Assembly: GCA_963734345.1 (NCBI GenBank) | Contig: CAVTGT010000011.1 | Span: forward strand, 505,334 to 569,333 | DNA from: an uncultured Nitrospiraceae bacterium | Lineage (GTDB): Bacteria; Nitrospirota; Nitrospiria; Nitrospirales; UBA8639 | Reading direction: 5' to 3' | Length of the DNA: 64,000 nt | Part shown: positions 1 through 64,000 of the stretch, piece after piece | Layout: each line of letters opens with the position of its first letter | How positions within the stretch are numbered: the stretch's first letter is position 1 | Made by a program: the position numbers and the translations under genes | Notes under the pieces: model-generated | Told to the model about the DNA's origin: nothing | Seen by the model: only the letters and a program-made list of their open reading frames with translations | The model's database searches: none

Positions 1-923
1 AAGATTGGGAAAACTGGAAAGATATCATGGCGTCGGAACCTGGTCCGCCTTCTACCGAACGGGTGGTGACTCGTCCGAGGCCGGGCCATGCCGATTTGGT
101 TGGAGCGATTAAATATGGCCATCGGGATATTCGAAATGTTCTGGAAAAGGCCAGTGCGAGGGAAACAGCCATTAGAGTAGCGATTGGTGGGGTGGCGAAG
201 TCGTTGCTGGCTCAGTTCGACATGCGGGTGGTCAGCTATACTATGGATATAGGAGGTATTGGTGCTCCAAAACCGAATGATCCGTTGATTGCATATGAAC
301 AAGCGGAACAATCTGAAGTACGATGTCATGACTCTGAGACGGCAAAAAAAATGATTGAACAGATTCGAGCTGCCAAGCATAAAGGAGATTCCTTGGGGGG
401 CATCTTTGAAGTCGTCGTCACGAACGTCCCGATCGGACTAGGGACCTATGCCCAGTGGGATCGGCGACTGGGCGCTCGTTTGGCTTTTGCCGCAATGAGT
501 ATTCAAGCCATGAAAGGCGTTGAAATCGGAATGGGATTTGAATCGGCCCGCCGATTTGGGTCCGAAGTGCACGACGATATTTATTTTGATAAAGCCGCAG
601 GACAATTTATCAGGAAGTCGAACAATGCTGGAGGATTAGAAGGGGGTATTACCAATGGGCAACCGATTGTCCTGCGGGTGGCCATGAAACCCATCGCCAC
701 TCTATACACTCCAAAAGACAGCGTGGATATCGAGACAAAAGAACCCTTCGAGGCCACCGTGGAGCGCTCGGATATTTGTACCGTGCCGGCGGCTGGCGTT
801 GTCGGAGAATCCGTGATTGCATATGAAATGGCCAACGCTCTGATTGAAAAATTTGGAGGAGACACGTTGGATGAGATGAAACGGAACTTCGAATCCTATC
901 AAACATATGTCCGTTCTTTTTAG
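1..923 (+). CDS. aroC: chorismate synthase, 5'-partial (runs off the window start)
   Basis: The reading frame is open from the window edge. It contains RPRPGHADLVGAIKYGHRDIRNVLEKASARETAIRVAIG, a typical chorismate synthase core. aroB follows it. Confidence 0.9.
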   Translation, partial: DWENWKDIMASEPGPPSTERVVTRPRPGHADLVGAIKYGHRDIRNVLEKASARETAIRVAIGGVAKSLLAQFDMRVVSYTMDIGGIGAPKPNDPLIAYEQAEQSEVRCHDSETAKKMIEQIRAAKHKGDSLGGIFEVVVTNVPIGLGTYAQWDRRLGARLAFAAMSIQAMKGVEIGMGFESARRFGSEVHDDIYFDKAAGQFIRKSNNAGGLEGGITNGQPIVLRVAMKPIATLYTPKDSVDIETKEPFEATVERSDICTVPAAGVVGESVIAYEMANALIEKFGGDTLDEMKRNFESYQTYVRSF

Positions 924-1010
924 GCATTTCAACATAACCTGTCAACCGATAGGATTTTTTTCGTTCATCCCTGCCTTCCAAATGATCCCTTCTGTGGTGA
1001 CTTCCTTTAA

Positions 1011-2177
1011 ATGAAAACCACTTTGTACTCACATCAAGTTCCGGTTTCTTTAGGAGATCGGAGCTATGAAGTCTTGATTCAACCCAAAGCTCTCACTCAG
1101 ATTGGCTCTGTGCTTCAAGATCTTGGATTATCAGGCCGGGTGGGCATTGTGACCAATCCGGTCGTCAAGGAACTCTATGGCCAGGTTGTCCACCGTGCAT
1201 TAAAAAGAGCGGGATTTTCTCCATTTCTCATAGTAATTCCCGATGGAGAACAGGCTAAATCGATGTCCTGGTTATCAAAAATATTGGATGCACTTGTGAC
1301 CCATCGATGCGAACGCCAGGATGTGGTGTTGGCGTTAGGTGGAGGGGTCGTGGGCGATGTAGCAGGATTTGCGGCCTCCGTGTACTTGCGCGGTGTCCAA
1401 TTTGTCCAAGTGCCGACAACCTTGGTTGCCCAGGTAGACTCCAGTGTGGGTGGCAAAACAGGGATTAACCACTCTTTGGGAAAAAATTTGATAGGAGCGT
1501 TTTATCAGCCACGTGTCGTGATAATTGATCCTGAAGCATTGCAGACGCTTCCCAAGCGTGAATGGGTAGCGGGATTAGCGGAGGTGATTAAGTATGGCAT
1601 GATTGCCGATTCCCAGTTTTTTGAATATTTGGAACGGCATATTGAAGGATTGCGTGCGCAAGCGGAAGAAGTTATCCCTGGAGTGATACGCCGATGTTGT
1701 GAAATTAAAGCTGAGGTGGTGGGAGGGGATGAGCGAGAGTCCGGACGCCGACGCATTTTGAATTATGGCCATACGGTCGGCCATGCTTTGGAAACCTGGG
1801 GTCATTATAAAAAATGGATCCATGGAGAAGCAGTGGGAATTGGAATGGTCCAGGAGGCTGCGATTGCCCAGTATTTGGGAATGTGCAACAAGGAGGTTGT
1901 GGAACGGCAACGTGACCTGATTCAGGATGTGGGGTTACCCATAGCAATGCCCTCCATGAATTTTCAGGAACTCTGGGGTGCCATGCAACACGATAAAAAG
2001 GTCGTCAAGGGTCAAATAAATTGTGTGGTGCCCAAAAGAATCGGTGAGGTACAGGTCGTGCCTTTGGTTCAACAACGGATTCGCCAATGGTTTGCCTCCA
2101 GTCAGTCCTCTCGTACAAAACAATTAAAGCCGGTTTTACGGACGTCGACCCGTCCGCGTCAACTCAAGAAAAATTAA
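1011..2177 (+). CDS. aroB: 3-dehydroquinate synthase
   Basis: Motifs GGGVVGDVAGFAA and VQVPTTLVAQVDSSVGGKTGINH, and the HTVGHALE metal site. Adjacent to aroC. Confidence 0.9.
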   Translation: MKTTLYSHQVPVSLGDRSYEVLIQPKALTQIGSVLQDLGLSGRVGIVTNPVVKELYGQVVHRALKRAGFSPFLIVIPDGEQAKSMSWLSKILDALVTHRCERQDVVLALGGGVVGDVAGFAASVYLRGVQFVQVPTTLVAQVDSSVGGKTGINHSLGKNLIGAFYQPRVVIIDPEALQTLPKREWVAGLAEVIKYGMIADSQFFEYLERHIEGLRAQAEEVIPGVIRRCCEIKAEVVGGDERESGRRRILNYGHTVGHALETWGHYKKWIHGEAVGIGMVQEAAIAQYLGMCNKEVVERQRDLIQDVGLPIAMPSMNFQELWGAMQHDKKVVKGQINCVVPKRIGEVQVVPLVQQRIRQWFASSQSSRTKQLKPVLRTSTRPRQLKKN

Positions 2178-2178
2178 C

Positions 2179-3432
2179 ATGGCTCAGACCCGCCACTCGA
2201 CTACAGAAGAGCTGAAACACACCGTGCGGGAACGGACGCGGGAGGTGCACATTCTTCATCGCATCAGCGAATCCATTAGTAGTACCTTGGAACTGGAAAC
2301 GGTGTTGAAACAAATTGTGGAAGTGGTGGTTGAGGTCACGAAAGGCGATGCCTGCCTGTTGTATTTAATTTCTGAAACAACAGACGAACTCATTCTTCGT
2401 GCCTCGAAAAATCCCCATCCCCGGCTTATCGGGCGAATATCCATCGGATTGGGAGAAGGAATTACCGGGTGGGTGGCCCGGGAAAAAGTTCCAGTGGTGA
2501 TTCCTCGCAATGCGAGCGATGACGCAAGATTCAAATTTTTTCACCGCCTGCCAGAAGACCGATACCAGGCATTTGTGTCAGTCCCGATTATGAGTAAGGG
2601 GAAAATGATCGGAGTCATTAATGTGCAGCATAAGCGGCCCAAGCGTTATGCCGAAGAGACGCTGGCCCTTTTACTCACCATTGCTAATCAGGTCGGGGGA
2701 GCGATTGCCAATGCCAGACTCTATGATGACATGCGACAAAAAGCCCGCCGATTGGAAACCCTTTCACAGGTTTCTGAAACTGTGGCCTCTAATCGACTCA
2801 TAGAGGATGTGCTGCAATTAATTGTCACCATGACGGCTCAGCTGATGAATTCCAAGATTTGCTCTATTATGCTTGTTGATCAGGAATCGGGGGAACTTCG
2901 TATTGCCGCCACCCAAAGCTTAAGTGATGCCTACCGGCGGAAAGCCCCGTTAAAAGTTGGTCAAAGCATGAGCGGACGGGCTGTGCAAGAGCAGTATCCG
3001 GTATATGTTCCGGATGTGACGGCAGAGGATGGATATTTTTATCGTGACTTGGCTAAACAGGAAGGGCTCCATTCGTTGTTGTCTATCCCCATGCTCATGA
3101 AAGATAACCCAATAGGCGTGATTAATGTGTACACCTCCAGTTATCACGCTTTTTCAGATGAAGAGGTTAAAACGCTACAAGCCATTGCGAATCAATCGGC
3201 AGTCGCCATTGAGCATACCCGCCTCATGGAAAAATCATTTGAGATGCAGGAGGCACTGGAAGTGCGAAAATTGGTTGAGCGTGCTAAAGGGTTTTTAATG
3301 ATGTCCAAGGGGTTGTCAGAACCTGAAGCGTTTCGCCTCATGCAACGACAAAGCATGAATCTTCGAAAATCCATGAGGGAAATCGCTGATGCCATTATTC
3401 TTGCTGAGGAACTTCAACGGGCCACTCAGTAG
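2179..3432 (+). CDS. GAF-GAF-ANTAR RNA-binding antitermination regulator
   Basis: Two GAF-like halves (..GITGWVAREK.., ..SMSGRAVQEQ..) and a C-terminal ANTAR-like segment (LVERAKGFLMMSKGLSEPEAFRLMQRQSMNLRKSMREIADAII). Confidence 0.8.
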   Translation: MAQTRHSTTEELKHTVRERTREVHILHRISESISSTLELETVLKQIVEVVVEVTKGDACLLYLISETTDELILRASKNPHPRLIGRISIGLGEGITGWVAREKVPVVIPRNASDDARFKFFHRLPEDRYQAFVSVPIMSKGKMIGVINVQHKRPKRYAEETLALLLTIANQVGGAIANARLYDDMRQKARRLETLSQVSETVASNRLIEDVLQLIVTMTAQLMNSKICSIMLVDQESGELRIAATQSLSDAYRRKAPLKVGQSMSGRAVQEQYPVYVPDVTAEDGYFYRDLAKQEGLHSLLSIPMLMKDNPIGVINVYTSSYHAFSDEEVKTLQAIANQSAVAIEHTRLMEKSFEMQEALEVRKLVERAKGFLMMSKGLSEPEAFRLMQRQSMNLRKSMREIADAIILAEELQRATQ

Positions 3433-3483
3433 GTAGATCGAAAGGCGTTCATGCAAATAACCGGAATTCTGGTGAAAGGCGGT

Positions 3484-3511
3484 TTGACGGGTCCTTAATC
3501 GTTTGTATAAT
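3484..3511 (+). promoter_or_regulatory. sigma70-like promoter (TTGACG, 16-nt spacer, TATAAT)
   Basis: TTGACG at 3484-3489 and TATAAT at 3506-3511, in the intergenic region upstream of nadE. Confidence 0.4.
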
Positions 3512-3520
3512 GTTTTGAAG

Positions 3521-3571
3521 GGAGACAACGAAGTCTTCGTGTAATTTTTGGCTCAAGGGACAATGACGTCC
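3521..3571 (+). promoter_or_regulatory. candidate ANTAR target RNA: two stem-loops with AxxGxx hexaloops
   Basis: P1 has stem 3521-3526/3533-3538 (GGAGAC/GUCUUC) and loop AACGAA. P2 has stem 3558-3561/3568-3571 (GGAC/GUCC) and loop AAUGAC. The 3' arm of P2 overlaps the 5' arm of the terminator. Confidence 0.45.
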
Positions 3572-3604
3572 TCGGTTCCACTGGGACAGAGGACGTTTTT
3601 TTTA
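3565..3604 (+). terminator. rho-independent terminator or attenuator
   Basis: Stem ACGTCCTC (3566-3573) pairs with GAGGACGT (3589-3596), followed by a T8 run that ends 3 nt before the nadE ATG. Confidence 0.6.
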
Positions 3605-3606
3605 TT

Positions 3607-5397
3607 ATGACCCTTCGATTGGCGATGGTTCAGATGAATGCGGTGGTTGGAGACCTTGAGGGTAATGTGCGTGCTATTTGCCGGTGGATCCGGGAGGCCA
3701 GGAAGGCGAAAGCGGATGTGGTCGTCTTCCCGGAATTGGCTGTGTGCGGATATCCTCCGGAAGATCTACTCCTTATGCCTAAGTTTCTTCTTGATATCAG
3801 CCGTATGCGCGATCGTATTGCCAAAGTCACAACCGGGATTATGGCAGTGGTGGGAAGTGTGATAGAACACGGTTATCTAATTCAACGTCCCCTCCAGGAG
3901 TCGTCGTCTGATACAAAGAAACCATTTAATGCGGCTTGGATTTTGGTAAATGGCCAAATAAAAAAACCCTATGCCAAATGTAATCTGCCTAACTATGGGG
4001 TGTTTGATGAAGAACGGTATTTTCAACCGGGAAGGGTCAGTCAGATCTATAGTTTGGGATCGATGCGAATTGGAATCAATATTTGTGAAGACATATGGTT
4101 TGCAGATGGTCCAGCCAGCCGGCAAGCCATCACTGGAGGTGCTCACCTGATTTTGAACATCAATGCTTCACCCTATCATGTCGGGAAAACACAAATCCGC
4201 GAACGTATGTTGGCGGCTCGCGCGAAGGACAACGATGTGATCGTGAGTTACACTAATATGGTTGGGGGACAGGATGAATTGGTGTTTGATGGAAATAGTC
4301 TCGTATTGGACTCTACCGGTCTCGTGGTCGCAAGGGCGAAAGCCTTTGATGAAGACCTCCTACTCACTGAACTTCAGATACCATCGGTCCGAAGGCGAAT
4401 ACACAAAAAGATTGGAACTCTATCAGGAAATAAAGCCGATAATGTTCGGATTCCCACTATTCGTATTGGTTGGACACCGGTGCGGGCGCAATCTGCAGGT
4501 CCTGTTGCCACAAGGATAACACCGGCAATCGAGGTGTCAGAGGAAATATACCGGGCATTAGTGCTGGGGGTGAAAGATTATGTGAGAAAGAATGGATTCT
4601 CTAAGGTGCTGGTGGGGATCAGCGGGGGTATCGATTCGGCCTTAACAGCCGTTATTGCCCGAGATGCCTTAGGACCTTCCAATGTGATGGGGGTGATGAT
4701 GCCATCTCCCTATACCTCACGGGAAAGCCGACAGGATTCCCGACAATTAGGGAAAAATTTAGGAATTGAATTACTCAATCTTTCGATAACCAGCGTGTTC
4801 AAGGTATTTCTTCGACTGTTGCAAAAATCTTTTCAGGGGTGTCAGACTGATACGACGGAAGAGAACCTGCAAGCCCGAATCCGAGGAACCCTTCTGATGG
4901 CTCTTTCTAATAAGTTTGAATATTTAGTATTGACAACGGGGAATAAAAGCGAAATGAGTGTGGGGTATGCCACACTCTATGGGGATATGGCTGGCGGTTT
5001 TGCAGTCATCAAAGATGTTCCAAAAACGACGGTGTATCAACTTTCTCGATGGCGAAGTGAGTACAAGGGTTCTTATTTTGAGAGGGTGATCATTCCTGAG
5101 AGAATTCAGGTACGTGCGCCTTCGGCTGAACTAAAGCCGGATCAAACAGATCAGGACACACTCCCGCCTTATCCGGTATTAGACGCGATTTTGCAAGCCT
5201 ATGTTGAGGACAACTATTCACGAAACAGGATTGTGAAGATGGGATATGATGCACATGTCGTACGAAAAGTCATGGGTATGGTGGATCACAGTGAATACAA
5301 ACGTCGACAAGCTCCGGTGGGAATTAAAATTACTCCGAGGGCATTTGGAAAGGATCGGCGGATGCCGATTACCAACCGGTTTCCTTCAGATACCTAA
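3607..5397 (+). CDS. nadE: glutamine-dependent NAD+ synthetase
   Basis: N-terminal CN-hydrolase domain (FPELAVCGYPPEDL, NICEDIW) and a C-terminal NAD synthase domain with the SGGIDS P-loop. Confidence 0.9.
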   Translation: MTLRLAMVQMNAVVGDLEGNVRAICRWIREARKAKADVVVFPELAVCGYPPEDLLLMPKFLLDISRMRDRIAKVTTGIMAVVGSVIEHGYLIQRPLQESSSDTKKPFNAAWILVNGQIKKPYAKCNLPNYGVFDEERYFQPGRVSQIYSLGSMRIGINICEDIWFADGPASRQAITGGAHLILNINASPYHVGKTQIRERMLAARAKDNDVIVSYTNMVGGQDELVFDGNSLVLDSTGLVVARAKAFDEDLLLTELQIPSVRRRIHKKIGTLSGNKADNVRIPTIRIGWTPVRAQSAGPVATRITPAIEVSEEIYRALVLGVKDYVRKNGFSKVLVGISGGIDSALTAVIARDALGPSNVMGVMMPSPYTSRESRQDSRQLGKNLGIELLNLSITSVFKVFLRLLQKSFQGCQTDTTEENLQARIRGTLLMALSNKFEYLVLTTGNKSEMSVGYATLYGDMAGGFAVIKDVPKTTVYQLSRWRSEYKGSYFERVIIPERIQVRAPSAELKPDQTDQDTLPPYPVLDAILQAYVEDNYSRNRIVKMGYDAHVVRKVMGMVDHSEYKRRQAPVGIKITPRAFGKDRRMPITNRFPSDT

Positions 5398-5440
5398 GAA
5401 GGATGTGTTTCATGACCCGTATTCCGGAGAATAGCATGCG

Positions 5441-8146
5441 ATGAGCGCAGACAATTCTTTTACCTCTACGTTTTTTACAGATCTTAAGACGTCCTCATTG
5501 GGCCTTCATGTTCTTCATGAGCAACGGGAGATCCTTCGACATCGATTGATCGAAGGGGTGACCGGCGGTGAGATCACTCAAGCCTTTTCTGATTTTATGG
5601 ATGCCCTACTGATCGCGCGGTTTCGTGAGGTGATTCAACAAGGCAATGCTGGAGTACGAGCCGGATGGCAGCAGTGTTGCTTGGTGGCGATGGGAGGATA
5701 TGGACGGCGGGAATTAGCGCCGTACTCGGATATTGATGTCATGGTCTTGACCCAGGGCAATCAACCGGAAGTCGCTCAGGCGCTTTCTACAGGGGTCTTC
5801 CATCGTCTGTGGGACCTGGGTTTTCAAGTTGGCCATAGTGTCCGGTCTATTATGGAATGCCTGACGATTGCGGAAACCGATTTGCCAGTTTGCACCTCGC
5901 TGTTGGAATCTCGTTTCCTTGCCGGCAGTGCTCCGGTGTTCCAGACATTTCAGAGAAAATTTGAGCGTCGGGTCATCAAAAAAAAGTCGCAACGATTTAT
6001 TCTGGAAAAAATTGAAGAGCGCGACCGGGAATATGTCAAATTTGGCGAGAGCGTCTTTATGCTTGAACCGAATATTAAAAAGAGCAAGGGCGGACTGCGG
6101 GATGTGCACCTCCTGCAATGGATTGGCCAGGTTCGATATGGGGCGGGGACGATTCAGGAGCTATCGAATCGGGGATTGATTGCCATTCAGGATTATCAGG
6201 TGTTGCAGGAAGCGCAAGAATTTCTCTGGCGCGTTCGATGCTTTTTACATTTTGAGGCGGGACGGGCTCAAGATATTCTCACGTTTGATGATCAGGTCAG
6301 GCTCTCTGCGCAATGGGGGTTCGTGGACCATCCGCATTTGTTGGCGGTAGAGCAATTCATGCAGGTGTATTTCCGTCATACGACGGGGCTATTTGACCGA
6401 TGTCGACGGTTTCTTGATCAAGCCAAGGAAGTAGGTTGGTGGGGCCGAGTTCGACGATGGTGGCCTCCGCCCTTAATTGAAGGGTGCTTCAGTATTTTGG
6501 AAAATCGGCTGACTATTCAGCCAGATAAATTACTCGAGGTTCTGGAGAGCCCCATGTTGCTCCTCAGGTTGTTTGAGATTTCTCATCGTAGAGCGGTCTG
6601 CATCGATTCGCGCATCCTCAATGAATTGTCGCAGCATATGGGAACTATCCCCAATGAACGGTTTCATACGGAACAGGTGAGTGCGCTCTTTCGACAAATT
6701 CTTTCAAGCCCCGGCCGAATTGCACAAACTCTGGAGGCCATGCATCAGGCTAGCCTGCTGGAAAAGTTGGTGCCGGCTTTCTCCAGGGTACGGGGCCTCA
6801 TGCAGTTCAATCAATATCATAAATATACAGTGGATGAGCATAGTCTTCTCGCGGTAAGGGAAGCAGAACGTTTACAGGACCATCCCGGGATGATAGGAGA
6901 CGTCTATCGGAAAATTTCTGATAAAGACCTCTTGCATCTTGCCCTCTTGCTGCATGATTTAGGAAAGGGGCGCCCCGGGGATCATAGTGAAGTGGGTCGG
7001 GAGATTGCCCATAAAACAGCTGATCGGTTGGGATTATCTGAGAAGGAGCGGCAAGTTCTCGCCTTCCTGGTCTTTTACCACTTACAGATGTCTCATACGG
7101 CCTTCCGTCGAGACCTCAACGATCCAAAAATTATCGTAAATTTTGCCCGAAAGGTGAAGACCGTGGAGGTGTTACAGAAAATGTTTATTCTGACCATTGC
7201 TGATATATCAGCGGTTGGCCCTGAAGTGATGACGAAATGGAAAGAGGCCCTATTGGGTGAACTCTATTCCCAGACTTACAACGAACTTGTCGGTGACAAA
7301 GGCCGTGCTTATCCTGCCAATGGGGAGGAGAATCTTCAAACAGGTACTCGAGACGAACTCATCGCGATCTTACGTGAACACCGACTTGAAGGACAGATGG
7401 ATGAACCCGATTGGTCACTATGGGTGGATGCCCACCTTCAACAACTTCCTACCCGGTATGTTCAGTCGACACCGGTTGACCAAATGGCGGCATATCTCTT
7501 AGCTATTCGTTCCTTAGTTGTCAAGCCGACCCATGTGGAGGCCAGATTTAATAAGATACTAAGCGTTTCGGAGTACGTGTTGATCACACATGAACAAACC
7601 AAACCTGGTATTTTCATGCAAGTGAGTGGGGTATTAGCGGCCATGGGATTGGAAGTATTGGAAGCGCAAATTATGACACTCCAGGATGGCACGGTGTGGG
7701 ATGTGTTTTCGGTCTACGATCCCGATTATGAAGGGTCGCCACCTGCAAGCCGATTGGAAGAAGTGTCGAAGGAAATTCAAGAGGTCGTGGAAGGACGGGA
7801 ATCGGTACATCAATTATTTGAACGACGACGGCGTATGGCTTTTGGCCGCCCATTTCCCACGGGTCGGCATCCCACAGAAGTCCACATCGATCAGGAGATT
7901 TCTGATACCTTTACGGTGATTGATGTGTTCGCCGACGATAAGCAAGGGTTGCTCTTTGTGATTGCCAAAGCGCTGGTCAGTTTGGACTTATCGATTCATA
8001 TGGCAAGGATAGGCACCAGGTTAGACCAGGTGGCAGACATTTTTTATGTGACGAATCTGCAGGGAGAAAAATATTTTTCCGGTGAAGTCTGCGAACAAAT
8101 TAAACACACTCTTCACACCGCCATTGAACAATTTCTGGCTGAGTAG
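5441..8146 (+). CDS. glnD: [protein-PII] uridylyltransferase/uridylyl-removing enzyme
   Basis: Nucleotidyltransferase motif GGYGRRELAPYSDIDV, HD domain (LLLHDLGKG), C-terminal ACT-like repeats, about 900 aa. Confidence 0.9.
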   Translation: MSADNSFTSTFFTDLKTSSLGLHVLHEQREILRHRLIEGVTGGEITQAFSDFMDALLIARFREVIQQGNAGVRAGWQQCCLVAMGGYGRRELAPYSDIDVMVLTQGNQPEVAQALSTGVFHRLWDLGFQVGHSVRSIMECLTIAETDLPVCTSLLESRFLAGSAPVFQTFQRKFERRVIKKKSQRFILEKIEERDREYVKFGESVFMLEPNIKKSKGGLRDVHLLQWIGQVRYGAGTIQELSNRGLIAIQDYQVLQEAQEFLWRVRCFLHFEAGRAQDILTFDDQVRLSAQWGFVDHPHLLAVEQFMQVYFRHTTGLFDRCRRFLDQAKEVGWWGRVRRWWPPPLIEGCFSILENRLTIQPDKLLEVLESPMLLLRLFEISHRRAVCIDSRILNELSQHMGTIPNERFHTEQVSALFRQILSSPGRIAQTLEAMHQASLLEKLVPAFSRVRGLMQFNQYHKYTVDEHSLLAVREAERLQDHPGMIGDVYRKISDKDLLHLALLLHDLGKGRPGDHSEVGREIAHKTADRLGLSEKERQVLAFLVFYHLQMSHTAFRRDLNDPKIIVNFARKVKTVEVLQKMFILTIADISAVGPEVMTKWKEALLGELYSQTYNELVGDKGRAYPANGEENLQTGTRDELIAILREHRLEGQMDEPDWSLWVDAHLQQLPTRYVQSTPVDQMAAYLLAIRSLVVKPTHVEARFNKILSVSEYVLITHEQTKPGIFMQVSGVLAAMGLEVLEAQIMTLQDGTVWDVFSVYDPDYEGSPPASRLEEVSKEIQEVVEGRESVHQLFERRRRMAFGRPFPTGRHPTEVHIDQEISDTFTVIDVFADDKQGLLFVIAKALVSLDLSIHMARIGTRLDQVADIFYVTNLQGEKYFSGEVCEQIKHTLHTAIEQFLAE

Positions 8147-8202
8147 TTCCCCATGCACAAGCGATGGAGGAGGAGATTTAGAAGGCGAAAATCCATAAAT
8201 AC

Positions 8203-8484
8203 TTAGGGTTTTTCAGCCAGAAACCAGCCTTTGGCCATTAAGCACTGCTCCATGGCATCTTCAGAAATTCCAAATTTAAGGGAGAGAATTTCTGAAAATT
8301 TTTGATCGCCGGAGCCCGAAATTAATGTTTGGCGGCACTGATTGACGTCCTCTTCAAATTCGCCTGGTCTGGCATCGGATTTTGCCCAATACAATTGTGG
8401 ATTGCATCCGACCGTGAGGATGATTAAAAAGGCGGAAAGAACTCCGGTATGCCAGAAATAGAAATGTTTAAATGGGTCGCTCAT
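8203..8484 (-). CDS. small lipoprotein, unknown function
   Basis: Signal peptide with lipobox LTVGC. The start was chosen at the internal ATG (MSDPFKH..). Confidence 0.5.
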   Translation of the reverse strand: MSDPFKHFYFWHTGVLSAFLIILTVGCNPQLYWAKSDARPGEFEEDVNQCRQTLISGSGDQKFSEILSLKFGISEDAMEQCLMAKGWFLAEKP

Positions 8485-8755
8485 CAGGGAAAGCACACAC
8501 AAAAAGACATTTCTTTAGCATACCAGACGTGTCTTTGTGGTAAAAGAGGACGTCTTCGTTAATTTGAAATAATTCGAAGGGAGACCGGTCTTAATACCCA
8601 CCGATTCTGCCCCGCAACTCCTAAGCTCTCCTAAACATAACGAGAATGGTTTTGTGTTCAATCTTGCCGGTTGACACGGGAAAGATGGTTCGGTATTTGG
8701 TGACGCGAGATGTGGCACCGTCAAAATTTAAAAATGATTTTCAAAAAGCGGTCAA

Positions 8756-8929
8756 TTAGAGTGTGCGGTGAACGAGTCGTGATTGTCGGTTGCCCCTGGT
8801 ATTTGAAGTGGCCTGTATTGCCGCTAAGGCCTGCGAGGTGATCGCAGTATCACACTGAATGCAGCACCAATAGGCTCCGGTCGGGGCAAGAGTACTTTTT
8901 TGACATTGAGGACAGCGTTGAAATGACAT
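8756..8929 (-). CDS. 57-aa zinc-ribbon-like protein (below the ORF-track cutoff)
   Basis: ATG at 8929 is preceded by AAGGAG. Translation is MSFQRCPQCQKSTLAPTGAYWCCIQCDTAI.., with paired CxxC motifs. The stop codon is at 8756-8758. Confidence 0.45.
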   Translation of the reverse strand: MSFQRCPQCQKSTLAPTGAYWCCIQCDTAITSQALAAIQATSNTRGNRQSRLVHRTL

Positions 8930-9074
8930 TGAGATCTCCTTTTTTTATAAACCGTGGTCAAGCAAATTATAAAAGCAAGCGGGGGACCCAGGGAGTGCGG
9001 GTGGATCCCCCACCGGCTTGGAGAAGGGATGGTCCCTCTCCCGGAAAGTGCAATTGCTCGTCAAGAGTTATCCA

Positions 9075-10193
9075 TTAGTTATTGATGAGCGGGTTGGAAT
9101 TTAAAAGGATTTGGGAGTGTTCACCATGAGGAGAGGAAAAAACCATTCTTCCAGTATTAGTCTGCATGAAGCGAGTTACCACGACTTCGATTGCTTGGCC
9201 GACTAGTGTGGCACCATGGTCGACTACGACCATAGTGCCATCGTCCAGATGTGCAATTCCTTGGCCTTGTCCCTGGCCCTCTTTATGAATAAATACGCGA
9301 ATCGTTTCACCAGGCAACACCAAAGGCCGTAATTGGTAAGTGAGGTCGTTCACGTTGAGAGAGAGCACTCCTTGCAGTGATGCAATTTTTGCCAGATTCC
9401 AATCATTGGTCACGATTTTTGCCTCACGGTTTTTGGCTATTGCGATCAGTTGATGGTCAACCGCCGATATGGCCGGATCCCAATCATCGATCACTTGCAC
9501 GCCCACATTCGGCAGTTGTTGCAGTTGGGATAAAATTTCCAAACCGCGCTTGCCTTTGTTTCGCTTAGAAAAATGTCCGGAGTCGGCTAATGCTTGGAGT
9601 TCATGTAAAATTCCCTGAGGAACGATAAAGGGACCTTCCAAAAAGCCCGTCGCGCAGAGAGGCAGGACACGTCCATCAATAATGGCGCTGGAATCTAATA
9701 ATTTTTGAACATTGTTTGTTGGGGATGGCGAAATGTGAGGAGAGGAATCTAAAGGTAATTCGGTGATTTGGGAATGTGAAAAAGTTTGGCAGATGTGAAT
9801 GCCAACTACCATCCCAATGTAGGGACAGAGAAGAAGTACCGGAAGCATGATCCAGGGATTGAAAAAAGAATACGAAGGAAGTCCCAACCCCATTCCCAGA
9901 ATCAACAGTCCGGTTCCCGCTATCCCCACGATGATGCCAAGACTCCCGCCAACGATGGTTGAGCGGCCGCATGCCATAAGTTGGGTTTCTATCCATAGAC
10001 CCGCGCACCCAATTGCTAACCCAATTGTTCCCCATAGGATAATATCCGGGATAAGGCTTGGCCACTGGAAGGGAGCATGGCCGAGACCTGCATAGAGCCC
10101 CGCGATCATACAGAAGACGAGATAGAGCAGTTTGGACTTGTGAAGAATAGGATAGGTCGGAAATAGTGAAGAAGTGGAAAATGATGCAACCAT
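9075..10193 (-). CDS. membrane-anchored PIN and TRAM domain protein (YacL-like)
   Basis: N-terminal TM helices, a PIN-like segment (LLDSSAIIDGRV..) and a C-terminal TRAM-like segment (GETIRVFIHKEGQG..GIAHLDDGTMVVV). Confidence 0.8.
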   Translation of the reverse strand: MVASFSTSSLFPTYPILHKSKLLYLVFCMIAGLYAGLGHAPFQWPSLIPDIILWGTIGLAIGCAGLWIETQLMACGRSTIVGGSLGIIVGIAGTGLLILGMGLGLPSYSFFNPWIMLPVLLLCPYIGMVVGIHICQTFSHSQITELPLDSSPHISPSPTNNVQKLLDSSAIIDGRVLPLCATGFLEGPFIVPQGILHELQALADSGHFSKRNKGKRGLEILSQLQQLPNVGVQVIDDWDPAISAVDHQLIAIAKNREAKIVTNDWNLAKIASLQGVLSLNVNDLTYQLRPLVLPGETIRVFIHKEGQGQGQGIAHLDDGTMVVVDHGATLVGQAIEVVVTRFMQTNTGRMVFSSPHGEHSQILLNSNPLINN

Positions 10194-10434
10194 CTTGGAG
10201 TGACTCCTTCCTGGGATGATGAAATATTCGATTGGTTGTGGGGGCTACCCTATGTGATCTGGTTTGAGATGAACAAAAATTCTCTAAAGGAAATCTCTTT
10301 ATGCGTGTTGTCCGGCGAATGATAATCCAAGAAAAACAATTCTTTAGGGATTCAAGGGGGCGTATATCTGAACAATAAGGTTTTTCCTTTACTTCCAATC
10401 GGCCGGCAACGGATGAAAATCCGAATGAGAACAA

Positions 10435-10980
10435 TCACTTCATTGTGTATGTTCCTGTTGGAGTTTCTGCTTCAGATCGTTGGGAAGAGATATGATCGGA
10501 GTTGAGCATTGACTCGGGATCTTCTTGAGTGGATCTCTGGCAGACATGACTTTCTGCGACTTCCAGGACGGTGGCGATTCCGCGAAGATTCAAATCATGG
10601 ACCAGACGAAATTGAAGACGGCTGTGTTGGTCAAAAAATAATGTTTCGCATCGATGGGAGGGTAAGGAGCGAGAAAGGCGTAGAGAGCGGCCTAATCGTC
10701 CGAGTGGGTCTGCTAGAAGTGGAAAACAAAATTCATGAGGAGGACGAACCCACGATTGCCCAAACCCATGTTCATCATGCACCAAGACGGCCAATACAAC
10801 CCCGCACTCATGAAATCGATTGACTTGCGGATCTAACAACCAAGCCTCGGGTTCGGGTAATGAAGGAAGGCAACACAACACCAATTGGTTTCCTTGAAAT
10901 GCAGTTAAGGGAAGATAGGTCATTCTGCCGTTCAGCAAGCATGGGACCCTCCATAGGGGTGCGTGTGTTCCGATTTTCAT
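10435..10980 (-). CDS. thioredoxin-fold / peroxiredoxin-like protein with an atypical active site
   Basis: AhpC/TSA-like layout (..LTAFQGNQLVLCCLPSL..), but the usual FTFVCPTE peroxidatic motif is replaced by SLPEPEA. Confidence 0.5.
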   Translation of the reverse strand: MKIGTHAPLWRVPCLLNGRMTYLPLTAFQGNQLVLCCLPSLPEPEAWLLDPQVNRFHECGVVLAVLVHDEHGFGQSWVRPPHEFCFPLLADPLGRLGRSLRLSRSLPSHRCETLFFDQHSRLQFRLVHDLNLRGIATVLEVAESHVCQRSTQEDPESMLNSDHISSQRSEAETPTGTYTMK

Positions 10981-11426
10981 AATCCGGGCCTCCTTGATAT
11001 TTCTGTTAAATTTCCTCTGTGATTAAGCGAATCGTCTACTCTGATTCCCATCGTGTATTAGTTTGTTAAATCTGTAGATTTTTTGGAAATATGTTGGTAA
11101 TTCAATGATAATTCAAGGAATTGAATCCAGTTTAATATGAATTTGAAACCTATTATCAATATCATATTAAGAGTTGTGAGCCTTTGTCAATACTTAAAAT
11201 TTCTCAGTGCTCAGAATAGTTTTTAGCGAGTTCGACGTTGTTAATAAAGGTCGGCTAGTGATGAATAGTAGGAGGAACCAGATAGGTGATGGAGATAAAG
11301 AATCTGGGGGAAGCGACCCTCAAAAAAATGAGCGTGACCGGGAATGGTTATATTGAGAGACGTATCTTCTAATCTGTGAAAGACAGCCTTTTAAAAAATG
11401 ACGCTGGGGCCTTATTCAAATGGGGA

Positions 11427-11458
11427 GAGCCCACGGTGATTCAAGACACCGTGGGCTC
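11427..11458 (-). terminator. perfect 12-bp hairpin downstream of the operon's last gene
   Basis: GAGCCCACGGTG (11427-11438) pairs with CACCGTGGGCTC (11447-11458). The U tract on the minus strand is weak. Confidence 0.5.
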
Positions 11459-11527
11459 ATCGGATATAAGGCCAATTTAAGTCCCGCTGACGAGAAGAGA
11501 CTCTTGCAGGGGAAAGGATAAACTCTG

Positions 11528-13348
11528 TTACTCATAGTCTTCATTTAATGATTTCAAAAAAGCGGTTAATGAGGGAATATCTTCTTGAAGTAAGGCGATG
11601 TCTTTGAGTCGAGAATCACCATTCCGAAGTTGCCCATTTCTGGCTAAATCGGAATTTGTGATGTAACCGTTGATCACGCCTTCAAGGGTATCGGCAATTC
11701 CGGCATGACTATATGGCGCCGAATGGCTCAAATCGCGAAGACCGGGAGTTTTAAAAGCGGCAATCGCCCTTGGTAAGAGCCGTTCAGGCCGGCACGCCCG
11801 GAATCCACGAAATACGCCAAAGTGTTCGCTCAGGGCGTCTTCGCAAAGAGTTTCCCAAATGGACAGTTGAGATGAGAGGTAATCGGGGTTCCAGAAAATA
11901 TTCCAGACCCCGAGATCGGTCAATTGCGAGTTATCCGCTATGGGAATGGACCGGAAGATTTCTTGGGCATAGGGATGTTGTGCGGTAGCCGGGAGGAATG
12001 CCTCAGGGTTCATATTTCGTTCTACCAGCCCGGGAATATCAAGTCCGACAAAGGCCCCTGGTCCATGGATCCGATCATACTCCAATTGAGCAATTCCAGT
12101 GTTGTGAAATCGGAAATCGGTAAAATCTGGGGCGGCATGACAGGCAATGCAATTGCCGATTCCTCCTTGTGCGAGATCACCAGGTCGAAGGTGACCTTGC
12201 TTTTGGGCAAAAAAGATTTTAAGACCCTTCAATTCTTCTTCACCAAAAATAAAGGGTTGGTCGTGAAACTGAAACTTCCCGTCTTCCGTATGAGGATTGC
12301 TTTCAACAAACTGAATGGATTTTTTCGAGGATGATTTTTGACGTGTCTTGAAATGCCGTTTAAAGGATTTTGAATGATCCTTGGATTCGAGACGTTGAAT
12401 CTCTGCCAGGAGCCTCTGACTGTATGAGAGTGCGGATTCCCATTTTCCAGGTTGTTTTGGCAGATCGTTGAGTTCCAGGAAAACATCAAATGGGGATAAA
12501 TTGAAATTGCCCTCCTCATCCTGTGAAAAGACGAGGTTTTCCGTATAGGCACCGATGAGTTGGGAGACGGCCTGAAAAATCTGCTGGTCAGTTGCCTGAA
12601 TAACATCTACACGAAATTCCTCAGGCAGCAGGAATTCTTGAGGAATGGCGGGGTCGGTACCGGTCAGCAAAACGGTATAAGAAATCCCGCCGAATTCCTG
12701 CGCAAGGTTTCCGGTCCCGTTATCTTCACGAATCACTCGTGCCACATGAGCGATGGCGATAGCTTCCTCTCCAGGAAGCCATCCATAATTCCTTCCTGTC
12801 AATGTGCCTTGTACCAAATCAACCAATGACGGAAATTCCGCATCCGCATGCATGAAGAAAGCATTTCGAGGACGAGACGCATTGACGAGGGGAGGGGAAT
12901 TACGAAGCGTGACCGTCTTGCCGTCTTCCCTGGCAGGAATGGGGCTACGCCGCGCAAAATCCGTATAGGTGCGCATGCCGTAACCAGTGGTTTCAAGTTG
13001 TTCATCCACAAGATGGCAGCTCCGGCAATTCATGGATTGCCCGACAAATGGTCCCTCGGCGAATTGATCGGAGGGCAGTTTCCAGTTCACCGTTTTGTCC
13101 AAAGCAGGATCACCAAGAAGCAAGGGGTCATTGACATCCCCTCCATTATCCAAAAAGACCTTGAATAATTGGGCGAAACGAGTTTCTACAAATAATCGTT
13201 CTCCATTGGCGACTTCCGGTGGATCGGCGTCTTCTGTTTCTTGAGCAAAGACATGGGAAAGGGTCCATACGCTTCCTGAGAGAATCGTCAGCAGCGACAA
13301 AAGCATGACGGGAATAAAATGTGCGGTGCACCTTGAAACGGTACTCAT
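11528..13348 (-). CDS. di-haem cytochrome c peroxidase / MauG-family protein, enlarged (606 aa)
   Basis: Two CxxCH motifs (CRSCH, CIACH) about 290 residues apart. N-terminal signal or anchor. The start at 13348 has GGAGG 7 nt upstream. Confidence 0.8.
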   Translation of the reverse strand: MSTVSRCTAHFIPVMLLSLLTILSGSVWTLSHVFAQETEDADPPEVANGERLFVETRFAQLFKVFLDNGGDVNDPLLLGDPALDKTVNWKLPSDQFAEGPFVGQSMNCRSCHLVDEQLETTGYGMRTYTDFARRSPIPAREDGKTVTLRNSPPLVNASRPRNAFFMHADAEFPSLVDLVQGTLTGRNYGWLPGEEAIAIAHVARVIREDNGTGNLAQEFGGISYTVLLTGTDPAIPQEFLLPEEFRVDVIQATDQQIFQAVSQLIGAYTENLVFSQDEEGNFNLSPFDVFLELNDLPKQPGKWESALSYSQRLLAEIQRLESKDHSKSFKRHFKTRQKSSSKKSIQFVESNPHTEDGKFQFHDQPFIFGEEELKGLKIFFAQKQGHLRPGDLAQGGIGNCIACHAAPDFTDFRFHNTGIAQLEYDRIHGPGAFVGLDIPGLVERNMNPEAFLPATAQHPYAQEIFRSIPIADNSQLTDLGVWNIFWNPDYLSSQLSIWETLCEDALSEHFGVFRGFRACRPERLLPRAIAAFKTPGLRDLSHSAPYSHAGIADTLEGVINGYITNSDLARNGQLRNGDSRLKDIALLQEDIPSLTAFLKSLNEDYE

Positions 13349-13571
13349 GATTAAAACCTCCAGAAATAACCCTCGAATAAAAAAATGGCTCTTTGGCCTT
13401 GTGAGAAAGGACATTCTTCTGTGCCTTTCCCATTTTTCTCTTATTCCCCCTTCCACATCATGCGGGGAGGGGTGGCGGAGGATCCAGGAGAAGATCCTCC
13501 GCCTTTTAAGGCGGGCAATGAGGAGTGCCCGCCTTCAAACTGATAAGCCGATAACCCAAAGCTAACGATAT

Positions 13572-13611
13572 AAAAAAAAGAGCCCATGAACGCAAATAGC
13601 TCATGGGCTCT
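13572..13611 (-). terminator. rho-independent terminator
   Basis: Stem GAGCCCATGA pairs with TCATGGGCTC, and an A8 run on the plus strand gives a U tract on the minus strand. It lies downstream of the 13658 stop codon. Confidence 0.55.
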
Positions 13612-13657
13612 GGACGAAAAATCTCTGGCCTACAACCGATGTGTCGTGAGTCGCAGT

Positions 13658-14170
13658 TTAGTCTTCGGATTCCTCCATCATAAAGGCTGCTTTTTGCCAC
13701 CACATTTCATACATGGGGATGATAAACATAATCAAAAATCCTATAACCATCAGCAGATCGCCTGTGAGCATGGTTAAGACGAATACCGGCGACACATAGG
13801 TAATCATCCAGGGTGAAGCGAGATCGAGCGTCACACCGAGAAATGAAATCCATGTAGTCATGACCTTTAGTGTGGGACTGATCATCGTCAAATACAGCAC
13901 ATGCACCATAATCATGAACACCACCGGCATGGTGAATAAGTGAAAGTGAGTCGTCTCCGACAGTTGTCCGAAGGACATGGGTTCACCGAATGTCGCATCC
14001 GACCCTCGATAATGTTCTGCAAGACCTTTTGGACTTAATTCCGTCATGCTGTGCGCCCAGAAGAACGTAAAGACAAAACCGATGAGCATTAAAAGGAGAA
14101 ACCAGGTATACACGAGGCGAATGTGGCGGTCGGTATCACGTAAAAGAAATCGTTTATTAAAATTTCGCAT
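13658..14170 (-). CDS. 4-TM membrane protein with conserved-looking His residues
   Basis: Four hydrophobic helices carrying WAH, HFH and VH histidines. An internal ATG was chosen so the gene starts 16 nt after the upstream gene's stop codon. Confidence 0.6.
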   Translation of the reverse strand: MRNFNKRFLLRDTDRHIRLVYTWFLLLMLIGFVFTFFWAHSMTELSPKGLAEHYRGSDATFGEPMSFGQLSETTHFHLFTMPVVFMIMVHVLYLTMISPTLKVMTTWISFLGVTLDLASPWMITYVSPVFVLTMLTGDLLMVIGFLIMFIIPMYEMWWQKAAFMMEESED

Positions 14171-14186
14171 CTCATTGCGCTGTGCT

Positions 14187-14879
14187 CTAGAATCCCAATA
14201 GGGACTCAAAAAATCCTTTGTTGTTTCCGTTAGCCATATTGATGGCGCTCCTCTTACCTGATGGTTTGAGATATAGCTCTTCAACCAGCACCAGCGCTCG
14301 TTTGACACCGGCACTCATGGAGCGGACGGACATGGTGGCACCGGAAATATTGATGATGTCCCGGTTGATACGGATCGGGTGGTAGGGAGTTTTTCCTTGA
14401 AATTGGTAATTGAATCGTTTCGTTCGAACTTCACTGCCTCGGGACTCACGATACACCAAGACTTCTACGTTCAGGACTTCCCCCTGAGGGTCGACGCCCA
14501 CCATGTAGGTCATGGGTTTATGTTTCCCAATGGTATTTTGAATAAGCGCCCACCCGTCGATCTTGCCTTTGGTCTCTCCAATAAAAAAATCAAAGGTGGT
14601 TTCCGGAAAATTCCATCCGATACGTTCTTCGATGAGGTTCTTTTGTTCGGGGGAGAGAGTAAGCAATTCATTGCGGGTGTGATCAGAGTCGGGAAACATC
14701 AACTTTGCCGCTTCCTCTGGGGTCAGGTAGACGTCTTCCTGAACCATTTCCTGTGGAGTCAGATACCGCTTCAATTCCTCATCCCAGACCGGGTCATTCT
14801 GGGCATGGGCGGCGGGTTGGGGGATAAACGCCAGTAAAAGACCTCCGAAAATAGCAATGTTTAAGATTCGACGATGCAT
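14187..14879 (-). CDS. secreted FMN-binding domain protein
   Basis: Sec signal peptide (..PAAHAQ). C-terminal FMN_bind-like region with INISGATMSVRS, matching the [S/T]GAT flavinylation site (Thr182, codon 14334-14336). Confidence 0.75.
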   Translation of the reverse strand: MHRRILNIAIFGGLLLAFIPQPAAHAQNDPVWDEELKRYLTPQEMVQEDVYLTPEEAAKLMFPDSDHTRNELLTLSPEQKNLIEERIGWNFPETTFDFFIGETKGKIDGWALIQNTIGKHKPMTYMVGVDPQGEVLNVEVLVYRESRGSEVRTKRFNYQFQGKTPYHPIRINRDIINISGATMSVRSMSAGVKRALVLVEELYLKPSGKRSAINMANGNNKGFFESLLGF

Positions 14880-15364
14880 CCTTCCGCCTCAAGGTTCTTG
14901 GTTAAAGTGTTCAAAATTTGATTCATCTGTTCTTGGGAGGGTTCCACCGGAGCCCAAGCGTATATTCTGCCTCCTCCACGAAATCCCCAATGTTGTCGGC
15001 GTTCGGCGAGTTGAAGCCGGATCACGTTCGCTTCGACAGAGGTGAGGGTTAAGCTGAGCTGTGAGCGCTCTTTATTAGCCAACCCTTCACGGCGCATCAG
15101 CCCGTATTCGGGGCCTTGCACGTACTGAACCCGCCATCCCGTTTCGATGAGCCCCTTGGTTTTATCCTTAACGGTCAAGGGATAGGCATTGAGAGCTTGC
15201 AGGGAAGAATTCCAAACCGAATCCATCGGACAAGCCAGATATCGTTCGGCCGTCAGATCGGCGCCTGTTAACGAAGCGCATCCCATTTGAAAGGCACTAC
15301 AGATGATTATGGCAACCCAAGTATTGATCTGCTGAGAATGAGAAGAAACCGGATACAACTTCAT
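14861..15364 (-). CDS. lipoprotein, unknown function
   Basis: Lipobox FQMGC after a hydrophobic segment. Internal ATG start at MKLYPV. Overlaps the downstream gene by 19 nt, consistent with an operon. Confidence 0.55.
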   Translation of the reverse strand: MKLYPVSSHSQQINTWVAIIICSAFQMGCASLTGADLTAERYLACPMDSVWNSSLQALNAYPLTVKDKTKGLIETGWRVQYVQGPEYGLMRREGLANKERSQLSLTLTSVEANVIRLQLAERRQHWGFRGGGRIYAWAPVEPSQEQMNQILNTLTKNLEAEGCIVES

Positions 15365-15585
15365 AAAAAAATAACGAAAATGATAACCGTTATATTTGAA
15401 AATGATTCTTATTATGATAATGAAAACGCGCATATCCTACCACCGGCTAATGTATGGGGTCAACAGGCGCCGAACTGAAAATTTCCATCAGGATTAGGCT
15501 GCCTGATGGGCACTAACAAGAATTGTAAAGGGGGAAGGGAAAGGCCCTTTATGAGGCCCTTTCCCTTCTCGATGCGGGAGGTGGC

Positions 15586-16974
15586 CTAGAAATACGTCGC
15601 CCAGGAGGCCAGGAAGGCCGTATCGTGTATCCGTTGCCCGTTCGCTTGTCCAACCGGTGTGTACTGGAAGTCGGTTTTAAAGACGGTATCTTCTGTGGGA
15701 CGGAAGTTCAGGCCAAAGGTCCAACGTTGCCACTCCCCTAGTTTCCCCGCTTCTGTGTTGTCATCTAAATCCTGTCCCAGATTCATTTGTTCCCATCTTG
15801 CCACCGCGGTGAAGGTGGAAACTTCCTGTTTGAAGAATGTCGGGGCCATGTTGCTCATCCATTGGGGAAGAAAATGATAATTCAACTGGAGATAATACCC
15901 TTGCATTCTCCGTGGGTTGCCATTTGGAGTGCCGTTTTGATTGATATTATTATCCCGGATATAGGCCCAAGCGCTTTCTCCGATGAATTCAAACGGGCCA
16001 CGTATGAATGTCCAATCCAAAGCCCAAATGGCTATAGGACGTTTACTCGCTGAGTCATACGACCCGAATAATCCCGACCCACCGATTTCCACTCCCAAAA
16101 TTGGACTAAACGCGACACGTCCCATGACGGATTTACCATTATTATTGTCAAAGCTCGTATTGTCTGATCTCGCACTGCGTATTCCGTTGGTTTGGTTGAT
16201 ATTGGAAGTGTTATTAGGATTGCCATTTCCTCCAAAGGCATTGGTGAATCCACTTGTCACGTAGAATTCGTAATCTAACTTCGAGAGGGCGGTGGGGTAA
16301 AAGGTTCCGTAACTCCCGATTCCCGGTTGGTGAAGAGTTGATGGGATGATCCGTTGGGCCACGAGAGGGCGTTCGGTGAGATCACGGAGTGGTGCGTCAT
16401 GCAGGAGGTTGAATTTTCCAAGGGGAGCGAGGATGATGCCGGCACGCAAATTAATAGGTTCTTGAATCAGATAATCGATGGTGGCAAATTCCACTTTAAT
16501 GTCATTTGTTCCATGCTCAAATTCAATCTCCGCGGCGAATTTGACCCGGTCACTGACATCTCCGTATATGAAGGGCACTAACCGGTGTTGATCGAAAAAG
16601 CTGTTGCCCTGGTTTTTCCGATTGAAATATTCGATATCCATGTAGCCGCCGACGATGGCCTTAGGGGAGGAGACGAATGGTCTGGCATAGATTAGGCCAC
16701 CTGACCCTTGCATGGTTGAGTTAAATTTTTTGTTCGGCGTACGTGGTTGTGATAATTCTCCCAAGGTTTCCTTGGCCGGTTCGCCGGGACGTTGAGTGGG
16801 TGGGGCCGCGAAAGTCGGCGGCGCTTGACGTTGTTGGTTGAGATACTCCTCCACTGCTTTTTGGACTGCTTCCTGTTGCGCGGGAGTCAATTCTTCTGCT
16901 CCTGGTGCGGAGAAGGCTGGAACAGTTGAAAAGAGACAGAGGGCCACAAGGACACCGATGGCAGGCTTCTTCAT
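15586..16974 (-). CDS. outer-membrane beta-barrel porin
   Basis: Signal peptide (..VPAFSAPGA), alternating beta-strand pattern, C-terminal aromatic residue (..SWATYF). Confidence 0.7.
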   Translation of the reverse strand: MKKPAIGVLVALCLFSTVPAFSAPGAEELTPAQQEAVQKAVEEYLNQQRQAPPTFAAPPTQRPGEPAKETLGELSQPRTPNKKFNSTMQGSGGLIYARPFVSSPKAIVGGYMDIEYFNRKNQGNSFFDQHRLVPFIYGDVSDRVKFAAEIEFEHGTNDIKVEFATIDYLIQEPINLRAGIILAPLGKFNLLHDAPLRDLTERPLVAQRIIPSTLHQPGIGSYGTFYPTALSKLDYEFYVTSGFTNAFGGNGNPNNTSNINQTNGIRSARSDNTSFDNNNGKSVMGRVAFSPILGVEIGGSGLFGSYDSASKRPIAIWALDWTFIRGPFEFIGESAWAYIRDNNINQNGTPNGNPRRMQGYYLQLNYHFLPQWMSNMAPTFFKQEVSTFTAVARWEQMNLGQDLDDNTEAGKLGEWQRWTFGLNFRPTEDTVFKTDFQYTPVGQANGQRIHDTAFLASWATYF

Positions 16975-17271
16975 GAATGAAAACCTCCTTAATTAAGGCT
17001 GGGACGCGGAGGTCCTCAGGGAAAGGGTAGGGGACTCGGGGTCCTCAATGGAAGGGACTCACGATTGACCGTGAATCAGAACGCAACACATCACATTTTT
17101 CAGTCGCACACTCGATTGAAAGTGTTCCCCCGTCATTAGGAGCTCAATGAGGTAAAGGGAATGAAAACAAGACGCTTGCAGCGTTTGCATTTCAGTTCCA
17201 CTCCATCTTTTTTTAAGATGGCCATCAGTTGCCCGCAATGGCAGCGCATCTCGGAGGTGGTTGCGCATAAC

Positions 17272-17335
17272 GATAATATTTCTGTTTCTCGAATCATCTT
17301 GATGATGAATGTAATTATTGTTAATTTTGAAATTG
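17272..17335. promoter_or_regulatory. AT-rich Fur-box-like hexamer repeats in a divergent promoter region
   Basis: GATAATATTTCTG.., GAATCATCTTGATGATGAAT and AATGTAATTATTGTTAAT resemble GATAAT-type hexamers. Confidence 0.25.
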
Positions 17336-17449
17336 AGAGCTGTTCTTAATACCGCATCCGTTTGGCGTCTGTCAAGTTGAGACCTGCTTTACTTCCAGGT
17401 CCATTTATGCCGTGCGAGTTTGCGGGAAATGGAGGGGTATAATGGCTGA

Positions 17450-18061
17450 ATGCCCATGCTGAATGTTCTTGCTTGCCGTATTGCATTTCTAGGAATTTTT
17501 GTTGGAATGAGTATGGGATGCACGCATCAGCTCCCCTCTCATCCCGCTCAGGAAGACCTCAGAGAGCCCCTGGTTTTCGGGCATATCGAAGTGTGGCAGG
17601 AAGAGCCGTCAGGAAGGATTTTCCTCCCAGAATTGGCTTCTCTTGAATTCATCTCCAAGGATGGTCAAAGGCGTTATCGTGTGGATATTGGGGCGGCTTC
17701 CTCCTATTTCTTTTTTTCATTGGACCCGGGACAGTATCAGGTGACCCGAATAATAGTTCAGGAAGGCGGGTTTCGATCCAGTGCGGAAGTTCCGCTAACC
17801 TTTGAAGTGCCGGACCAGGGAGTGGTGTATCTTGGCGGTTGGCGGTTCCAGATTGATCCTCCGAATTATACAAGGGAGTTAGAAGTAACAATTGTCTCCG
17901 AACCAGTAAAAGCCATTGTAGGAATGACGGTTCGTTATCCGACTCTTTCTTCCAATGTGGTTGTGTCCTCCCTGGCGGAACCTCCTTTGTTACGGGCACG
18001 ATTGTATGAAATGACTCCATACCCCCGGGTCCGATGGTTCAATCGACATAATTCCACATAA
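17450..18061 (+). CDS. lipoprotein, unknown function
   Basis: Signal peptide with lipobox MSMGC. No motif recognised. Confidence 0.6.
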   Translation: MPMLNVLACRIAFLGIFVGMSMGCTHQLPSHPAQEDLREPLVFGHIEVWQEEPSGRIFLPELASLEFISKDGQRRYRVDIGAASSYFFFSLDPGQYQVTRIIVQEGGFRSSAEVPLTFEVPDQGVVYLGGWRFQIDPPNYTRELEVTIVSEPVKAIVGMTVRYPTLSSNVVVSSLAEPPLLRARLYEMTPYPRVRWFNRHNST

Positions 18062-18125
18062 ATTCTTTCAAGCGGATTCGGGCTATTCTTAAACAAGCGT
18101 AATTAAGGAGGATAGGAGATTAATC

Positions 18126-19154
18126 ATGTGGAGAAGGAAGAAGATTGTCCTTGGACTCTGCTTTTTGAGTCTCCTCCTGGCGGGTTGTCAGGGAACGCCT
18201 CATTTGGTGAAGCGCAGTCAGATGCTCATGGGGACCGTGGTATTTGTGACGGCGGTTGGAGCAGATGAATCGACTGCGCAGCAGGCTGCCAAGGCTGGTC
18301 TTGATGAAATCCGGCGGTTGGAAGAACTGCTCAGTACCTGGATTCCAACCAGTGAATTATCGAAGGTCAATGCTGCAGCGGGACGGGAATCGATCCGGGT
18401 CAGTCAAGAAACGTTTGAAGTGTTGGAGCGTTCACTGGACATGGCCAAACTTACAAACGGAGGGTTTAATATCGCTGTTGGTCCAGCGGTGAAGGCATGG
18501 GATGCGAGTGAGGAAGGACATGTTCCACCACAGGATGATCTGGACAGGCTTCGCCCTCAGATCGACTTATCCCAAATTCTACTTGATGATAAAAACCGAA
18601 CCGTTTGGTTGAGACTGGCGGGTATGCAAATTGATGTGGGAGGGATCGGGAAAGGATATGCGGCTGACCTGGCTGGCAGGGTGATGCAGGCTTCAGGAGC
18701 GACAGCAGGCGTGCTTGCACTGTCCGGAGATATTAAAACGTTCGGACGCATGCCGGATCATCAGCGGTTTGTCTTTGGCATCCAGCATCCTCGTAAAGAA
18801 CAGGGCGAAATCTTAGGGCGTATCGAACTGGAAAATGAAGCGGTATCCACTGCGGGGGACTATCAACGCTATTTCATGAAGGATGGAGTTCGGTATCACC
18901 ATATCTTGGATCCGGCCACCCTTCTGCCGGCTCGAGGATGTCAAAGCGTCACGGTCATTGCCAAAGACGGTATCATGGCCGATGGGCTGGATACCGGTAT
19001 TTTTGTGATGGGGCCGGATAAAGGCATGGCGCTCATCGAGTCGTTGCCGGACGTGGAAGGAATTATTGTCGATCAAGACGGAAAGGTTTTTGTGTCAACG
19101 GGTCTTAAGGGCCGATTGAGACTCGAGGAGCCATATCCCGGTTCCCTCGAATAA
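18126..19154 (+). CDS. apbE: FAD:protein FMN transferase (ApbE family lipoprotein)
   Basis: Lipobox LLAGC. ApbE-like segments (..LMGTVV.., DVGGIGKGYAAD, YHHILDP). Confidence 0.85.
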   Translation: MWRRKKIVLGLCFLSLLLAGCQGTPHLVKRSQMLMGTVVFVTAVGADESTAQQAAKAGLDEIRRLEELLSTWIPTSELSKVNAAAGRESIRVSQETFEVLERSLDMAKLTNGGFNIAVGPAVKAWDASEEGHVPPQDDLDRLRPQIDLSQILLDDKNRTVWLRLAGMQIDVGGIGKGYAADLAGRVMQASGATAGVLALSGDIKTFGRMPDHQRFVFGIQHPRKEQGEILGRIELENEAVSTAGDYQRYFMKDGVRYHHILDPATLLPARGCQSVTVIAKDGIMADGLDTGIFVMGPDKGMALIESLPDVEGIIVDQDGKVFVSTGLKGRLRLEEPYPGSLE

Positions 19155-19187
19155 CTCGAAAGGGGGGACTGTTCCCTCCCTTTCGAG
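19155..19187. terminator. hairpin between convergent genes (likely bidirectional terminator)
   Basis: CTCGAAAGGGGGGA pairs with TCCCTCCCTTTCGAG, between the apbE stop and the 19214 stop. Confidence 0.55.
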
Positions 19188-19213
19188 TTGAGCATGGTCC
19201 AGGAAAATTGTGC

Positions 19214-19870
19214 TTAGCTTTGTTTGTCCTTGGAATGGGGGGAGGATCCGCCGGGATGGCCTTTCGGCATCCCGCCATCTTTATATGAGTCGAGACGATC
19301 ATGCACCGTTTTCATGCGGGCACGTTGCTCGTCCGTTAAGACGGATTTTGCATCCCTCCCGGCTTTGACTGAAGCCAGATAGAGACCGGCTCGAATTTCA
19401 TAAAGATGTTTCAGCTGGGATTCGACTGCGCCCAAATCGCCTTGGTCGTTCCGTAATAATTCATGCAAATCTAAACTGACCAGTTGCATGTCGGCTTTCA
19501 TTTTAATTTTGGTTTTTTCAAAATCGGTTTTAATCGTTTGAAGTTTGGCAACCTGGTCATCGGTAATGGCCATGCCTTCTTTGAATTTCAACATGTGTTC
19601 AATAAATTCTGACGCACTTTGATGCGGACCATGTCCTGATTGGTGGGGGCTTCCTCCTTTGCCATAGCCACCGGACATGCTCGTACCATGATGAATCTGG
19701 CCATGACCATACCCTCCGGCTCCATGCGGTGACATGCTCTGTCCTGACGCGTGGTGTGCATCATCATACCCCATGGCCATCGTCATGACGGGAAATCCCA
19801 GAATCAATGACAGGACCCCGGCCATGAGGGGAATCATCTGTTTGTGGTGAATGCGGTGTCTCAGTGCCAT
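19214..19870 (-). CDS. periplasmic Spy/CpxP/ZraP-family protein, His/Gly-rich
   Basis: Signal peptide, His/Gly-rich N-terminal region, LTxxQ motif (LTDEQRARM). Confidence 0.7.
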   Translation of the reverse strand: MALRHRIHHKQMIPLMAGVLSLILGFPVMTMAMGYDDAHHASGQSMSPHGAGGYGHGQIHHGTSMSGGYGKGGSPHQSGHGPHQSASEFIEHMLKFKEGMAITDDQVAKLQTIKTDFEKTKIKMKADMQLVSLDLHELLRNDQGDLGAVESQLKHLYEIRAGLYLASVKAGRDAKSVLTDEQRARMKTVHDRLDSYKDGGMPKGHPGGSSPHSKDKQS

Positions 19871-19920
19871 GTTGAAAGCCTCCTTTCAGTCTGCGAAAAA
19901 ATATGTGGTTGAGAAAAGAC

Positions 19921-19938
19921 GATAGGCAAATCATTATC
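19921..19938. promoter_or_regulatory. Fur-family box half-site upstream of the ZraP-like gene
   Basis: AAATCATTATC matches the 3' half of the GATAATGATAATCATTATC consensus. It lies 50-70 nt upstream of the start at 19870. Confidence 0.25.
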
Positions 19939-20189
19939 CGTCATTTCACAAGCTCTGTTCCTATTATACACAGGAATAGGGAGAATGCAGCACTGGATAT
20001 TCATGTCCGTCCCAAAAGTAGCTAAAAAATCCATTGGCCAAAAAATTGCCCTGGAGCGCGGTCTGAATAGGAAAATTCATTATCGGAGAAATGGTTTAGT
20101 TTCCCACGGATAGAACTGTGGGCCAAACAATTTCTCAGAAGGATGTGTTACTAAAAAAGGCTGTGGATAAAGGACAGGAGACTCTCATG

Positions 20190-20627
20190 TCACGAGGGTT
20201 TTTGGCAGTTCTCACAGAGGCCGTACAGTTCCAATTTGTGGGTTTGAATCGTAAAGCCGTTTGTTCTGGCCACCTCTTCTTGCAAATGTTCGATTTGGCA
20301 ATTTTGAAATTCGACAATTTTCCCGCAAGAGGTGCAGATGAGATGATCGTGATGTCCCTTGTGGGATACATTATCGAATTGTGTTTGTGAGCCAAAATGG
20401 CGTTCCTGGGCAAGGTCGGTTTCACAGAATAATTTGAGCGTGCGATAAATGGTGGCCAGCCCGATATGAGGGTCTTTCTTGGCGAGGATATGATATAACT
20501 GCTCGGCGGTGACATGCTCCATTTTCAGGAATGTCGTCAGAATCAACTCGCGTTGACGCGTCAGTTTGAGACTGTTTTTTGAGAGATGATGTTTAAGTGT
20601 TTCGAGTTCTTTGACGGGTTTGGGCAT
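20190..20627 (-). CDS. Fur-family metalloregulator (Fur/Zur/Nur type not resolved)
   Basis: Winged-helix N-terminus, HHDHLICTSCGKIVEF and C-terminal CENC metal sites. Confidence 0.85.
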   Translation of the reverse strand: MPKPVKELETLKHHLSKNSLKLTRQRELILTTFLKMEHVTAEQLYHILAKKDPHIGLATIYRTLKLFCETDLAQERHFGSQTQFDNVSHKGHHDHLICTSCGKIVEFQNCQIEHLQEEVARTNGFTIQTHKLELYGLCENCQKPS

Positions 20628-20737
20628 AGGGAAAAAACTTTCAATTCGGAAAAGAAGATATTAAACCCCAACCCGCCAATTTGGTCAAGAATTATTTTGT
20701 CTGTCTCCTCGTGAAAGAGGGAAGATAGGGAGAACGT

Positions 20738-21298
20738 ATGAGAAAACCCTCAGAAGTGACCGGTGACCGAGCTTTATTGATCTATGTCTTGCATTTAACC
20801 GAATCTATGGGGCTGATGAGTGACGTCAAGCTGCAGCAATTACTCTTCCTCTGTGAATTGCAAATGTTGGGGAAAGGGTTGAAGGGCTTGCATTTTGAAT
20901 TCGTGCGATTTCCCTATGGGGCCTTTAGTAAGGATGTGGATAATGATTTATTGTTTTTGCGTCGGAAGGAACGGCTGGAGAATTTTGATGTCACAGAACC
21001 GGCACAGCGAGTCGTGACATTAGTTGAACAGATGATGAAGGATCTCGAAGCGAATCAACAGGTTATGGAAATTATTAGTACGGTGGTGGAAAAATATGGA
21101 CCTATGGACACCAGCGCCATCATGAGTGCCGTGGAGGCGGTGGAGTTAGGTCCCGCGGACAACCCTGAGCAAAAACTCGCCATCCGGGACATATCCTTTC
21201 ATACCATCATGCTCGTACCATCGAGGATTGAAACGACCGAAACCATGACTCTTTCGCCTGAACAGGTGAAGAATTTGAATACGGCAATGGGATATTAA
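20738..21298 (+). CDS. hypothetical protein, possibly Panacea/SocA-like (DUF4065-like)
   Basis: VKLQQLLFLCE..FVRFPYGAFSKDV resembles the KLQKLLYF..W.YGPV pattern. The match is weak. Confidence 0.4.
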   Translation: MRKPSEVTGDRALLIYVLHLTESMGLMSDVKLQQLLFLCELQMLGKGLKGLHFEFVRFPYGAFSKDVDNDLLFLRRKERLENFDVTEPAQRVVTLVEQMMKDLEANQQVMEIISTVVEKYGPMDTSAIMSAVEAVELGPADNPEQKLAIRDISFHTIMLVPSRIETTETMTLSPEQVKNLNTAMGY

Positions 21299-21379
21299 GA
21301 AAAACGCAGGACAACCCAACATGTGGTTTGTTCATATCGAATTATGCGGTCCTGAGCTCAGGAAAGAAAACGCACGCAT

Positions 21380-21411
21380 GACGGAGGCCGGGTTTTCGCC
21401 CAACCTCCGTC
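21380..21411. terminator. hairpin between convergent genes
   Basis: GACGGAGG (21380-21387) pairs with CCTCCGTC (21404-21411). Confidence 0.4.
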
Positions 21412-21435
21412 TTGATACTCCAAAAATACTTGAAG

Positions 21436-21762
21436 TTATTTTTTAGGTGATGTTTCCCCGGTGGATGGGGTTGCAGCAACGATAAAAGTTTCCCGCAGAG
21501 CCTCCAACCGGACTTTCCCCACGCCTTTCACTTTGCCAAGATCATCAAGAGTTTTAAAGGCCCCATGGTCTTTCTTGTAGGTGAGAATGTTTTGGGCGAT
21601 GTCATGTCCGACGCCTTTGACCGCTTCAAGTTGTTCAAGACTGGCTGCATTAATGTCGATTTTGCCTGCGGAGGCTTCGGCCCAGGTCATGGGAAACAAT
21701 AATCCAACTGAGAGGACAAGGGCCAACACGAAGACGGAAACCTGTTTTGTGTTAATGTTCAC
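21436..21762 (-). CDS. comEA: ComEA-type helix-hairpin-helix DNA-binding protein
   Basis: Signal peptide, then tandem HhH motifs (INAASLEQLEAVKGVGHDIAQNIL.., LGKVKGVGKVRLEAL). GTG start at 21762 with AAGGAG upstream. Confidence 0.8.
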   Translation of the reverse strand: MNINTKQVSVFVLALVLSVGLLFPMTWAEASAGKIDINAASLEQLEAVKGVGHDIAQNILTYKKDHGAFKTLDDLGKVKGVGKVRLEALRETFIVAATPSTGETSPKK

Positions 21763-21932
21763 GAAAAACACTCCTTTGGAAAGGGTTGATACGGGTCGTT
21801 GCGTGTTTTCTCCCCAATGAGGAAGAGGCAACGAATGAATTGGTGAGGCCAGAGTAGGGACGTGCGCAAATCAGCGGCAACCTGTCGAAAAGGTTGTCTC
21901 GCAAATTGAAAACGCCGATGAAATCTGATGAT

Positions 21933-23495
21933 TTACGAAGCGTTTGAGGGAGAGGATGTTGTCGGAAATTGATACAAGGCGCCGAATTTTTGTTCAAGGT
22001 CCTGGATGAAAGGTTCAGGGGTCAGAGATTGGCCGGTTACGCGTTGTAGTAATTCAGCGGAGGTATACTGCCGTCCCCAACGATGGACCCGGTCATTCAA
22101 CCAGCCTTTCAAGGGAATCAGGTCTCCTTGACTGATGGATTGGTCGAGGCCCGGGAGATCCTTCTGTGCCTGACGGAATAACATCGCCGCATACAAATTC
22201 CCGAGCGTGTACGTGGGGAAATAGCCGAACGCGCCAAAAGACCAATGGACGTCCTGCAACACGCCTTCTGCGTCTGAGGGAGGAACGATTCCCAGGTATT
22301 CCTGAACTTTGGCATTCCAAACCTCCGGGAGATCTTCAACCTCCAGGCGTCCTTCAATCAGATCCAACTCAATTTCAAATCGCACCATGATGTGCAGATT
22401 GTACGTCAGTTCATCGGCCTCCACCCGGATGAGCGAAGGGGTCACACGGTTAATGGCGAGGTAAAACTCTTCTGCAGGCACCTCGCCAAGTTGTGCAGGA
22501 AACACCTCCTGTAGTTTCGGATAAAAATATCCCCAAAACGCGCGGGACCGGCCCACACAATTTTCCCACAAACGGGACTGGCTTTCATGAATGCCCAAAG
22601 AAAGGGCTTCGCCTAATGGCGTCCCGTAATGTTTCGCGGGCAACCCTTGTTCATACAGGCCATGGCCTCCTTCATGGATGCAACTAAAGAGACAGGAGGG
22701 GAGATCGGTTTCGAACACGCGCGAGGTCACCCGGACATCGGTGGGGTGGAATGACGTGGTGAACGGATGCGCGGACAGATCCAGTCGCCCGCGTTGAAAA
22801 TCGTATCCCATGTGCTTGAGCACGAGTCGCCCGAAGTCCACTTGTCGAGTCTTGTCATACGATTGTGTCAGGAGATGGGCTTTGGGTTGGACAGGGGACT
22901 CTCGTATACGGTCCAGCAGACGGATCAATGCGGTCCGCAACGTGGCGAAGAGCGGTCGCAATTGGGCCACCGTCGATCCCGGTTCATAGGTATCCAGTAA
23001 CGCGTTGTAGGGAGAATCTTTGTAACCCAAATATTCCGCCTCTTGCCGTTTGAGTTTCACCAGACGTTGCAGATTGGGCAGAAACAGTTGGAAATCATTG
23101 GTCTTCCTGGCTTCTGCCCACACTTGTTGGGCCAGGGAACATTCCCGCTCCAGTTGATTCACGAACGCCGAGGGCAATTTTTTCGCATGGGAAAAATCAC
23201 GCCAGGTCTCGCGAAGGAGGGCCTGGGAAGACTCGTCCAATGTCGACGTGTGATCCGGATGAAGGGTGCCGGTGGTCACATCTAAAAAAAAGGCCAGCAG
23301 AGATTCAGTTTCGGTGGAGACAAATTGATCATGCGCCAGCGTTTGCAGGGTGGCCAGTTGTTCGGCGCGAATCGCCCCGCCCCCTGGAGGCATGTACGTT
23401 TCTTGATCCCAGGAGAGCACAGCTGCGGCATCCCGCAGATGATGGATTTGTCCTAAAGTCTTTTTCAACAGATCAAGAGAAGCCACAGTGGACAT
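21933..23495 (-). CDS. carboxypeptidase Taq-type metallopeptidase (M32)
   Basis: HEGGH zinc motif plus HPF and HESQS elements. About 500 aa. Confidence 0.85.
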   Translation of the reverse strand: MSTVASLDLLKKTLGQIHHLRDAAAVLSWDQETYMPPGGGAIRAEQLATLQTLAHDQFVSTETESLLAFFLDVTTGTLHPDHTSTLDESSQALLRETWRDFSHAKKLPSAFVNQLERECSLAQQVWAEARKTNDFQLFLPNLQRLVKLKRQEAEYLGYKDSPYNALLDTYEPGSTVAQLRPLFATLRTALIRLLDRIRESPVQPKAHLLTQSYDKTRQVDFGRLVLKHMGYDFQRGRLDLSAHPFTTSFHPTDVRVTSRVFETDLPSCLFSCIHEGGHGLYEQGLPAKHYGTPLGEALSLGIHESQSRLWENCVGRSRAFWGYFYPKLQEVFPAQLGEVPAEEFYLAINRVTPSLIRVEADELTYNLHIMVRFEIELDLIEGRLEVEDLPEVWNAKVQEYLGIVPPSDAEGVLQDVHWSFGAFGYFPTYTLGNLYAAMLFRQAQKDLPGLDQSISQGDLIPLKGWLNDRVHRWGRQYTSAELLQRVTGQSLTPEPFIQDLEQKFGALYQFPTTSSPSNAS

Positions 23496-23785
23496 GAGCG
23501 GAAACCTCTAACGAGATGGTAAATAGTGAAGAGAAGAAGCGGCCTCACTGTAAGACAGCCATAAAGATTTTGGCAAGGCAGAATCGCGTGTATCATTTCG
23601 CAGGAATGCCCGGATGTCAAAATGTCTGAAGAAGTGAGTAAGAAAAAGGAATCCTTAGTTAACACTCTGAGAGTAGACCATCAGGAAATATGCCGTAGAT
23701 GCTTGCAGGCGAAGGATGAGGAGAGGGACAATAGCGGTCAATAAAAAGATGGTTGGGCGATGATGAACATTCAAGGGGGTTCACG

Positions 23786-24472
23786 ATGAAATCGTTGGTG
23801 CCACCTGAGATTGAAGCCTATGCCGAAGCGCATTCCTTACCGGAATCCGCTGTCTGTCGGCGATTGCGGGAGGAGACCTATCGCAAGATGGATTGTCCTC
23901 AGATGGTTGTCGGTTCCCTGGAAGGGGCCTTCTTAAAGGTTATGGCATTGAGTATAGGAGCCAGGCGGGTCCTGGAAATCGGAACCTTCACCGGCTACAG
24001 CGCCTTATGTTTCGCCGAAAGTCTACCTGACGACGGGCAAGTGATCACGTGTGATATTGATCCTGAATCGACTGATATGGCCAAGCGGTATTGGGCGCAG
24101 AGCCCGCATGGCACAAAGATCGATCTCCGTCTTGCTCCCGCCTTGGAAACTCTTGCGAAGTTGACGGGACTGTTTGACCTCATCTTCATCGATGCGGACA
24201 AGGCCAACTATGTGAACTATTTTCATCGGTCGTTGGAACTCATTGCCGACCGGGGCGTCATACTCATTGATAATGTCCTCTGGAATGGCGATGTGCTCAA
24301 GAGTCCCGCTCCGGATACCAATACCGCCGCCATTCAAGAATTGAATCGGGTGGTGCATGCCGAGCCGAGGGTTTCGGCAGTGCTGTTGACCATTCGCGAC
24401 GGGATCTTATTAATCAAGCCACAATCTTTCTCGGCAGCTAACCGTCAAGCGCAACAGCAGGTCCAACAATAA
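23786..24472 (+). CDS. class I SAM-dependent O-methyltransferase (caffeoyl-CoA OMT-like)
   Basis: VLEIGTFTGYSAL, DLIFIDADK, LIDNVLWNG. The ATG at 23786 has AAGGGGG upstream. Confidence 0.8.
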   Translation: MKSLVPPEIEAYAEAHSLPESAVCRRLREETYRKMDCPQMVVGSLEGAFLKVMALSIGARRVLEIGTFTGYSALCFAESLPDDGQVITCDIDPESTDMAKRYWAQSPHGTKIDLRLAPALETLAKLTGLFDLIFIDADKANYVNYFHRSLELIADRGVILIDNVLWNGDVLKSPAPDTNTAAIQELNRVVHAEPRVSAVLLTIRDGILLIKPQSFSAANRQAQQQVQQ

Positions 24473-24720
24473 AAGAAATCTCAGAGGTGCTTGTCGCTCT
24501 GACATGTTTCCCAAACTCGCCATGGCCAATCTGATGGTGATTGATGTTACCTTCGATAATCCCAACGTCCGGTACGAATGGGGTGGGGGCTATGTCTTTG
24601 GGGCTGGTGGTGTGGACCTGATTCGTGACGGTCTTGGAGGAACTCCTCTGATCTCTCTACATCAAGAACAGCGAATCCGACCCAGCAGCAATCAAACAGG
24701 ACAAGATAAATCAGGCAGAC

Positions 24721-25342
24721 ATGGGTAAAGCGAACCTCGACCCTGCAAGACACCAGATTGAGAAGTCTGAAGCCCGGTGGCAACCCCGGCAGGTGTTGCT
24801 CTTTAGCGGTCACATGATCGACGCGCCGGATAGAAGGACTCCGCGCTTTCCTGCGGTCAAAGAATCCATCGCCGCACAAAAAATCTCCGAAGCATTGGAT
24901 ACAATTGGGCGCGGGTCCCGAAGACCTTGCACTCACGCAAGGCGCCTGTGGAGGTGACCTCCTGTTTACAGAGGCCTGTCAGCAACGCAACGTGACTATG
25001 CAGTGGATGCAGCCGTTCCATGAGCCGGAGTTTATTCAAAAGTCCGTCATCTGTAGGGGCGAAGCCTGGCGCAATCGGTATTTGGCTGCCAAAGCCAAGC
25101 TCACGACCGCAATCCGTTCCGCGCCGGAGCAACTTGGCTCACTTCCCGAAGGGATAGATCCCTATGAACGGTGCAATCTATGGTTGCTTCACACCGCATT
25201 GGCGTATGGTGTGGAGAAGGTGCACTTCATTTGTTTGTGGGATGGAGGCGGAGGTGACGGCCCTGGCGGCACGGCGCACATGTATGAGGAAGTAAAAGGC
25301 AGATCAGGAAACGTCACGTGGATCGACACTCGGACTCTTTAA
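24721..25342 (+). pseudogene. SLOG/LOG-like Rossmann protein, frameshifted near 24900-24912
   Basis: Two overlapping ORFs (24721-24957, 24905-25342) join into one protein of about 205 aa. Motifs are LLFSGHMIDAPDR, TQGACGGDLLF and GDGPGGTAHMYEE (GGxGT..E-like). Confidence 0.5.
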
Positions 25343-25425
25343 CCGACGTTCCTCATGTCATCTCAGCGGAAAGCTGTGAGGCTGAAAAAACTCTTGCTTA
25401 ACTGTACGAATACTCCGGAGGCGCC

Positions 25426-26567
25426 ATGCATGAGAAATTGCTAGCCCGAATGCAATCTCCCGGCCCGAAGAAAATCCTGGCTCTCGACGGTGGTGGGATC
25501 CGGGGGATGATCACTATAGAGGTATTGGCTGAAATTGAAGAGCCTCCTGCGCCGGAAGCTTGACCGTGCGTGACGATTTCCGGTTGGCTGACTACTTTGA
25601 TTTCGTCGCCGGCACCAGTACGGGTGCCATCATCGCGGCCTGTATCTCGGTCGGCATGACGGTGTCCGAGATCCGCGACTTCTACCTCAGCAGTGGCAAA
25701 GAGATGTTTGATAAGGCGTCCTTGCTCAGACGTTTTCGCCATACCTATGAGGATGAAAAACTTGCGTTGAAGTTGCAAACAGTGTTTGGAAAAGACGCCA
25801 CGTTGGGAAGCGACAAGCTCAAAACGGTATTGATGATGGTCATGCGGAATGCCACGACCGACTCGCCATGGCCGGTTTCGAATAACCCCTTGGCAAAATA
25901 CAACCAGCGATTTCGTGACGACGGCTGCGCGCGCGACAACTGCAATCTCGATATTCCGCTGTGGCAACTGATCCGGGCGAGCACGGCGGCCCCGGTCTAT
26001 TTTCCACCGGAAGTCGTGAAGGTCGGCACCCGGGAATTCGTCTTTGTTGACGGCGGAATTACTATGTATAACAACCCGGCCTTCCAGGCGTTTCTAATGG
26101 CCACGCTCAACCCCTATAAAATGGAGTGGGCGGTCGGGGAAGACAAGATGCTGGTGGTGTCGATCGGGACCGGAACCAGTCCGCAGGCGAATGCCGATCT
26201 GGATCCCAATGAAATGAATCTGATGTACAACGCGTCTTCCATTCCTTCAGCCCTGATGAGTGCGGCGCTCAACGAGCAGGATTTGCTCTGTCGGGTGTTC
26301 GGCCAGTGTCTTGCCGGTGAAAAACTGGATAGCGAAATCGGAGACTTAAAGGCAGTGAAGGGACCGGTTGGTCCCGACAAATTGTTCACCTATCTCAGAT
26401 ATAACGCAGAACTGACTCTCGAGGGATTAAAGAATTTAGGACTTCCGGGGATCAAGCCGGAACATGTGCAACAACTTGATTCGGTGAAGCACATTACCGA
26501 GTTACAGCAGGTAGGACAGGCAGTCGCCAAGAGCGTGAAGCCTGAACACTTCGCGCGATTTGTGTAA
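25426..26567 (+). pseudogene. patatin-like phospholipase, one or two frameshifts at 25540-25565
   Basis: The N-terminal frame (25426-25563) gives KILALDGGGIRGMITIEVLAEIEE. The rest (from 25560) carries GTSTG and FVDGGITMYNNP. A third frame reads SLLRRKLDRA between them. Confidence 0.8.
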
Positions 26568-26637
26568 TCCTACAATAGACTCTGGCCTCGCGTTGAAAAA
26601 TTGTGCAACGGTCGACCCGCCCTGACAGGATCGGGAG

Positions 26638-27440
26638 CTAGCGCGCCTGTCGGATCGTCTTGTCTCCTGCCGCCGGCTTGGCAAACTCGAACTTCAATTC
26701 ATTGACTCGTGCCAGATAGGTTCTTACGTCGTGGTCGCCGCAGCGTTGGTGGCGGGTCAGCCGGAATTTGCGTGCGGCATAGGCGCGGCCGGCTCCGGCT
26801 CCACAGAGATGAATCACGGCGGCCAGATTTTGCTTTCGCCGGAGCGGCACCTTGCCCATTCGTTGCGGTCCTATGATCTGCATAACTTGCCGATCGAGCA
26901 GCGCTGCCGTCAACTCGATGGCATGGCTCGGCAGGATGCGGGTATAGAGACTGTTGAACCAGCAGGATTGCAGGTCGTGCCACGGGCCGTCCTCGACTAC
27001 GACGTGGTCGTGGATGCAATAGCGGGTCGCCTCATCTGAAGGTCCCGTCGGTGATCTGGTACATGCCAACCGCCGTCGACGCCGGTTGATACAGTCCCAA
27101 GGGATTCCAACGTCAGCTCCCATCGCCAGTAGGTCCGTGCCACAGGATTGCCTCCGCCCTCGACCTGCGCCAGCGCGGCAAGAAACTCAGGTGTGATGAC
27201 CGCGGTCGCATGCTCGCGAAAAAGCGATTCATATTCCCTCCACGTTTCGACAGGGCTCTTGTTGAGTGAGCGGTCCAAGGGAAAGAGGATCTCGGTTGGC
27301 TTATGGAATGTATGAAAGGCCCAATTGACGCCAAGCCACAGGAGAAGGAAGAGGGCAGAGAGCACGGCACCACGAACGATCGGCGGTAAGGCCAGCACCG
27401 CTCTCATGACCGCACGGAGCACACGCCAACCTTCGCGCAC
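26638..27440 (-). pseudogene. membrane-anchored lytic transglycosylase (SLT domain), two frameshifts
   Basis: LAQVEGGGNPVARTYWRW is in one frame, RWNPLGLYQPASTAVGMYQITDGTF in a second, and DEATRYCIHDH.. in a third. The shifts lie near 27105-27120 and 27030-27042. Confidence 0.7.
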
Positions 27441-27766
27441 GAAACGCCAGAGCGTGCTGAGCGTTATTACGACGTCTGTGCCTCTTTCGTCGGCGAGGAT
27501 GTTTGGGAGTCTGTCGATTGGGTCTCAACGCCATAGGTTCACTATAAACCGAAAAAAAGGGGAGGGAAGGCCTGGTTGGTCTTAATGCTCAGATACCGCG
27601 CAACTTCGAGAAACGGGTAAGCTTGGAAGGGTCATCTAGAAGAATTAGGGGGTGTTTGTGAAGACAAATCGAGAACCAGGAAGCGGAAACATTCCGACTT
27701 CCCCGATCAAATCATCCGTCCGCGTGGAAACCGGCATCCAAACTATTGCTAGCTCGTGCGGTCTAG

Positions 27767-28532
27767 CTACTTACTACGGCTGCCCAGGAAAGTGACGACG
27801 TGACCTCGTAGAGCGGCCACGAAGCGCTGAAAATTTAAGTCTTCAGCCGGCTGCGTGATTTTGGTTTTTCGTGAGTTCGTGGCCATCATGAAACAGGCTG
27901 AGGTATAGAGTCGTTCTAGCACCAAGCGGCGACACAGCAGCTCGTAGCGCTTGCTATAGGATACTCCTCTATACCGTCGGAGGGCTGCTGTATCTTTGAG
28001 ATGAGCTTCTCCACGAAATTCAGGGTCTACCTGGAAGTACGGCTCCTTGTTGCCGACAGGGGTTTTGACGTTGTCGCGATCTTCCAATAAAAACAAGTAG
28101 CCAAGAAAAGGGGTGAGGAGACTGACCAAAGCGGCCTTCTCGGAATGCTGTCCAAATATCCTTGGCACTGCCCACCGCTTCTTCCGAACGGTTGTTCACA
28201 TTGTTTCCGATCGATTTGCCGGCTTGGGATTTTAACTCCATCGCCAAGACCAACGCACCGTCTGAGACGACAATGAGATCCCATTTTTTCGTGGCTCTGA
28301 AATAACCTGGCAGCTCAAGCGCGGTTCTTGTGCGGACATCGACCTTCTTCAATCCGGCTTCGCATAGGATGTCCGAAACTAAGACCTCCAGAGCACCCAT
28401 CTGGGTGCCTCCTGTGACCTCACCTCGCGTTCCGGCATCAATTTTTCCAGATTTGACCTGCTTTTCTTTATTTCGTCTTCGGGCGTCCCAGTAGCTTTGG
28501 ACGGCGGCTTGCAGTCTCTTATCAATGTTCAA
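27767..28532 (-). pseudogene. type II restriction endonuclease (XhoI/PaeR7I-like by recollection), frameshifted
   Basis: TTG start at 28532 with GGAGG upstream, overlapping the MTase stop by 11 nt. The frame breaks at the A4G4 run at 28106-28113 (..GQSPHPF|LGYLFLLEDRD..). Confidence 0.6.
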
Positions 28533-30231
28533 GCGCCGCCTCCAGAGTGCGAACGTTAATCCCATACAGATCCAAAGCCACTTGGGTTGCGCGGGGCCTG
28601 TCACGATGACGGAAGGCGTCTCTCAGTTCATGGGACTGCATCTTGGACAAGGTCGTAGGGGCAGGGACTCGAATCCGGCGCAGATACTGTGCTTGGAAGC
28701 GCAAATAGCCGCCTCGCATGCGGACTCCATATGATTCGATGAAAAACTGTCCGACTTTCGACATCAGTAGGCCTCCGAGTACTTCCAGGTCCCACTCGTC
28801 CGACTGAATGAAGTACAGATTGTGGTGCGGGTACGTTTCACCACGATCTAAGACCGGCTTGAGCGTGTTCTTAATATCCGGGATGTAGAGTTTGTGTGTG
28901 TCGGTGAGGGCGTGGTTGACGCGATCAATTGTCTTGTACCACTTGCCGGCATTCTTCTCAACCGTGTGGCGTTTCCTCAGGGCTGCCGCATGTCGCTCGT
29001 AGTAGGCTTTCAACTTCGGATAGGTTTTCAGATTGACGAGTCCGTCGTGGTTCCATGGATTAACCAGATAGTGCCCGGACCATCGCACCGTTCCTCCCGC
29101 CACGTCTTTCGCGAGTGCGAGCTTCAGGAGGCGAGACGGCTCCACAAGGTCCGCATCGGTCGTGATGTAGACACGATCGTTCCCGGTGGCGACACCTATT
29201 CCCACCTTGGCATTCATCTCGAGAGGAGGAAACTGATCTTCCAGTCGTCGGAGGAGTGCCAACTGTTCGGGTGAATGGCAGGGCCAGGGGTCTGCGCCTT
29301 TGAACCACGTTTTTACTACTGCCCTATGAATACTCTGAGGCAATATGTTGCGGCCGTTTGTCTGGAGGGTCGTGACCAATTGTCTTGGCTGAATCTTCTC
29401 AGCTTCCTGACCGGCACTTGCCACAATGGTCGACTGCTGTTTTTTGTGTCGAATTACTGTAATTGCCGGATAGGCGTCCACTTCATCGTCGAAGGCGTTG
29501 GCGTTGTGCATACTCAGGAGCATTTCAACACTGTATGCTGAGGTAATAAGCTGCCGCAGTTCTGCCCCATATTGGTTCCGCATCCATCGATCAGCGCAGA
29601 TAAATGCGCATACACCGCCAGTTTTAAGCTGCCGCAGTGCGGCCTCAAAAAAGGCCACATAGAGATCAGCTCGACCGCGCATCGTCGGATACGCATTGCG
29701 ATAGACTGAGGCCGTTTCTTCTGGAATATCTTCAAGGCGTACGTATGGAGGGTTCCCGACAATGAAATCAGCCTGTCTGCTACCGGTATCGAAAAGGTAA
29801 TCCCGGTTTAATACCCACGCTTCGGCCAGTTGCTTGGCTAGCGGGCGCCCTACGCCACGATTCATCAGGATGTTCTGGACAAAAACTCGTGCACGAGCAG
29901 CACTTTTCTCATCCAGTTCGTAGGCGAGTAAGGAATTTTGACATTCTGAAAACGATCGACCGAGTTTTCGACAGGACTCCACTAGGCGCTCGACCATAAG
30001 ACCGAGAAATGCGCCATTACCAGCCGCTGGTTCGACTGCCAGGGCATCTACCAGGTTTTTATCCGAGCAGTAGCCGCTCAGATCAAGTAGTAGTTCAACG
30101 ACCCAACGTTTTGTGTATACGACGCCTTTCGGCTCGACTACCGCAAAATGCATAGGACAGGGAAAAGGTGCGATCAGCTGGAGTTGAATGCCTCTGGTTC
30201 CACCTGATCGACTAATTTGGTTGTTTGCCAC
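28522..30231 (-). CDS. N6-adenine DNA methyltransferase, gamma class (TaqI/Eco57I-like), intact
   Basis: Motif I VEPAAGNGAFL and motif IV GNPPYV. 569 aa with no interruption. Confidence 0.85.
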   Translation of the reverse strand: MANNQISRSGGTRGIQLQLIAPFPCPMHFAVVEPKGVVYTKRWVVELLLDLSGYCSDKNLVDALAVEPAAGNGAFLGLMVERLVESCRKLGRSFSECQNSLLAYELDEKSAARARVFVQNILMNRGVGRPLAKQLAEAWVLNRDYLFDTGSRQADFIVGNPPYVRLEDIPEETASVYRNAYPTMRGRADLYVAFFEAALRQLKTGGVCAFICADRWMRNQYGAELRQLITSAYSVEMLLSMHNANAFDDEVDAYPAITVIRHKKQQSTIVASAGQEAEKIQPRQLVTTLQTNGRNILPQSIHRAVVKTWFKGADPWPCHSPEQLALLRRLEDQFPPLEMNAKVGIGVATGNDRVYITTDADLVEPSRLLKLALAKDVAGGTVRWSGHYLVNPWNHDGLVNLKTYPKLKAYYERHAAALRKRHTVEKNAGKWYKTIDRVNHALTDTHKLYIPDIKNTLKPVLDRGETYPHHNLYFIQSDEWDLEVLGGLLMSKVGQFFIESYGVRMRGGYLRFQAQYLRRIRVPAPTTLSKMQSHELRDAFRHRDRPRATQVALDLYGINVRTLEAALEH

Positions 30232-30435
30232 TATGACCTCGGAATTTCGGTTGAGGTTTAGGGGAAAAGGGAGCGGCTGATATTAACTTGTCTGCTCTCT
30301 TCGTTCAATATTCATTCACCAGCAGAGATACACTTGTTAGGTGCGATGTTTAAGCAGAAAACAAAACTCTTGCCCACACTTGAATATATTCCGCCTCTAG
30401 TGTCAGCTTTTCTAACTCCCTTTTAATTACTGGTT

Positions 30436-30575
30436 TCTTCAACGAACCACAGGTAGTTCAATGTGCGATGGTCGATTGAGTGTGTGCCAGATTTCCCATG
30501 TTGGTGGCGGGCCATCCAAGTTCTGGAAATGGCCTTGTTTAAATTGATAGGACGTGGAATGAAACTCGACTAGCA
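30436..30575 (-). repeat. diverged duplicate of the 3' end of the hydrolase gene (partner at 32207-32385)
   Basis: Translates in frame to VEFHSTSYQFKQGHFQNLDGPPPTWEIWHTLNRPSHIELPVVR*. The gene's own end reads ..TSYQFKQGH[13 aa]FQALDGPAPTWEIWHTPNQPSQIELPVVR*. Confidence 0.75.
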
Positions 30576-30667
30576 GGGGTTTTAGGTCAGTCAGGTCTCC
30601 CAACCTCATATCAAGACATTTCGTCGCGGGCCGTGGCGATCCCTTTCCGCGTCTTATGCGTCAAGGC

Positions 30668-30961
30668 CTAGCGGTTTGCCGTTACGGCGAGGCGGAATCC
30701 TAACGCATGGAGGAGTGCGTCGAGGCTTTTGAGTTCAGGATTGCCCCGTTCGGAGAGTATTTTGTACAAACTTTCGCGGTTGAGCTTGGCCTTTTCGGCG
30801 AGTTGTGCCACACCGCCCTGAGCTTCGGCCACATTCCTTAACGCCAGTAGGAACAATTCGGGATCGCCCTCCTCCAGCGCCGCATTCAAGTATTCTTCGG
30901 CCTCACCGGCATCACGCAAGCTTTCAAGCAGGTCTGGTTGATAGGTTTTGCTCTTTTTCAT
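30668..30961 (-). CDS. HigA-family addiction-module antidote protein (HTH)
   Basis: ..LNAALEEGDPELFLLALRNVAEAQGGVAQLAEKAKLNRESLYKILSERGNPELKSL.. is typical of this family. The ATG at 30961 has GGGGGAGG upstream. Confidence 0.75.
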   Translation of the reverse strand: MKKSKTYQPDLLESLRDAGEAEEYLNAALEEGDPELFLLALRNVAEAQGGVAQLAEKAKLNRESLYKILSERGNPELKSLDALLHALGFRLAVTANR

Positions 30962-31211
30962 GGCCTCCCCCTGTGTTCGCTCCATTATCGTTTCGCGTTT
31001 TCGAAATGTCTCCCCTCAATCAATTCTTGAAACTGAGCTGTTTTGATCAGATTAGCAATCCTTCATGGGCGTAGAATTGAGTTGGGCTCATATCGCGCCA
31101 TCAAGTCCTCGCCGATTGATCGCGCCAATAGAGTGTCCTGTTGTGACCGTCAGAAAAGAACCGATGGAAATTCAGTTGATGAATTCCAAATTGTAACAAG
31201 GAGGTACTTCC

Positions 31212-31838
31212 ATGAAACCGATCCGCTATCTAGGAGGAGTTGCGTTAGTTTTCGTGTTGGGCTGTCAGGGCATGCCTACGGTGACGAGGACCGGGGACGT
31301 CAAAGACATCATGATTGGGGATAGTCTGACGTCAGGCTATATCGCTGTCGGTCCAGGCGATGAAGTTCGATGGATCAACAAAAGGGCCGCACCTGTGCAA
31401 ATCGTTTTTCTCGACCCTGAGTGGGACAAGCAGTTGTCATGCAAGAATAATTTCGGCGGGTGGATGACCCGCAGCGACACAGCCCAACTGGCCACGAACG
31501 AAACCGCCAGCGTCTGTTTCCGGGATGCCGGCACGTTCCGGTATACCGTCAGGATGGAATCAGACAGGGCGAGTGGTAACCTCAATGTTCCGGGAGTCGT
31601 TAAGGTTGGCGGGCAGGGCGGCCAGGCCGTTGGTCAAACAAGTGAACAGAACCTTGGCCGAACCAGTGATCAACCCAGTGATCCAACAAGTAGCCCTGCT
31701 AGTCATCAACTCAGTGATCCGACAGGTGGCGGTATCAGTGAGCAACCCAGTGGTCCAACAAGTGGTCCAACAAGTGGTCCAACAGGCTCAACGTCGACCA
31801 CCACCACCACTACGACGACCATGCCTGCTCAGAAGTGA
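31212..31838 (+). CDS. lipoprotein with a cupredoxin-like beta-sandwich and a Ser/Thr/Pro-rich repetitive tail
   Basis: Lipobox VLGC. GDEVRWINK..GTFRYTV pattern with no obvious Cu ligands. The tail reads SGPTSGPTSGPTGSTSTTTTTTTT. Confidence 0.6.
   Translation: MKPIRYLGGVALVFVLGCQGMPTVTRTGDVKDIMIGDSLTSGYIAVGPGDEVRWINKRAAPVQIVFLDPEWDKQLSCKNNFGGWMTRSDTAQLATNETASVCFRDAGTFRYTVRMESDRASGNLNVPGVVKVGGQGGQAVGQTSEQNLGRTSDQPSDPTSSPASHQLSDPTGGGISEQPSGPTSGPTSGPTGSTSTTTTTTTTMPAQK
31749..31784 (+). repeat. perfect 12-nt tandem repeat x3 (AGTGGTCCAACA) inside the coding sequence
   Basis: Read directly from the sequence. It is followed by an ACC/ACG poly-Thr tract to about 31820. Confidence 0.9.
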
Positions 31839-32210
31839 ATGCGGTATTGAGAACAATTGAGGGCAGATTCCGATGGAACTGGGAGAGAGGAAATGTAGCA
31901 ATGGAGACAGAGTATGCCGCCATTGAAGGTTCTCCGTGACAGGGAGTGTTAAAACAACTCCACCGCGAAAAGAGATTAGGGGTTTTTGTTGGAGCACCTT
32001 GCCATGAGCTGCGGCATGGCGTGGTTGCTCCCCTGTCTCATTAGAATTCCTCCAAGGTGATCTTCTTTCCGGGACTGGTTGTGTCCGATGTAGTCGTTCG
32101 CATATCCATCAAATATGAATCGTTTGGCAAATTGAAGCCCGGTGCAAGGTTGGCTGGGCTCAGATCGTTCGTTCCACTTAAGATGACAAATCGATAAGAC
32201 TAATGCAGCT

Positions 32211-34170
32211 TCACCGAACGACGGGCAGTTCAATCTGGGATGGTTGATTTGGTGTGTGCCAGATTTCCCATGTTGGTGCCGGGCCATCTAATGCCTGGAA
32301 ATGATCTTTGTCGGCTCCCGCCAGGGCAATCCGGATGCGATGACCCTGTTTGAATTGATAGGACGTAGGAAGTAACTCGACTATTAGTGGCACCACTTCA
32401 CCGGGGATAAGCGGGGCGGCATCAGCACGGCGGAAGGTGTGAATGGGCAGAGCACGCGATGGGTTTTCGATGGCCTCGGTCGATTGTCTGCGCCGATGGA
32501 TGGCCCGCAACTCGCCTTCCGTGACGTAATGCACGTCTCCTTCAGGGGTGACATCTTCCAAATACACAAACAGGGTCGTATCCGGCGTGGTGGAAGAAAG
32601 ATAGACAGTGGCCACCGGATGTCCTGTGACTTCGATGTGCTTCTGATAGCGGCTCCGAGGTATACACCAACAACTCCTGATCTCGTTCTTTCCGGTCGGG
32701 GTAGGGATCTTTCAGAGAAATTCCCACCAACGTGTCCCACCGGGTTTGCCTGCCGGTTCCTGTGTTTGGATTGACCTGGTACCGATCGGGGATGTACTCC
32801 GCCGGGGGCGGCTTCATTCCTAACAGGCCTTCTTGTTGGAAATACATCGAACGGGGAGAAGACTCAGGTGGCCAGCGAGTCGAGGTTTTCCATTGTTCCT
32901 CGCCCATTGTGTAATAGCGGATCGGTGGATCGTTCTGGCTGCCGTTGGCCACGCCTTTCAGGTGAAGATCGAAAAATTTGAGGAGTTCCGCCGCATGGTC
33001 GAATTGTGCCGGCCCAAGCGCATAGGGACTGATCCGGCGTTTCCCGCCATGATCCCATGGCCCGAGCATGAGGCGGTGAGTCGGCTGCTGATAGTGGAGA
33101 TAGCGATGGATGGCAGCCAATGGATACCCCCCGTCGAACCACCCGCTATAGCTGTAGATGGCTGCGCCTGACTTGGCAATCTCGTCCGCATAGGTTTGGG
33201 GGCTGAGGACATCGATATTGGCGGCCTGCCGTGATGGAGGAGGATCATCCCGAAAATCAATCCCGGAGGCTTCCCGATAGGGACTCCAATTGGTCTCGTG
33301 TTCCTGTAAGGCGAGGGCCAAAAGGTGCTGACCGGTATCCCCATCGACCGGCCGCACTCCACGCACGAAGAGATTGGCGGTCCATCCGGCGTGCGGTAAT
33401 CGGTTGTGGTCAAGCCGATGCGTAATCGCACTCCAGGTTTCTGTAAACCAGTTGAGATGGATGCCACCCGGAAAGATAATTTCGGAATAGAGATCAAATC
33501 CTGAATACATCGGGGCGATTGCTTTGACGGCCGGATGCTGATTGACCAACAACATTTCCGCCGTTCCACCGCTATAGGAAATACCCATGGCGCCGACATT
33601 TCCGTTTGACCAGGGTTGGGCAATAATCCAGTCCACAATTTCAGCCCCGTCTTGAATTTCCTTCGGGGAATAGGCGATCGGGCGTGTTCCGAATGAGGCG
33701 CCGGAGCCACGCACATCCACATCCACCCACGCATAGCCCTGTTGAAGAAACCGTTTCGCATACGATCCCATGAGCCCCCGTGGTCCATCCTCCTTGAAGA
33801 GGGAGACCAGCCATCGATATTCGATCGCCCGCCAATACCGGGTTTGATGAAGGATCGTGGGAATCGTTTGGCCTGCCTTCAGTCCGTCGGGGAGATAGAG
33901 ATCCACCGCAATCTTGACCCCGTCCCGCATCGTGAGATACTGCGAAGTACGGTGAAATTTCCCGTCGGGCTCAACAACGCTGATAGCCGAAGATGGCGGA
34001 CTGGCCGCCGCCGGGTCAGACTGCTCAACAGTATTTGGCGCACAACCCGTGAAGAAAGGGAGTGCCAGCCCGAGGAGCATGAGGAAAGCCCATAAACGGA
34101 AAAGTCCCGGCGTGGGGAGAGGGGAGAAACGGCTGGCAGTTCTAAAACGGAGATTGGTTCGTCTGAACAT
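32211..34170 (-). pseudogene. CocE/NonD-family (X-Pro dipeptidyl-peptidase-like) alpha/beta hydrolase, frameshifted near 32633-32650
   Basis: ORFs 32542-34170 and 32211-32615 join as ..TSEPLSE|HIEVTGHPVATVYLSSTTPD... Contains GISYSGG (GxSxG). Confidence 0.75.
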
Positions 34171-34318
34171 ATGGAGTGGATGGATATTGGTTTTGGTCTT
34201 ACAGCGTTACGATGTAATTGAGGAATTTATCTACTTTGGATTTGCCAGAAAAAACGATTGCAGGTGAACGCATCGCACTTGTGTCCCTAACTCCCTTGTC
34301 TAAGTGATTTTCTGCGTT

Positions 34319-34512
34319 GCCGGGTTTCGTCCCGGCAGGCGAGGCCCTTTTGTTTCGGCAAAAGGATCCAAAACCATTGACGCCCCGTCTGGCCTCATTA
34401 AGAGAGGACGGACGCCAACTATGAGGAGGGCGGCCCACCTCGCAGGGCTCAAACATGGCCCGCCAGCAGATGAGAGCGTCCCTTCCTTGAGCCAGACGGC
34501 AGGCTTTCCGTC
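34319..34512. other. GC-rich, highly structured intergenic element (ncRNA, MITE or relic, unresolved)
   Basis: Hairpins GCCGGG-TTTCGT-CCCGGC (34319-34336) and CCTTTTG-TTTCGG-CAAAAGG (34346-34365). A 9-nt long-range complement pairs CCGTCTGGC (34385-34393) with GCCAGACGG (34491-34499), and nested pairs occur inside it. Confidence 0.3.
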
Positions 34513-34561
34513 AGGCGCAGTGACTTCATGATACCAAGAGGATGAACAGAAGGAGAAGGTA

Positions 34562-35116
34562 ATGGCATCAGCGTTTGGACATGTGGCCGTGGCGTATGCC
34601 ATGGGCAAAACTCTCCCGTCTCCATTTCACATCTTGAGATTTTGGTGGCTGACGGTCGCCTGCTGTCTCCTGCCCGATATCGACGTGATGAGTTTCTCGT
34701 TGGGCATTCCGTATGAGCATGTGTTGGGGCATCGCGGATTTACGCACTCAATCGTGTTTGCGATGCTACTGGGATTAGTTGTGGCAAGGTTGGCTGACCC
34801 CTTGATCCCATATGTAAGCCGGACATATTGGGTCTCCGCTCTCTATTTCTCTCTCGTCACCATGTCGCATGGGATCCTGGATGCGTTTACCGATGGAGGT
34901 TTAGGAATTGCCTTTTTCGCTCCCTTCGATTCCACCAGATATTTTTTCCCATGGAGACCGATCGCCGTCTCACCCATCGGGATTTCTCAATTTTTCTCTG
35001 AATATGGAATGGCTGTGGTTCTCAGTGAATTGCTTTGGATTGGGTTACCCGTTGGTCTCTGGTTGGTTGTGTTAAAAGTCACGGGAAGGAATAGAGCAAA
35101 GGAAGCGCAGAGATAA
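34562..35116 (+). CDS. membrane-bound metal-dependent hydrolase (YdjM/DUF457-like)
   Basis: N-terminal ..AFGHVAV.., then HRGFTHS and multiple TM helices. Confidence 0.75.
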   Translation: MASAFGHVAVAYAMGKTLPSPFHILRFWWLTVACCLLPDIDVMSFSLGIPYEHVLGHRGFTHSIVFAMLLGLVVARLADPLIPYVSRTYWVSALYFSLVTMSHGILDAFTDGGLGIAFFAPFDSTRYFFPWRPIAVSPIGISQFFSEYGMAVVLSELLWIGLPVGLWLVVLKVTGRNRAKEAQR

Positions 35117-35219
35117 CACCCGAAGCTGGATTAGTCGTATCCGGCTGACTTCATCTGTCATTTTAGGTACAGTCCAAGGATCTCAAGATGAACACCCTTC
35201 CTCAACTATTGCCTCTTTA

Positions 35220-36145
35220 ATGGCCTCATCCAATAAAAAAGTCATTTACGCGGCGTTAATCGGCAATAGCCTAATTGCCTTCACCAAATTTGCGGCTTCG
35301 GCATTGACGGGAAGTTCCGTGATGTTGGCCGAAGGCATTCATTCTCTGGTGGACACGGGCAATCAAGGGCTCTTGCTCTATGGACTTCATCGTGCCAAAC
35401 GACCAGCCGATGAGCGGTATCCCTTCGGGTATGGCAAGGAGATCTATTTTTGGAGTTTTGCTGTGGCCATTCTGGTCTTTGCCCTCGGTGCCGGAATTTC
35501 CTTGTATGAAGGCGTGTTGCACATTATTAAGCCGGAGCCGATTACCAATCCCATGGTCAACTATGTGGTGTTGACTCTCTCCCTCATATTTGAGGGTGGG
35601 GCCTGGTACATGGCTTTCCGGGAATTTTCCGGAGGGCCAAGGGAAAGTGGTCGTATTTGGAGGCGGTCCAACGGGGAAAAGATCCGACAATTTTTATGGT
35701 GCTCTTCGAAGATTCGGCTGCGGTGCTGGGGTTGGCGGTGGCCTTTATTGGCATTTGGCTGGGACAGGTCACCGGTATTGTCTATTTTGACGGCATCGCG
35801 ACCTGTATCATCGGATTGATATTGGCCGCGATCGCGATGTGGCTGGCATTTGAAACAAAAGGGTTGTTAATCGGGGAAAGCGCCAATAGGGAAGTGGTCC
35901 AGAGCATTCGCGACATGGCCAGACAACTTCCCGGGGTCATGCATGTGAATGAAGTGCTTACCATGCACATGGGGCCGGAATTTATCCTGGTGAATCTGAG
36001 TGTGGAATTTGAAGATCGAGTCACGTCCGAAGAGTTGGAGCGCTGTGTGGCCAAATTGGATAAGGATATTAAAGTGAAGCATCCTCTCGTGAAACGGATC
36101 TTTGTGGAAGCCGAAGCCCGGCGTGTCTCCAAGCTTCCGGAATAA
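35220..36145 (+). pseudogene. cation diffusion facilitator (CDF) transporter, frameshifted at the T-run 35625-35628
   Basis: ORFs 35220-35819 and 35657-36145 join as ..MAFREF|RRAKGKWSYLEAVQRGKDPTIFMVLFEDSAA... Contains the HSLVDTGNQ motif. One extra T would restore the frame. Confidence 0.8.
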
Positions 36146-36214
36146 TATGCCAATGCCTATGTGTCAATCAGTGTAAGAGGCCAACCGGTCTGTAGAAGGG
36201 AATAACAGATCGCT

Positions 36215-37797
36215 ATGGGCGAAACTCGTGTTGATTTGCTTCATCTGTTGGAAGATTTGCGTGATGCCTATCCGGGCGCGCTCGAAGAAACCATTCTCAC
36301 GGAAATCGTGGCCAATTCTTTGGATTCCGGAGCCAGCCGGATCATGATGGAGGCAAATCCATCAGAAGGCACGCTGATGGTGAGGGATAACGGATCGGGC
36401 ATGCAGCGGAAGGATTTGGCCCGCTATCATGACATTGCCTCCAGTACCAAACGACGTGGCCAAGGCATCGGCTTTGCCGGCGTTGGCATCAAACTCGGGT
36501 TGTTGGTGTGTCGGGAGGTGCTGACGGAGACTCAGCGAGGTCAGACTCATGTCTCGACGACGTGGCATTTATCGTCGCGGCACCGGGCTCCCTGGAAATG
36601 GGTGCCTCCAATAGGCATGGTGATCCAGCAGGGAACCGCAGTCCGTCTTAGCCTTCAAAATGTTCTCTCCCCACTGTTGGATCAGGGGTTTTTAGGCGGA
36701 GTTGTCTCCAGACATTTTCAACCGTTGCTGGATCCCACGTTTTCCACCATCCTGCATTCCCACTATTCGAAAGGCGTGGTCTTTGAAATTAATGGAATAG
36801 AGCTGACCTCTCAACGGTTTGAGGCTCCGGTCCACGCGCCTTTGCAAATTCGTCTGTTGCGAAAACGGAAACCCTCGGCGGTGGGATATCTGGTGCGAAC
36901 CGAACATCCTCTGCCCGATGATCTTCAAGGATTAGCCATCAGTACTTTCGGCAAAGTTATCAAGTCAGGGTGGGATTGGTTGGGTGTCACCCCACAGGCT
37001 CGTGAATGCATTTCCGGCCTGATTGAAGTTCCGGATCTTGCCGCAAGTCTGACGCTGAATAAAGGAGATTTTATTCGAGTGGGGGCACGAGGCGCGACGT
37101 ATTTGGCCTACCGGAAGGCTATCCAGGAAGCCGTTCAACGGCACCTTTCAGAATGGGGAGTGGGGGATAGTCCGGTCGAAGAAACGCCGCCCCGCCAAAT
37201 CCGTCCGCTGGAGCGGGACCTTGAGCGAGTACTGGAAGACCTCTCCGATCTCTTTCCGCTCCTGGGTTCCTTGGTGGAACATCGGAAGGGTGGGCAGAAA
37301 CGGTTGCCGTTGGGCATGCCGGGATCGGTTCAAGACCTGCGTGCCGTCATGACCACTGGAGAGGCGACCCGGAAGTCGGACGGTGAAGAAGAATTAGTCG
37401 TCCACGCCCCGGCTGAGGACAGGGGTGAGGAGACATCGGATGAACCTGGCGAGCCGGAAGAAGAGGCGTCGGTGGTGTCTGATCTTTTGTTGCCGGACCG
37501 TGGCAGTCCCAGGCGTCCGGCCCGTTTTGGGCTCGGTATTCAATTTGAAGATCGGGAAGGTGATCAGGAAATTGGACGGTTGGTGGAATCAACCGTATGG
37601 GTGAATCGCGTTCATCCAGCCTATCAACGAGCGGTGGCGACGCGGTCGGTGGGCTATCATATCGCCCTGGCGGTGGGATTGGCCTTGGCGCCGCTGGCCG
37701 TGGAGCCTGCTCAAACGAGCATGCCTTTCTCACCGCCTTTCTCTCCTGTTGGGGGGAGGCCAGCCTTCCTAAAAAATCAAAGAAACGCAAGCGGTAA
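36215..37797 (+). pseudogene. GHKL (HATPase_c_3 / MORC-Hsp90-like) ATPase, frameshifted 28 codons before its stop
   Basis: N box EIVANSLDSGA, G1 box RDNGSGM, G2 box GQGIGFAGVGIK. The frame breaks at the A-run 37713-37715. The alternative frame gives ..EHAFLTAFLSCWGEASLPKKSKKRKR*, ending at 37797. Confidence 0.7.
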
Positions 37798-37968
37798 AAG
37801 ATTGTCGGTGGTAAGTGGCGGGATAAAGGGTTGTTTAATCCTGTTCTGTATTCTCGATTTCCATTACCACCGGACAATGATCAGAAAGGTGTCGATAGGC
37901 GAGAGGATACTCACCACGAATGCGTTGACAGGTGGCGACGGCACAGTATCCAGTGACGACTGTATCAG
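37723..37968. repeat. copy 1 of a ~245-bp diverged direct repeat (GHKL 3' end + spacer + remnant of the EEP nuclease 3' end)
   Basis: On the minus strand, 37845-37968 translates to ..VVTGYCAVATCQRIRGEYPLAYRHLSDHCPVVMEIENTEQD*. The intact gene reads ..TVTGYCAVAGCQRIRGKYPLAYRQLSDHCPVVLEIENTDKD*. Confidence 0.8.
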
Positions 37969-37980
37969 CAATGTGCGGAC

Positions 37981-38670
37981 ATGGGAAACGACGGTTGTCA
38001 GCTTGCCATGGGTCAGCTCAACGAGTTCGGCGAGGGCGTACCGAAGAACGAGAAACAAGCGGCAAGCTGGTATCGAAAATCTGCGGATCAAGGCAATGCC
38101 ATCGGACAAAAAACGCTTGGACTTCTTTATGAACTCGGAAAGGGCGTGCCGGAAAACTGGACCGAAGCGGCTCGGCTATACGCCAAGGGCGCGGAGAAAT
38201 TTCAAGATTCGGCGTTTGCCTTAGGGCGCATGTATGAATTTGACATGGCCGTTCCGCAAAACCGCGCGGTCGCGATCCAATGGTTTAAGAAAGCCGCCGA
38301 TATGGGACATCCCAAGGGAGCCTATTGGCCCCGTTGGTTGAACGATTACAGCAACTGCATCGGCTTTCGAGACCAACAGGAGCAGAACGCGATCCGGGGC
38401 CTTCGCTGTCCGGCCGATCCGGTCGGCGTCATCTTTCGCAACAGCCGCGAGCGGGCGGCCTACATAGAGCAGAAGGCCAAGGAGTTTGACGCGATCGAAG
38501 CGCAGGCGGCTGCGGCCCAGGCGGCGAGGGTGGGGCGCAAAATAACTATGAATGTAACAGCGCCGGAGGAAATTGGACGGCGGATAGGCAAGCAACATTT
38601 GGAGGCCGCTGCAATTAGCCGAAGCGTGAAGCGGAAGCGCTTGTCTGTAGTGGGCCGCGTGTCTTCGTAG
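37981..38670 (+). CDS. Sel1-repeat (SLR) protein, probably 5'-truncated
   Basis: Repeats of the form ..GVPKNEKQAASWYRKSADQGNAIGQ.. with no signal peptide. It begins immediately after the repeat junction. Confidence 0.6.
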   Translation: MGNDGCQLAMGQLNEFGEGVPKNEKQAASWYRKSADQGNAIGQKTLGLLYELGKGVPENWTEAARLYAKGAEKFQDSAFALGRMYEFDMAVPQNRAVAIQWFKKAADMGHPKGAYWPRWLNDYSNCIGFRDQQEQNAIRGLRCPADPVGVIFRNSRERAAYIEQKAKEFDAIEAQAAAAQAARVGRKITMNVTAPEEIGRRIGKQHLEAAAISRSVKRKRLSVVGRVSS

Positions 38671-38888
38671 AGAATCGGCTTTCTTGAGCCCTTCCGCGAA
38701 AATTTAGCGTTCAGGCGATGGAGGTCAGGCCGGTTTCCGATTCCAGAAGGGCGGCAGCGGGTAGCTGCGGTCGCCATAGCCGAATTCCTCATATGCGCTC
38801 TGTAATGCGCGAGCGACGGGTAGGTGGCTGGATGTAGGTGGGAAGCTCCGGATGCGGATACTCGCCGAAAGTCATCGGTCTTGGTGGG

Positions 38889-40772
38889 TCAGTAGCGCCG
38901 CCAGCCGCCTTTGCCGCGGGTCCCGCTCTCGGTTGGACTGAACCGGCGGGAATTCTCATTCGCCGAGGCCCGATTCAGAAAGCTCCGCCAGCCATAGAGC
39001 TGCTGCTGATCAGAGATCTTCTCGAAACACTTCACCGCCGCCGCCGCAACGCGATGAGTTTTCCACAGATCGTCACGCGGACGCTGATAGGCATTGGCGC
39101 CGCCGGTCCGGGCGCGGCCGTCATAGTCCAACAGCTTTCGGAAATGCTCTGCTGCCTTGTCGCACTGTCCAAGGCCCGCCAGCTCGACCGCCGCAAGAGC
39201 GCGGTTGGTGCGCATGAGCTCGCCGAAGGTCGGCGGTACCTGCCGGCGGTTCGCCGCCAGGTTCGGAAGCGGGAACATGGCTGTGTGAACGTGTTCCTGG
39301 AGTGCAGCATCCTTGAACCCGGATTCGACCGTTACATTTTGCAGGTAGAGGTCCGCCGCCTGCTGCGGATGTTGCGCGCTGACGAGTTCCGCGATGCGAC
39401 TGCGTAGCTCAATCGCCCGCCCGGTTTCGCTGACGTACCAGTACCCGGTATTGCGCAGCCATGAGCCTCCGCGCTGCCTGGCGTGAGCCTCTTCCAAGGC
39501 ATAGGCCGCCCGATAGAGTGCCAGGGCGGCGTCGCTCTTGCCCTGGGCCTCCGCGATCACGGCCATATACGCAATTGTGCGGGCGTCACCGGGATCGACG
39601 GATACCGCCTTGTCGAGAAAGCCCGATGCCTCGGTCTCCCGGCCCATGGCAATAAGATCCCACGCCCAATCCAACTGCGTCGCCGCCGTCGTGTGCTCCA
39701 GATTGCGTCCGACGGTTGCGTGCTCCATATACGCCTCAACCTGGTTTTGTTCGGAATAGGCATTGGCGAGGCTGTAGTGGTAGTGGCGCGTGGCAGGATC
39801 AAGCTTCACCGCCTTCTCCCACGACTTCGCGGCTGCCGGATAGTCTTTTGCAGCGAACGCCATCGAACCGACGAAGTCGTGGCTGGCGGCATCGTTGGAT
39901 AACGTCGTCAACGCCTTCCTGATATAACCAGCTGCAATCCCGTATAGATTGCCGGCCTGCGCATCATAGTTATTGGCCTTCGCCAGGTCCGCCGGCGACG
40001 GCCTCGCCACGTACTCGTAGACAACATTGCCGTACTTTTCCTCCCATCGGCGAGTCATAAGCAGGCTCATCGCCGCCGCCAGCCGCTGCGCCGCGGCAGC
40101 TCGCATGACGTCGCGCATCAGCTTGAGAACCTCGCGGTCGGTGGTCCCGGTCGCAATGGCGCGCCGCAAATACCGTTCGGCATTCGCCCACATATCGACG
40201 CGGATCTCCATCCGTGCCAGTCCGGCCAGGGAGGGTACGTGATTCGGATTGAGCGTCAGCGCCTGGGTGAATATTTGTCGGGCCTGTTGGAGCTCGGCTT
40301 CCTTGAGAGCCTTTCCTTGCTGGCGGTAAGAGATTATGTAGCGTGTCGGCTCAACGGAATCGCCACGAGCGTCGATCTCATCGATGAGAAACCTCCCGAC
40401 CGCCGCCAGCCGATCGGTATCTTTAGGATGTGTACCCGCCGCCCACATGAGTTGGCGCTTCGTTTCCGAATAAGTTTCGTCGCCAAGCCGGCGCTCGGAG
40501 TTGGACGCCTTGAGGAGCTTCACCGCTGTCTCCACGAGCTGATCCACGGACTTGCCGACTCGAGCTGACTTGAGCAGGTCGGCGTGGAGTTGCGACGCCG
40601 GCTCCTTGGGAACAGTTCCCAGCGCAGTCTCGATCCGTTGCTGGGAGTTTCCAATCACCTTGAATTTATGCTTGCGGGTCGAGTTGGCGCGCGATCTCCA
40701 GATCGTGTTGGGCCTGTCGAGCTGCGCCCATCTCCGCCGCGCTGACGGCCCGAACCACGTAGCCCTCGACAA
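38889..40772 (-). CDS. TPR-repeat protein in the GC-rich block (start uncertain; may be fused to 40666-41082)
   Basis: Many TPR-like A..Y..AL.LDP units. There is no credible start codon near the 5' end of this frame. Confidence 0.55.
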   Translation of the reverse strand: MSRATWFGPSARRRWAQLDRPNTIWRSRANSTRKHKFKVIGNSQQRIETALGTVPKEPASQLHADLLKSARVGKSVDQLVETAVKLLKASNSERRLGDETYSETKRQLMWAAGTHPKDTDRLAAVGRFLIDEIDARGDSVEPTRYIISYRQQGKALKEAELQQARQIFTQALTLNPNHVPSLAGLARMEIRVDMWANAERYLRRAIATGTTDREVLKLMRDVMRAAAAQRLAAAMSLLMTRRWEEKYGNVVYEYVARPSPADLAKANNYDAQAGNLYGIAAGYIRKALTTLSNDAASHDFVGSMAFAAKDYPAAAKSWEKAVKLDPATRHYHYSLANAYSEQNQVEAYMEHATVGRNLEHTTAATQLDWAWDLIAMGRETEASGFLDKAVSVDPGDARTIAYMAVIAEAQGKSDAALALYRAAYALEEAHARQRGGSWLRNTGYWYVSETGRAIELRSRIAELVSAQHPQQAADLYLQNVTVESGFKDAALQEHVHTAMFPLPNLAANRRQVPPTFGELMRTNRALAAVELAGLGQCDKAAEHFRKLLDYDGRARTGGANAYQRPRDDLWKTHRVAAAAVKCFEKISDQQQLYGWRSFLNRASANENSRRFSPTESGTRGKGGWRRY

Positions 40773-41082
40773 ATGAGGGCTTCCAACTCAGCACGATCGA
40801 CATCTCCTGCCGCGCTTGTTCGTGCAAGCCCATCCCGGACATCGCGATGGCATAGCAGGCACGCGCCGTCATGTCGGTCGCAGATGTGTCGACGATCGGC
40901 TGAAGGGCGGCATAGGCCTGCGTAAACTCGTGCTTCAGCGCGAGATCGCAACCGCGTTTGGCCTGGCTGTCGCTGGCGGGGTTCAGGGTTGTCGCCGGGG
41001 GGACGATTTCAGCGGCACCTGCATGGCCTGCGATGCCCACGACGATCATCGCCAGGATTGCTGTGATGTGCAGCATGGACAC
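40666..41082 (-). CDS. signal-peptide TPR protein, or the N-terminal part of the downstream TPR gene
   Basis: Signal peptide (..GIAGHAGAAE) and TPR units. It overlaps the next ORF by about 100 nt in another frame. Confidence 0.5.
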   Translation of the reverse strand: MSMLHITAILAMIVVGIAGHAGAAEIVPPATTLNPASDSQAKRGCDLALKHEFTQAYAALQPIVDTSATDMTARACYAIAMSGMGLHEQARQEMSIVLSWKPSFVEGYVVRAVSAAEMGAARQAQHDLEIARQLDPQA

Positions 41083-41344
41083 CTCCGGATCGACCGGTCA
41101 GCGATCTTACAGGCTCTCACCAAAAGAGACAATCGAGAATAGGAATTTTAAAGGGGCTTTTTGGCGCGAAACGCCGCTCCTATTCAACTACCCGCGTCGA
41201 TTATGAGTTCGAACGAGAACACAGTGGGGCTTTTTGGCCTAGACATTAGATTGATCCACACTTAATTTGGCCATGACTGACATACTCCTCTAAAAAGAAT
41301 CTTTGATTCATTTTAAGGAACAATTCACCTAGCTATGATTTACT

Positions 41345-41659
41345 TGAAATTAAGGTACTACGGCAAAGAGTACAAAGGCACCGATCAACATGCATTTGTC
41401 AAAACCTGCCAGCAACATGGTATCGGCCAGAAATTTACTCGCGTTATATAGACCTCAAACCAATGGTAAAGCCGAACGCGTTATTCGTACTTTAATGGAC
41501 GGCTGGCATAACCAGCATACCTTCAAAGATGCTCAACACCGACATATTGAACCGATCCGCTTTATTAACTTCTATAACAATGCTAAACCTCATAAAGATT
41601 TGAATAATAAAGATTTGAATAACTCTACCACTTTATGCAATACTCTAAACCTTTTTTGA
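41345..41659 (+). mobile_element. IS481-like transposase 3' fragment (rve core), frameshifted
   Basis: ..YGKEYKGTDQHAFVKTCQQHGIGQKFTR is in one frame and YRPQTNGKAERVIRTL.. in another. The DNA is AT-rich, and a 15-nt tandem duplication lies at 41586-41615. Confidence 0.6.
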
Positions 41660-41714
41660 TCTATCAAACTGTAAACAACCCGAGTAATTCTTTCACATTA
41701 TTTAATATATTGAT

Positions 41715-42557
41715 ATGAATATGACGGCTAAAACACATCATCTTGTTAAGATTGCAAAACATCTACACTTGGAGGCTTGGCTGTACTCCTTTATCTATCG
41801 AGCATTCAGACAAATCAGTAAAAAGAATGGGGTACGCATTACAACCAATAACTATGGTTATTACCCTACCAAGATCGATGCCCATGAGAAATATCAGCTG
41901 CAACTGTATGATGAGTATGTCAATCTTTTGGAAGATGAAAATATAGAACAAGTATTAGAAATTGGTTGCGGTGCTGGTGGTGGCCTCAGGCACATGCAAT
42001 CACGTCTACCTCAAACAAATTTTACGGGTTTGGATTGTTGTAAGGAGGCGGTAAAGACTTGTAAATATTTTTTCGGTGAGCAACAAAAAAACATCAATCT
42101 TTACAATAATATCGAAGACATATTTACGTATGACAAAAAATTTGATGCCGTCATGAGTGTTGAAACAGGCCTATACAGAAATCCAGGTATTTTTGGCGAT
42201 ATTCATAAGCTGTTAAATGACAATGGTATTTTTATCTACTACGATAATACTAATTTTAGTAAATCAGATATGGTCATCAGATCTATAGAATCTCATGGTT
42301 TTAAAATAGATAGCATGAGAGACATTACTGAAAACGTATTTAAAGCATGTGAACACGACACCCCCAGACGGTTGGAAATTGTAAAAAAATATCTACCGAA
42401 ATATTTAAGACCATTTAATAGCGAGATACTACGTTATTTGTGCGTAAAAGATAGTCCACGCTATATCAATTTTGGTACCGGTAAAAAAAGAGCTTTTATG
42501 CTGAAAGCAAGGAAGCTCAGTACTCCTGTGGATCGTTCATCTACAGTTTTCGCCTGA
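41715..42557 (+). CDS. class I SAM-dependent methyltransferase (AT-rich, foreign composition)
   Basis: Motif I VLEIGCGAGGGL. A spot count gives 16/60 G+C at 41701-41760. Confidence 0.75.
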   Translation: MNMTAKTHHLVKIAKHLHLEAWLYSFIYRAFRQISKKNGVRITTNNYGYYPTKIDAHEKYQLQLYDEYVNLLEDENIEQVLEIGCGAGGGLRHMQSRLPQTNFTGLDCCKEAVKTCKYFFGEQQKNINLYNNIEDIFTYDKKFDAVMSVETGLYRNPGIFGDIHKLLNDNGIFIYYDNTNFSKSDMVIRSIESHGFKIDSMRDITENVFKACEHDTPRRLEIVKKYLPKYLRPFNSEILRYLCVKDSPRYINFGTGKKRAFMLKARKLSTPVDRSSTVFA

Positions 42558-42736
42558 ATACTGTAAACAACGCTAGAATTTCTTACAAATGATGCCTTTT
42601 GTTTGGATATAAGCTTTAATGTTTCGTCGCGTTCTTTCATACTGATAGCCTGAAGCATTGCATTACGGCGACGCGTATCACGATTATCATCCTTGGTCGC
42701 ATCAATAATCCATTGTTCTATCTCCACGATAATACA

Positions 42737-43150
42737 AATCTGGTCTTCCCCCGGTTTCACGGACAGGTTAAAGAAGACTTTTGAGAGTATTGCTCCATAA
42801 AATTTCTTGGGGCCAGTCCCTGAGTACAGGAGTGGCTCCGTCGGTGGTTATAAAACCGCTCGATGTAATCAAACACATCAGCTCGGGCTTTCGCCCGAGT
42901 TCCGTACTGCCGTCGGTGAACCCGTTCGCGTTTCAATAAGCCAAAGAAACTCTCCGCCACCGCATTGTCATAACAGTTCCCCACGCCGCTCATGCTACTC
43001 ACAATCCCATGGGCCTGCAGGAAGGCTTGAAACTCCTGTGCGGTATACTGTGTGCCTCGGTCCGAATGGAGGATCACCGTCTCCGGACTCCGTCGTTGCC
43101 ACACGGCCATCGCCCAATCAGCGGTCTGGGAAATGACAGACATCCGCCTC
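42737..43150 (-). mobile_element. IS3-family transposase OrfB fragment, 5'-truncated, no OrfA
   Basis: ..HSDRGTQYTAQEF..SMSGVGNCYDNAVAESFFGLLKRE..YIERFYNHRRSHS.. (DDE/rve core). Homology starts near 43145 and the stop is at 42757. Confidence 0.75.
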
Positions 43151-43193
43151 CTCGAACAATTTAGGGTGTCTACAATGAATAAACAAAAATGGC

Positions 43194-43877
43194 CTAGGAA
43201 AGCAGAGCCCACATGAAATAGGTACCGAATCCGATAGCGAGGAATCCGGCACTCACTTTCAGATTGTGATGCCATGATTGAGATACAAAAACAAACGGAA
43301 GACTGATCAGCCCACTCATCAGGAGCATGCCCCCAATCGAGCCAATACCGAATAATAGAATATAGATCATGCCCATTTCCATGGATGGCATAGTCGTCAG
43401 TACCGCAAGGCTCAAGGCGGCACTGCCTGCCATTCCATGCACAAAGCCCACTAACAAGACTTTGACGCGAGAACCGCGCGGATGATGGTAATGGCTGGCA
43501 TGATCCTGACCATGAACATGAATATGTGAATGGGTCATTTCCTCATGATGATGTTCATGAAGGTGAGCCGTCCATGGCTGGAGGGTCCTCCACAGAAGGT
43601 GAACACCCAAAGCCACAATCATGGCTCCGACCATCACATCCATATGGGCTGCCATTTGTTCCGGAATCGTCCACTTGAGACTTAACACCAGATAGCCGAC
43701 GAGTGCTAAGGCGCACGTATGTCCGACTCCCCAGATCGCTCCTAAAAAAGCCGAACGACGGATATCCCGTGATTCTGAAGCCAACGTTCCCATGGCAATG
43801 AGGTGGTCCGGGTCGAGCGCGTGCGTCATGCCCAACGTTAAGCCCAGCAACCATGAGGTGATGATTAAATGATCCAT
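43194..43877 (-). CDS. nickel/cobalt transporter (NicO/RcnA/UreH-like)
   Basis: HALDPDH signature, His-rich central loop (HLHEHHHEEMTHSHIHVHGQDHASHYHH), about 6 TM helices. Confidence 0.7.
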   Translation of the reverse strand: MDHLIITSWLLGLTLGMTHALDPDHLIAMGTLASESRDIRRSAFLGAIWGVGHTCALALVGYLVLSLKWTIPEQMAAHMDVMVGAMIVALGVHLLWRTLQPWTAHLHEHHHEEMTHSHIHVHGQDHASHYHHPRGSRVKVLLVGFVHGMAGSAALSLAVLTTMPSMEMGMIYILLFGIGSIGGMLLMSGLISLPFVFVSQSWHHNLKVSAGFLAIGFGTYFMWALLS

Positions 43878-44292
43878 GTGAAAATCTGACCTGGATTTTA
43901 TATTTTGTCCAGCCCGGTACTCTTGACTGCTCTCATCATGAAATACGAAGGATCTGAGGAATGGCCCTCTTCAGTTCTCAAAGGTCTGCTGTGGATTCAT
44001 CAATCGGGCGTTGACCCATTACATCATCCTCCATATCACTATTCCAGCAAACGGTTTCTATCAGATTTGACCCCTCGGTCCGCTCATCATAATCTAACGC
44101 CCTATGAAAAATCTTAGGGTGTTTACGTTATTGGGATCGATAACACACAAACCTTAATAAAGGGGAACATCCCAATCTCTGAAATGCTCATTTTGCCGGG
44201 GACATCATGCAAAATGGAGCGAAGCCGAGATTCTGATCACAGAATATTGGCGGTGGCCTCTGGCGCGGATGGGCAACTCCTTAATGCTGCGA

Positions 44293-45153
44293 TCATTGCG
44301 AGCCGCCACGGCGTTGAATCTCCTGTAGGTCGTTCTTCAATTGCTCCAGGTCTCGCTCCTGCTTGTGGACCTTTTCCTGCAGGGCACGAAGGGCGGGGTC
44401 TTCCGACACGGATTCCCCTTGGACGGGAACGGTCTTCTGGTTATTTGGTGTAATAGCAGTCTCGCGGCTGTGGGTAGGCGAAGGTGTTTCCGTCTGTCGG
44501 ATCAGGGAGTGGGCTGGCTGTTCACGGGCCTCTTGCAACGTTTCGAGAAGCGGATAATTGATCGCCAGGGTAACCTCGTCAGGGTGGCTCGGCTTCTGCG
44601 GAGACTTGTCGGGCCTAAGGGTTTCCTCAGGTGCGAAAAGCACGGTCTGATTACCAAGGCCTGTCGGGTCGGGGGCCTGACGGTCATCCACGTAAACAAA
44701 ATTTATTCCCTCGTGTTTCTGTGTGAAGTGGGTGATGGTTAGAAAAAGCAGGTCTTCGTGGAGAGAGAGAGTCCCCGCCGTCATCCTTGAACCGTATTCC
44801 CAAGGATAGATCCGTTGAAAGACTATCTGCTCTTCCGGGGTTGCCTGCGACAAGGCGGAGAGAATGTGCGGAGTCAGGAGCTCCACGTCTTCATCGGAGA
44901 AAATTCTCTTGGGCCCTTGTTGCCCACTGAGATGTTTGTCGAGTTCGGCTTTTAGCTTTTGCACGCGCAACCCCCGTAGCGCTCCGTGGATCACGGTCTG
45001 CGAGAGAGTAGCTGGATGGGAGGCGCGAAAGGAGGCTTGCGGGACCCACTCCAGATAAACGCGGCTGGTCTCATTCTGGTGAAGGGGAGTGCGTATGCCG
45101 GATCCGGTACAGCCAAGAAGGAATGCACAAGCGACAACGCCTGCCAAGGTCAT
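44293..45153 (-). CDS. lipoprotein, unknown function
   Basis: Lipobox LLGC after the internal ATG (MTLAGVVACAFLLGC). Confidence 0.6.
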   Translation of the reverse strand: MTLAGVVACAFLLGCTGSGIRTPLHQNETSRVYLEWVPQASFRASHPATLSQTVIHGALRGLRVQKLKAELDKHLSGQQGPKRIFSDEDVELLTPHILSALSQATPEEQIVFQRIYPWEYGSRMTAGTLSLHEDLLFLTITHFTQKHEGINFVYVDDRQAPDPTGLGNQTVLFAPEETLRPDKSPQKPSHPDEVTLAINYPLLETLQEAREQPAHSLIRQTETPSPTHSRETAITPNNQKTVPVQGESVSEDPALRALQEKVHKQERDLEQLKNDLQEIQRRGGSQ

Positions 45154-45392
45154 GCGACTCACATCCACAGCGCTGACTCTCACGTTTTCTCCTTGTTAGC
45201 ATCATCATCGGCGTTGGGTCGATTGGCGCGCAAATATACCATAAGCCACGGGGACACAACCATCAGGCTTGTCCCCCCATAATTTATATGCCGGAGAGCG
45301 GAAGTTTGATTTGTTCAATTATATTGTTGACAATTTTTTTGGCTTTTCACATAGTACCGGCCTCGTATGAAACCCAGCTGAATTAATCCGAT

Positions 45393-46628
45393 ATGAAACA
45401 AATTCTTATGAGCTTGGATTCGAAGATTGATTATCTGCGGATGATTAAGTCGTGCGCCATTCTCGTCATGTTCATCGCGATCGTGGTGAACGCGCCGGTT
45501 GTGCACGGAGCAGGAAAGATTGAAATCGACGACACAAAGTGGATTAGTGTGGGTCTTGGTCTGAGGACGAGTTTTTTCACGCAGGAAGATGCGGCGTCGA
45601 ACGGATCGAATTGGAGTAATAACTTCCAATTGGACAATCTTCGTCTGTATGTGAATGGGCAGATTCATCAATATATCAAGGTTGAATTTAACACGGAATG
45701 TAACAATTGCGTCTCCTCCAATAATATACAGGGCGGAACGATAATCGTCCTTGACGCCATCGGGAAGTTTGAATTCAACCAGTACTTCAATATCTGGGCA
45801 GGGCGCCAGTTGGTTCCACAACACCGGGGAGAACTCTCCGGCCCGTTTTTTCAAAGTACCTTTGACTTTGTTGAAACGCCGTTTTACACCTCGGATTTCT
45901 CCGGGTCTATCGGACAGGGTGGGCGGTTTGGCCGCGATGACGGTGTGAACCTTTGGGGAGCCTTAACTCCGGATAGGAGATTGACCTATGTCGTGGGTAT
46001 CTTTGGAGGGCATGGTGGCGCGTCGAATCAGTCGGACAATCTTCTCTATGCCGGACGGATCAGTTACAACTTCCTCAATGTCGAAAAGAATCCCGGTTAT
46101 TACACCAGCAGCACGTATTACGGAAAGGGCGGCGATATATTGACCGCGGCCTATGTGATCCAATATCAAAACGATGGCGCCGGCACGCAGGCCTCCCCTT
46201 CGACCTTTTACGGAATGAATGGGGATCTGTTGTTCGAAAAGGTTCTGCCCGACAAGGGCGTTCTGACCCTGGAGGGTGAACTCAAGTATTTCAATCCCAA
46301 CCTGAGCGCCCAGGCGTTGGCAGACCCCAATTGTTTCTGCCTGTTCTCCGGCGTTTCCTGGATGGCAACCGGACTATATCTTTTTCCCCAAAAAGTCGGG
46401 ATAGGGCAATTTCAGCCTTTCGTGCGTTATGTGGACACCAATCCTAATGAGAGCTCCTCTCGATACCTGGTCGAGGGAGGCCTGAACTATGTGATTGATG
46501 GACATAACGCAAGGATTTCGCTGTTTTATCAATATGGCGATTTTTTAACCAAAGGCAGGACCTATACGCCCGGTGTCAGTGGCGATGCGGTCAGCGCTGT
46601 GGGGTTGGGTCTTCAACTCCAACTGTGA
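45393..46628 (+). CDS. outer-membrane porin, possibly a short-chain amide/urea (FmdC-like) porin
   Basis: Signal peptide (..APVVHGAG; alternative start at 45441), beta-barrel pattern. A urea transporter remnant lies downstream. Confidence 0.55.
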   Translation: MKQILMSLDSKIDYLRMIKSCAILVMFIAIVVNAPVVHGAGKIEIDDTKWISVGLGLRTSFFTQEDAASNGSNWSNNFQLDNLRLYVNGQIHQYIKVEFNTECNNCVSSNNIQGGTIIVLDAIGKFEFNQYFNIWAGRQLVPQHRGELSGPFFQSTFDFVETPFYTSDFSGSIGQGGRFGRDDGVNLWGALTPDRRLTYVVGIFGGHGGASNQSDNLLYAGRISYNFLNVEKNPGYYTSSTYYGKGGDILTAAYVIQYQNDGAGTQASPSTFYGMNGDLLFEKVLPDKGVLTLEGELKYFNPNLSAQALADPNCFCLFSGVSWMATGLYLFPQKVGIGQFQPFVRYVDTNPNESSSRYLVEGGLNYVIDGHNARISLFYQYGDFLTKGRTYTPGVSGDAVSAVGLGLQLQL

Positions 46629-46643
46629 GGCAGGGGATCTGAC

Positions 46644-46823
46644 ATGGCAACAGAGTCCATCAGGAATGATCGGCAACCGTTATGGGATCCGGGAAATTTC
46701 TTCCGGATCGTCTTGCGAGGGCTTGGTCAAGTGATGTTCCAGGGCCATGCAGGCGCATCTGATGCAATTCATCACACATACGCTCGTCCCCAAGACGAGC
46801 CTGGGTGTTTCGCCGGGTGGTAA
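46644..46823 (+). pseudogene. urea transporter (UT family) N-terminal remnant
   Basis: The 59-codon ORF MATESIRNDRQPLWDPGNFFRIVLRGLGQVMFQ.. matches the UT N-terminal LRGxGQVMFQ motif, then diverges to a stop codon. Confidence 0.4.
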
Positions 46824-46856
46824 TTGCGGCTTCGTCGATTCAAAAGGTAATTCCGC

Positions 46857-47098
46857 GCCTTTAGACGGCCTTCCTATCCTGTTGGGGGGAGGCCAGCCTT
46901 CCTAAGAAATCGAAAAAACGCCGGAGCTAACATGTCGTTTGAAAGAAAGAGAATGGCTCGGCGAGGAGGTTCCTAATCTTTATCTGTATTCTCAATTTCC
47001 AACACCACCGGACAATGATCCGATAGTTGACGGTAGGCGAGCGGATACTTTCCACGGATCCGTTGGCAGCCGGCGACGGCGCAATATCCGGTGACCGT
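46857..47098. repeat. copy 2 of the ~245-bp diverged direct repeat (remnant of the GHKL 3' end + spacer + the real EEP 3' end)
   Basis: 46871-46930 translates to TAFLSCWGEASLPKKSKKRRS*, matching the GHKL tail at the first 19 aa (TAFLSCWGEASLPKKSKKR), with mostly synonymous nucleotide changes. Confidence 0.8.
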
Positions 47099-48286
47099 GG
47101 CCGATGAGACGGTAATCTCTTTCATGTCCTGTGGCACAAGGACATGGTCTAACCACCCGCCGCGTCCGCGAAAATAATGAGAGCATTGCGGTTGTAAATC
47201 CAGATCGGAAAAGCCCGGCTGTTCTTTGGCGACCTTCCGGCGGAGGTTTTTCAACTCGGATTCCCGTGATTGCCAATCTCCAGCACCCATCGTATTGAAG
47301 TCGCCGAGTATGACCACATCCCGATCGCGAGCCAGCAGTGGAGCAATTGCCTGATCAATCCGGTTTAACGCGTTGTGCCGATCCTCTACCGCAAAGACCG
47401 TCGGTCCGGATTTCAGATGCAGCGCAATCAAATGAAAATCGACTCCTTGGGATTGCCGGGATTGCACCCACGCATATTGGCCGGGGCGCAATCCGTAGGT
47501 GCAGGCGTTCGTGGCCGATTGAGCCTTTGCGTTGAATTGCCACAAGCTTTCAAACTGTGACAGGGAGGCGCGGGTGTCGTTCCACAGCAACGCAAGATGG
47601 TGGTCGTCGGGCCGGCCGCACGGCTGGCGATACCATCGCCACGTCGCCCCGGTCTGGGAATTCAGGGAGGCGACAATACCATTCAAGGCCTTGGTGGCCT
47701 CGGATGTGGCCAACACTTCCTGGACTGCGAGAATATCAATCTGCATCCAACGAATCGCGCAGATGAGCCATTCCAGGTCCGTCGGATCGGCAAACTCTTC
47801 AGATTGGTCAGCCGGCTTGCCAACGGGAAACCACCGTACATTCCATGTGGCGAGTCGGAGCTTGGAGAAAGATTCAGGAGCCATACGACTGCCTTGTTTG
47901 ACCGCTGCCTCGCATTGATCCCGGCTGGCCCACACTGCATGCTCTCCTCCGGCAACATTCTTGGGACCTTCGGGATTGGCCGATGTATTCGGTTGCGGTG
48001 AATCGACTTTGAGGTATTTTTTATGAACCCAGGCAGCGTTCTCATTTGGCAAGCGAAGAAAGAGCCATTGTCCATTCTGTGCCGCTTTTTCAATAGTGGC
48101 CTGAGTGCCAGCCGGGACATGTTTCCAAAAACTAGGAGAGGGATTGTGATGGAGAGGGACCCCGATGGGTTTGGTCGCCTCAAGAATTACCGATTGTCCA
48201 ACCTGAAAATCCTGGGAGAACGCGAGGGACCAGCCACAGACACTGAGCCATGTCAGGAGGATGAGTGTGCAGAATGGCCTTCGCAT
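46973..48286 (-). CDS. secreted endonuclease/exonuclease/phosphatase (EEP) family protein with an N-terminal SH3-like domain
   Basis: Signal peptide, then LRLATWNVRWF, DILAVQEV, VVILGDFNT, LDHVLV, SDHCPVV. Confidence 0.8.
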   Translation of the reverse strand: MRRPFCTLILLTWLSVCGWSLAFSQDFQVGQSVILEATKPIGVPLHHNPSPSFWKHVPAGTQATIEKAAQNGQWLFLRLPNENAAWVHKKYLKVDSPQPNTSANPEGPKNVAGGEHAVWASRDQCEAAVKQGSRMAPESFSKLRLATWNVRWFPVGKPADQSEEFADPTDLEWLICAIRWMQIDILAVQEVLATSEATKALNGIVASLNSQTGATWRWYRQPCGRPDDHHLALLWNDTRASLSQFESLWQFNAKAQSATNACTYGLRPGQYAWVQSRQSQGVDFHLIALHLKSGPTVFAVEDRHNALNRIDQAIAPLLARDRDVVILGDFNTMGAGDWQSRESELKNLRRKVAKEQPGFSDLDLQPQCSHYFRGRGGWLDHVLVPQDMKEITVSSATVTGYCAVAGCQRIRGKYPLAYRQLSDHCPVVLEIENTDKD

Positions 48287-48476
48287 GGCTCCGTCTTAAC
48301 AGATCCTGTCAGGGAATACCAAGGGTGACTGGACGGCGTGTAGCAGAGTTTTTTGTTTCAGGCCAACGGAGGCAAAGACAGATAAGAACCCAGAAGCTTG
48401 TGTCGAGTATGCGATAATGAAGCACGTGATGTGTAAAGCTTCTATACCAAGCACATACTTTTGAGGAGTGAGACCG

Positions 48477-50160
48477 ATGAGCCATTCTTCCGTCAATCTC
48501 GATATCGCCAATCGCATCCCTTTGCAACCCATCGCCGACGTGGCCCGGGAGAAACTCGGGCTTGATCCGAGTCAGATCGAATTGTACGGCAGATATAAGG
48601 CCAAGATCCCGCTAGTGTCCCTCCCGCCCTTTCCGACCAAACCGGAGAGCAAGCTCATTCTGGTGACCGCCATGAGCCCAACGACGGCTGGCGAAGGCAA
48701 GACCACGACGCTCATCGGTCTGGTGGATGGGTTGAATAAGATCGGCGAAAAGGCTGTGGCTGCGATTCGGGAGCCGAGCCTGGGGCCGTGTTTCGGGATG
48801 AAGGGCGGAGGCTGTGGGGGAGGGTATGCCCAGGTGGTCCCCATGACCGACATCAATTTGCATTTTACCGGAGATTTTCACGCCATTACGTCCGCTCACA
48901 ATTTGTTGGCGGCTCTGGTGGATAATCATTTGTATTGGGGACAGGAACCTCACATCGATCCCCGCCGGGTGACGTGGGGACGGGTGCTGGATGTCAATGA
49001 CCGGTCATTGCGATCTGTGGTGACCGGGCTTGGCGGAAAGGCCAACGGGTTTACCAGGGAAGGGCGGTTTGACATCACTGCCGCTTCAGAGGTCATGGCC
49101 ATTCTGTGTTTGGCGACGGACCTTCAGGACCTTCAGCAACGCGTAGGCAATATCAAAGTGGGGCGAACGGTCAACAAGGAGATGGTCTTTGCGAAGGATA
49201 TCGAGGCGGAAGGCGCCATGACCGCATTACTCAAAGAGGCTCTCAATCCCAACCTTGTGCAGACCCTGGAACATAATCCGGCGCTGGTTCATGGCGGTCC
49301 CTTCGGGAACATTGCCCATGGGTGTAGTTCGGTTGTCGCAACCAAAGCTGCTCTCACACTTGCCGACTATGTGGTGACAGAAGGAGGATTTGGAGCCGAT
49401 CTCGGTGCCGAGAAGTTTTTTGATATCAAATGCCGGCAATCAGGTCTCAAGCCGGCCTGTGCCGTGGTCGTGGGGACGATCAAGGCGTTGAAACTTCATG
49501 GTGGGGCAAACGAAAAAGAACTCGAACATGAAGACCTCAGGGCGCTCCGGCAAGGCCTGCCGAATCTGCTGCGCCATTTGGAAAACGTGAAAAAATTCGG
49601 AGTGCCTGCGGTTGTGGCCATTAATCAATTCACGAGTGATACGAAGCGGGAGTTGGAACTTGTAGAACAGGCCTGTGCGGACCATGGGGTGAAACTGGCC
49701 TTGGCCAATCATTGGGCTCAAGGTGGAGAGGGAGCCGAGTATCTGGCCGAAACCGTTCGAGATGTCATCGAAAAAGAACCCGCAAACTTTCGTGTCCTCT
49801 ATCCCGATACGACTGCCGCTTGCAGAGAAAGTGCGAACTATTGCCAAAGAAATCTACCGGGCTGAGGATGTGGAGATTCCCTCCACCGTCCAGGCCCGTT
49901 TTACGGAACTTGAAAAAAATGGGTTTGGTCACTTCCCCGTATGTATGGCCAAGACCCAATACAGCTTTTCTGCCGATCCCACCAAAAAAGGGGCCCCGAC
50001 CGGATTCACGCTTCCGGTTCGCGAAGTTCGCCTCGCGATGGGCGCGGGATTTGTGGTGGTCATTACCGGGGATATGATGACGATGCCGGGCTTGCCGCGG
50101 GTGCCGGCGGCCGAATCGATCGGGGTTGACGAAAAAGGGAATATTGTGGGGTTGTTTTGA
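48477..50160 (+). pseudogene. fhs: formate-tetrahydrofolate ligase, frameshifted near 49806-49815
   Basis: Contains TAGEGKTTT and [16 protein letters not shown]. ORFs 48468-49865 and 49723-50160 join as ..FRVLYPDT|[20 protein letters not shown]... Confidence 0.85.
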
Positions 50161-50431
50161 AAAAGGGAGCGTGATTTTTAGTGGCAGTGGCAGGCTACTG
50201 TTCATGGAATATTTTTGTCATCTGTGTGAGAAGGAAGACCCTCTTCGCTGCTGAAGCGACGCTCAATTCACATAAAGAGACGGGTTCGTTCTTCACGTCG
50301 TGAGGTCAGAAATTTCCGTAAAAAGCTGTGGAAATCTTGATTTCTTCGTCCCTCCTGTTGCTATTCCACCTTTGAACCCCCTCTCTCCTGCCTCGCAGAA
50401 TCACCTTGTGGTACATTGGCAGATGGCAACC

Positions 50432-52429
50432 ATGAGCACCTTTTCTCTGCAATCCGACTACATGCCGAAAGGCGACCAGGGCAAAGCCATTGCCTCGTTG
50501 ACTGACGGACTGAACCGGGGACTCAAGCATCAGGTGTTGCTGGGTGTCACGGGATCGGGCAAGACCTTCACGATGGCGAATGTGATCGCCAATGTGCAAA
50601 AACCGACACTGGTGGTCGTCCACAATAAGACGCTGGCGGCCCAACTTTACCAGGAGTTCAAATCCTTTTTCCCCGACAATGCCGTGGAATATTTTGTCAG
50701 TTATTACGACTACTACCAGCCGGAGGCCTATATTCCAACCACGGACACCTATATCGCGAAGGATTCGGCGATCAACGACACGATTGATCAAATGCGACAT
50801 GCCGCGACCACGTCATTGTTACAACGGAATGACATCGTGATCGTCGCCTCGGTCTCGTGTATTTATGGCCTGGGCTCGCCGGAGGTCTACCATGACATGT
50901 TGTTGTACCTGGAGCCGGGAATGGAGATGCGCCGCGAGCGAATCCTGGCCAAGCTGGTGGACATTCAATATTCGCGGAATGATCTGGAATTGCAACGCGG
51001 CATGTTCCGCGCTCGCGGGGATGTCATTGAAATTTTTCCGGCCGCATCCGATTCCAATACCGTCCGGGTGGAATTGTTCGGCGATGAAGTGGAAGCGATC
51101 TATGAAATTGATCCGTTGACCGGCACCTCCTTGCGGAAGCTGCCCAAGGTCGCCATCTACCCCAAGAGCCACTATGTGATTGCGCCCGATCGGTATGAAC
51201 AGGCGATTACCGGTATTGAAGAAGAACTGGAAGAGCGCATCGCGTACTTTCGCCGGACGAACCAATTGCTTGAAGCACAACGGATTGAACAACGGACGAG
51301 ATTTGATCTGGAGATGATCCGGACGATGGGGTATTGCCACGGGATTGAGAACTATTCCCGACATTTGAGCGGCCGGGCGCCTGGCGAACCGCCACCCACG
51401 CTGCTGGATTATTTCCCCAAGGACTTTTTGCTGATTGTGGATGAAGCCCACGCGACGGTTCCACAGTTTGGCGGCATGTACGAGGGAGATCGTTCACGCA
51501 AGAATACCCTCGTCGAGTATGGGTTTCGTTTGCCCTCGGCGATGGATAACCGGCCGCTGAAATTTCCCGAATTTGAGGCGTGCATGAACCAGGTGGTGTA
51601 TGTCTCCGCCACTCCCGGGCCCTATGAACTGAAACATGCGGGGAAAGCGCTGGTCGAGCAGATTATTCGACCTACCGGTCTGATCGATCCGGTGATGGAG
51701 GTGAAACCCGCGAAAGGCCAGGTCGAACAGTTGCTCGAAGAAATTCGACTGCGGATCGCGAAAGGGCAGCGGGTGCTCGTGACGACGTTGACCAAGCGCA
51801 TGGCGGAGGATCTCACCGAGTATTATCACGACCAGGGGCTGAAGGTGCGCTATCTGCATTCGGATATCAAAACGCTGGAGCGGGCGGACATTATCCGGGA
51901 TTTGCGCCGGGGCGTGTTTGATGTGTTGGTGGGTATTAATTTATTGCGTGAAGGTCTCGATTTGCCAGAAGTCAGTTTAGTGGCGGTGTTGGATGCGGAT
52001 AAGGAAGGCTTTTTGCGAGGGTATCGTGCTTTGGTGCAGACAGCCGGGCGCGCCGCACGCCATAGCGAAGGCACGGTGATTCTGTATGGCGATGTGGTCA
52101 CCGAGTCCATGCGGAAAGCGTTGGAGGAAACCGGACGCAGGCGGACGATCCAATTGGCGTATAACGCCGAGCATGGCATTACACCGGAGACGATCAAAAA
52201 ACGTATTTATGATTTGGAATCCCAATTGGCGGAAGCCGATTATGTGGATGTCTCGCTGGCGGCCGAGGCCGTTGAGGCCTATGGAGCCGATGGCGATTTG
52301 GAACAGAGCATCGCCAAATTGGAAAAAGACATGAAGGCGGCGGCTAAGGCCTTGGAATTTGAACGAGCCGCACAGTTGCGCGATACGATTCGACTTCTCC
52401 GCCAAAAGCTGATCCAGGTCGGCATCTAA
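50432..52429 (+). CDS. uvrB: excinuclease ABC subunit B
   Basis: [20 protein letters not shown].. N-terminus, Walker [11 protein letters not shown]-terminal UVR motif. An alternative start lies at 50423. Confidence 0.9.
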
Positions 52430-52598
52430 TTCGACAAAATTCCACCCGCTCTTTCTCCTGCTCTTATCATCGCAAGTTTGAACGGATGATCAACCGAGGA
52501 AATCGCAGATGGATGGCCGGGGCCACGGTATGATGATGAGGCAGGATAGGGCTGTTCGGAGTCACCCGGACAAATCAGGTGGGTGCGTCTTGAGTCGT

Positions 52599-52862
52599 CT
52601 ACACGTGTTTATAGAGGTAGGCCCCGAGGAACATACCCAGAACAGTGAGAAGGTTTATTTTGAGGAGAAACCCCAACGTAAATTTTATCAAGACTAAATT
52701 CACGGTCACCGGGGGATCCAAACCCAAGTTCAACGCTTGAACAAAAATATTTTGTACGGTTCCCTGCGGTGCCACAACCTGTAGAATTTCCCCCAATATA
52801 CTGCCTAAGAGTCCGCCGATAAAAATAAATAAGAGTAAATAGCTCCCACTTTTTTTTAACAC
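52599..52862 (-). CDS. small membrane protein (DUF4321-like)
   Basis: MLKKSGSYLLLFIFIGGLLGSILGEIL.. resembles the DUF4321 family pattern as I recall it. Confidence 0.55.
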   Translation of the reverse strand: MLKKSGSYLLLFIFIGGLLGSILGEILQVVAPQGTVQNIFVQALNLGLDPPVTVNLVLIKFTLGFLLKINLLTVLGMFLGAYLYKHV

Positions 52863-53057
52863 CGATTGCCTCCCGGCAGATTGTTGGGGGTCAGAGAAAC
52901 GCGTACACCTAAACGTTGGATGTGAAAAAATTTCAAGAAACGCCGGTTGGAAATGACCAAAAATATGCTTAGGGTAAACTGCTGAACACCATACAAGAAA
53001 CCTCGAATTGAGTCAAGAAATTGTCCCAACGCGAGGGGTGCAGGCAAGCAATGGTGT

Positions 53058-53747
53058 TTACGGTACGGAAGGCACAGCGGGAGAAGAGCGTATGGTAAAT
53101 CGCATGCTTCCCATTTTATTCACTGCGTTGGCGATATAGCCCACGTAGATATCTACGCGGTAACGGCCTGGTTGCCAGATTCCTCCGGGAGGAAAAAATT
53201 TGAGAAATCCACTTTCGTCTTCAGTCGCCAGATCCGCGGTGTCTTCGTCAAGCCATTGGGTGGAATCCAATCCGGTTCCCGTTTCATGAAACAGCCGGCC
53301 GATAATTTGGTAAGACGACAAATGTTTATGAACAGAAAATACCAGAAAGATCGATCGGGCATGCGGGGAGAAGGTGGTGGTCGGGTTGACAGGTACATAG
53401 ATATGCCCGCTTCTGATGGTCCGATCTTCCTCGGCGCTTTCGGCAAAATCCAAACTCTGAAACACCCCGCCCGGTTTTTCATCTGGTGGTGAAAAAGCCG
53501 GTGAAGGAGAGTAGCCATCATAGGGGGGAGGACCCTCAGACGAAAAATCGGGTGGAGTATCATATTCCGCAAACCCGTGTTGGATTTCATTGGGCTGAAA
53601 CACGGGTGGGGAATCGGTTGTTGCAGGTTCTTGAGCGTCGGCGGTGGTGCCGGCTATCGCGAGAATCATGATCATCGCCATTATTCCGAACCATGACCTG
53701 GCCTGCATGAATGGCCAGGGATGTCTCATGCGCGTCTTCGTGTGCAC
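53058..53747 (-). CDS. secreted protein, unknown function
   Basis: Signal peptide (..AGTTADAQE) and a Pro-rich linker. No motif recognised. Confidence 0.55.
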   Translation of the reverse strand: MHTKTRMRHPWPFMQARSWFGIMAMIMILAIAGTTADAQEPATTDSPPVFQPNEIQHGFAEYDTPPDFSSEGPPPYDGYSPSPAFSPPDEKPGGVFQSLDFAESAEEDRTIRSGHIYVPVNPTTTFSPHARSIFLVFSVHKHLSSYQIIGRLFHETGTGLDSTQWLDEDTADLATEDESGFLKFFPPGGIWQPGRYRVDIYVGYIANAVNKMGSMRFTIRSSPAVPSVP

Positions 53748-53962
53748 GATGTGTGGTCTCGATGATCTTTACGCATTTCTCTCAATGGAGAATCCACAGA
53801 TTCTCTAACCTCGATTGAGTCATCAGGTCAAGGAGTGAGGCCTTTGCCTTGCAGCCCCATGGGGTGTTTGTTAAAATTTCGGCCGGTTCTACGCATTTTC
53901 ATCTACTCTGTTGCCCGGTGGCATTATCATTCATTCTGTGTGAAGGAAAACAGGTCAGACAT

Positions 53963-55399
53963 ATGAGTGTATCACCAATTAAAGATCCCGACGCCTTGCC
54001 TCAACTCGTAGGAGAATTTCAACCGGTGGATATGTGGCAATCCCATATTAACCGCCTTTTTTACGGTTTGCGGGGGAGTCGTGTTCGTGAATATTACCAG
54101 ACGGTTGCCGCGGCTGATTATCGTTTAGGGTTTGCCTTGGCCGAGGACTACTGGCGTCGGTGTGGAAAACGGGCAAAAAGCCAGTCTGGCGATCACATGA
54201 CCGGAACCCTCATGGTGATGGAGTGGGGGCCCGGGAATGGTAATCTGGCGGCCTGTTTCCTGGATCGTCTTCAGGAACTCGATCAAGAGCAATTGATCGC
54301 GCCGAGAGTTCACTATCTCTGCATCGAGCGGGAGCCTGCTTTGTTGGAGCAGGCCAAAACCAATCCGGATTTGGCTAAACATCGCGAGCGAGTGACCTTT
54401 GAATCGTTATCTGTGGAGGAACTTTCCGCATATCCGGATGGCAGTGTCGATCGAATTATCTGCAATGAACTCTGGAGCGAGTTGCCGACTAAGTTGATTC
54501 TGCGAAAAGGAGGGGAGATTCAAGAGGAGTATCTTCGTCCCAATCTCAATGAACAGCGGTTAATGGATTTTCCGGATTGGCCTGCGTTTGTAGAGGGGTT
54601 TAGTCAGAAGGACATCGACACCCTCAAAGCCCTGCCGTCCTTTCTCGAAGATCTTGTCTGGGAGCGTGAATACCGTCCGATAGATACCAAAACCCTTCCG
54701 TTTCGCCGCACCGTCGCCGAGTTTCTCAAAAACATCGACGAAGAAGTCCTCGTGCCCTACAACGTGGGGGCATGTCAGAGCATCAAGGAAGCCAAGCGAT
54801 TGCTGGCACCGGAGGCTATCGGGTTCAGCAGTTTCGATGCCGGCACGGTCGATCATCGTGTGCTCAACGATCCCGAAAAACCCTGTTATACCGTCCAGGG
54901 TGGACAATTCAGCTTCATGGTCAATTTCCGGTTGGTGGAAGAAGTGTCCAGGCATCTTGGAATTGGTACGGCGGTGATCGAATCGCAACGGGAATATGTG
55001 GGCCGGAGTTTGGGTACGAATGTGCTCAGTGTGATGGATCTGCTGGCTTCGCATCCGTCTCCGCCCGAAGGCCAGGCCTGGCAATTGGATGCGTTGATTC
55101 TTCGAACGTTGGAGGCATTGAACCGTACCTACCGTAGCCCATATCAACGGCATATCGCATTTCCTCTTTCTGACAGTACGCCGGAGAAGGAACGCGCAGA
55201 ATTGGAAACCCTTGTGCAATCATTGCCCCCTAATGGCGTGCCGGATACTATTGCGTTTCTCACTGAATCAGAGATCTGGAAGGCTATGCCGGATTTGCAA
55301 AAGTTAGGATACGATTCAGAAGGCGTCAAGGCCATGTTGCAGATTCCTCCACAACCGGTGGATTATTCTCACCTGTTTTTCGCCCCTGCCGCTTCATAA
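53963..55399 (+). CDS. SAM-dependent methyltransferase, MidA/DUF185-like
   Basis: VMEWGPGNGNLAACFLDRL resembles the MidA motif ELGAGRGTL. An internal ATG was chosen as the start. Confidence 0.5.
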   Translation: MSVSPIKDPDALPQLVGEFQPVDMWQSHINRLFYGLRGSRVREYYQTVAAADYRLGFALAEDYWRRCGKRAKSQSGDHMTGTLMVMEWGPGNGNLAACFLDRLQELDQEQLIAPRVHYLCIEREPALLEQAKTNPDLAKHRERVTFESLSVEELSAYPDGSVDRIICNELWSELPTKLILRKGGEIQEEYLRPNLNEQRLMDFPDWPAFVEGFSQKDIDTLKALPSFLEDLVWEREYRPIDTKTLPFRRTVAEFLKNIDEEVLVPYNVGACQSIKEAKRLLAPEAIGFSSFDAGTVDHRVLNDPEKPCYTVQGGQFSFMVNFRLVEEVSRHLGIGTAVIESQREYVGRSLGTNVLSVMDLLASHPSPPEGQAWQLDALILRTLEALNRTYRSPYQRHIAFPLSDSTPEKERAELETLVQSLPPNGVPDTIAFLTESEIWKAMPDLQKLGYDSEGVKAMLQIPPQPVDYSHLFFAPAAS

Positions 55400-55670
55400 C
55401 GCTTGCGGCTGTCGTGTAGACGCCGAATGAGGGGACCGGATGAACCTTTGATGGGGTGTGGCGGATATTCCTCCGCACGAAATCTGAAGATGGATTTCAA
55501 CTTATTAAATCAGGATGATGAGGACATTGAGAATGCGAACATTGAAATTGGAAGGTTGCGTTGGATCGTAAAGAATTTTGAAACAAGTAGATTTTTTGAT
55601 AATGGTTGTGTATACTGCGGCGACTTTTTCTGGAAAAGTGTAAACTCACACACATAAGACGAGGTTCCAC

Positions 55671-55964
55671 GTGTTTGGATCGTTTGGATGGATGGAGCTC
55701 ATGCTCATCCTCATTATTGTGCTCATTATTTTTGGTGCGGGGAAAATCCCTCAACTCGGTGAAGGGTTAGGCAAAGCGATCAAAGGCTTTAAAAAGTCTG
55801 TGGCCGAAGCGGATGCGCTGGATGTGACGCCGAATGAGCAAGGCGAAGGGGGGCAGCCACCGCATCCGGAGCAATTGACAAGCCCACAACAGACGGCACA
55901 GTCCCCTCCACCCGTACAAACGGTGCAGCAGCCCACGGAATCAACACCATCAAAACAGGGATAA
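55671..55964 (+). CDS. tatA: twin-arginine translocase subunit TatA/E
   Basis: MFGSFGWMELMLILIIVLIIFGAGKIPQLGEGLGKAIKGFKK, with a GTG start. Confidence 0.8.
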   Translation: MFGSFGWMELMLILIIVLIIFGAGKIPQLGEGLGKAIKGFKKSVAEADALDVTPNEQGEGGQPPHPEQLTSPQQTAQSPPPVQTVQQPTESTPSKQG

Positions 55965-56082
55965 TTCGCGGGTGAGACGAAAACGGTGAAGACCGCCCAC
56001 CGAAGGAACAGGCAGCGTGAACTACGGCCTGATCAACCCTCAGGGTTTAAATTGGAAATTCAGATCATAGAGGAGTGCGAAG

Positions 56083-56370
56083 ATGTTCGGCTTAGGAGCG
56101 ATGGAAATCTTGATCATCCTGGTCATCGCATTCCTGCTCTTTGGCCCCAAGGAATTGCCGGAAATCGGCAAGCAGGTCGGTCGGGCCGTTAAAGGGTTTA
56201 AGGAAACGACTGAAGATCTGCGGCAGTCGGTTGAACCGGAGATCAATATGATCACACAAGAGTTCAAGTCCGTGGAACAAGATTTAGAGTCATCAATGAA
56301 AGAAGCGGAAGAACAAATCAAAGGGGCGACAGAACAAGCCACCGAATCTGGTGGGTCAAAAAAGGCGTAA
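56083..56370 (+). CDS. second TatA/TatB-family subunit
   Basis: MFGLGAMEILIILVIAFLLFGPKELPEIGKQVGRAVKGFKE. Confidence 0.75.
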   Translation: MFGLGAMEILIILVIAFLLFGPKELPEIGKQVGRAVKGFKETTEDLRQSVEPEINMITQEFKSVEQDLESSMKEAEEQIKGATEQATESGGSKKA

Positions 56371-56888
56371 ACAGGCAGGGTTTTGGGTTTGTGAGGAATT
56401 TGACTTCTGGATCGTTTCGTTGACACTCAGACATTATTAGGGGTTGTTTTGATCTTTCTCTTGTCATAACGAAATCCTTCCGGACGGTCATCAGACTGTT
56501 CATCGTGCTTACTGCAGGCGGGTATTCGGTTCTCTTCTTTGGTGTAGTGCTTTTGCAACTATCGTCTCATTCAAGCGATAGGGAACAGAAATGCAGTCAT
56601 AAAGAATGTCGCGTAAAAGACATTACTTTTAATGATTTAGCACAAAAAATGGAAGTTGGCATTCAATTCGCAAATGTCTGACATACGCAATGGTCCTTAC
56701 ATGATCCTTGCGATGGGGAAAGAGACAAGGCCGGTGCTCAAGACGGCCAATTCATGTAGTCAAGTTGATGCAGTCAAGGCAGTCAAGAAGGAAGCGGACA
56801 AGAATCTTCAACAGCCTGAAGGAACAATTTGGGGAATAGGGGGTTGGGATTCGAGTCCAAAGGGGTATTCACTAACAGGAGGAGTGCA

Positions 56889-58376
56889 ATGAGGACTTTT
56901 TACCGAACCTTTACCAGGTTGACGACCGCGGCGTTGATTGTGGCCATGTCTGCAGCGCCAGGGTTGGCCGCCAAGACCACCCCGGCTACCGACAAAAACA
57001 CCGATGTGGCTGCTGTGCCACGGGCCATCCCGGATTTGGTGCCTTATCAAAATTTTGACCCACCCAAAGGTGTTTTTGATGCCAGCAAGTTGACGATTTC
57101 CGGCGATATGCGGGTCCGGCCGGAATTCCGAACGAATGGCAACTTTAGTAAAAATGGAAACTCCAATGCCTACTTCACCCAGCAACTCATCCGGTTGGGA
57201 TTTAATTACGACCTGTCTCCGGATGTCGTGTTTTTCGTGCAGCCCCAGGTTTCAAATAACTTTGGTTCGAATACGTCCACCACGAACGTGACGGGAGCCG
57301 GCAATCCCAATGGGACGGATACGCAACTGTTCCTTCGTCAGGGATTCATGTTAGTTCGGAATTTCGTGCTGCCGAATTTAACGTTAAAAGCCGGGCGGCA
57401 ATTAATGGTGTGGGGGAATCACCGGATCTTCGGTCACTTTGACTGGAACAACGTCGGATTCGCGTTTGACGGAATCACCATGCGGTATAACCATGCAAAA
57501 TACCCTGTGGAATTCGGCTGGTTGCGCGTAGCGGAAGGCAACTGTGTATCGAATGCCGGTGCATGCACGACTGGCAAAGCTTCGAGAGGTGATGGCGACA
57601 TTTTATTTGTCCATATGCCGTGGAAATTCGGTTCGTGGGCGGTTGAGCCCTCCTATATTTATGAAGATGGGGGTTCGACCACTGGTGGACCGTTGACTGC
57701 CGGCGGTGGAACGGCCACGGGACCAGTCGGCGGGCAACAGTCCAATCAAGAGCGAAGCACTGTTGGTGGCCGGGTGGCGTACAAGGAGGGCATGTTCGAT
57801 CTTACCGGTGAAGGATATTGGCAGTTTGGTGAAATAGGTGTTCCAGGACAGGCCAGCCAAACGCGGATCAATGCCTTGGCCGGACATGCGGATGGTGGTA
57901 TCACCTTGCCGGTTCCAATGCAACCTCGTATCGGTGCGGAAATCAACTATGCGACAGGAAGTTCTAACCCGAATGGCGGGCATACGTTCAGCCAATTGTT
58001 CCCGACGAACCACATTCATTTCGGGTACATGGACTTGATGTCCTGGCAAAACATGCTCACTTACGGCGGGAACCTCCAATTGCGTCCCACGCCGGAGAGC
58101 CATTTCGAAATTGCCGGCCATATCATGCGGTTGGCGAACAAGAGGGACAACTGGTATACGGCCAGCCAAGCGACCTTCTTCACTACTCCTGCCGGGAATG
58201 ATGAAAAGTCACTCGGTGGTGAAATTGACGTGGTCTATACCTTGTTCTTCCAAAACAACCATGTAGGATGGCAAGTGGGCTACGGCCACTTCTTCACGGG
58301 TGATTACCTGAAGGAGAACGGGTTTGGCACGGCTGACCAGAACTGGGGCTACACCCAACTCTGGATCAACTTCTAA
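56889..58376 (+). CDS. outer-membrane beta-barrel (alginate-export-like porin)
   Basis: AGGAGG lies upstream of the ATG at 56889. Signal peptide (..APGLAAK), C-terminal ..QLWINF. Confidence 0.7.
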   Translation: MRTFYRTFTRLTTAALIVAMSAAPGLAAKTTPATDKNTDVAAVPRAIPDLVPYQNFDPPKGVFDASKLTISGDMRVRPEFRTNGNFSKNGNSNAYFTQQLIRLGFNYDLSPDVVFFVQPQVSNNFGSNTSTTNVTGAGNPNGTDTQLFLRQGFMLVRNFVLPNLTLKAGRQLMVWGNHRIFGHFDWNNVGFAFDGITMRYNHAKYPVEFGWLRVAEGNCVSNAGACTTGKASRGDGDILFVHMPWKFGSWAVEPSYIYEDGGSTTGGPLTAGGGTATGPVGGQQSNQERSTVGGRVAYKEGMFDLTGEGYWQFGEIGVPGQASQTRINALAGHADGGITLPVPMQPRIGAEINYATGSSNPNGGHTFSQLFPTNHIHFGYMDLMSWQNMLTYGGNLQLRPTPESHFEIAGHIMRLANKRDNWYTASQATFFTTPAGNDEKSLGGEIDVVYTLFFQNNHVGWQVGYGHFFTGDYLKENGFGTADQNWGYTQLWINF

Positions 58377-58416
58377 TAATTCGATCTTAGGGGACTTAAC
58401 CCTCCCCGTTATCCTG

Positions 58417-58455
58417 AAAAGCCCGGCTGGATCAATCCAGCCGGGCTTTTTTTTC
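58417..58455 (+). terminator. strong rho-independent terminator
   Basis: AAAGCCCGGCTGGA-TCAA-TCCAGCCGGGCTTT followed by a T run. Confidence 0.8.
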
Positions 58456-59068
58456 TCTCCTGATTATTTTTTTCGAGTTGTCTTTTTTCGTCTGTCATTC
58501 CGGCGAGTCCTTGACCTGAATTTTACCTACCTTCATTCACGTCTATGGCCGCAACTATCTCATTATCTTCAACGATCCTTCGGGCCATTCCTTCTTATCA
58601 ACCCTCTTCAGTTCAAGTATTTTTCAAGCTGCGGCCACCAACGGGGCTATCACCCAGGTTTATATATGGCAATGGGTGACGATATCTTTATCAACGTATT
58701 CGGTGGGATTTGTGGAGCGGTTAGTACGACAATTGAAGGCTGAAATGGCGTCAAAGGCGCCATGATTGGGACATCTCTTGTGCTGTCAGTGCATCATCTA
58801 ATCCAGCGGCCAAACCGCAACGAATCCAGAGCAAGGTCAGTTATTTGAAGAAGAAGTTAAAAAGTCGTGAGTGAGTTTTTGTCTTAGATCCGGCATTTTC
58901 CGATCCTCTTTTATGTAGATCGCCGGTGACTTCTCCTCACCGTTAAATAAACCTTCATCTCCTAGCCACTCCCAAGTTAATTTGAACAAGACTGCGTGAA
59001 AGCAAAGCCGGCAGTGTTCCATCCCAAAAGAGAAGGCTGTGTGGAGTAATTCTGAAGGGAAGAGGCAT

Positions 59069-60166
59069 TTACCGCGTAGGGTTTTTTAAGGCAGGCCTTG
59101 GTTGGATCTCGGTCAGAATGGTATGGGTTCCGGGGGGCAGGCCTTCGGACAGGATAATCCCGATGATCAGCTCTCCTTTGAGGTGTTCCTTGACCTCACC
59201 CATGCGCCCCCGTATTTCAGCCGTTCGTTTTTCGCCGGCTTTCAATGCCCCGATCGGCACAGGAATAGGAGCTACCCGTTTAAATGCTTCGACTAACTCT
59301 GGTGTGCCGCGCAGCTCCACGTAGGCGGATGGAATCGTTGATCCGCTGACATTTGTGGTTTCGATTAACAAGATTACCGCCTCGCCGCCTTCCAAAATGA
59401 GATTCCGGTTGGCATCGACCAGTTTGGTTCGAAATTGGACCGACGGGCTTGCCACGGGTGGGGCCGCTGGCGGCACGGCTACGGGCTGGACTTGAGTGGA
59501 CGGTGCAGGGAACCCCGGTTGTGTGGGGACGGATTGTTGCCCCGGAGTGAGTTGGACCAATTGGGGGAGAACCTCTACCATCTGTTTAGCCAGAGTTTCG
59601 GCGGCGTCCTCTACCGTTCCATCAATTCCACCGGTTTCGCATGAGACGGATTGGCTGGTGAGTTCCGGGACGTATATTCTGACTTTCTTGTGGTAGGTCA
59701 GGGGACTTTGTGCAATGGGTGTGCCTTTCGCATCTTCGTAGACGACGTGGAGTTTCAGATCCACAAAGACATCGTATCGATCTTCCTGGCCTGAACGATC
59801 AAATGGATCAAATCCAAATTGATTAAGATTCACGATTATTCGATAGCCATCGGGAGGAACCCCTTGTGCTTCTCCGACGGGAGGTTCTGCTCTGACGCCA
59901 TTGAAGCGATTTTGGCCGACTTGGAGAAACGTTTGAGCTATAATCTTTCCTACGGGAATCGTATAGGGCAACCCGCATCCGCCCACGGTTTGGGTATAGT
60001 CCAGGAGCGTTGTTGGAAACGCATAGATCACCGTGATAGGAATTCGTGGTTCTGAATGATCGTCGTAAGTGAGGCGGGGAATGGAGACCTTGTCGCAGGC
60101 GAAAAGGAAGGATAATAAAACGCCAAGTAGGCTGTAATGAAAAAGTTTTTTTACCAGTGCGCACAC
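59069..60166 (-). CDS. lipoprotein with a Pro-rich linker and a C-terminal beta-sandwich-like domain
   Basis: Lipobox LFAC. No catalytic motif recognised. Confidence 0.6.
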   Translation of the reverse strand: MCALVKKLFHYSLLGVLLSFLFACDKVSIPRLTYDDHSEPRIPITVIYAFPTTLLDYTQTVGGCGLPYTIPVGKIIAQTFLQVGQNRFNGVRAEPPVGEAQGVPPDGYRIIVNLNQFGFDPFDRSGQEDRYDVFVDLKLHVVYEDAKGTPIAQSPLTYHKKVRIYVPELTSQSVSCETGGIDGTVEDAAETLAKQMVEVLPQLVQLTPGQQSVPTQPGFPAPSTQVQPVAVPPAAPPVASPSVQFRTKLVDANRNLILEGGEAVILLIETTNVSGSTIPSAYVELRGTPELVEAFKRVAPIPVPIGALKAGEKRTAEIRGRMGEVKEHLKGELIIGIILSEGLPPGTHTILTEIQPRPALKNPTR

Positions 60167-60534
60167 AGGCCTACCCTACCCCAAGATCTTGAAAGTTGGC
60201 AACCGCGTCATGCTTTTTACACGCAAAGGTTCATGTGTTCTCGGCACGTTGTCGATTGAAGCGGCAAGGACCGGTTTAAGAGAAAAACGAAAGATGGTCT
60301 CCGGTTTCCGGAGGTTGAGCACGAAGGAGAGATAGAAAAGTATGGGTTCTTTCATGTCCACACAGGAATGATCCTGAGAGGGAACGATGGATTCCGGTCG
60401 ACCTCATGTCTCCTGTCTCCTTTTTCTCTTCGACCAACATCCTTCCGGTTTCTCTTTTTCTTGACGATCCCTGCTCGAAGGGAGGACAATTTGACTATAG
60501 ACGAATTTTACCTTAAACCAATGGAGGCTTCATC

Positions 60535-61305
60535 ATGTGGCGTCACCTCTGGTTGATTGTCGGCTTGCTGGGCTCGTTGTTTTTCTTCGCTTGTTCCATG
60601 GACAGTACTCCCAAAAGGCTGGGAGTTTACCTCCCTCAACCCGCCGGTCAGGCAGGAGTGGTTGGGAAAATAGCACTTCCTGCTGAAAAAGTGAGCAGTG
60701 CGTTGGTGGTGCTGAACGATTCGGGATTTGAAAAATCAGCTCCTGTACTTCGCCGCGGGACCTTGGAGAATCTCGGGGAACACCTGAAAACGGAAATTCA
60801 GAAACAAGTACCGATTCAAATCACTTCCGTCGTGTATCCTGATGATCTGCAATCCAATCATTCTGCGGACCAATTTATTCAATTGGCCAAGGCGCAGAAT
60901 GTCCCCTATCTTCTATTAGCGGTATTGTCCAGTTCCGAATGGGAGGTATTTGATCGTCTTCCGCTGAGCGGTTATCAGCAGCCGACGGGTATGCGGGGTG
61001 GTGGAATGCCTGGGTACCGCGTGGAAAATTATGCGCGGCTGGAATTAGCGTTGCTGGATGCCCGGACAGGCCAACCGGTGGTCACCACAGATGGTCAAGC
61101 CTGGGCTACCCTTGAACGGTTGGTTGTCCCGCTGGAATCCAACGTGTATCCCGTTGTCCGGAGAGATCAGACCCAGCCACCTATTTATCCCAATTCGGAG
61201 GGAGAGGGGTATGAGACTCTTCGCTGGATTTCCGGGCAGGATGCCATTGGCCAAGCGGTGATGCACTTAGAAATATTGTGGAAGAAGAATCAGGCGACTT
61301 CCTGA
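60535..61305 (+). CDS. lipoprotein, unknown function (LpoB/CsgG-like fold suspected)
   Basis: Lipobox FFAC. Contains ..YLLLAVLSSSEWEV..ARLELALLDARTGQPV... Confidence 0.6.
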   Translation: MWRHLWLIVGLLGSLFFFACSMDSTPKRLGVYLPQPAGQAGVVGKIALPAEKVSSALVVLNDSGFEKSAPVLRRGTLENLGEHLKTEIQKQVPIQITSVVYPDDLQSNHSADQFIQLAKAQNVPYLLLAVLSSSEWEVFDRLPLSGYQQPTGMRGGGMPGYRVENYARLELALLDARTGQPVVTTDGQAWATLERLVVPLESNVYPVVRRDQTQPPIYPNSEGEGYETLRWISGQDAIGQAVMHLEILWKKNQATS

Positions 61306-61309
61306 TCCG

Positions 61310-61999
61310 ATGATCCTTGTCAAAATATGGGTGACATGCCTTTTGACAGCTATTCTGGTGGGGTGTGGGGCAGGCTCCACACCCCGGATGATTGACCTTG
61401 TCGGAAAGGATGCGTTTCCATCAAGAGACCTTCTCTCGGAGGATAATGAGTGGAAAGTGGCATCAAAAATCGGGCTGATGGTGCATTCGGATGCCACGGC
61501 TCCAAATGCCGCTCCGGCGATCATGTCCGGATATCTGGAGACGCTTACTCGACGAACTGAAGAATTTCTCAGGCAGCGTTGCAAATTTCAAGAGATCGTG
61601 ACTGTTTCACCAGTATCCAAATCAGTGGACCTTTCTCAAGAACTGAAAGCCCAAGGCCAACGCTTACGAGTCTCTTATGAAATTGTCATCGTGTTATCCA
61701 GCCATGAGCAGGCTGGTCCTGAAAAAATCGGAGAAGCCACGATGATGACGCAAATGGGCGGAACGGTTATTGAAAATTCAGCGATGGCTGAGGTGGCCAT
61801 ACTTCGATTTTCGGATTTCACCGCGGTTTTTTTGGCATCGGGGATTGGGACTGAAACCTTGGAACAATTGGATGTGCCAATTGGGAGTAATCGGCCTTCG
61901 CCAATAGAGGCTCGTGAGATTGTGAGAGCTCGCGCTGGTCAGCACGCGTTAGATCGGGCACTGGATCGTTTAGGGTTGGCCTGTCAGCTTAAGACGTAA
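61310..61999 (+). CDS. lipoprotein, possible paralogue of the preceding gene
   Basis: Lipobox LVGC. It starts 4 nt after the previous stop and has a similar size and layout (..EIVIVLSSHEQ..AMAEVAILRFSDFTAV..). Confidence 0.6.
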   Translation: MILVKIWVTCLLTAILVGCGAGSTPRMIDLVGKDAFPSRDLLSEDNEWKVASKIGLMVHSDATAPNAAPAIMSGYLETLTRRTEEFLRQRCKFQEIVTVSPVSKSVDLSQELKAQGQRLRVSYEIVIVLSSHEQAGPEKIGEATMMTQMGGTVIENSAMAEVAILRFSDFTAVFLASGIGTETLEQLDVPIGSNRPSPIEAREIVRARAGQHALDRALDRLGLACQLKT

Positions 62000-62012
62000 A
62001 AATTGTCAAGTG

Positions 62013-62510
62013 TTACCGGTAGTTTTCGAATTGCAAATCGAGTCCGAAATCCTGCTCCTTCAGATGCTTCATGACGGCTTGCAGTTCGTCTTTGCTTTTA
62101 CTTTGTACCCTGACTTGTTCCCCTTGAATTTGCCCCTGGGCTTTAAATTTGGCCTCTTTGATCGATTTGGTGATGGCTTTGGCTTTGTCCTCTGGAAGGC
62201 CGCTTTGAATCGTGATGGTTTGGCGGACGGTTCCCCCTAAGGCTTCTTCTACTTTTCCATACGTCAGGCCCTTCAACGACACATTGCGTTTGACACATTT
62301 GCCTTTGAGGATATCCAGGACGGCGTTGAGTTTGTAATCGTCATCCGAGATCACCACCAATTGCTTTTCTTTCTCTTTTAACGTCAACTCGGTTTTCGAT
62401 CCCTTGAAATCAAATCGTTGCCCGACTTCTTTCAGGGTTTGATCCACCACATTTTTCATTTCCTGCATGTCAATCCGGGAGATGACGTCGAAGGAATAAT
62501 TGTCAGCCAT
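62013..62510 (-). CDS. yajQ: YajQ-family nucleotide / cyclic-di-GMP-binding protein
   Basis: MADNYSFDVISRIDMQEMKNVVDQTLKEVGQRFDFKGS.. is typical of YajQ (UPF0234). Confidence 0.85.
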   Translation of the reverse strand: MADNYSFDVISRIDMQEMKNVVDQTLKEVGQRFDFKGSKTELTLKEKEKQLVVISDDDYKLNAVLDILKGKCVKRNVSLKGLTYGKVEEALGGTVRQTITIQSGLPEDKAKAITKSIKEAKFKAQGQIQGEQVRVQSKSKDELQAVMKHLKEQDFGLDLQFENYR

Positions 62511-62546
62511 ACGTCTCCTTACTCTGGGTTGTTGCAGGCAGCCGGA

Positions 62547-64000
62547 CTAACAGCACGGTCCCGCGGGAAGTTGAATACCTTCGCCCTCAAACACTTCTGT
62601 ATTATTCAAAGGATGTTTGTGCACAAGATAGCCATACCATTTTCTGGCGCTATCCGCGAGGACAATGAGCGCGAGCACGGCCACGAGCCCTACGAGTGCC
62701 GCATTGATGGTCATGGTCAGGGTGTGCGTCTCGCCGGACGAGAGGGCACGGTTGATAAATAACACCAGGAGTTCGTAGCATCCGGCCAGCGTAATCACTC
62801 CCACAAACACCATCGGGATGATCGTGACCCAGAGATATGACGTTTTGTTCATTTTTATGAGTATGGTTGTCGCAATACAGAGTGCGAGCATGCCGAGTAA
62901 TTGATTCGCTGCCCCGAACATGGGCCAGATGGTCGAAATGGTTCCCGTGCCAATGAGATATCCCCACGCCCCGACGACCAACAAGCTGGCACCTATCACT
63001 CCGGGCCACCAGTTGATCTGTTTGAGTGGTGGATAGGCTCGTCCCCCTAATTCCTGAACCAGATAGCGGGCGACTCGTGTGCCTGCGTCAATCGTGGTTA
63101 AAATGAAGAGGGCTTCGAACAGGAGGGCGAATTGATACCAATAGGCCATGAGCCCGGACATACCCGGCAGGCCTGAAAAAATGGAGGCCATCCCCACCGC
63201 TAAGGACACGGCCCCTCCGGGTCGGCCCGACACATCCACTTCCACCAGGCGGGATAACTCCGCAATGTGTGAAGTTGGAAACCCCATCGTCTGCAAGGTT
63301 TCAGGTGATAGCGTTGTGTTGATGGCGAGATAGTCACCGGGAATGAGGAGGCATGCGGCAATGAGCGCAATGACTCCCACAAAGCTTTCCAGGAGCATGG
63401 CCCCGTACCCGACGATGGCTTGGGATTCCTGACTGATCAGCTTGGGCGTGGTCCCTGAGGCCACGAGTGAGTGAAAACCGGAAATGGCACCGCAGGCGAT
63501 GGTGATGAAGAGAAACGGAAACAGTGTTCCGGGAATGATCGGCCCGTTTCCGGACACAAAGATGGTGGTGCGAGGCATTTCAATCGTTGGTGCGAGCACA
63601 ATAACGCCGATGGCGAGGAGAGCTACCACGCCTAATTTCATAAATGTCGAGAGATAATCCCTGGGGACCAATAACATCCAGACGGGAAGGACTGAAGCCA
63701 GAAACCCATAGGCCGCAAGACTCCAGGTGAGCGTATGACGATCCCATACAAACCATTCCGCCCAATCTGATTGGGCCACAGTCCGTCCAAAGATGATAGC
63801 CAAGATTAAAAGCCCTAACCCGAGCAGGGTCATTTCGCCGACGTGTCCCCGGCGAACTTTCTGAAGGTACAGTCCCATAAGCAGGGCGATGGGAATGGTC
63901 ATGACGATGGTAAACGTGCCCCAGGCATTGTGGTAAAGCGCGTTCACGACAGCCAGACCCAACCCGGCTAGAGCGACAACCACGATAAATAATACGGCAA
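62547..64000 (-). CDS. cstA: carbon starvation protein A, 5'-partial (start lies beyond the window end)
   Basis: Polytopic membrane protein with ..MFGAANQLLGMLAL... The frame is open to the window edge. Confidence 0.85.
   Translation of the reverse strand, partial: AVLFIVVVALAGLGLAVVNALYHNAWGTFTIVMTIPIALLMGLYLQKVRRGHVGEMTLLGLGLLILAIIFGRTVAQSDWAEWFVWDRHTLTWSLAAYGFLASVLPVWMLLVPRDYLSTFMKLGVVALLAIGVIVLAPTIEMPRTTIFVSGNGPIIPGTLFPFLFITIACGAISGFHSLVASGTTPKLISQESQAIVGYGAMLLESFVGVIALIAACLLIPGDYLAINTTLSPETLQTMGFPTSHIAELSRLVEVDVSGRPGGAVSLAVGMASIFSGLPGMSGLMAYWYQFALLFEALFILTTIDAGTRVARYLVQELGGRAYPPLKQINWWPGVIGASLLVVGAWGYLIGTGTISTIWPMFGAANQLLGMLALCIATTILIKMNKTSYLWVTIIPMVFVGVITLAGCYELLVLFINRALSSGETHTLTMTINAALVGLVAVLALIVLADSARKWYGYLVHKHPLNNTEVFEGEGIQLPAGPCC

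Follow-up and report, generated by a model that had tools for sequence, protein, structure and literature searches.

Flavinylated proteins work together with membrane cytochromes in the reduction and assimilation of iron (PMC8238504; PMC11334425), and FezC, one of the membrane cytochromes associated with flavinylation, is a homodimeric haem-b protein (PMC11334425). Iron-uptake clusters also include di-haem peroxidases and cupredoxins (PMC3143127, PMC11966278), and the FtrABCD model combines a cupredoxin with a membrane electron acceptor (PMC11966278). The window analysed here, a 64-kb stretch of DNA from a soil Nitrospirales bacterium, carries a set of genes for a porin, an FMN_bind protein, an ApbE and a four-transmembrane (4-TM) protein. 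A literature search found no paper describing this module, which agrees with its preliminary description as uncharacterised: a flavin module of the periplasm that has a porin and an ApbE of its own.

A four-part envelope module

The features of the locus are as follows.

10435..10980, minus strand: 181-aa protein, encoded behind the di-haem gene (downstream) and served by a strong promoter of its own (11190-11161, 11/12)
11528..13348, minus strand: 606-aa di-haem c protein (bCCP/MauG/MbnH superfamily) whose two haem motifs are separated by a long insert
13013-13027 and 12137-12151, minus strand: di-haem CxxCH motifs (residues 108 and 400)
13570..13611, minus strand: intrinsic-terminator-like hairpin and T8 (hairpin 13611-13579; 13 bp, 7 GC)
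13658..14170, minus strand: 4-TM inner-membrane protein, 170 aa, PF27139 Aq_1264_TM (precomputed label of its homologues)
13946-13948, minus strand: 4-TM H75, invariant (52 diverse members)
13940-13942, minus strand: 4-TM H77, invariant (same 52 members)
13901-13903, minus strand: 4-TM H90, common (conserved-residue comparison)
14187..14879, minus strand: secreted RnfG/NqrC-like FMN_bind protein, 230 aa (PF04205, 1.4e-9)
14334..14336, minus strand: codon of Thr182, predicted FMN attachment site (motif R-D-I-I-N-I-S-G-A-T-M-S)
14861..15364, minus strand: small Nitrospirales-specific lipoprotein of 167 aa, counted from MKLYPV... (the ORF itself reaches 15433)
15376..15416, no strand assigned: two adjacent Fur-box-like sites, 4/19 mismatches each
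15586..16974, minus strand: outer-membrane porin, 462 aa, Porin_O_P-like, with signal peptide and N-terminal extension
17301..17319, no strand assigned: Fur-box-like site in the porin/203-aa-lipoprotein divergent region, 5/19 mismatches
17450..18061, plus strand: 203-aa putative lipoprotein upstream of ApbE, Nitrospirales-specific
18126..19154, plus strand: ApbE FAD:protein FMN transferase, lipoprotein (LLLAGC; PF02424, 2.1e-80)
19214..19870, minus strand: His-rich LTXXQ (Spy/ZraP-like) periplasmic protein (PF07813, 6.3e-5)
20190..20627, minus strand: Fur-family regulator (PF01475, 1.9e-35)

The five co-oriented minus-strand ORFs from porin to di-haem gene had been described as one tightly packed operon. 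All five are present, and two junctions are exactly as described, with an overlap of 19 nt (14861-14879) and a gap of 16 nt (14171-14186), but tight packing fails at the porin–lipoprotein junction (221 nt, or 152 nt with the long ORF) and at the 4-TM to di-haem junction (309 nt including the hairpin and T8), where the terminator sets the last gene apart.

Comparison of loci shows that the real unit is a four-part envelope module consisting of a Porin_O_P-like porin, an RnfG-like FMN_bind protein, a lipoprotein ApbE and the PF27139 4-TM protein, to which the two lipoproteins are Nitrospirales additions. The Nitrospirales-type set comprises 84 loci; in the 57 with full flanks, FMN_bind is found in 57/57, ApbE in 56/57 and the porin in 56/57. 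The corresponding figures in the distant set (33 loci with at least 2.2 kb upstream; 4-TM proteins 36-75% identical to that set's own reference and ~28-37% to the window protein) are 32/33, 32/33 and 27/33. FMN_bind directly adjoins the 4-TM gene in 57/57 and 32/33 of these loci, respectively. Gene overlaps of 4 nt are usual in the distant loci, and both an ApbE::FMN_bind fusion (L085 clade) and a 4-TM::ApbE fusion (P0315) exist. The module genes are co-inherited across distant lineages and sometimes fused. Co-conservation of the core is stronger than the sequence by itself could reveal, extending over ~140 loci and down to ~28-37% 4-TM identity to the window protein, but does not hold for the inconstant di-haem gene.

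Pfam families could be assigned to the porin, FMN_bind protein and ApbE but not to the di-haem protein. The porin matches PF07396 Porin_O_P at 2.5e-7 (30.7 bits; cut-off 20.9), which upholds its identification; distant porins also give Porin_O_P matches, weak ones, and display a charged, heptad-like N-terminal stretch that looks coiled-coil-like by eye. The identification of the small lipoprotein is confirmed by its orthologues, which have canonical lipoboxes (LSLGC, LLAGC, STVGC and others) and share a conserved core, ERYxACP..D.VW...KDK..G.IET.W. The protein diverges fast, is found by tblastn in 52/84 loci and matches DUF3576 weakly, under the cut-off. The 203-aa lipoprotein, kept beside ApbE in 52/84 loci, has no match in Pfam or the PDB. 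The LTXXQ protein is a frequent neighbour, detected in 52/84 loci.

The flavoprotein, its transferase and the 4-TM protein

The FMN_bind assignment stands on its Pfam match, and the best matches of the protein are RnfG models and RnfG structures (9eri, 7zc6). Its signal peptide, read from sequence, ends AHA/Q. The flavinylation motif is present as reported (S179-G-A-T182), but Asn does not replace the canonical Asp: Ile176 stands where that Asp belongs, three residues ahead of Ser, and Asn177 comes next. The conserved Asp is instead D174, five residues before Ser. Across 139 loci, G is present in 139/139, A in 134/139 and T in 135/139, with Asp five residues before S/T/A in 129/139 and at the canonical position (-3) in 10/139. 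According to a review, the D-to-A change in the ApbE motif has a minor effect only (PMC12052999). The protein is the presumed substrate of the ApbE, whose lipoprotein nature is borne out by a canonical LAGC lipobox and whose gene, on the opposite strand, starts 1151 nt from the porin start, matching the ~1.2 kb first given.

The 4-TM protein belongs to an uncharacterised family of 455 representative clusters, PF27139 Aq_1264_TM, for which no literature was found. Its best 120 database matches share 71-94% identity, and the named sources among them are Nitrospirota, except one labelled Ca. Binatia. A confident AF2 model (pLDDT 87.5) shows four TM helices plus one short helix in the periplasm. 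No match was found for this fold in the PDB (best E = 3) or for the sequence in the PDB and Pfam, and the protein matches none of the known flavinylation-associated membrane families. The His residues to which haem or metal binding had been attributed are conserved in part: H75 and H77 are invariant, H90 is frequent, and H41 and H52 are not conserved. Polar residues are conserved close to both faces of the inner membrane (outer side, Y54/R55/E72/H75/H77/D116; inner side, Y21/H90/K102/M156/W157). With the conserved His on a single helix, haem could be ligated only in a dimer or with the help of a ligand other than His.

In minimal operons the 4-TM protein is the sole membrane protein. It might serve as a helper of ApbE, as a small oligomeric FAD exporter or a membrane dock, rather than as an electron carrier, with the flavoprotein fed by an unlinked partner. 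The 4-TM::ApbE fusion and the overlap of the ApbE stop with the 4-TM start in distant loci are consistent with this role, and to our knowledge no route that brings FAD to the ApbE in the periplasm has been established for most Gram-negative bacteria. The Listeria case of FAD supply to ApbE is covered elsewhere (PMC9973259). We nevertheless regard a helper role as unlikely. The invariant H-x-H and the polar residues near both faces suit cofactor binding better, in Nitrospirales the 16-nt gap couples the 4-TM gene to FMN_bind, with ApbE encoded on the opposite strand, and in the loci examined the family pairs with one FMN_bind subfamily with its own motif. A helper role would also leave the operon without electron input.

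The di-haem gene

The two CxxCH motifs are 292 residues apart, as the earlier estimate of ~290 had it, and are invariant in 38 di-haem homologues. The peroxidase/MauG-like assignment is sustained by weak MauG/MbnH-related NCBIfam matches and by a profile search (MbnH 6e1c, 2e-7; BthA, 7.6e-5; MauG, 2.4e-4) that covers the C-terminal motif only; Pfam gives no match to the window protein. The gene adjoins the module in 21 of the 57 Nitrospirales-type loci with full flanks. It does so in a few distant loci too, with an orthologue immediately behind the 4-TM or porin gene in the distant loci L138, L142, L155, L163, L166 and L167. Where it is absent, unrelated genes come straight after the 4-TM gene. 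The hairpin and T8 lie 47 nt past the 4-TM stop codon, and a hairpin with a T-run lies within 160 nt of that codon in 47/84 Nitrospirales-type loci. The di-haem gene is a recurrent accessory, probably on its own transcript and outside the core operon, and not the constant member first supposed. No RNA run was found to contain the region. The downstream 181-aa gene accompanies the di-haem gene in 17 loci, and in many of these such a gene has a Fur-box-like site ~150 nt upstream; in the window its promoter overlaps such a site (11145-11163).

The di-haem protein raises the alternative of a peroxide-reducing chain, in which the 4-TM protein and flavoprotein would relay electrons from quinol to the di-haem enzyme, or to a cupredoxin as its donor, H2O2 being reduced to water under control of a PerR regulator. 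Its bCCP/MauG superfamily membership and its recurrence beside the module in distant lineages favour such a chain, as do cupredoxins, the classical donors for bacterial peroxidases. Judged by eye only, the 181-aa protein resembles a degenerate peroxiredoxin fold. The regulator scores nearly alike with the NCBIfam models for Fur and PerR, all under the cut-off; it could be PerR, and PerR boxes are similar to Fur boxes. However, the di-haem gene is missing from 36/57 Nitrospirales-type loci and from most distant ones, which keep the core four genes, the terminator isolates that gene in the window, H2O2 does not need a dedicated porin, and the recurrent neighbours are iron importers and stores rather than catalase or Ahp. 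A peroxide chain appears quite improbable.

A probable link to iron and a proposed electron route

The substrate, first left open between iron, peroxide and a small organic molecule, can be narrowed: the context points to iron, because FTR1, FbpBC-like ABC transporters, ferritin, Fur and Fur-box-like sites occur in it. These genes and cupredoxin recur as neighbours across lineages. Neighbour clustering in the 33 distant loci gives FTR1 9, cupredoxin 8, ABC_tran+TOBE_2 7, CDF 6, di-haem 5, ferritin 4 and Fur 4, and cytochrome c::FTR1 fusions adjoin the module. One locus reads FUR-FTR1-FUR-porin-FMN_bind-ApbE-4TM (L088); others carry Fer2_BFD and ferritin (L086), ferritin (L087), an FbpABC-like transporter, ExbBD and two ferritins (L001), or TonB, ExbBD, TonB-dependent receptors and hemP (L003). 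No iron transporter was found among the window's annotated ORFs. The Fur-family gene lies 1 kb past ApbE and is 88-98% identical within the window's own clade.

Every site in the window with up to 5 mismatches to the Fur-box consensus, which is that of E. coli, falls at 11.1-17.3 kb, the matches having 4-5 mismatches in a setting where AT-rich intergenic DNA inflates matches. The paired sites are flanked on one side by a promoter-like site (15463-15434, minus strand) and on the other by the start codon of the lipoprotein gene; one of the window's sites falls within the 4-TM coding sequence. In six close relatives the same porin-to-FMN_bind spacer contains a site with up to 4 mismatches. Among relatives, 31 such sites fall within 900 nt upstream of the porin, and 37/77 sites lie upstream of porin or FMN_bind, in ~9% of the sequence.

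Another substrate is conceivable, for example Cu(II) reduced for copper uptake or an anionic oxidant entering by a phosphate-type porin, the iron genes then reflecting clustering of metal homeostasis. The neighbours of the L085 clade (cupredoxin, HMA, NikR, ZnuA, ABC-3) fit metals other than iron as well, the His-rich LTXXQ/ZraP-like protein and CDF exporters are recurrent, and MbnH, which of the solved relatives is nearest to the di-haem protein, works in copper acquisition. Studied Porin_O_P relatives are anion-selective, which counts against iron. Yet independent lineages repeatedly show FTR1, ferritin, Bfd, Fur and FbpBC-like genes, and the operon has Fur-box-like sites; another substrate is highly improbable.

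Our favoured reading, tentative as a whole and put at slightly below even, is iron-regulated reduction of porin-imported Fe(III) by the flavinylated protein and the 4-TM protein, with a variable partner; here we infer both the direction of electron flow and the 4-TM cofactor. ApbE would place FMN on Thr182 of the secreted protein. The 4-TM protein, as sole membrane component, would carry electrons over the inner membrane, taking them from the quinol pool or from the cytoplasm, by way of a cofactor with His ligands. This cofactor could be a metal or haem b, the latter possibly bound by a homodimer. The electrons would pass to the flavoprotein, which would reduce Fe(III) species entering via the porin. 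The resulting Fe(II) would go to an importer. For Fe(III) importers (FTR1, FbpABC-type), a one-electron partner encoded alongside may re-oxidise the iron at the permease; this lineage-variable partner would be a cupredoxin, an FTR1-fused cytochrome c domain or a di-haem peroxidase-like protein, the last being the putative accessory in the window. A Fur-family repressor would make expression iron-regulated. Such a reduce, re-oxidise and import arrangement parallels yeast Fre-Fet3-Ftr1 and bacterial EfeUOB/FtrABCD.

Electrons could also run the other way, with porin-entering Fe(II) oxidised by the cupredoxin, cytochrome c or di-haem protein, Fe(III) loading FTR1 or FbpA, and the flavoprotein and 4-TM protein acting as a sink to quinone, the role proposed for FtrD. 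The FtrABCD model speaks for such oxidative uptake, and the commonest importers beside the module, FTR1 (some cytochrome c-fused) and FbpBC-like, handle Fe(III). It is nonetheless distinctly unlikely: covalent FMN centres are low-potential, so that electrons from a cupredoxin or cytochrome c would move uphill, and most Nitrospirales-type loci lack an adjacent cupredoxin, cytochrome c or di-haem partner. On thermodynamic grounds, low-potential FMN fits Fe(III) reduction better than the taking of electrons from Fe(II). The module is probably an undescribed route of electrons into the periplasm for iron acquisition, and the 4-TM protein is read as a new class of membrane partner in flavin-based periplasmic electron transfer for iron assimilation.

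Gene organization and conservation of the module

The porin, the FMN_bind protein, ApbE and the four-helix (4-TM) membrane protein very probably form one functional unit, as indicated by their co-inheritance, their translational coupling and two kinds of gene fusion. In the window, these genes and their closest neighbours are arranged as follows.

15586-16974, minus strand: porin (Porin_O_P, 2.5e-7, Pfam)
14861-15364 (open reading frame up to 15433), minus strand: small lipoprotein
14187-14879, minus strand: secreted FMN_bind protein (FMN_bind, 1.4e-9, Pfam)
13658-14170, minus strand: 4-TM membrane protein
11528-13348, minus strand: di-haem c protein, 606 aa
17450-18061, plus strand: putative lipoprotein, 203 aa, upstream neighbour of ApbE
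18126-19154, plus strand: ApbE (ApbE, 2.1e-80, Pfam)

The start of the small lipoprotein is placed at 15364 rather than 15433 because its orthologues are 143-164 aa long. All five same-direction minus-strand genes of the preliminary description are present (11528-16974), and the 19-nt overlap and 16-nt gap that it reported are both exact. The tight packing it ascribed to the set does not hold at every junction: 221 nt separate the porin and lipoprotein genes, and 309 nt the 4-TM and di-haem genes. The first spacer contains two Fur-box-like sites besides one promoter-like site; the second contains a 13-bp hairpin, 7 of whose pairs are GC, and then a T8 run. The porin matches Porin_O_P (PF07396) over residues 111-438 of 462 (30.7 bits, cut-off 20.9), and sequence searches of the PDB with the porin and the two lipoproteins gave no match. 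An Rfam scan of the window revealed no riboswitch or other RNA family. The region was found solely in soil DNA metagenomes; this and the names of the di-haem protein's homologues (below) identify the host as a soil Nitrospirales.

Two features lie apart from the module. A formate-tetrahydrofolate ligase reading frame of 465 aa (within 48468-50160) covers no more than positions 3 to 442 out of 556 in the Pfam model and is followed by an overlapping 145-aa frame (49723-50160) in another frame, a split that could reflect a frameshift or an assembly error. The GC content rises to 0.60 at 38001-40000, compared with about 0.50 elsewhere, over a gene for a TPR-repeat protein (38889-40772, minus strand).

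Eighty species-representative genome loci were fetched via the 4-TM protein and searched with the window proteins. The 4-TM protein is 74-95% identical across these best matches, which are labelled Nitrospirales, Nitrospirota or a synonym, except for one Nitrospinota and one MAG. Fifty-seven Nitrospirales-type loci, drawn from these 80 and two more found via the di-haem protein, are fully flanked: all 57 contain FMN_bind, 56 ApbE, 56 the porin, and only 21 the di-haem gene. Co-conservation, the check suggested for the five genes, thus stands for the porin, FMN_bind and 4-TM genes, together with ApbE, and fails for the di-haem gene. In loci devoid of the latter, the 4-TM gene is directly followed by a GlnD/NadE/GAF-ANTAR block (2179-8146 in the window) in 8 of 12 inspected cases and by an ABC/FtsX set in three; a hairpin and T-run trail the 4-TM stop codon in 47 of 84 loci. 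From the di-haem-less loci and these hairpins, the operon can be delimited as porin-lipoprotein-FMN_bind-4TM, with the lipoprotein-ApbE pair divergent and the di-haem gene an add-on. A single five-gene operon with the di-haem protein as catalytic end was rejected: a terminator and 309 nt stand before the di-haem gene, and 63% of related loci lack it.

The association extends to distant lineages. Four loci encode 4-TM proteins about 30-37% identical to that of the window, and their core genes overlap by 4 nt. Their arrangements are porin-ApbE::FMN_bind-4TM-cupredoxin (L085), FMN_bind-ApbE-4TM-porin...Bfd-ferritin (L086), the same gene order, again with ferritin (L087), and FUR-FTR1-FUR-porin-FMN_bind-ApbE-4TM (L088). 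A metagenome scan with the distant 4-TM alignment added 80 loci. In the 33 distant loci with at least 2.2 kb of upstream sequence, FMN_bind and ApbE lie on the same strand just upstream of the 4-TM gene in 32, and the porin is present in 27. One family representative (P0315) is itself a 4-TM::ApbE fusion. A few matches among the distant loci (L085-L168) are labelled Nitrospirota, Nitrospiria or Binatia, and the Pfam family takes its name from Aquifex.

The predicted flavoprotein and its putative membrane partner

The FMN_bind protein exceeds the Pfam cut-off for PF04205 (38.9 versus 22 bits, E = 1.4e-9, residues 118-196). By reading of the sequence, it carries a signal peptide ending AHA/Q and is predicted to be extracytosolic. 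The flavinylation site previously predicted, Thr182, does sit in an S179-G-A-T182 core, but the position usually held by Asp is Ile176, and the Asn assigned to it lies one residue later. The established motif is D-x-x-[S/T]-G-A-[S/T], in which a D-to-A change has been reported to have a minor effect (PMC12052999). Over 139 loci, the family motif reads R-D-I-x-N-I-[S/T/A]-G-A-T-[M/L]-S: an Asp stands five residues ahead of the S/T/A, two upstream of the canonical position, in 129 loci, and the canonical Asp occurs in just 10. ApbE lies 1.15 kb from the module in the window; among related loci, it adjoins the module in 56 of the 57 Nitrospirales-type and 32 of the 33 distant ones. Residues 190-193 of ApbE itself read S-G-A-T (VMQASGATAG), the same core as the flavinylation motif, which is probably a coincidence.

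The nearest NCBIfam model for the FMN_bind protein is RnfG, to which it aligns best and with which it shares the G-A-T site, but its score is far under the cut-off (34 versus 205 bits). In contrast to RnfG and NqrC, its signal peptide looks cleavable rather than like a membrane anchor, and its motif lacks the canonical Asp. Its gene has no neighbour encoding RnfA, B, C, D or E or NqrA, B, D, E or F. A fragment of NQR or RNF was accordingly rejected, the other subunits being absent and the scores too low.

The 4-TM family comprises 455 representative clusters in an exhaustive search, nearly all stand-alone proteins of 155-185 aa. The precomputed label PF27139 (Aq_1264_TM) is attached to all homologues at 71-94% identity and to all distant members, although the PF27139 model matched neither the window protein nor 52 members in our Pfam run. 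The window protein matches no Pfam family at E <= 0.01, and 52 diverse members share none at E <= 1, so that no known flavinylation-associated membrane family applies; those unmatched are NapH-like, MsrQ-like (PF01794), PepSY-like (PF03929/PF16357), DsbD (PF02683), NqrB/RnfD-like and DUF4405. The AF2 model, which is confident (pLDDT 87.5), shows four transmembrane helices and a short periplasmic helix (residues 47-55). A Foldseek comparison of this model with the PDB returned noise alone (best E = 3), and profile and single-sequence searches of the PDB gave no match.

Conservation is concentrated in a few residues of the 4-TM protein. G56, H75 and H77 are invariant in the 52 diverse members; in a 60-sequence set, Y21, Y54, E72, H75, F76, H77, F79, H90, T95 and W157 are invariant and R55, K102, D116, P120, W121, P152 and M156 nearly so. 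By our reading of the positive-inside rule, the N terminus would face the cytoplasm, in which case the conserved residues would fall into two clusters, near the periplasmic and cytoplasmic faces. A transmembrane path that carries electrons by way of one or two cofactors would show such a pattern. Because helix 2 bears every conserved His, haem could be bis-His ligated only in a dimer. A haem b homodimer has been proposed for FezC, the small ferrosome cytochrome (PMC11334425), and by comparison the 4-TM protein might form a similar haem-binding dimer. Alternatively, it could export FAD or serve as a dock for ApbE, functions with which the 4-TM::ApbE fusion and the gene coupling would agree; however, the invariant His residues and the linkage of 4-TM to FMN_bind in Nitrospirales speak against both.

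Surveys of flavinylation gene clusters recognize six kinds of membrane partner, namely NapH-like, MsrQ-like, PepSY-like, DsbD, Nqr/Rnf-like and DUF4405/FezC (PMC8238504; PMC11334425). With the systems that contain a membrane cytochrome (PepSY-like/FoxB, MsrQ-like, DUF4405 and FezC; Méheust et al. 2021, Huang et al. 2024), the present module shares the co-encoding of ApbE with a small membrane protein and a flavinylated protein outside the cytosol. It also shares with them the association with Fur and with genes of iron reduction and assimilation, and conserved His residues as the strongest signal in the membrane partner. The module differs in that its partner is a four-helix PF27139 protein matching none of those families and no solved fold, that the conserved His residues of this protein are confined to one helix, and that a dedicated porin belongs to the conserved set. 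Neither survey mentions the PF27139 family, a porin, a peroxidase or Nitrospira, and Nitrospira and Aquifex are absent from the accessible part of the supplementary files of PMC8238504; a literature search for Aq_1264 or PF27139 found nothing. ApbE-dependent extracytosolic electron transfer tied to iron is already known as a kind; the novelty lies in the PF27139 membrane partner, the porin as an obligatory member and the variant motif.

The di-haem protein and the accessory slot

The two CxxCH motifs of the di-haem protein (C108-H112 and C400-H404) are invariant in 38 homologues and lie 292 residues apart, in agreement with the earlier estimate of about 290. The window copy has no Pfam match, some homologues carry a precomputed PF03150 label, and NCBIfam gives weak MauG/MbnH matches. 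Like MbnH, MauG and BthA, the protein has two CxxCH motifs, and its C-terminal F-K-T-P-G-L-R-D-L...P-Y-x-H-x-G motif aligns with MbnH (6e1c), BthA (6nx0) and MauG; the profile alignment with these proteins covers only the C-terminal 40-75 residues or so. It differs from them in the 292-residue separation with its conserved insert, in leaving Pfam CCP_MauG unmatched, and in having no MbnP-, MauA/B- or precursor-type partner gene adjoining its own. The AF2 model, from a shallow alignment, is too poor for fold comparison (pLDDT 59).

Among the 119 homologues listed (53-78% identical), all named ones are from Nitrospira, Nitrospirales or Nitrospiraceae. Orthologues also occur in distant loci, directly 3' of the 4-TM gene (L155, L163, L166 and L167) or 3' of the porin (L138 and L142). 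In the L155 copy, whose whole sequence was examined, a distance of 267 residues separates the two CxxCH motifs, and the C-terminal motif is shared. The L085 clade has a cupredoxin in the slot occupied elsewhere by the di-haem gene. The slot after the module therefore holds a variable one-electron redox protein or nothing. A chain that reduces peroxide, with the di-haem protein as its last member, is disfavoured: loci without that protein keep the core, and H2O2 would not require a porin. The di-haem protein is a real associate of the module.

Several further genes accompany it. In Nitrospira sp. CR1.3 (L001, 9164-9883), an HD/HD_5-domain gene lies between the 4-TM and di-haem genes. In the window, the stretch 10435-11190 holds the gene and promoter of a 181-aa protein that matches no Pfam family and, by eye, resembles a degenerate AhpC/thioredoxin-like fold; this gene and the di-haem gene occur together in 17 related loci, in many of which a Fur-box-like site stands some 150 nt upstream. 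Downstream of the 181-aa gene lies the gene for a membrane-anchored PIN-TRAM protein (9075-10193, 372 aa), which accompanies the di-haem/181-aa block in 15 related loci.

Iron-gene neighbourhoods and proposed function

The module lies in neighbourhoods with iron or metal-homeostasis genes. In two Nitrospirales loci, these are an FbpABC-like transporter, ExbBD and two ferritins (L001), and TonB, ExbBD, two TonB-dependent receptors and hemP (L003). Clustering of neighbours in the 33 distant loci gave FTR1 in 9, cupredoxin in 8, ABC_tran+TOBE_2 in 7, CDF in 6, di-haem in 5, and ferritin and Fur in 4 each; a 550-aa two-domain, FbpBC-like permease is present in 4 of the 7 ABC_tran+TOBE_2 loci. An FTR1 permease, beside the module in 8-9 of the 33 distant loci, is not among the annotated ORFs of the window. 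Beside the flavin module of two loci (L155, 11099-13039; L138, 535-3213), FTR1 is fused to N-terminal cytochrome c domains, one (CSACH) or two (CVSCH, CAGCH), a fusion that would provide the permease with a built-in redox partner.

Past ApbE, the window encodes two more proteins with Pfam matches: one is His-rich (LTXXQ), the other a regulator of the Fur family (FUR), which could be PerR. The LTXXQ/Spy/ZraP-like periplasmic protein (19214-19870) has a long His/Gly-rich N-terminal stretch, HHASGQSMSPHGAGGYGHGQIHHG..., and its gene is kept in the vicinity of ApbE in 52 of 84 Nitrospirales-type loci, with an ABC transporter ATPase of iron type as a frequent neighbour. The protein may act in the same pathway as a metal-binding chaperone. 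All window sites with at most 5 mismatches, over 19 positions, from the E. coli Fur-box consensus GATAATGATAATCATTATC fall between 11145 and 17319.

11145-11163: Fur-box-like site upstream of the 181-aa gene, overlapping its promoter
11190-11161, minus strand: near-consensus promoter of the 181-aa gene, TTGACA-18-TATGAT, 11 of 12
15376 and 15398: two Fur-box-like sites between the promoter-like site and the lipoprotein start, 4-5 mismatches
17301: Fur-box-like site in the porin/ApbE divergent region, 4-5 mismatches
Within the 4-TM gene: Fur-box-like site

Seventy-five related loci contain 77 sites with at most 4 mismatches, of which 37 lie upstream of the porin or between porin and FMN_bind, stretches that make up about 9% of the sequence. 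As consensus matches in AT-rich spacers, these sites are supportive, short of proof.

Taken with the neighbours, iron is the probable substrate of the module. Another metal, such as copper, would fit the neighbours in the L085 clade, against which stands the breadth of the iron genes. For iron, the following path can be proposed. ApbE would flavinylate Thr182 of the FMN_bind protein, electrons would cross the inner membrane through the 4-TM protein, and the porin would admit Fe(III) species for reduction by the flavoprotein, the resulting Fe(II) being imported. Where the importer is of the FTR1 or FbpABC type, iron would be re-oxidized at the permease by a cupredoxin, a cytochrome c domain or the di-haem protein. 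Redox steps at a permease have analogues in yeast Fre-Fet3-Ftr1, EfeB of EfeUOB and FtrB of FtrABCD (PMC3143127, PMC11966278, PMC8238504). All follow a logic in which redox reactions of iron in the periplasm are tied to a permease, and several lineages pair the module with FTR1 and a cupredoxin, a cytochrome c domain or a haem peroxidase-like protein. However, the annotated window ORFs include no FTR1, EfeO/imelysin, P19 or DyP; the peroxidase is a di-haem c protein here and DyP in EfeUOB, which has no counterpart of the flavoprotein/4-TM pair; and the membrane redox partner in FtrABCD is a NapH-like polyferredoxin.

The Fe(III)-type importers beside the module would also suit an electron sink for Fe(II) oxidation, to which the low potential of FMN is opposed. 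A reductive direction of electron flow is accordingly put forward tentatively, with the balance leaning somewhat against it, and the full statement, a flavin module bringing electrons to the periplasm for reductive iron uptake, falls just short of an even call. It is less likely than not, though well conceivable, that PF27139, at 170 residues and four helices, represents a new minimal class of transmembrane electron conduit, having one or more cofactor sites of its own and folding differently from any solved membrane redox protein, that would constitute with the porin and the flavinylated RnfG-like protein a self-contained, siderophore-independent system of reductive iron uptake, near-universal in Nitrospirales nitrite oxidizers and their comammox relatives and present also in other phyla.

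Flavin-based extracytosolic electron transfer is a widespread theme, recognized recently, to which the module would add a seventh kind of membrane partner, without structural precedent. If confirmed, it would assign a function to a domain of unknown function and provide a compact two-protein redox relay of possible engineering use. The Nitrospirales and Nitrospirota that carry it govern the oxidation of nitrite in soils, wastewater plants and the oceans. Their haem- and Fe-S-rich enzymes are generally taken to imply a high iron demand. To our knowledge, little is known of how Nitrospirales nitrifiers acquire iron; confirmation of the iron link would offer a handle on the iron limitation of nitrification.

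What the first reader, a model, noticed from the sequence alone, without database searches (positions are those of the whole stretch)
24721..26567. SLOG/LOG-like sensor candidate plus patatin phospholipase: a possible degraded two-gene defence or abortive-infection module
Two co-oriented genes are separated by 83 nt. The first, about 205 aa once its frameshift is repaired, has a Rossmann-like pattern with LLFSGHMIDAPDR, TQGACGGDLLF and GDGPGGTAHMYEE. The last motif resembles the GGxGTxxE nucleotide-binding signature of LOG/SLOG domains. The second is a clear patatin-like phospholipase (DGGGIRG oxyanion hole, GTSTG nucleophile, DGG Asp). SLOG domains sense nucleotide-derived alarm signals (Thoeris ThsA), and patatin is the membrane-destroying effector of CBASS (CapV). 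A free-standing SLOG-like gene paired with a patatin gene is not a named defence system that I know of. The pair lies in an island beside an R-M system, a typical defence-island context. No signal-generating enzyme (cyclase or TIR) is present in the window. Both genes carry frameshifts, so this copy is probably inactive.
Basis: partly seen in the sequence, partly recalled or inferred. Interest (0 to 1): 0.7.

Follow-up and report, generated by a model that had tools for sequence, protein, structure and literature searches.

The report
Truncated SLOG gene beside patatin lipase
The two genes are a nucleotide-binding (SLOG-fold) protein and a membrane-lipid-cutting patatin enzyme that recur together across many bacterial phyla as parts of a predicted anti-phage signalling system, but this copy is a cut-down remnant of a much larger gene, and its frameshifts may only be assembly errors.

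Summary
Gene A (24721-25342) and a patatin gene (25426-26567) are co-oriented and 83 nt apart. Deleting three single inserted bases (24902, 25542, 25571) restores ORFs of 206 and 379 aa, matching an intact syntenic locus (L001, 97.7% nt identity).

Gene A matches no Pfam, NCBIfam or PADLOC model. A confident AlphaFold model (pLDDT 89.9) matches YpsA best, then LOG-like proteins, DprA and ShosA, so it has a SLOG fold.

It is not primarily a free-standing gene. In most genomes the domain is the C-terminus of a ~660-aa protein: a deoxyribohydrolase-like N-domain, then TPR-S, then SLOG. The window keeps a 74-codon relic of the N-domain (24504-24728) after a ~1.46-kb deletion.

The patatin link holds in both directions:
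- 20 of 72 informative SLOG loci have this patatin directly downstream, and two proteins fuse the two.
- 30 of 60 informative patatin loci carry this SLOG. About a dozen more carry an N-domain-TPR-S gene, an LSDAT SLOG gene and/or a TIR gene instead.

This places the pair in the predicted TIR/DRHyd-TPR-S/SLOG systems, which are related to type VIII Thoeris. The stand-alone SLOG stub is under purifying selection (dN/dS 0.11-0.22), even where no patatin is present. Whether this copy is really inactive is unresolved.

The parts
24504..24728 (+). 74-codon ORF that is a degenerate relic of the N-terminal deoxyribohydrolase-like domain of the ancestral ~660-aa protein (residues ~47-127, including the ...NPNV.YE.G motif)
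   Evidence: blastp against the full-length proteins of L009 and L067 gives 38-41% identity over 68 aa, E about 1e-11 in a two-sequence search. tblastn of the L009 protein hits window 24468-24713. The same ORF is present in L001.
24721..25342 (+). Stand-alone SLOG-fold gene (206 aa after repair), the 3' remnant of the multidomain gene
   Evidence: ORFs. Repair. 2589 homologues. AlphaFold pLDDT 89.9. Foldseek top hit is YpsA 2nx2, followed by LOG-like proteins, DprA and ShosA. No Pfam, NCBIfam or PADLOC hit.
24902..24902 (+). Single inserted C that frameshifts the SLOG gene
   Evidence: Window versus L001 alignment. Deleting it restores a 206-aa ORF whose sequence at the junction (ALDKLGAGPEDL) equals that of L001.
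25426..26567 (+). CapV-like patatin phospholipase gene (379 aa after repair)
   Evidence: Pfam Patatin 95.5 bits. NCBIfam CBASS_lipase 126.9 bits, below its 200-bit cut-off. PADLOC phospholipase effector PDLC00758, E 1.4e-46. The repaired ORF is 375/379 identical to L001.
25542..25542 (+). First single-base insertion (G) in the patatin gene
25571..25571 (+). Second single-base insertion (T) in the patatin gene, 29 nt after the first
23753..24472 (+). Class I O-methyltransferase (Methyltransf_3). This core gene marks the left edge of the variable island and is not part of the module.
   Evidence: Pfam annotation of the L001 orthologue. The same gene precedes the SLOG gene in 29 Nitrospira loci but not in other phyla.
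27767..30231 (-). Type II restriction-modification pair next to the module: an XhoI-family endonuclease (frameshifted at 28116) and an intact 569-aa Eco57I/N6_Mtase methylase

Best explanation
The pair is a cut-down copy of a recurrent two-gene conflict module.

The full form has two genes:
- a ~660-aa protein made of a nucleoside-deoxyribosyltransferase/DNPH1-like ('DRHyd') N-domain, a TPR-S repeat domain and a C-terminal YpsA-like SLOG domain;
- a CapV-like patatin phospholipase encoded immediately downstream.

This module belongs to the NAD+/ADP-ribose-derived nucleotide-signalling systems built around DRHyd-TPR-S proteins. These are the 'Tpr core' of Burroughs & Aravind. Experimentally studied relatives are BcTir/BcTpr and the type VIII Thoeris effector ThsI, which responds to canonical cADPR.

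Inferred working: infection produces a nucleotide signal, the constant TPR-S + SLOG module binds it, and the variable effector is released. The effector can be the DRHyd domain in the same protein, or patatin, SLATT or TIR encoded alongside or fused. Patatin then hydrolyses membrane phospholipids and aborts the infection.

In the window's lineage a ~1.46-kb deletion removed most of the DRHyd domain and all of TPR-S. What remains is a 74-codon relic plus a 206-codon SLOG gene, which has since evolved under purifying selection as a stand-alone protein. Here it still sits in front of its patatin partner.

Shown: fold, architecture, deletion, co-occurrence and selection. Inferred: ligand, direction of signalling and defence function.
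For: SLOG fold:
- The AlphaFold model has pLDDT 89.9 and pTM 0.88.
- Foldseek gives YpsA at E 3.6e-6 (TM 0.56/0.63), then Moco-carrier/LOG-like proteins, DprA, ShosA, TM1055 and YgdH.

Architecture:
- In 83 loci the domain is mostly the C-terminal ~205 aa of proteins of 650-690 aa.
- Pfam finds TPR-S in front of it, E 5e-15.
- A profile of the N-domain finds only DNPH1/Rcl and nucleoside 2-deoxyribosyltransferase chains in the PDB. The matches are weak (E 0.15-1.1) and align on the YELG glutamate motif.
- The part in front of TPR-S-SLOG varies: the DRHyd-like N-domain alone, patatin in its place (L060, P0124), or a further domain ahead of it (ParA-like, AAA_35 + TIR, SLATT). A sigma-54 AAA+ module can follow SLOG. 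This is the pattern expected of a constant sensor module joined to variable outputs.

Deletion: the relic and the breakpoints are shown.

Co-occurrence:
- 20 of 72 informative SLOG loci have patatin directly downstream and 31 of 72 have it nearby.
- In the reciprocal survey, 21 of 60 informative patatin loci have this SLOG directly upstream and 30 of 60 have it somewhere in the locus.
- About 12 further patatin loci instead carry an N-domain-TPR-S gene, an LSDAT_prok SLOG gene and/or a TIR gene, sometimes with SLATT.

Selection: dN/dS is 0.11-0.22, with dS up to 0.84, among eight stand-alone orthologues.

Literature:
- Assemblies of the Tpr core with TIR, YspA, patatin or LSDAT are listed from the Burroughs & Aravind 2020 data set, and BcTir/BcTpr defends against phage (10.1101/2023.05.26.542521).
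- ThsI, a CMP-hydrolase-like domain plus TPR, is a cADPR-activated effector (10.64898/2025.12.03.692087).
Against: - No curated SLOG model matches. The best is one member hitting YAcAr at E 0.031, and the profile finds nothing in PDB sequences.
- No TIR or other signal generator lies in the window, and many two-gene loci have none, so the source of the signal is unknown.
- Six of the eight stand-alone SLOG orthologues have no patatin in 16 kb. The stub therefore works without patatin, and the two window genes may no longer cooperate.
- The strictly conserved polar residues (H31, D34, R42, D79, R150, N152) and the 58-85% identity across phyla would also fit an enzyme rather than a passive sensor.
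- Nothing here tests defence, ligand binding or lipase activation.
Confidence: 0.6

Rival explanations
1. The signalling runs the other way. The SLOG domain, alone or with the DRHyd domain, is the enzyme that makes or converts a nucleotide signal. The CapV-like patatin is the direct receptor and effector. This would be a CBASS-like 'enzyme + CapV' pair with no TIR or cyclase, and the truncated stand-alone SLOG would be a minimal signal generator or signal-degrading enzyme.
For: - The patatin resembles the CBASS lipase over ~280 residues (PADLOC E 1.4e-46, NCBIfam CBASS_lipase 126.9 bits). CapV is activated directly by a nucleotide (established knowledge).
- The other frequent partner is a SLATT protein. 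SLATT effectors appear to respond to cADPR in type VII Thoeris.
- Most two-gene loci have no other candidate signal generator.
- Polar residues H31, D34, R42, D79, R150 and N152 are conserved in at least 95% of 79 aligned sequences (35-61% identity to P0001).
- The preprint reports that the BcTpr N-domain itself makes a cADPR isomer.
- Aravind's group predicts that some SLOG domains generate ADPR-derived signals (PMC9503650).
Against: - TPR-S-SLOG sits N-terminal to a sigma-54 AAA+ activator module in P0228, the place normally taken by a sensory input.
- The one experimentally characterised SLOG domain of a defence system, in ThsA, is a sensor.
- The LOG catalytic motif PGGxGTxxE is not conserved across the wider family. 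E190 falls below 90%.
Confidence: 0.2
2. In this genome the two genes are no longer a functional unit. The SLOG stub has taken on a role of its own, for example nucleotide housekeeping, buffering signals of other systems, or regulation. The patatin is an independent leftover in an integration hotspot.
For: - Stand-alone SLOG orthologues at the same chromosomal site are under purifying selection without any patatin in L002, L004-L007 and L033.
- The site between Peptidase_M32/Methyltransf_3 and the downstream core genes carries different cargo in different Nitrospira: SLATT, caspase + CHAT-TPR-S, TIR, DUF4062-TPR, restriction-modification.
- SLOG and patatin identities are not correlated across loci. 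L067 has SLOG at 63% but patatin at 86%; L009 has 76% and 53%. This indicates cassette shuffling.
Against: - The SLOG-patatin junction is collinear with the closest full-length locus, L011, at 88.7% nt identity over 2.3 kb. The pair was therefore inherited together, not assembled by chance.
- Stand-alone SLOG genes are also followed directly by this patatin in 5 of 20 informative loci.
Confidence: 0.15
3. The copy is not degraded. The three frameshifts are assembly errors, and both genes are intact in the organism.
For: - All three lesions are single-base insertions. Removing them restores full-length ORFs with no stop codons or other damage.
- The patatin has 12 nucleotide and 5 amino-acid differences from L001. 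By my own rough estimate this gives dN/dS of about 0.2, so constraint is still visible.
- Frameshifts also hit housekeeping-type genes: the Peptidase_S15 gene, the start of ApbE and a cation-efflux gene at ~35.7 kb, whose two halves match consecutive parts of one Pfam model.
- The frameshifted 78-aa product is on record from a single 966,713-bp contig. That length is typical of long-read metagenome assemblies.
- Two MAG loci with 'MFD' isolate names in the comparison set (L006, L011) show the same kind of split genes.
Against: - The insertions are not in homopolymers.
- Within the 16.6 kb that can be compared, about 8.7 kb of other genes (Peptidase_M32, the methylase, Methyltransf_3, FUR and others) have no frameshift at all, whereas the island genes collect most of them.
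- A broken endonuclease next to an intact methylase is a classic genuine decay pattern.
Confidence: 0.55

Closest known systems
DRHyd-TPR-S ('Tpr core') conflict systems predicted by Burroughs & Aravind 2020, of which the BcTir/BcTpr operon of Bacillus cereus was tested (bioRxiv 10.1101/2023.05.26.542521)
   Same: Relatives of the window gene have the same core: a deoxyribohydrolase-like N-domain followed by TPR-S. They also have the same reported companions: TIR, YspA-type SLOG, LSDAT SLOG, patatin and caspase.
   Different: - Here the SLOG is a distinct family with no Pfam model, fused to the C-terminus of the core.
- Most loci are TIR-less two-gene units with patatin.
- The window copy has lost the core itself and keeps only the SLOG domain plus a relic.
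- I could not read the 2020 paper, so I do not know how far it describes this exact fusion.
Type VIII Thoeris (TIR + ThsI), and type VII (TIR + SLATT ThsH) (bioRxiv 10.64898/2025.12.03.692087)
   Same: ThsI is a CMP-hydrolase-like domain plus a TPR domain. It is activated by canonical cADPR. SLATT genes also accompany the SLOG genes studied here.
   Different: - No TIR gene is in the window or in most patatin-type loci.
- ThsI is not described with a C-terminal SLOG or a patatin partner; 'patatin' does not occur in that text.
- Homology of the N-domain to ThsI was not tested directly, because no ThsI sequence was available.
Type I Thoeris effector ThsA (SIR2-SLOG)
   Same: A SLOG domain in an anti-phage system, where it senses a TIR-made ADPR-derived nucleotide.
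   Different: In ThsA the SLOG is fused to a SIR2 NADase and needs the ThsB TIR protein. Here the SLOG is free-standing or fused to DRHyd-TPR-S, and the effector is a separate patatin.
CBASS phospholipase CapV
   Same: Patatin fold with the GGGxRG, GxSxG and DGG motifs. The closest curated models are the CBASS lipase models.
   Different: It scores 126.9 bits against a 200-bit equivalog cut-off. No CD-NTase gene is adjacent. Its habitual neighbours are SLOG, TPR-S and TIR genes.
YpsA of Bacillus subtilis (DUF1273, PDB 2NX2)
   Same: It is the best structural match, covering 202 aligned columns at TM 0.56-0.63. A GxD motif follows strand 2.
   Different: Only 18% identity and no Pfam DUF1273 hit. 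YpsA is a cell-division regulator of Firmicutes and is not linked to TPR-S or patatin.

Membership tests
SLOG superfamily (Rossmannoid; YpsA, DprA, LOG, LSDAT, ThsA C-domain) | Three-layer alpha/beta fold with a parallel sheet, closest to known SLOG structures | tested here: met
   The AlphaFold model has pLDDT 89.9, with alternating strands and helices. The five Foldseek matches with E < 1e-3 are all SLOG proteins: YpsA, Moco-carrier/LOG-like, DprA (two chains) and ShosA.
SLOG superfamily (Rossmannoid; YpsA, DprA, LOG, LSDAT, ThsA C-domain) | Conserved glycine-rich nucleotide-binding loops, a GxD/E motif after strand 2, and a GG(x)T...E element after strand 4 | tested here: inconclusive
   G77-G78-D79 and G182-G183 are conserved in at least 92% of 79 aligned sequences. 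The loop after strand 1 is S-G-H..D rather than glycine-rich. E190 is invariant only among close relatives.
SLOG superfamily (Rossmannoid; YpsA, DprA, LOG, LSDAT, ThsA C-domain) | Match to a curated sequence model of a SLOG family | tested here: not met
   No Pfam, NCBIfam or PADLOC hit for the protein. Of 30 members scanned, one hits YAcAr at E 0.031. A UniRef record names one homologue 'DUF1273 family protein'.
SLOG superfamily (Rossmannoid; YpsA, DprA, LOG, LSDAT, ThsA C-domain) | Binds or processes a nucleotide or nucleotide derivative | not testable with these tools
   Needs binding or enzyme assays.
LOG family (cytokinin riboside 5'-monophosphate phosphoribohydrolase-like) | PGGxGTxxE and GGGxGxMG motifs, and a match to the Pfam LOG model | tested here: not met
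   No Pfam hit. The sequence reads GPGGTAHMYEE, so the spacing differs, and SGHMID takes the place of the first motif.
Patatin-like phospholipase (PF01734) | Oxyanion hole GGGxRG, nucleophile elbow GxSxG, catalytic Asp in DGG, and a score above the Pfam cut-off | tested here: met
   DGGGIRG, GTSTG and VDGG are invariant in 15 homologues. Pfam score is 95.5 bits against a cut-off of 27.7.
CBASS (CD-NTase + CapV) | CapV equivalog score, and a CD-NTase gene in the operon | tested here: not met
   NF041079 scores 126.9 bits against a cut-off of 200. The flanking genes are a methyltransferase, the SLOG gene, a 297-aa protein of unknown function and a restriction-modification pair. A dedicated CD-NTase search of the whole window was not run.
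Thoeris (TIR-based signalling systems) | A TIR-domain gene in the same operon as the effector | tested here: not met
   tblastn of two TIR proteins from related loci against the 64-kb window found nothing. TIR genes occur in only about 13 of the 83 related SLOG loci and in some patatin loci.
Thoeris (TIR-based signalling systems) | ThsI-type effector: nucleotide-hydrolase (DRHyd / 'CMP hydrolase') domain plus TPR | tested here: inconclusive
   In relatives, TPR-S scores E 5e-15. The N-domain gives only weak hits, all to DNPH1 or nucleoside deoxyribosyltransferase (E 0.15-1.1), and a weak hit to a PADLOC TIR model (E 2.4e-5). In the window only a ~70-90 aa relic remains. No ThsI sequence was available for direct comparison.
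DRHyd-TPR-S 'Tpr core' systems (Burroughs & Aravind 2020) | A TPR-S domain protein as the hub, with TIR, SLOG, patatin, caspase or SLATT companions | tested here: met
   This is met for the family. It is not met for the window copy itself, where TPR-S is deleted.
Anti-phage defence system (any) | Protects against phage when expressed | not testable with these tools
   Only context supports it: the restriction-modification neighbour and the defence-type domains found in related loci.

The most novel reading that the evidence does not exclude
A widespread immune module with neither TIR nor cyclase, in which this uncurated SLOG family itself makes or converts the nucleotide signal that directly switches on a CapV-like patatin. 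The DRHyd and TPR-S domains would act as trigger and regulator. The Nitrospira stand-alone stubs, kept under selection after losing both sensor and effector domains, would then be minimal signal generators or signal-quenching enzymes acting on other systems elsewhere in the genome.
Probability: 0.2. Interest if true: 0.7.

Novelty: new variant of a known kind. Interest (0 to 1): 0.45.

Why it matters
Systems built on the DRHyd-TPR-S hub are only now being tested experimentally (BcTir/BcTpr, type VIII Thoeris). The form found here is a hub fused to a very strongly conserved SLOG domain and paired with a dedicated CapV-like patatin, usually without any TIR gene. It occurs across about ten phyla, has no curated model, is not picked up by PADLOC 2.0, and has not been tested. 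If it defends against phage, it raises two questions. Where does the signal come from when no TIR is present? And is the SLOG domain a sensor or an enzyme? The Nitrospira stubs are a natural experiment: the SLOG domain alone has been kept under purifying selection after the rest of the protein was lost. For the window itself the finding is modest, a truncated and possibly broken copy.

Tried and rejected
Searches that found nothing:
- Pfam, NCBIfam and PADLOC scans of the repaired SLOG protein gave no hit.
- A profile of 30 homologues against all PDB sequences gave no hit at E <= 10.
- IMG/VR viral contigs hold no relative of the SLOG family, so there is no support for a phage-borne version.
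- The full-length protein against PDB sequences hit only designed TPR proteins.
- The promoter and terminator scan of 24300-26800 found nothing above the shuffled expectation and no terminator between the two genes.
- The GC profile shows no compositional break at the island.

Attempts that failed:
- Single-sequence AlphaFold of a 664-aa full-length homologue gave pLDDT 40.8, which is unusable.
- An exact-product look-up of the frameshifted 78-aa ORF, meant to identify the source assembly, returned 'not on record'. The cluster look-up gave only 'NCBI, ENA, one contig of 966,713 bp'.
- Burroughs & Aravind 2020 (J Bacteriol) is not held under its DOI or under the PMC id I recalled for it. Its content is cited only through papers that use it.

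Ideas considered and rejected:
- A functional link between the SLOG gene and the upstream O-methyltransferase. That adjacency exists only in Nitrospira, where it marks a conserved chromosomal hotspot.
- Membership in the LOG enzyme family. The motifs and the Pfam model are not matched.
Full report
1. What is in the sequence

Two co-oriented genes lie at 24721-25342 and 25426-26567, 83 nt apart. Each is broken into overlapping ORFs.

A syntenic metagenomic contig, L001, is 97.7% identical over 16.6 kb and carries both genes intact, at 206 aa and 379 aa. The alignment shows that the window has one extra base in the first gene (C at 24902) and two in the second (G at 25542, T at 25571). Deleting these three bases restores full-length ORFs. 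The repaired patatin is 375/379 identical to L001. The SLOG protein is about 97% identical to its L001 counterpart.

The restriction-modification neighbour is real: an XhoI-family endonuclease, itself frameshifted at 28116, and an intact 569-aa N6-methylase.

2. What the first protein is

It matches no Pfam, NCBIfam or PADLOC model, and a profile of 30 homologues finds nothing among PDB sequences.

It belongs to a large family:
- 2589 proteins in the word-indexed search;
- 2295 clusters at 50% identity in the exhaustive search.

An AlphaFold model built on 30 homologues is confident (pLDDT 89.9, pTM 0.88). Its best structural match is B. subtilis YpsA (2nx2, E 3.6e-6, TM 0.56/0.63). The next matches are the Moco-carrier/LOG-like protein, DprA and ShosA, and TM1055 and YgdH also appear. 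All of these are SLOG-superfamily proteins.

So the SLOG guess holds at the level of fold. Membership of the LOG family proper does not.

Across 79 aligned sequences (35-61% identity to P0001) the best-conserved positions are G30-H31, D34, R42-F43-P44, G77-G78-D79, W116, R150, N152, W173 and G182-G183.

3. It is a stub of a larger gene

I fetched 80 loci from GTDB species genomes plus three from other look-ups. In most of them the domain forms the last ~205 residues of a 650-690-aa protein.

The full-length protein has three parts:
- TPR-S lies directly in front of the SLOG domain (PF20308, E 5e-15).
- The N-terminal ~200 residues form a Rossmannoid domain with an invariant ...NPNVWYELGVRHALR motif.
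- A profile of that N-domain finds only weak PDB matches (E 0.15-1.1). All of them are DNPH1/Rcl or nucleoside 2-deoxyribosyltransferase, aligned on the catalytic YELG glutamate.

That superfamily is what Aravind's group calls DrHyd (PMC9503650). It is my inference, not a test, that the 'CMP hydrolase' domain of ThsI belongs to the same superfamily.

The window has no such region. The 74-codon ORF at 24504-24728, just upstream of the SLOG start and overlapping it by 8 nt, aligns to residues ~59-125 of the full-length N-domain at 38-41% identity. tblastn confirms this: residues 39-127 hit window 24444-24713 and residues 446-658 hit 24691-25339.

Against the closest full-length locus (L011, 88.7% nt identity on both sides) the window lacks about 1.46 kb. 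The 'free-standing SLOG gene' is therefore secondary. A deletion removed most of the N-domain and all of TPR-S.

The stub is nevertheless a working gene in this clade. Eight orthologous 206-codon genes from different Nitrospira lineages give dN/dS of 0.11-0.22 at dS up to 0.84. Only the window and L001 still show the relic. A second type of ~196 aa, usually preceded by a DUF4231/SLATT gene, occurs in other Nitrospira. Methylotuvimicrobium has a stand-alone SLOG gene followed by a separate gene for the N-domain, which I presume also carries TPR repeats.

4. Is the patatin a real partner?

Yes, in both directions.

Starting from the SLOG gene (72 loci with enough downstream sequence):
- 20 have this patatin subfamily directly downstream on the same strand.
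- 31 have it within 8 kb.
- By form, that is 15 of 48 for the fused form and 5 of 20 for the stand-alone form.
- In L060 (915 aa) and P0124 (889 aa) the patatin domain replaces the N-domain in one polypeptide, giving patatin-TPR-S-SLOG.

Starting from the patatin, I fetched 80 metagenome loci chosen only by patatin similarity. Of the 60 with at least 800 nt upstream:
- 21 have the SLOG domain directly upstream, almost always as N-domain-TPR-S-SLOG.
- 30 have it somewhere in the locus.
- About a dozen of the rest instead carry a separate N-domain-TPR-S gene (TPR-S E 3.9e-23), an LSDAT_prok SLOG gene (E 6e-50) and/or a TIR gene, sometimes with a SLATT gene.

So this patatin subfamily is a habitual effector of DRHyd-TPR-S + SLOG systems, whichever SLOG clade is used.

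The patatin itself is CapV-like but scores below the CapV equivalog cut-off.

In the SLOG loci the other recurrent neighbours are all conflict-system domains:
- SLATT;
- caspase with a CHAT-TPR-S protein;
- TIR;
- nSTAND1 NTPase;
- DUF4062-TPR.

5. Architectural logic and mechanism

TPR-S-SLOG is the constant part. What surrounds it varies:
- the DRHyd-like N-domain alone in front, which is the commonest form;
- patatin in place of that N-domain (L060, P0124);
- a further domain ahead of it: ParA-like, AAA_35 + TIR, or SLATT;
- a sigma-54 AAA+ module or a TIR domain after SLOG.

A constant module joined to interchangeable outputs is what one expects of a sensor or regulatory unit.

The literature places the hub in NAD+/ADPR-derived signalling:
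- The BcTir/BcTpr operon defends against phage. The preprint also lists TIR, YspA, patatin and LSDAT assemblies from Burroughs & Aravind's data set.
- ThsI of type VIII Thoeris, and the SLATT effector of type VII, respond to canonical cADPR made by a TIR protein.

My best account is as follows. An infection-induced nucleotide is read by TPR-S/SLOG. That releases the DRHyd domain in the same protein and the patatin encoded next to it, and the patatin destroys membrane lipid.

What is shown is the fold, the architecture, the deletion, the co-occurrence and the selection. The ligand, the direction of signalling and the defence function are inferred.

The main rival reverses the flow. In that reading SLOG and/or DRHyd make the signal, and the CapV-like patatin receives it directly. 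It is attractive because most two-gene loci have no TIR and because the conserved residues look catalytic.

6. The window copy

Without the N-domain and TPR-S, the stub plus patatin can work as a module only if SLOG alone is enough to sense or make the signal. Six of the eight stand-alone orthologues have no patatin within 16 kb. The stub therefore has a patatin-independent role, and cooperation of the two window genes is not assured.

Whether the frameshifts are real cannot be settled from the sequence.

Evidence for real decay:
- Within the 16.6 kb that can be compared, about 8.7 kb of other genes have no frameshift. The island genes (SLOG, patatin, the 297-aa gene, the endonuclease and others) collect most of them.
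- A broken endonuclease beside an intact methylase is a familiar decay pattern.

Evidence for assembly artefact:
- All lesions in the two genes are single-base insertions in otherwise clean ORFs. The patatin still shows constraint: 12 nucleotide and 5 amino-acid differences from L001, which by my own rough estimate gives dN/dS of about 0.2.
- Peptidase_S15, the start of ApbE and a cation-efflux gene at ~35.7 kb are frameshifted as well.
- The frameshifted 78-aa product is on record from one 967-kb contig.
- Two MAG loci with 'MFD' isolate names in my comparison set (L006, L011) show similar split genes.

I put assembly artefact slightly ahead, at about 0.55.

7. Novelty and score

The kind is known from comparative genomics, and experiments on it have begun. 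Three things are not described in what I could read:
- this SLOG family, which has no curated model and yet is 58-85% identical between phyla;
- its fusion to the hub with a dedicated patatin in mostly TIR-less two-gene units;
- the selected stand-alone stubs in Nitrospira.

I could not read the 2020 paper itself, so the fusion may already be described there.

I rate the finding a new variant of a known kind, with interest 0.45. It is a worthwhile family to test, but this window holds only a truncated and possibly broken copy.

Noticed in passing
window 27767-28604 (-) and 28522-30231 (-): The XhoI-family restriction endonuclease is split by a single-base insertion at 28116, while the adjacent 569-aa Eco57I-type N6-methylase is intact. 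This is either an orphan-methylase state or an assembly error. This pair is also the most diverged stretch relative to L001 (3.4-5.1% mismatches against ~1% elsewhere).
   Followed up: partly
window 35220-36145 (+): A cation-efflux (CDF) transporter gene is split into two overlapping ORFs that match consecutive parts of one Pfam model (positions 2-126 and 139-193, plus ZT_dimer). This is a frameshift outside the defence island, and it bears on whether the window's frameshifts are assembly errors.
   Followed up: partly
window 32211-34170 (-), 18149, 31005-31062, 31748: More frameshifting differences from L001: in Peptidase_S15 (insertion at 32634), 21 nt into ApbE, two deletions in the dnstrm_HI1420-type gene, and an 11-nt insertion in a 238-aa gene.
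   Followed up: partly
window 21933-24472 and loci L001-L041: In Nitrospira, the site downstream of Peptidase_M32 and the O-methyltransferase is a conserved hotspot with changing cargo: full-length or truncated SLOG genes, SLATT, patatin, caspase + CHAT-TPR-S, TIR, DUF4062-TPR, nSTAND1, restriction-modification.
   Followed up: partly
L028:10244-14230 and about 16 other loci: A caspase (Peptidase_C14) gene followed by a ~1000-aa CHAT protein with its own TPR-S domain often lies downstream of the SLOG gene. This looks like a second TPR-S-based module in the same islands.
   Followed up: no
P0228 (1212 aa, from the representative search): TPR-S and the SLOG domain sit N-terminal to a sigma-54-interaction AAA+ module. 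This suggests a transcription activator controlled by the same sensor pair.
   Followed up: no
window 36215-38670 (+): A 669-aa protein with an N-terminal HATPase_c_3 (GHKL ATPase) domain overlaps a Sel1-repeat ORF on the same strand by 240 nt. It may be another frameshifted or conflict-related gene.
   Followed up: no
window 42757-43275 (-) and 9075-10193 (-): A truncated IS integrase (rve) fragment and a PIN-TRAM protein. These are further signs of a variable, mobile-element-rich region.
   Followed up: no
window 26638-27534 (-): The orthologue of a conserved 297-aa Nitrospira protein with no Pfam match is heavily disrupted here. It has several single-base indels and 4.7% mismatches relative to L001.
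   Followed up: no

Follow-up and report, generated by a model that had tools for sequence, protein, structure and literature searches.

A degraded genomic island flanked by diverged copies of a GHKL/EEP gene junction in an uncultured Nitrospiraceae bacterium

Gene ends as sites of DNA entry

A single crossover between a resident sequence and a homologous incoming segment duplicates that segment, leaving two products that both combine resident and incoming DNA; such Campbell-type integration is familiar from suicide plasmids and from specialised transducing phages bearing host DNA. Neisseria minimal mobile elements, cassettes without mobility genes located between conserved genes, are exchanged between relatives through flanking homology. 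These elements, like homology-facilitated illegitimate recombination, normally replace or delete resident sequence instead of duplicating it and leave no paired gene-end repeats. At the E. coli icd 3' end, the e14 element (and phage 21) supplies a substitute gene end (PMC13626634, citing Hill et al. 1989). The displaced original end, icdC, is a diverged pseudogene with mostly synonymous changes, and the two copies are direct repeats able to recombine (PMC13626634). Islands at tRNA genes, including tycheposons, carry partial tRNA copies, sometimes in tandem, and contain degenerate remnants (bioRxiv 10.1101/2020.12.28.424599).

The locus described here lies in a 64-kb stretch of DNA from an uncultured Nitrospiraceae bacterium (the window) and shares traits with each of these systems. 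As in e14/icd, an insert sits in the 3' end of a protein-coding gene, a substitute end is supplied and the displaced native end lies beyond; unlike e14, which has site-specific recombination functions of its own and leaves the chromosome upon SOS induction, the insert carries truncated chromosomal genes, not phage cargo, and its repeats reach through a spacer into the convergent neighbour gene. As in tRNA islands and tycheposons, gene 3' ends are recurrent insertion hotspots where partial copies mark old or successive integrations; however, the targets are protein-coding, the repeats are 120-240 nt long and 78-89% identical, and an integrase was not found. The native/imported hybrid pattern of the repeats recalls Campbell-type homologous integration, but homology of ~75-85% over ~230 nt is a poor RecA substrate and no circular intermediate was observed. 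Paired gene-end repeats set the locus apart from Neisseria minimal mobile elements, whereas one-sided homology combined with an illegitimate join, as in homology-facilitated illegitimate recombination, could explain the truncated cargo genes.

The duplicated junction and its two origins

Each repeat copy, ~230 nt long, runs from the tail of the GHKL-ATPase gene through a spacer into the EEP-nuclease gene, of which it takes in the last 122 nt (Table 1). A blastn search with copy 1 against the whole window returned copy 2 (E = 4.9e-42) and no other match above chance. The repeat search aligned two blocks, 37732-37797 with 46865-46930 (66 nt, 85% identity) and 37836-37957 with 46974-47095 (122 nt, 82%), which are collinear and equally oriented, with an offset of 9133-9138 nt. 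Diverged direct repeats spanning two convergent gene ends, as proposed in an earlier sequence-only reading of the window, were thus recovered by both methods, and the peptides quoted there for the GHKL tails (TAFLSCWGEASLPKKSKKRKR against ...KKRRS) and the EEP tails (..GYCAVATCQRIRGEYPLAYRHLSDHCPVVMEIENTEQD against ..AGCQRIRGKYPLAYRQLSDHCPVVLEIENTDKD), each followed by a stop, are correct. The repeats lie where that reading placed them, but their right limits had been set too far out: homology stops at 37957 and 47095, not at 37968 and 47098. The left limits, ~37721 and ~46857, allow one 1-nt indel.

Table 1. Features of the GHKL/EEP locus and its insert (window coordinates; L numbers denote compared genomes).
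Feature	Position	Strand	Basis or remark
GHKL-type ATPase gene (HATPase_c_3)	36215-37797	+	Pfam, homologs and C-termini, frame analysis
Repeat copy 1	37721-37957	.	repeat search, blastn, comparison with relatives
Copy 1, left arm	37721-37743	.	L002-like
Copy 1, 29-nt core	37744-37772	.	TCCTGTTGGGGGGAGGCCAGCCTTCCTAA; identical in copy 2
Copy 1, GHKL tail end + stop, probably imported	37773-37797	.	L015/L008-type
Copy 1, spacer 1	37798-37834
Copy 1, EEP 3' remnant, 40 codons + stop	37835-37957	-	107/120 to L015
Sel1-repeat gene, 5'-truncated	37960-38670	+	Pfam; residues ~213-431 of 431-aa gene
TPR-repeat protein gene, 60-65% GC	38889-41082	-	Pfam; 1-nt indel near 40668
Low-GC (35%) block	41243-42740	.	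interrupts sequence contiguous in L087
IS481-like transposase C-terminal fragment	41390-41659	+	inside low-GC block
Class I SAM methyltransferase	41715-42557	+	between 34-nt direct repeats (41668, 42560)
IS3-family transposase gene, 3' fragment	42741-43104	-	Pfam rve/rve_2
Nitrospira urease locus, truncated upstream part	43105-46754	.	collinear with L087 (~88%)
NicO-like transporter	43194-43877	-	in urease-locus part
296-aa protein	44293-45183	-	in urease-locus part
Porin	45393-46628	+	in urease-locus part
Urea-transporter gene, first ~110 nt	46644-46754	+	in urease-locus part
Orphan non-coding stretch	46755-46856	.	7-bp hairpin 46782-46800; partly kept in L095, L097
Repeat copy 2	46857-47095	.	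repeat search, comparison with relatives
Copy 2, decayed GHKL left arm	46857-46876
Copy 2, 29-nt core	46877-46905	.	identical in copy 1
Copy 2, GHKL tail end + stop, probably the lineage's own	46906-46930		tail + spacer 57/70 to L002
Copy 2, spacer 2	46931-46972
Copy 2, real EEP 3' end	46973-47095	-	115/120 to L006
EEP (endonuclease/exonuclease/phosphatase) gene, intact, 437 aa	46973-48286	-	Pfam, homologs

The differences between the copies are mostly synonymous, as had been read from the sequence, in both coding parts: 15 synonymous and 7 non-synonymous changes in the EEP part (pS 0.54, pN 0.08), and a synonymous change in 6 codons against an amino-acid change in 2 in the GHKL part. Divergence under purifying selection suggests that the remnants come from functional genes elsewhere and did not decay in place. 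A transposon or IS insertion was considered and rejected: a search of the insert ends for terminal inverted repeats found none, the insert is flanked not by a short target-site duplication but by diverged ~230-nt copies of host sequence, and the IS fragments are internal and secondary.

The two copies differ in their closest relatives. The GHKL body is closest to L002 up to 37743 (112/123), but directly to the right of the core in copy 1 the L002 similarity collapses to 20/65, and the best matches become L008 (43/65) and L015 (41/65); the EEP remnant is L015-like as well. Beyond the core in copy 2, tail and spacer are closest to L002, the tail has CGCCGG codons found otherwise only in the nearest relatives (L002, L003, L096), and the L006 similarity of the EEP end runs past 47095 at 119/120. 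Copy 2 thus appears to be the lineage's own junction, and copy 1 from ~37773 rightwards appears to be imported from an L015-type lineage, assignments that rest on tens of sites in segments only 25-120 nt long; the inner left arm of copy 2 (46857-46876) is too short to be assigned to any lineage. Both the outer left part (to 37743) and copy 2 from 46906 are native-like, the hybrid pattern of Campbell-type integration.

The earlier proposal that one junction copy came from another lineage agrees with these affinities and with divergence accumulated within functional genes, but its "real" and "remnant" GHKL tails change places: the GHKL gene would now bear the imported tail and copy 2 the original. 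Nor is copy 1 simply the real 3' end of the gene (homologs 526-535 aa), since in the window a 2-nt insertion at 37708-37711, common to L097 of the same species and absent from L095, puts the last 27 codons out of frame with the gene body. The GHKL remnant in copy 2 is in frame, as had been read, but for 21 codons only, which a stop precedes.

The switch from native to imported sequence probably falls within or at the 29-nt core inside the GHKL tail. The core holds a GGG codon variant present in both window copies and in 0 of 20 relatives. In the sister strains L095 and L097 the left core differs at 2 positions, with one more difference just upstream, and the right core is deleted. Later gene conversion may account for the 29-nt identity equally well as the original crossover.

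The insert, its strain variants and the empty site

The cargo is a strain-variable patchwork of truncated genes, and its GC profile is a mosaic, with 60-65% at 38.5-41.1 kb, a drop to 35% at 41.2-42.7 kb and values of about 50% in the remainder. The Sel1 fragment joins the EEP remnant at 37957/37960, and homology to the full-length gene of L084 begins exactly at 37960. The TPR-repeat gene is a single 728-aa ORF in L097. The low-GC block is a secondary insertion because it interrupts sequence that is contiguous in L087, and the IS3 fragment next to it starts at the very point, 42741, where L095 and L097 part from the window sequence. Nitrospira sp. Ecomares 2.1 is collinear with the urease-locus part as well and continues with UT and ureABCEFGD. 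The truncated genes at both cargo ends fit illegitimate joining as well as a tidy mobile element. An entry of 8.9 kb in one piece, as first proposed, is contradicted by the secondary block and by the differing content of same-species strains, and truncated genes from four or more compositional or phylogenetic sources do not fit a simple element from a relative.

The island recurs in L095 and L097 (same species, 98-99.5% nt identity), where both of its junctions match those of the window, the match extending on the left through TPR and on the right into EEP, while 42741-46893 is missing or an extra 2.8 kb of IS elements is present. The window sequence has several 1-2-nt indels that break reading frames, as consensus errors of long reads typically do; they could hint at an assembly chimera, which would have undone the sequence-only reading. 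A chimeric arrangement is nevertheless extremely improbable, given the same two junctions in these independent assemblies and the same left junction in L008, another species, on a 1.58-Mb contig.

GHKL and EEP lie tail to tail, the ancestral state proposed earlier, in about 25 Nitrospirales genomes, with a spacer that is mostly 30-130 nt long and reaches about 280 nt in two of them. This uninterrupted site, expected of an integrative element at a gene 3' end, occurs in the closest relatives of the window species (L002, L003, L096, L006) and in those of L008 (L001, L063). In the window, both gene ends are duplicated in an attL/attR-like manner and EEP is intact.

Neither Pfam searches of all ORFs nor inspection of the un-annotated gaps, all <420 nt, found a tyrosine or serine recombinase or its remnant in the island, in agreement with the earlier statement that the insert has no integrase; they found only IS3/IS481 DDE transposase fragments. 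The circular element and the lost integrase of that reading are inferences. An integrase or recombinase was likewise not found in the islands of L008, L033, L095 and L097 or beside the PepS15 arrays described below, a circular form of the island was not found in the window or in these four genomes, and a search of viral contigs gave no matches. The 64-kb window contains no tRNA or tmRNA gene, and a tycheposon-like, tRNA-targeting island was rejected for want of such a target.

Modes of entry and recurrent use of gene ends

The feature is an ordinary degraded island, a good example of a well-known kind of island scar. With moderate confidence, we favour the view that the conserved GHKL/EEP junction was split by a horizontally acquired, decaying island via recombination inside the GHKL tail. 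The incoming DNA would have come with a homologous junction copy of its own, derived from another Nitrospirales lineage and comprising GHKL tail, spacer and the final 122 nt of EEP, and the recombination that installed the island would have taken place in the terminal ~75 nt of the GHKL gene. One reciprocal, Campbell-type crossover would duplicate the junction, so that both genes kept complete ends: the imported tail (copy 1, ~37773 rightwards) would now terminate GHKL, and copy 2, 9.1 kb further downstream, would hold the native GHKL tail, spacer and EEP end. The well-supported step is recombination within the GHKL tail; presumably, the incoming DNA was circular, the recombination was driven by homology and not by an integrase later lost, and this lineage, rather than a donor, was where the event took place.

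An element of the e14/icd kind, whose attP overlapped the GHKL 3' end and carried a replacement tail, and whose integrase was later lost with most of the element, is possible but unlikely. The anatomy fits (duplicated gene end, intact gene, empty site, switch in a short identical core), e14 likewise lies between icd and its C-terminal pseudogene icdC (PMC13626634), and gene loss is plausible in a decaying, strain-variable island; against this stand the failure to detect a recombinase gene or fragment in any of the islands and arrays searched and the lack of matches in viral contigs. Moreover, the GHKL, tag-like and PepS15 tails share no core, which makes a single trans-acting recombinase unlikely. 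Slightly less likely is an older duplication in another lineage, from which the island was received ready-made by a double crossover in GHKL and at or near the right-copy core. Although islands with the same left module occur in a different species (L008) and the flanking genes have mosaic affinities typical of frequent homologous recombination (EEP is L006-like at its 3' end and L003-like further in), copy 2 could retain its native, L002-like tail and spacer only if the right crossover hit a stretch of a few tens of nt at the core and missed the 1.3-kb EEP gene, and the origin of the duplication is left unexplained, the Campbell-type event being merely moved to the donor. Tandem duplication of the junction in situ, divergence in place and later insertion between the copies would also yield equally oriented direct repeats around an insert. 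This sequence of events is very improbable: it is contradicted by the different closest relatives of the copies (L015/L008-type against L002/L003/L006-type), by divergence that is mostly synonymous although the remnants are non-coding here, and by spacers that are barely alignable whereas the flanking coding parts are 82-85% identical.

The locus is a clean, datable case of island entry and decay in uncultured nitrite oxidisers, offering three variants of the island in different strains, a second species with one shared end, and nearest relatives in which the site is empty. It shows that a gene terminus is replaceable by a foreign one during insertion and that a piece of a urease locus has moved through the GHKL/EEP hotspot. 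If a truly homology-driven mechanism lies behind the missing integrase, such loci would provide a testable model of gene flow for bacteria with few classical mobile elements.

Integration at gene 3' ends does recur, as the sequence-only reading had supposed. At the GHKL/EEP site, the architecture of the window is repeated in L008, a separate species whose flanks are ~83% identical; L008 also shares the EEP-remnant::Sel1 breakpoint, and its Sel1 fragment is 98% identical to that of the window. The imported left module has diverged (EEP remnant 99/120, spacer barely alignable), and its divergence beside a 98% identical Sel1 is not predicted by a simple model of the same element integrated twice. 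Tentatively, these loci may belong to a class of Nitrospirales islands and small cassettes that require no integrase and use a copy of a conserved host-gene 3' end as a landing pad for single-crossover entry, repeatable into arrays. The terminus of the host gene would be replaced and the old one pushed downstream; exit via recombination between the diverged repeats could pick up pieces of host gene ends, which would explain a landing pad mosaic of lineages with conserved cargo. Compatible with such a class are the GHKL/EEP cases (window species and L008), the duplicated end of a tag-like gene in L033, a distant relative, and the 2-3 copies of a PepS15 gene tail in four other genomes, all without a recombinase. 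The PepS15 tail arrays resemble the tandem tRNA copies of tycheposons and tRNA-gene islands.

The convergent junction and its duplicate

At this locus a GHKL ATPase gene (HATPase_c_3; + strand) lies to the left of an island of ~9 kb, and a gene for an EEP-family nuclease or phosphatase (− strand) to its right. Homologs of both come from Nitrospirales, and the GHKL homologs are proteins of 526-535 aa with the C-terminus ...EHAFLTAFLSCWGEASLPKKSKKRKR. PADLOC and NCBIfam gave an informative name for neither protein, nor for a 296-aa protein encoded in the island. L001, the complete genome CP058931, has the gene order YdjM, CDF (a transporter), GHKL->, <-EEP, FTHFS (formate-tetrahydrofolate ligase), hemerythrin and UvrB, with 33 nt from the GHKL stop to the EEP stop. 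A genome-collection scan combined with tblastn found GHKL and EEP tail to tail in about 25 Nitrospirales genomes, with spacers of mostly 30-130 nt (about 280 nt in two); the nearest relatives, L002, L003, L096 and L006, whose flanks are 84-93% identical to the window, are arranged likewise. The ancestral tail-to-tail state proposed in the sequence-only reading is thus confirmed. The GHKL gene itself is variably present among Nitrospirales assemblies: in L090 (11315-11398) and L091 it is absent, and CDF and EEP converge across an 85-nt spacer without a GHKL remnant.

The island is bracketed by two copies of the junction, each comprising a GHKL tail, a 29-nt core, a spacer and an EEP 3' end (see the table). 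A repeat search recovered two pairs of segments, alike in order and orientation and 9133-9138 nt apart, and when copy 1 was searched by blastn against all 64 kb of the window, copy 2 was the sole match (E = 4.9e-42). Both repeats stand where the sequence-only reading had placed them, and the peptides read from them were recovered on translation. Identical runs of at least 12 nt between the copies are limited to the core and a 17-mer (from 37866).

Coordinates of the duplicated junction and related features, with closest sequences (window positions unless a locus is named)
Feature	Position	Identity or closest sequence
Copy 1, limits of homology	~37721-37957	left limit allows one 1-nt indel
Copy 2, limits of homology	~46857-47095	left limit allows one 1-nt indel
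Repeat pair, tail side	37732-37797; 46865-46930	66 nt, 85%
Repeat pair, EEP side	37836-37957; 46974-47095	122 nt, 82%
29-nt core	37744-37772; 46877-46905	identical
GHKL body	up to 37743	L002, nearest relative, 112/123
Copy 1 tail end and spacer 1	37773-37837	L008 43/65, L015 41/65; L002 only 20/65
Copy 1 EEP remnant		L015 107/120; L003, L096, L006 96-100/120
Copy 2 post-core tail and spacer 2		L002 57/70; CGCCGG (Arg-Arg) codons shared with L002, L003, L096 alone
Copy 2 EEP end		L006 115/120
L087-collinear sequence	41135-41242; 43105-46754	
35% GC block and IS3 fragment	41243-43104	
Direct repeats around the methyltransferase gene	41668-41701; 42560-42593	34 nt, 79%
L008 direct repeats	L008 12111-12292; 13975-14161	~180 nt, 85-89%
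L033 direct repeats	L033 2115-2234; 5944-6063	120 nt, 78%
PepS15 tail copies, window	30437-30579; 32209-32390	
PepS15 tail copies, L001	L001 3265-3437; 4995-5162; 5999-6178	

Native and imported sequence

The affinity of the copies was judged segment by segment against the sequences of relatives. The likeness of the copy 2 EEP end to L006 runs past the repeat boundary, at 119/120 over the next 120 nt. The segment-wise affinities are consistent and show that copy 2 is the lineage's own junction and that copy 1, rightwards of about 37773, is an import from another Nitrospirales lineage, of the type represented by L015; the switch between native and imported sequence falls within or at the core. 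The EEP pieces of the two copies differ at 22 nt, 15 of them synonymous and 7 non-synonymous (pS 0.54, pN 0.08), and the GHKL pieces show a synonymous change in six codons and an amino-acid change in two. As this divergence is mostly synonymous, the imported pieces must have evolved as parts of functional genes; some decay came later, as indicated by changes such as CAVAGC to CAVATC at residues that are otherwise invariant.

The joint is bracketed to 37744-37772, no finer. Both window cores contain a GGG glycine codon found in 0/20 relatives, and its presence in both shows that the copies have exchanged sequence. The core with this unique codon was downgraded as a crossover footprint, since the left core can differ in sister strains: L095 and L097, two assemblies of the same species, have TCCAGTTGGGGCGAGG versus TCCTGTTGGGGGGAGG in the window. 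Consequently, the 29-nt identity has three possible sources: it may stem from the original crossover, from a short patch of gene conversion that came later in the window, or from sequence imported into the sister strains as a patch.

Relative to its homologs, the window GHKL gene carries two extra nt at 37708-37711, which break the frame 27 codons ahead of the stop and produce a 669-aa read-through ORF (36215-38224); L097 has them too, and its product is called identically. The insertion may be genuine variation between strains or a sequencing artefact that both assemblies share; unless it is the latter, the GHKL tail of the window strain would not be translated with its body. In L095, which has the same island, the insertion is absent and the gene reads in frame; the frameshift is thus unrelated to the island joint and was rejected as a mark of it. 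Further frame-breaking insertions of 1-2 nt lie in the CDF transporter (35629-35636), PepS15, the peptidase gene left of GHKL (32636), the island's TPR gene (40668) and FTHFS (49813). Those in CDF, TPR and FTHFS are absent from L095, and the PepS15 site is outside L095 coverage; all four appear to be peculiar to the window's assembly and are probably long-read consensus errors.

Island content within and beyond the species

The composition of the insert is mosaic. Of its first gene, which codes for Sel1 repeats, only the C-terminal half is left; in L084, where this gene is full-length (431 aa, with a signal peptide), homology to the window begins exactly at 37960, which makes the joint between the EEP remnant and Sel1 (CCAGTGACGACTGNATCAGCAATGTG) an illegitimate fusion of two truncated genes. 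A metagenome scan with the Sel1 fragment found only three loci, L084 among them and none an island. The TPR gene, of 60-65% GC, follows. Two stretches farther right are collinear with L087 and partly with Nitrospira sp. Ecomares 2.1, the longer one being the upstream part of the Nitrospira urease locus, with a NicO-like transporter, the 296-aa protein and a porin. In L087 and Ecomares 2.1 the NicO-like gene, a 300-aa gene and the porin precede a urea transporter and ureABCEFGD; in the window the urea-transporter gene is reduced to its first ~110 nt, and the transporter body and ureABCEFGD are missing. A 35% GC block (with an IS481-like fragment and a methyltransferase) and an IS3 fragment split the collinear sequence and are a later insertion. 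Short direct repeats lie directly before and after the methyltransferase gene, adjoining the IS481-like transposase fragment.

No contig was recovered when the window's EEP protein was looked up by its exact sequence; the protein belongs to a 90% cluster with members on long ENA contigs, L095 and L097 among them. The flanks of these two are 98-99.5% identical to the window, and copy 1, the Sel1 fragment, the TPR gene and the entry into copy 2 and EEP are all as in the window. Both lack window 42741-46893, joining at an ATC microhomology, and also the right core, deleted between two GCCTTCCTA 9-mers. A 58-nt deletion at 46789-46846 is likewise common to both, and L095 additionally carries an IS256 and an IS4-like element (2.84 kb) at 41237/41251. 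The same island with differing content shows that it is real, fixed in the species and decaying, and an assembly chimera is effectively excluded.

A comparable island occurs in L008, a 1.58-Mb contig of a different species with flanks ~83% identical to the window. It comprises GHKL, a 125-nt EEP remnant, a Sel1 gene truncated at a breakpoint identical to the window's, other cargo, a short GHKL remnant and EEP. The right copy is native-like, resembling L001 and L063, whose sites are empty, and the EEP remnant is L015-type, with 14/120 differences. The Sel1 fragments of L008 and the window are 98% identical over ~390 nt, but the EEP remnants match at only 99/120 and the spacers barely align; identity shifts ~25-35 nt inside the EEP-homologous stretch. 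Hence, recent movement between species took place for the Sel1 end at least, and the landing-pad part would have a separate history, either older or repeatedly overwritten. Direct repeats in the L008 island cut the Sel1 fragment short and flank a 1.87-kb segment that holds a putative IS256-family transposase fragment (by eye) and a 393-aa ORF without a Pfam match; L087 6502-6564, whose sequence recurs at the boundary of the window's low-GC block, is similar to part of the repeat.

Recombination and insertion at gene 3' ends

Resident sequence was joined, by recombination within the tail of GHKL, to DNA with a foreign junction copy; GHKL and EEP both kept complete ends, and the island was afterwards altered by insertions and deletions. 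The most likely mechanism, with moderate confidence, is a single reciprocal Campbell-type crossover: incoming DNA with its own foreign GHKL/EEP junction copy would meet the resident junction, and the two copies would cross over once inside the GHKL tail. Duplication of the junction in situ was rejected as effectively excluded, the two copies having different closest relatives. That the duplication was formed elsewhere and arrived in this species ready-made, by double crossover, is possible but rather unlikely.

The Campbell-type crossover could have been catalysed by a recombinase since lost rather than by a RecA-type reaction on ~80% identical sequence, which is possible but rather unlikely. 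Neither a tyrosine nor a serine recombinase, whole or fragmentary, was found in the window island by Pfam search of all ORFs of at least 89 aa and six-frame inspection of the 40.7-41.7 kb gap, and no gap in the island is large enough to hide one; the insert indeed has no integrase, as first read. Nor did a scan of ORFs turn up a recombinase in the islands of L008 and L033 or to the left of PepS15. The 64-kb window lacks tRNA and tmRNA genes, 28-50 kb contains no Rfam family, and the copy-1 junction shows neither a terminator-like nor a promoter-like site; in viral contigs, exact-pattern scans matched neither the Sel1 end nor the GHKL core. Among described cases, e14 in E. coli icd comes closest: there the C-terminal pseudogene icdC lies across the prophage from icd (PMC13626634). 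In anatomy the locus agrees with islands integrated at gene 3' ends, but it lacks the recombinase, and so works like such an island without being a demonstrated member of the integrase-borne family. Its main value lies in its well-resolved history and in the possibility, itself doubtful, of integrase-independent "landing-pad" cassettes.

Recurrent insertion at gene 3' ends, suggested earlier for this region, is supported and extends beyond this genome. L033, a Nitrospirae MAG of greater distance, has an island of 3.7 kb between GHKL and a gene for a tag-like DNA glycosylase, with direct repeats of the 3' end of the tag-like gene on either side; the architecture matches that at GHKL/EEP, with a different target gene. 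The last ~175 nt of PepS15, the hydrolase case of the sequence-only reading, are present in three copies in L001, two in L006, L008, L063 and the window, and one in L005, L011, L023 and L096. The tail copies are diverged (81-87% identical to the window's real tail), and after each displaced one come a stretch of ~40 nt that they share (TTGAGGTCAGGTCTCC..AATATCTAGAAATTT) and small cassettes, e.g., a HigA-like antitoxin. No recombinase was found with the tag-like or PepS15 duplications. The PepS15 arrays look like tandem build-up of cassettes at the 3' end of a protein gene; the tandem partial-tRNA arrays of tycheposons (bioRxiv 10.1101/2020.12.28.424599) are a looser parallel.

A PepS15 cassette ORF (31212-31838, 208 aa) contains four copies of a 36-nt tandem repeat at 31634-31787, with 61-73% identity to the reference copy. 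The FTHFS-UvrB interval (window 50157-50423) is also variable: it is empty in the window, L095 and L097, and holds hemerythrin in L001 and L090, hemerythrin with a ParE/Phd pair in L093, ParE/Phd alone in L096, and a PIN-domain gene with an 82-aa ORF in L092.
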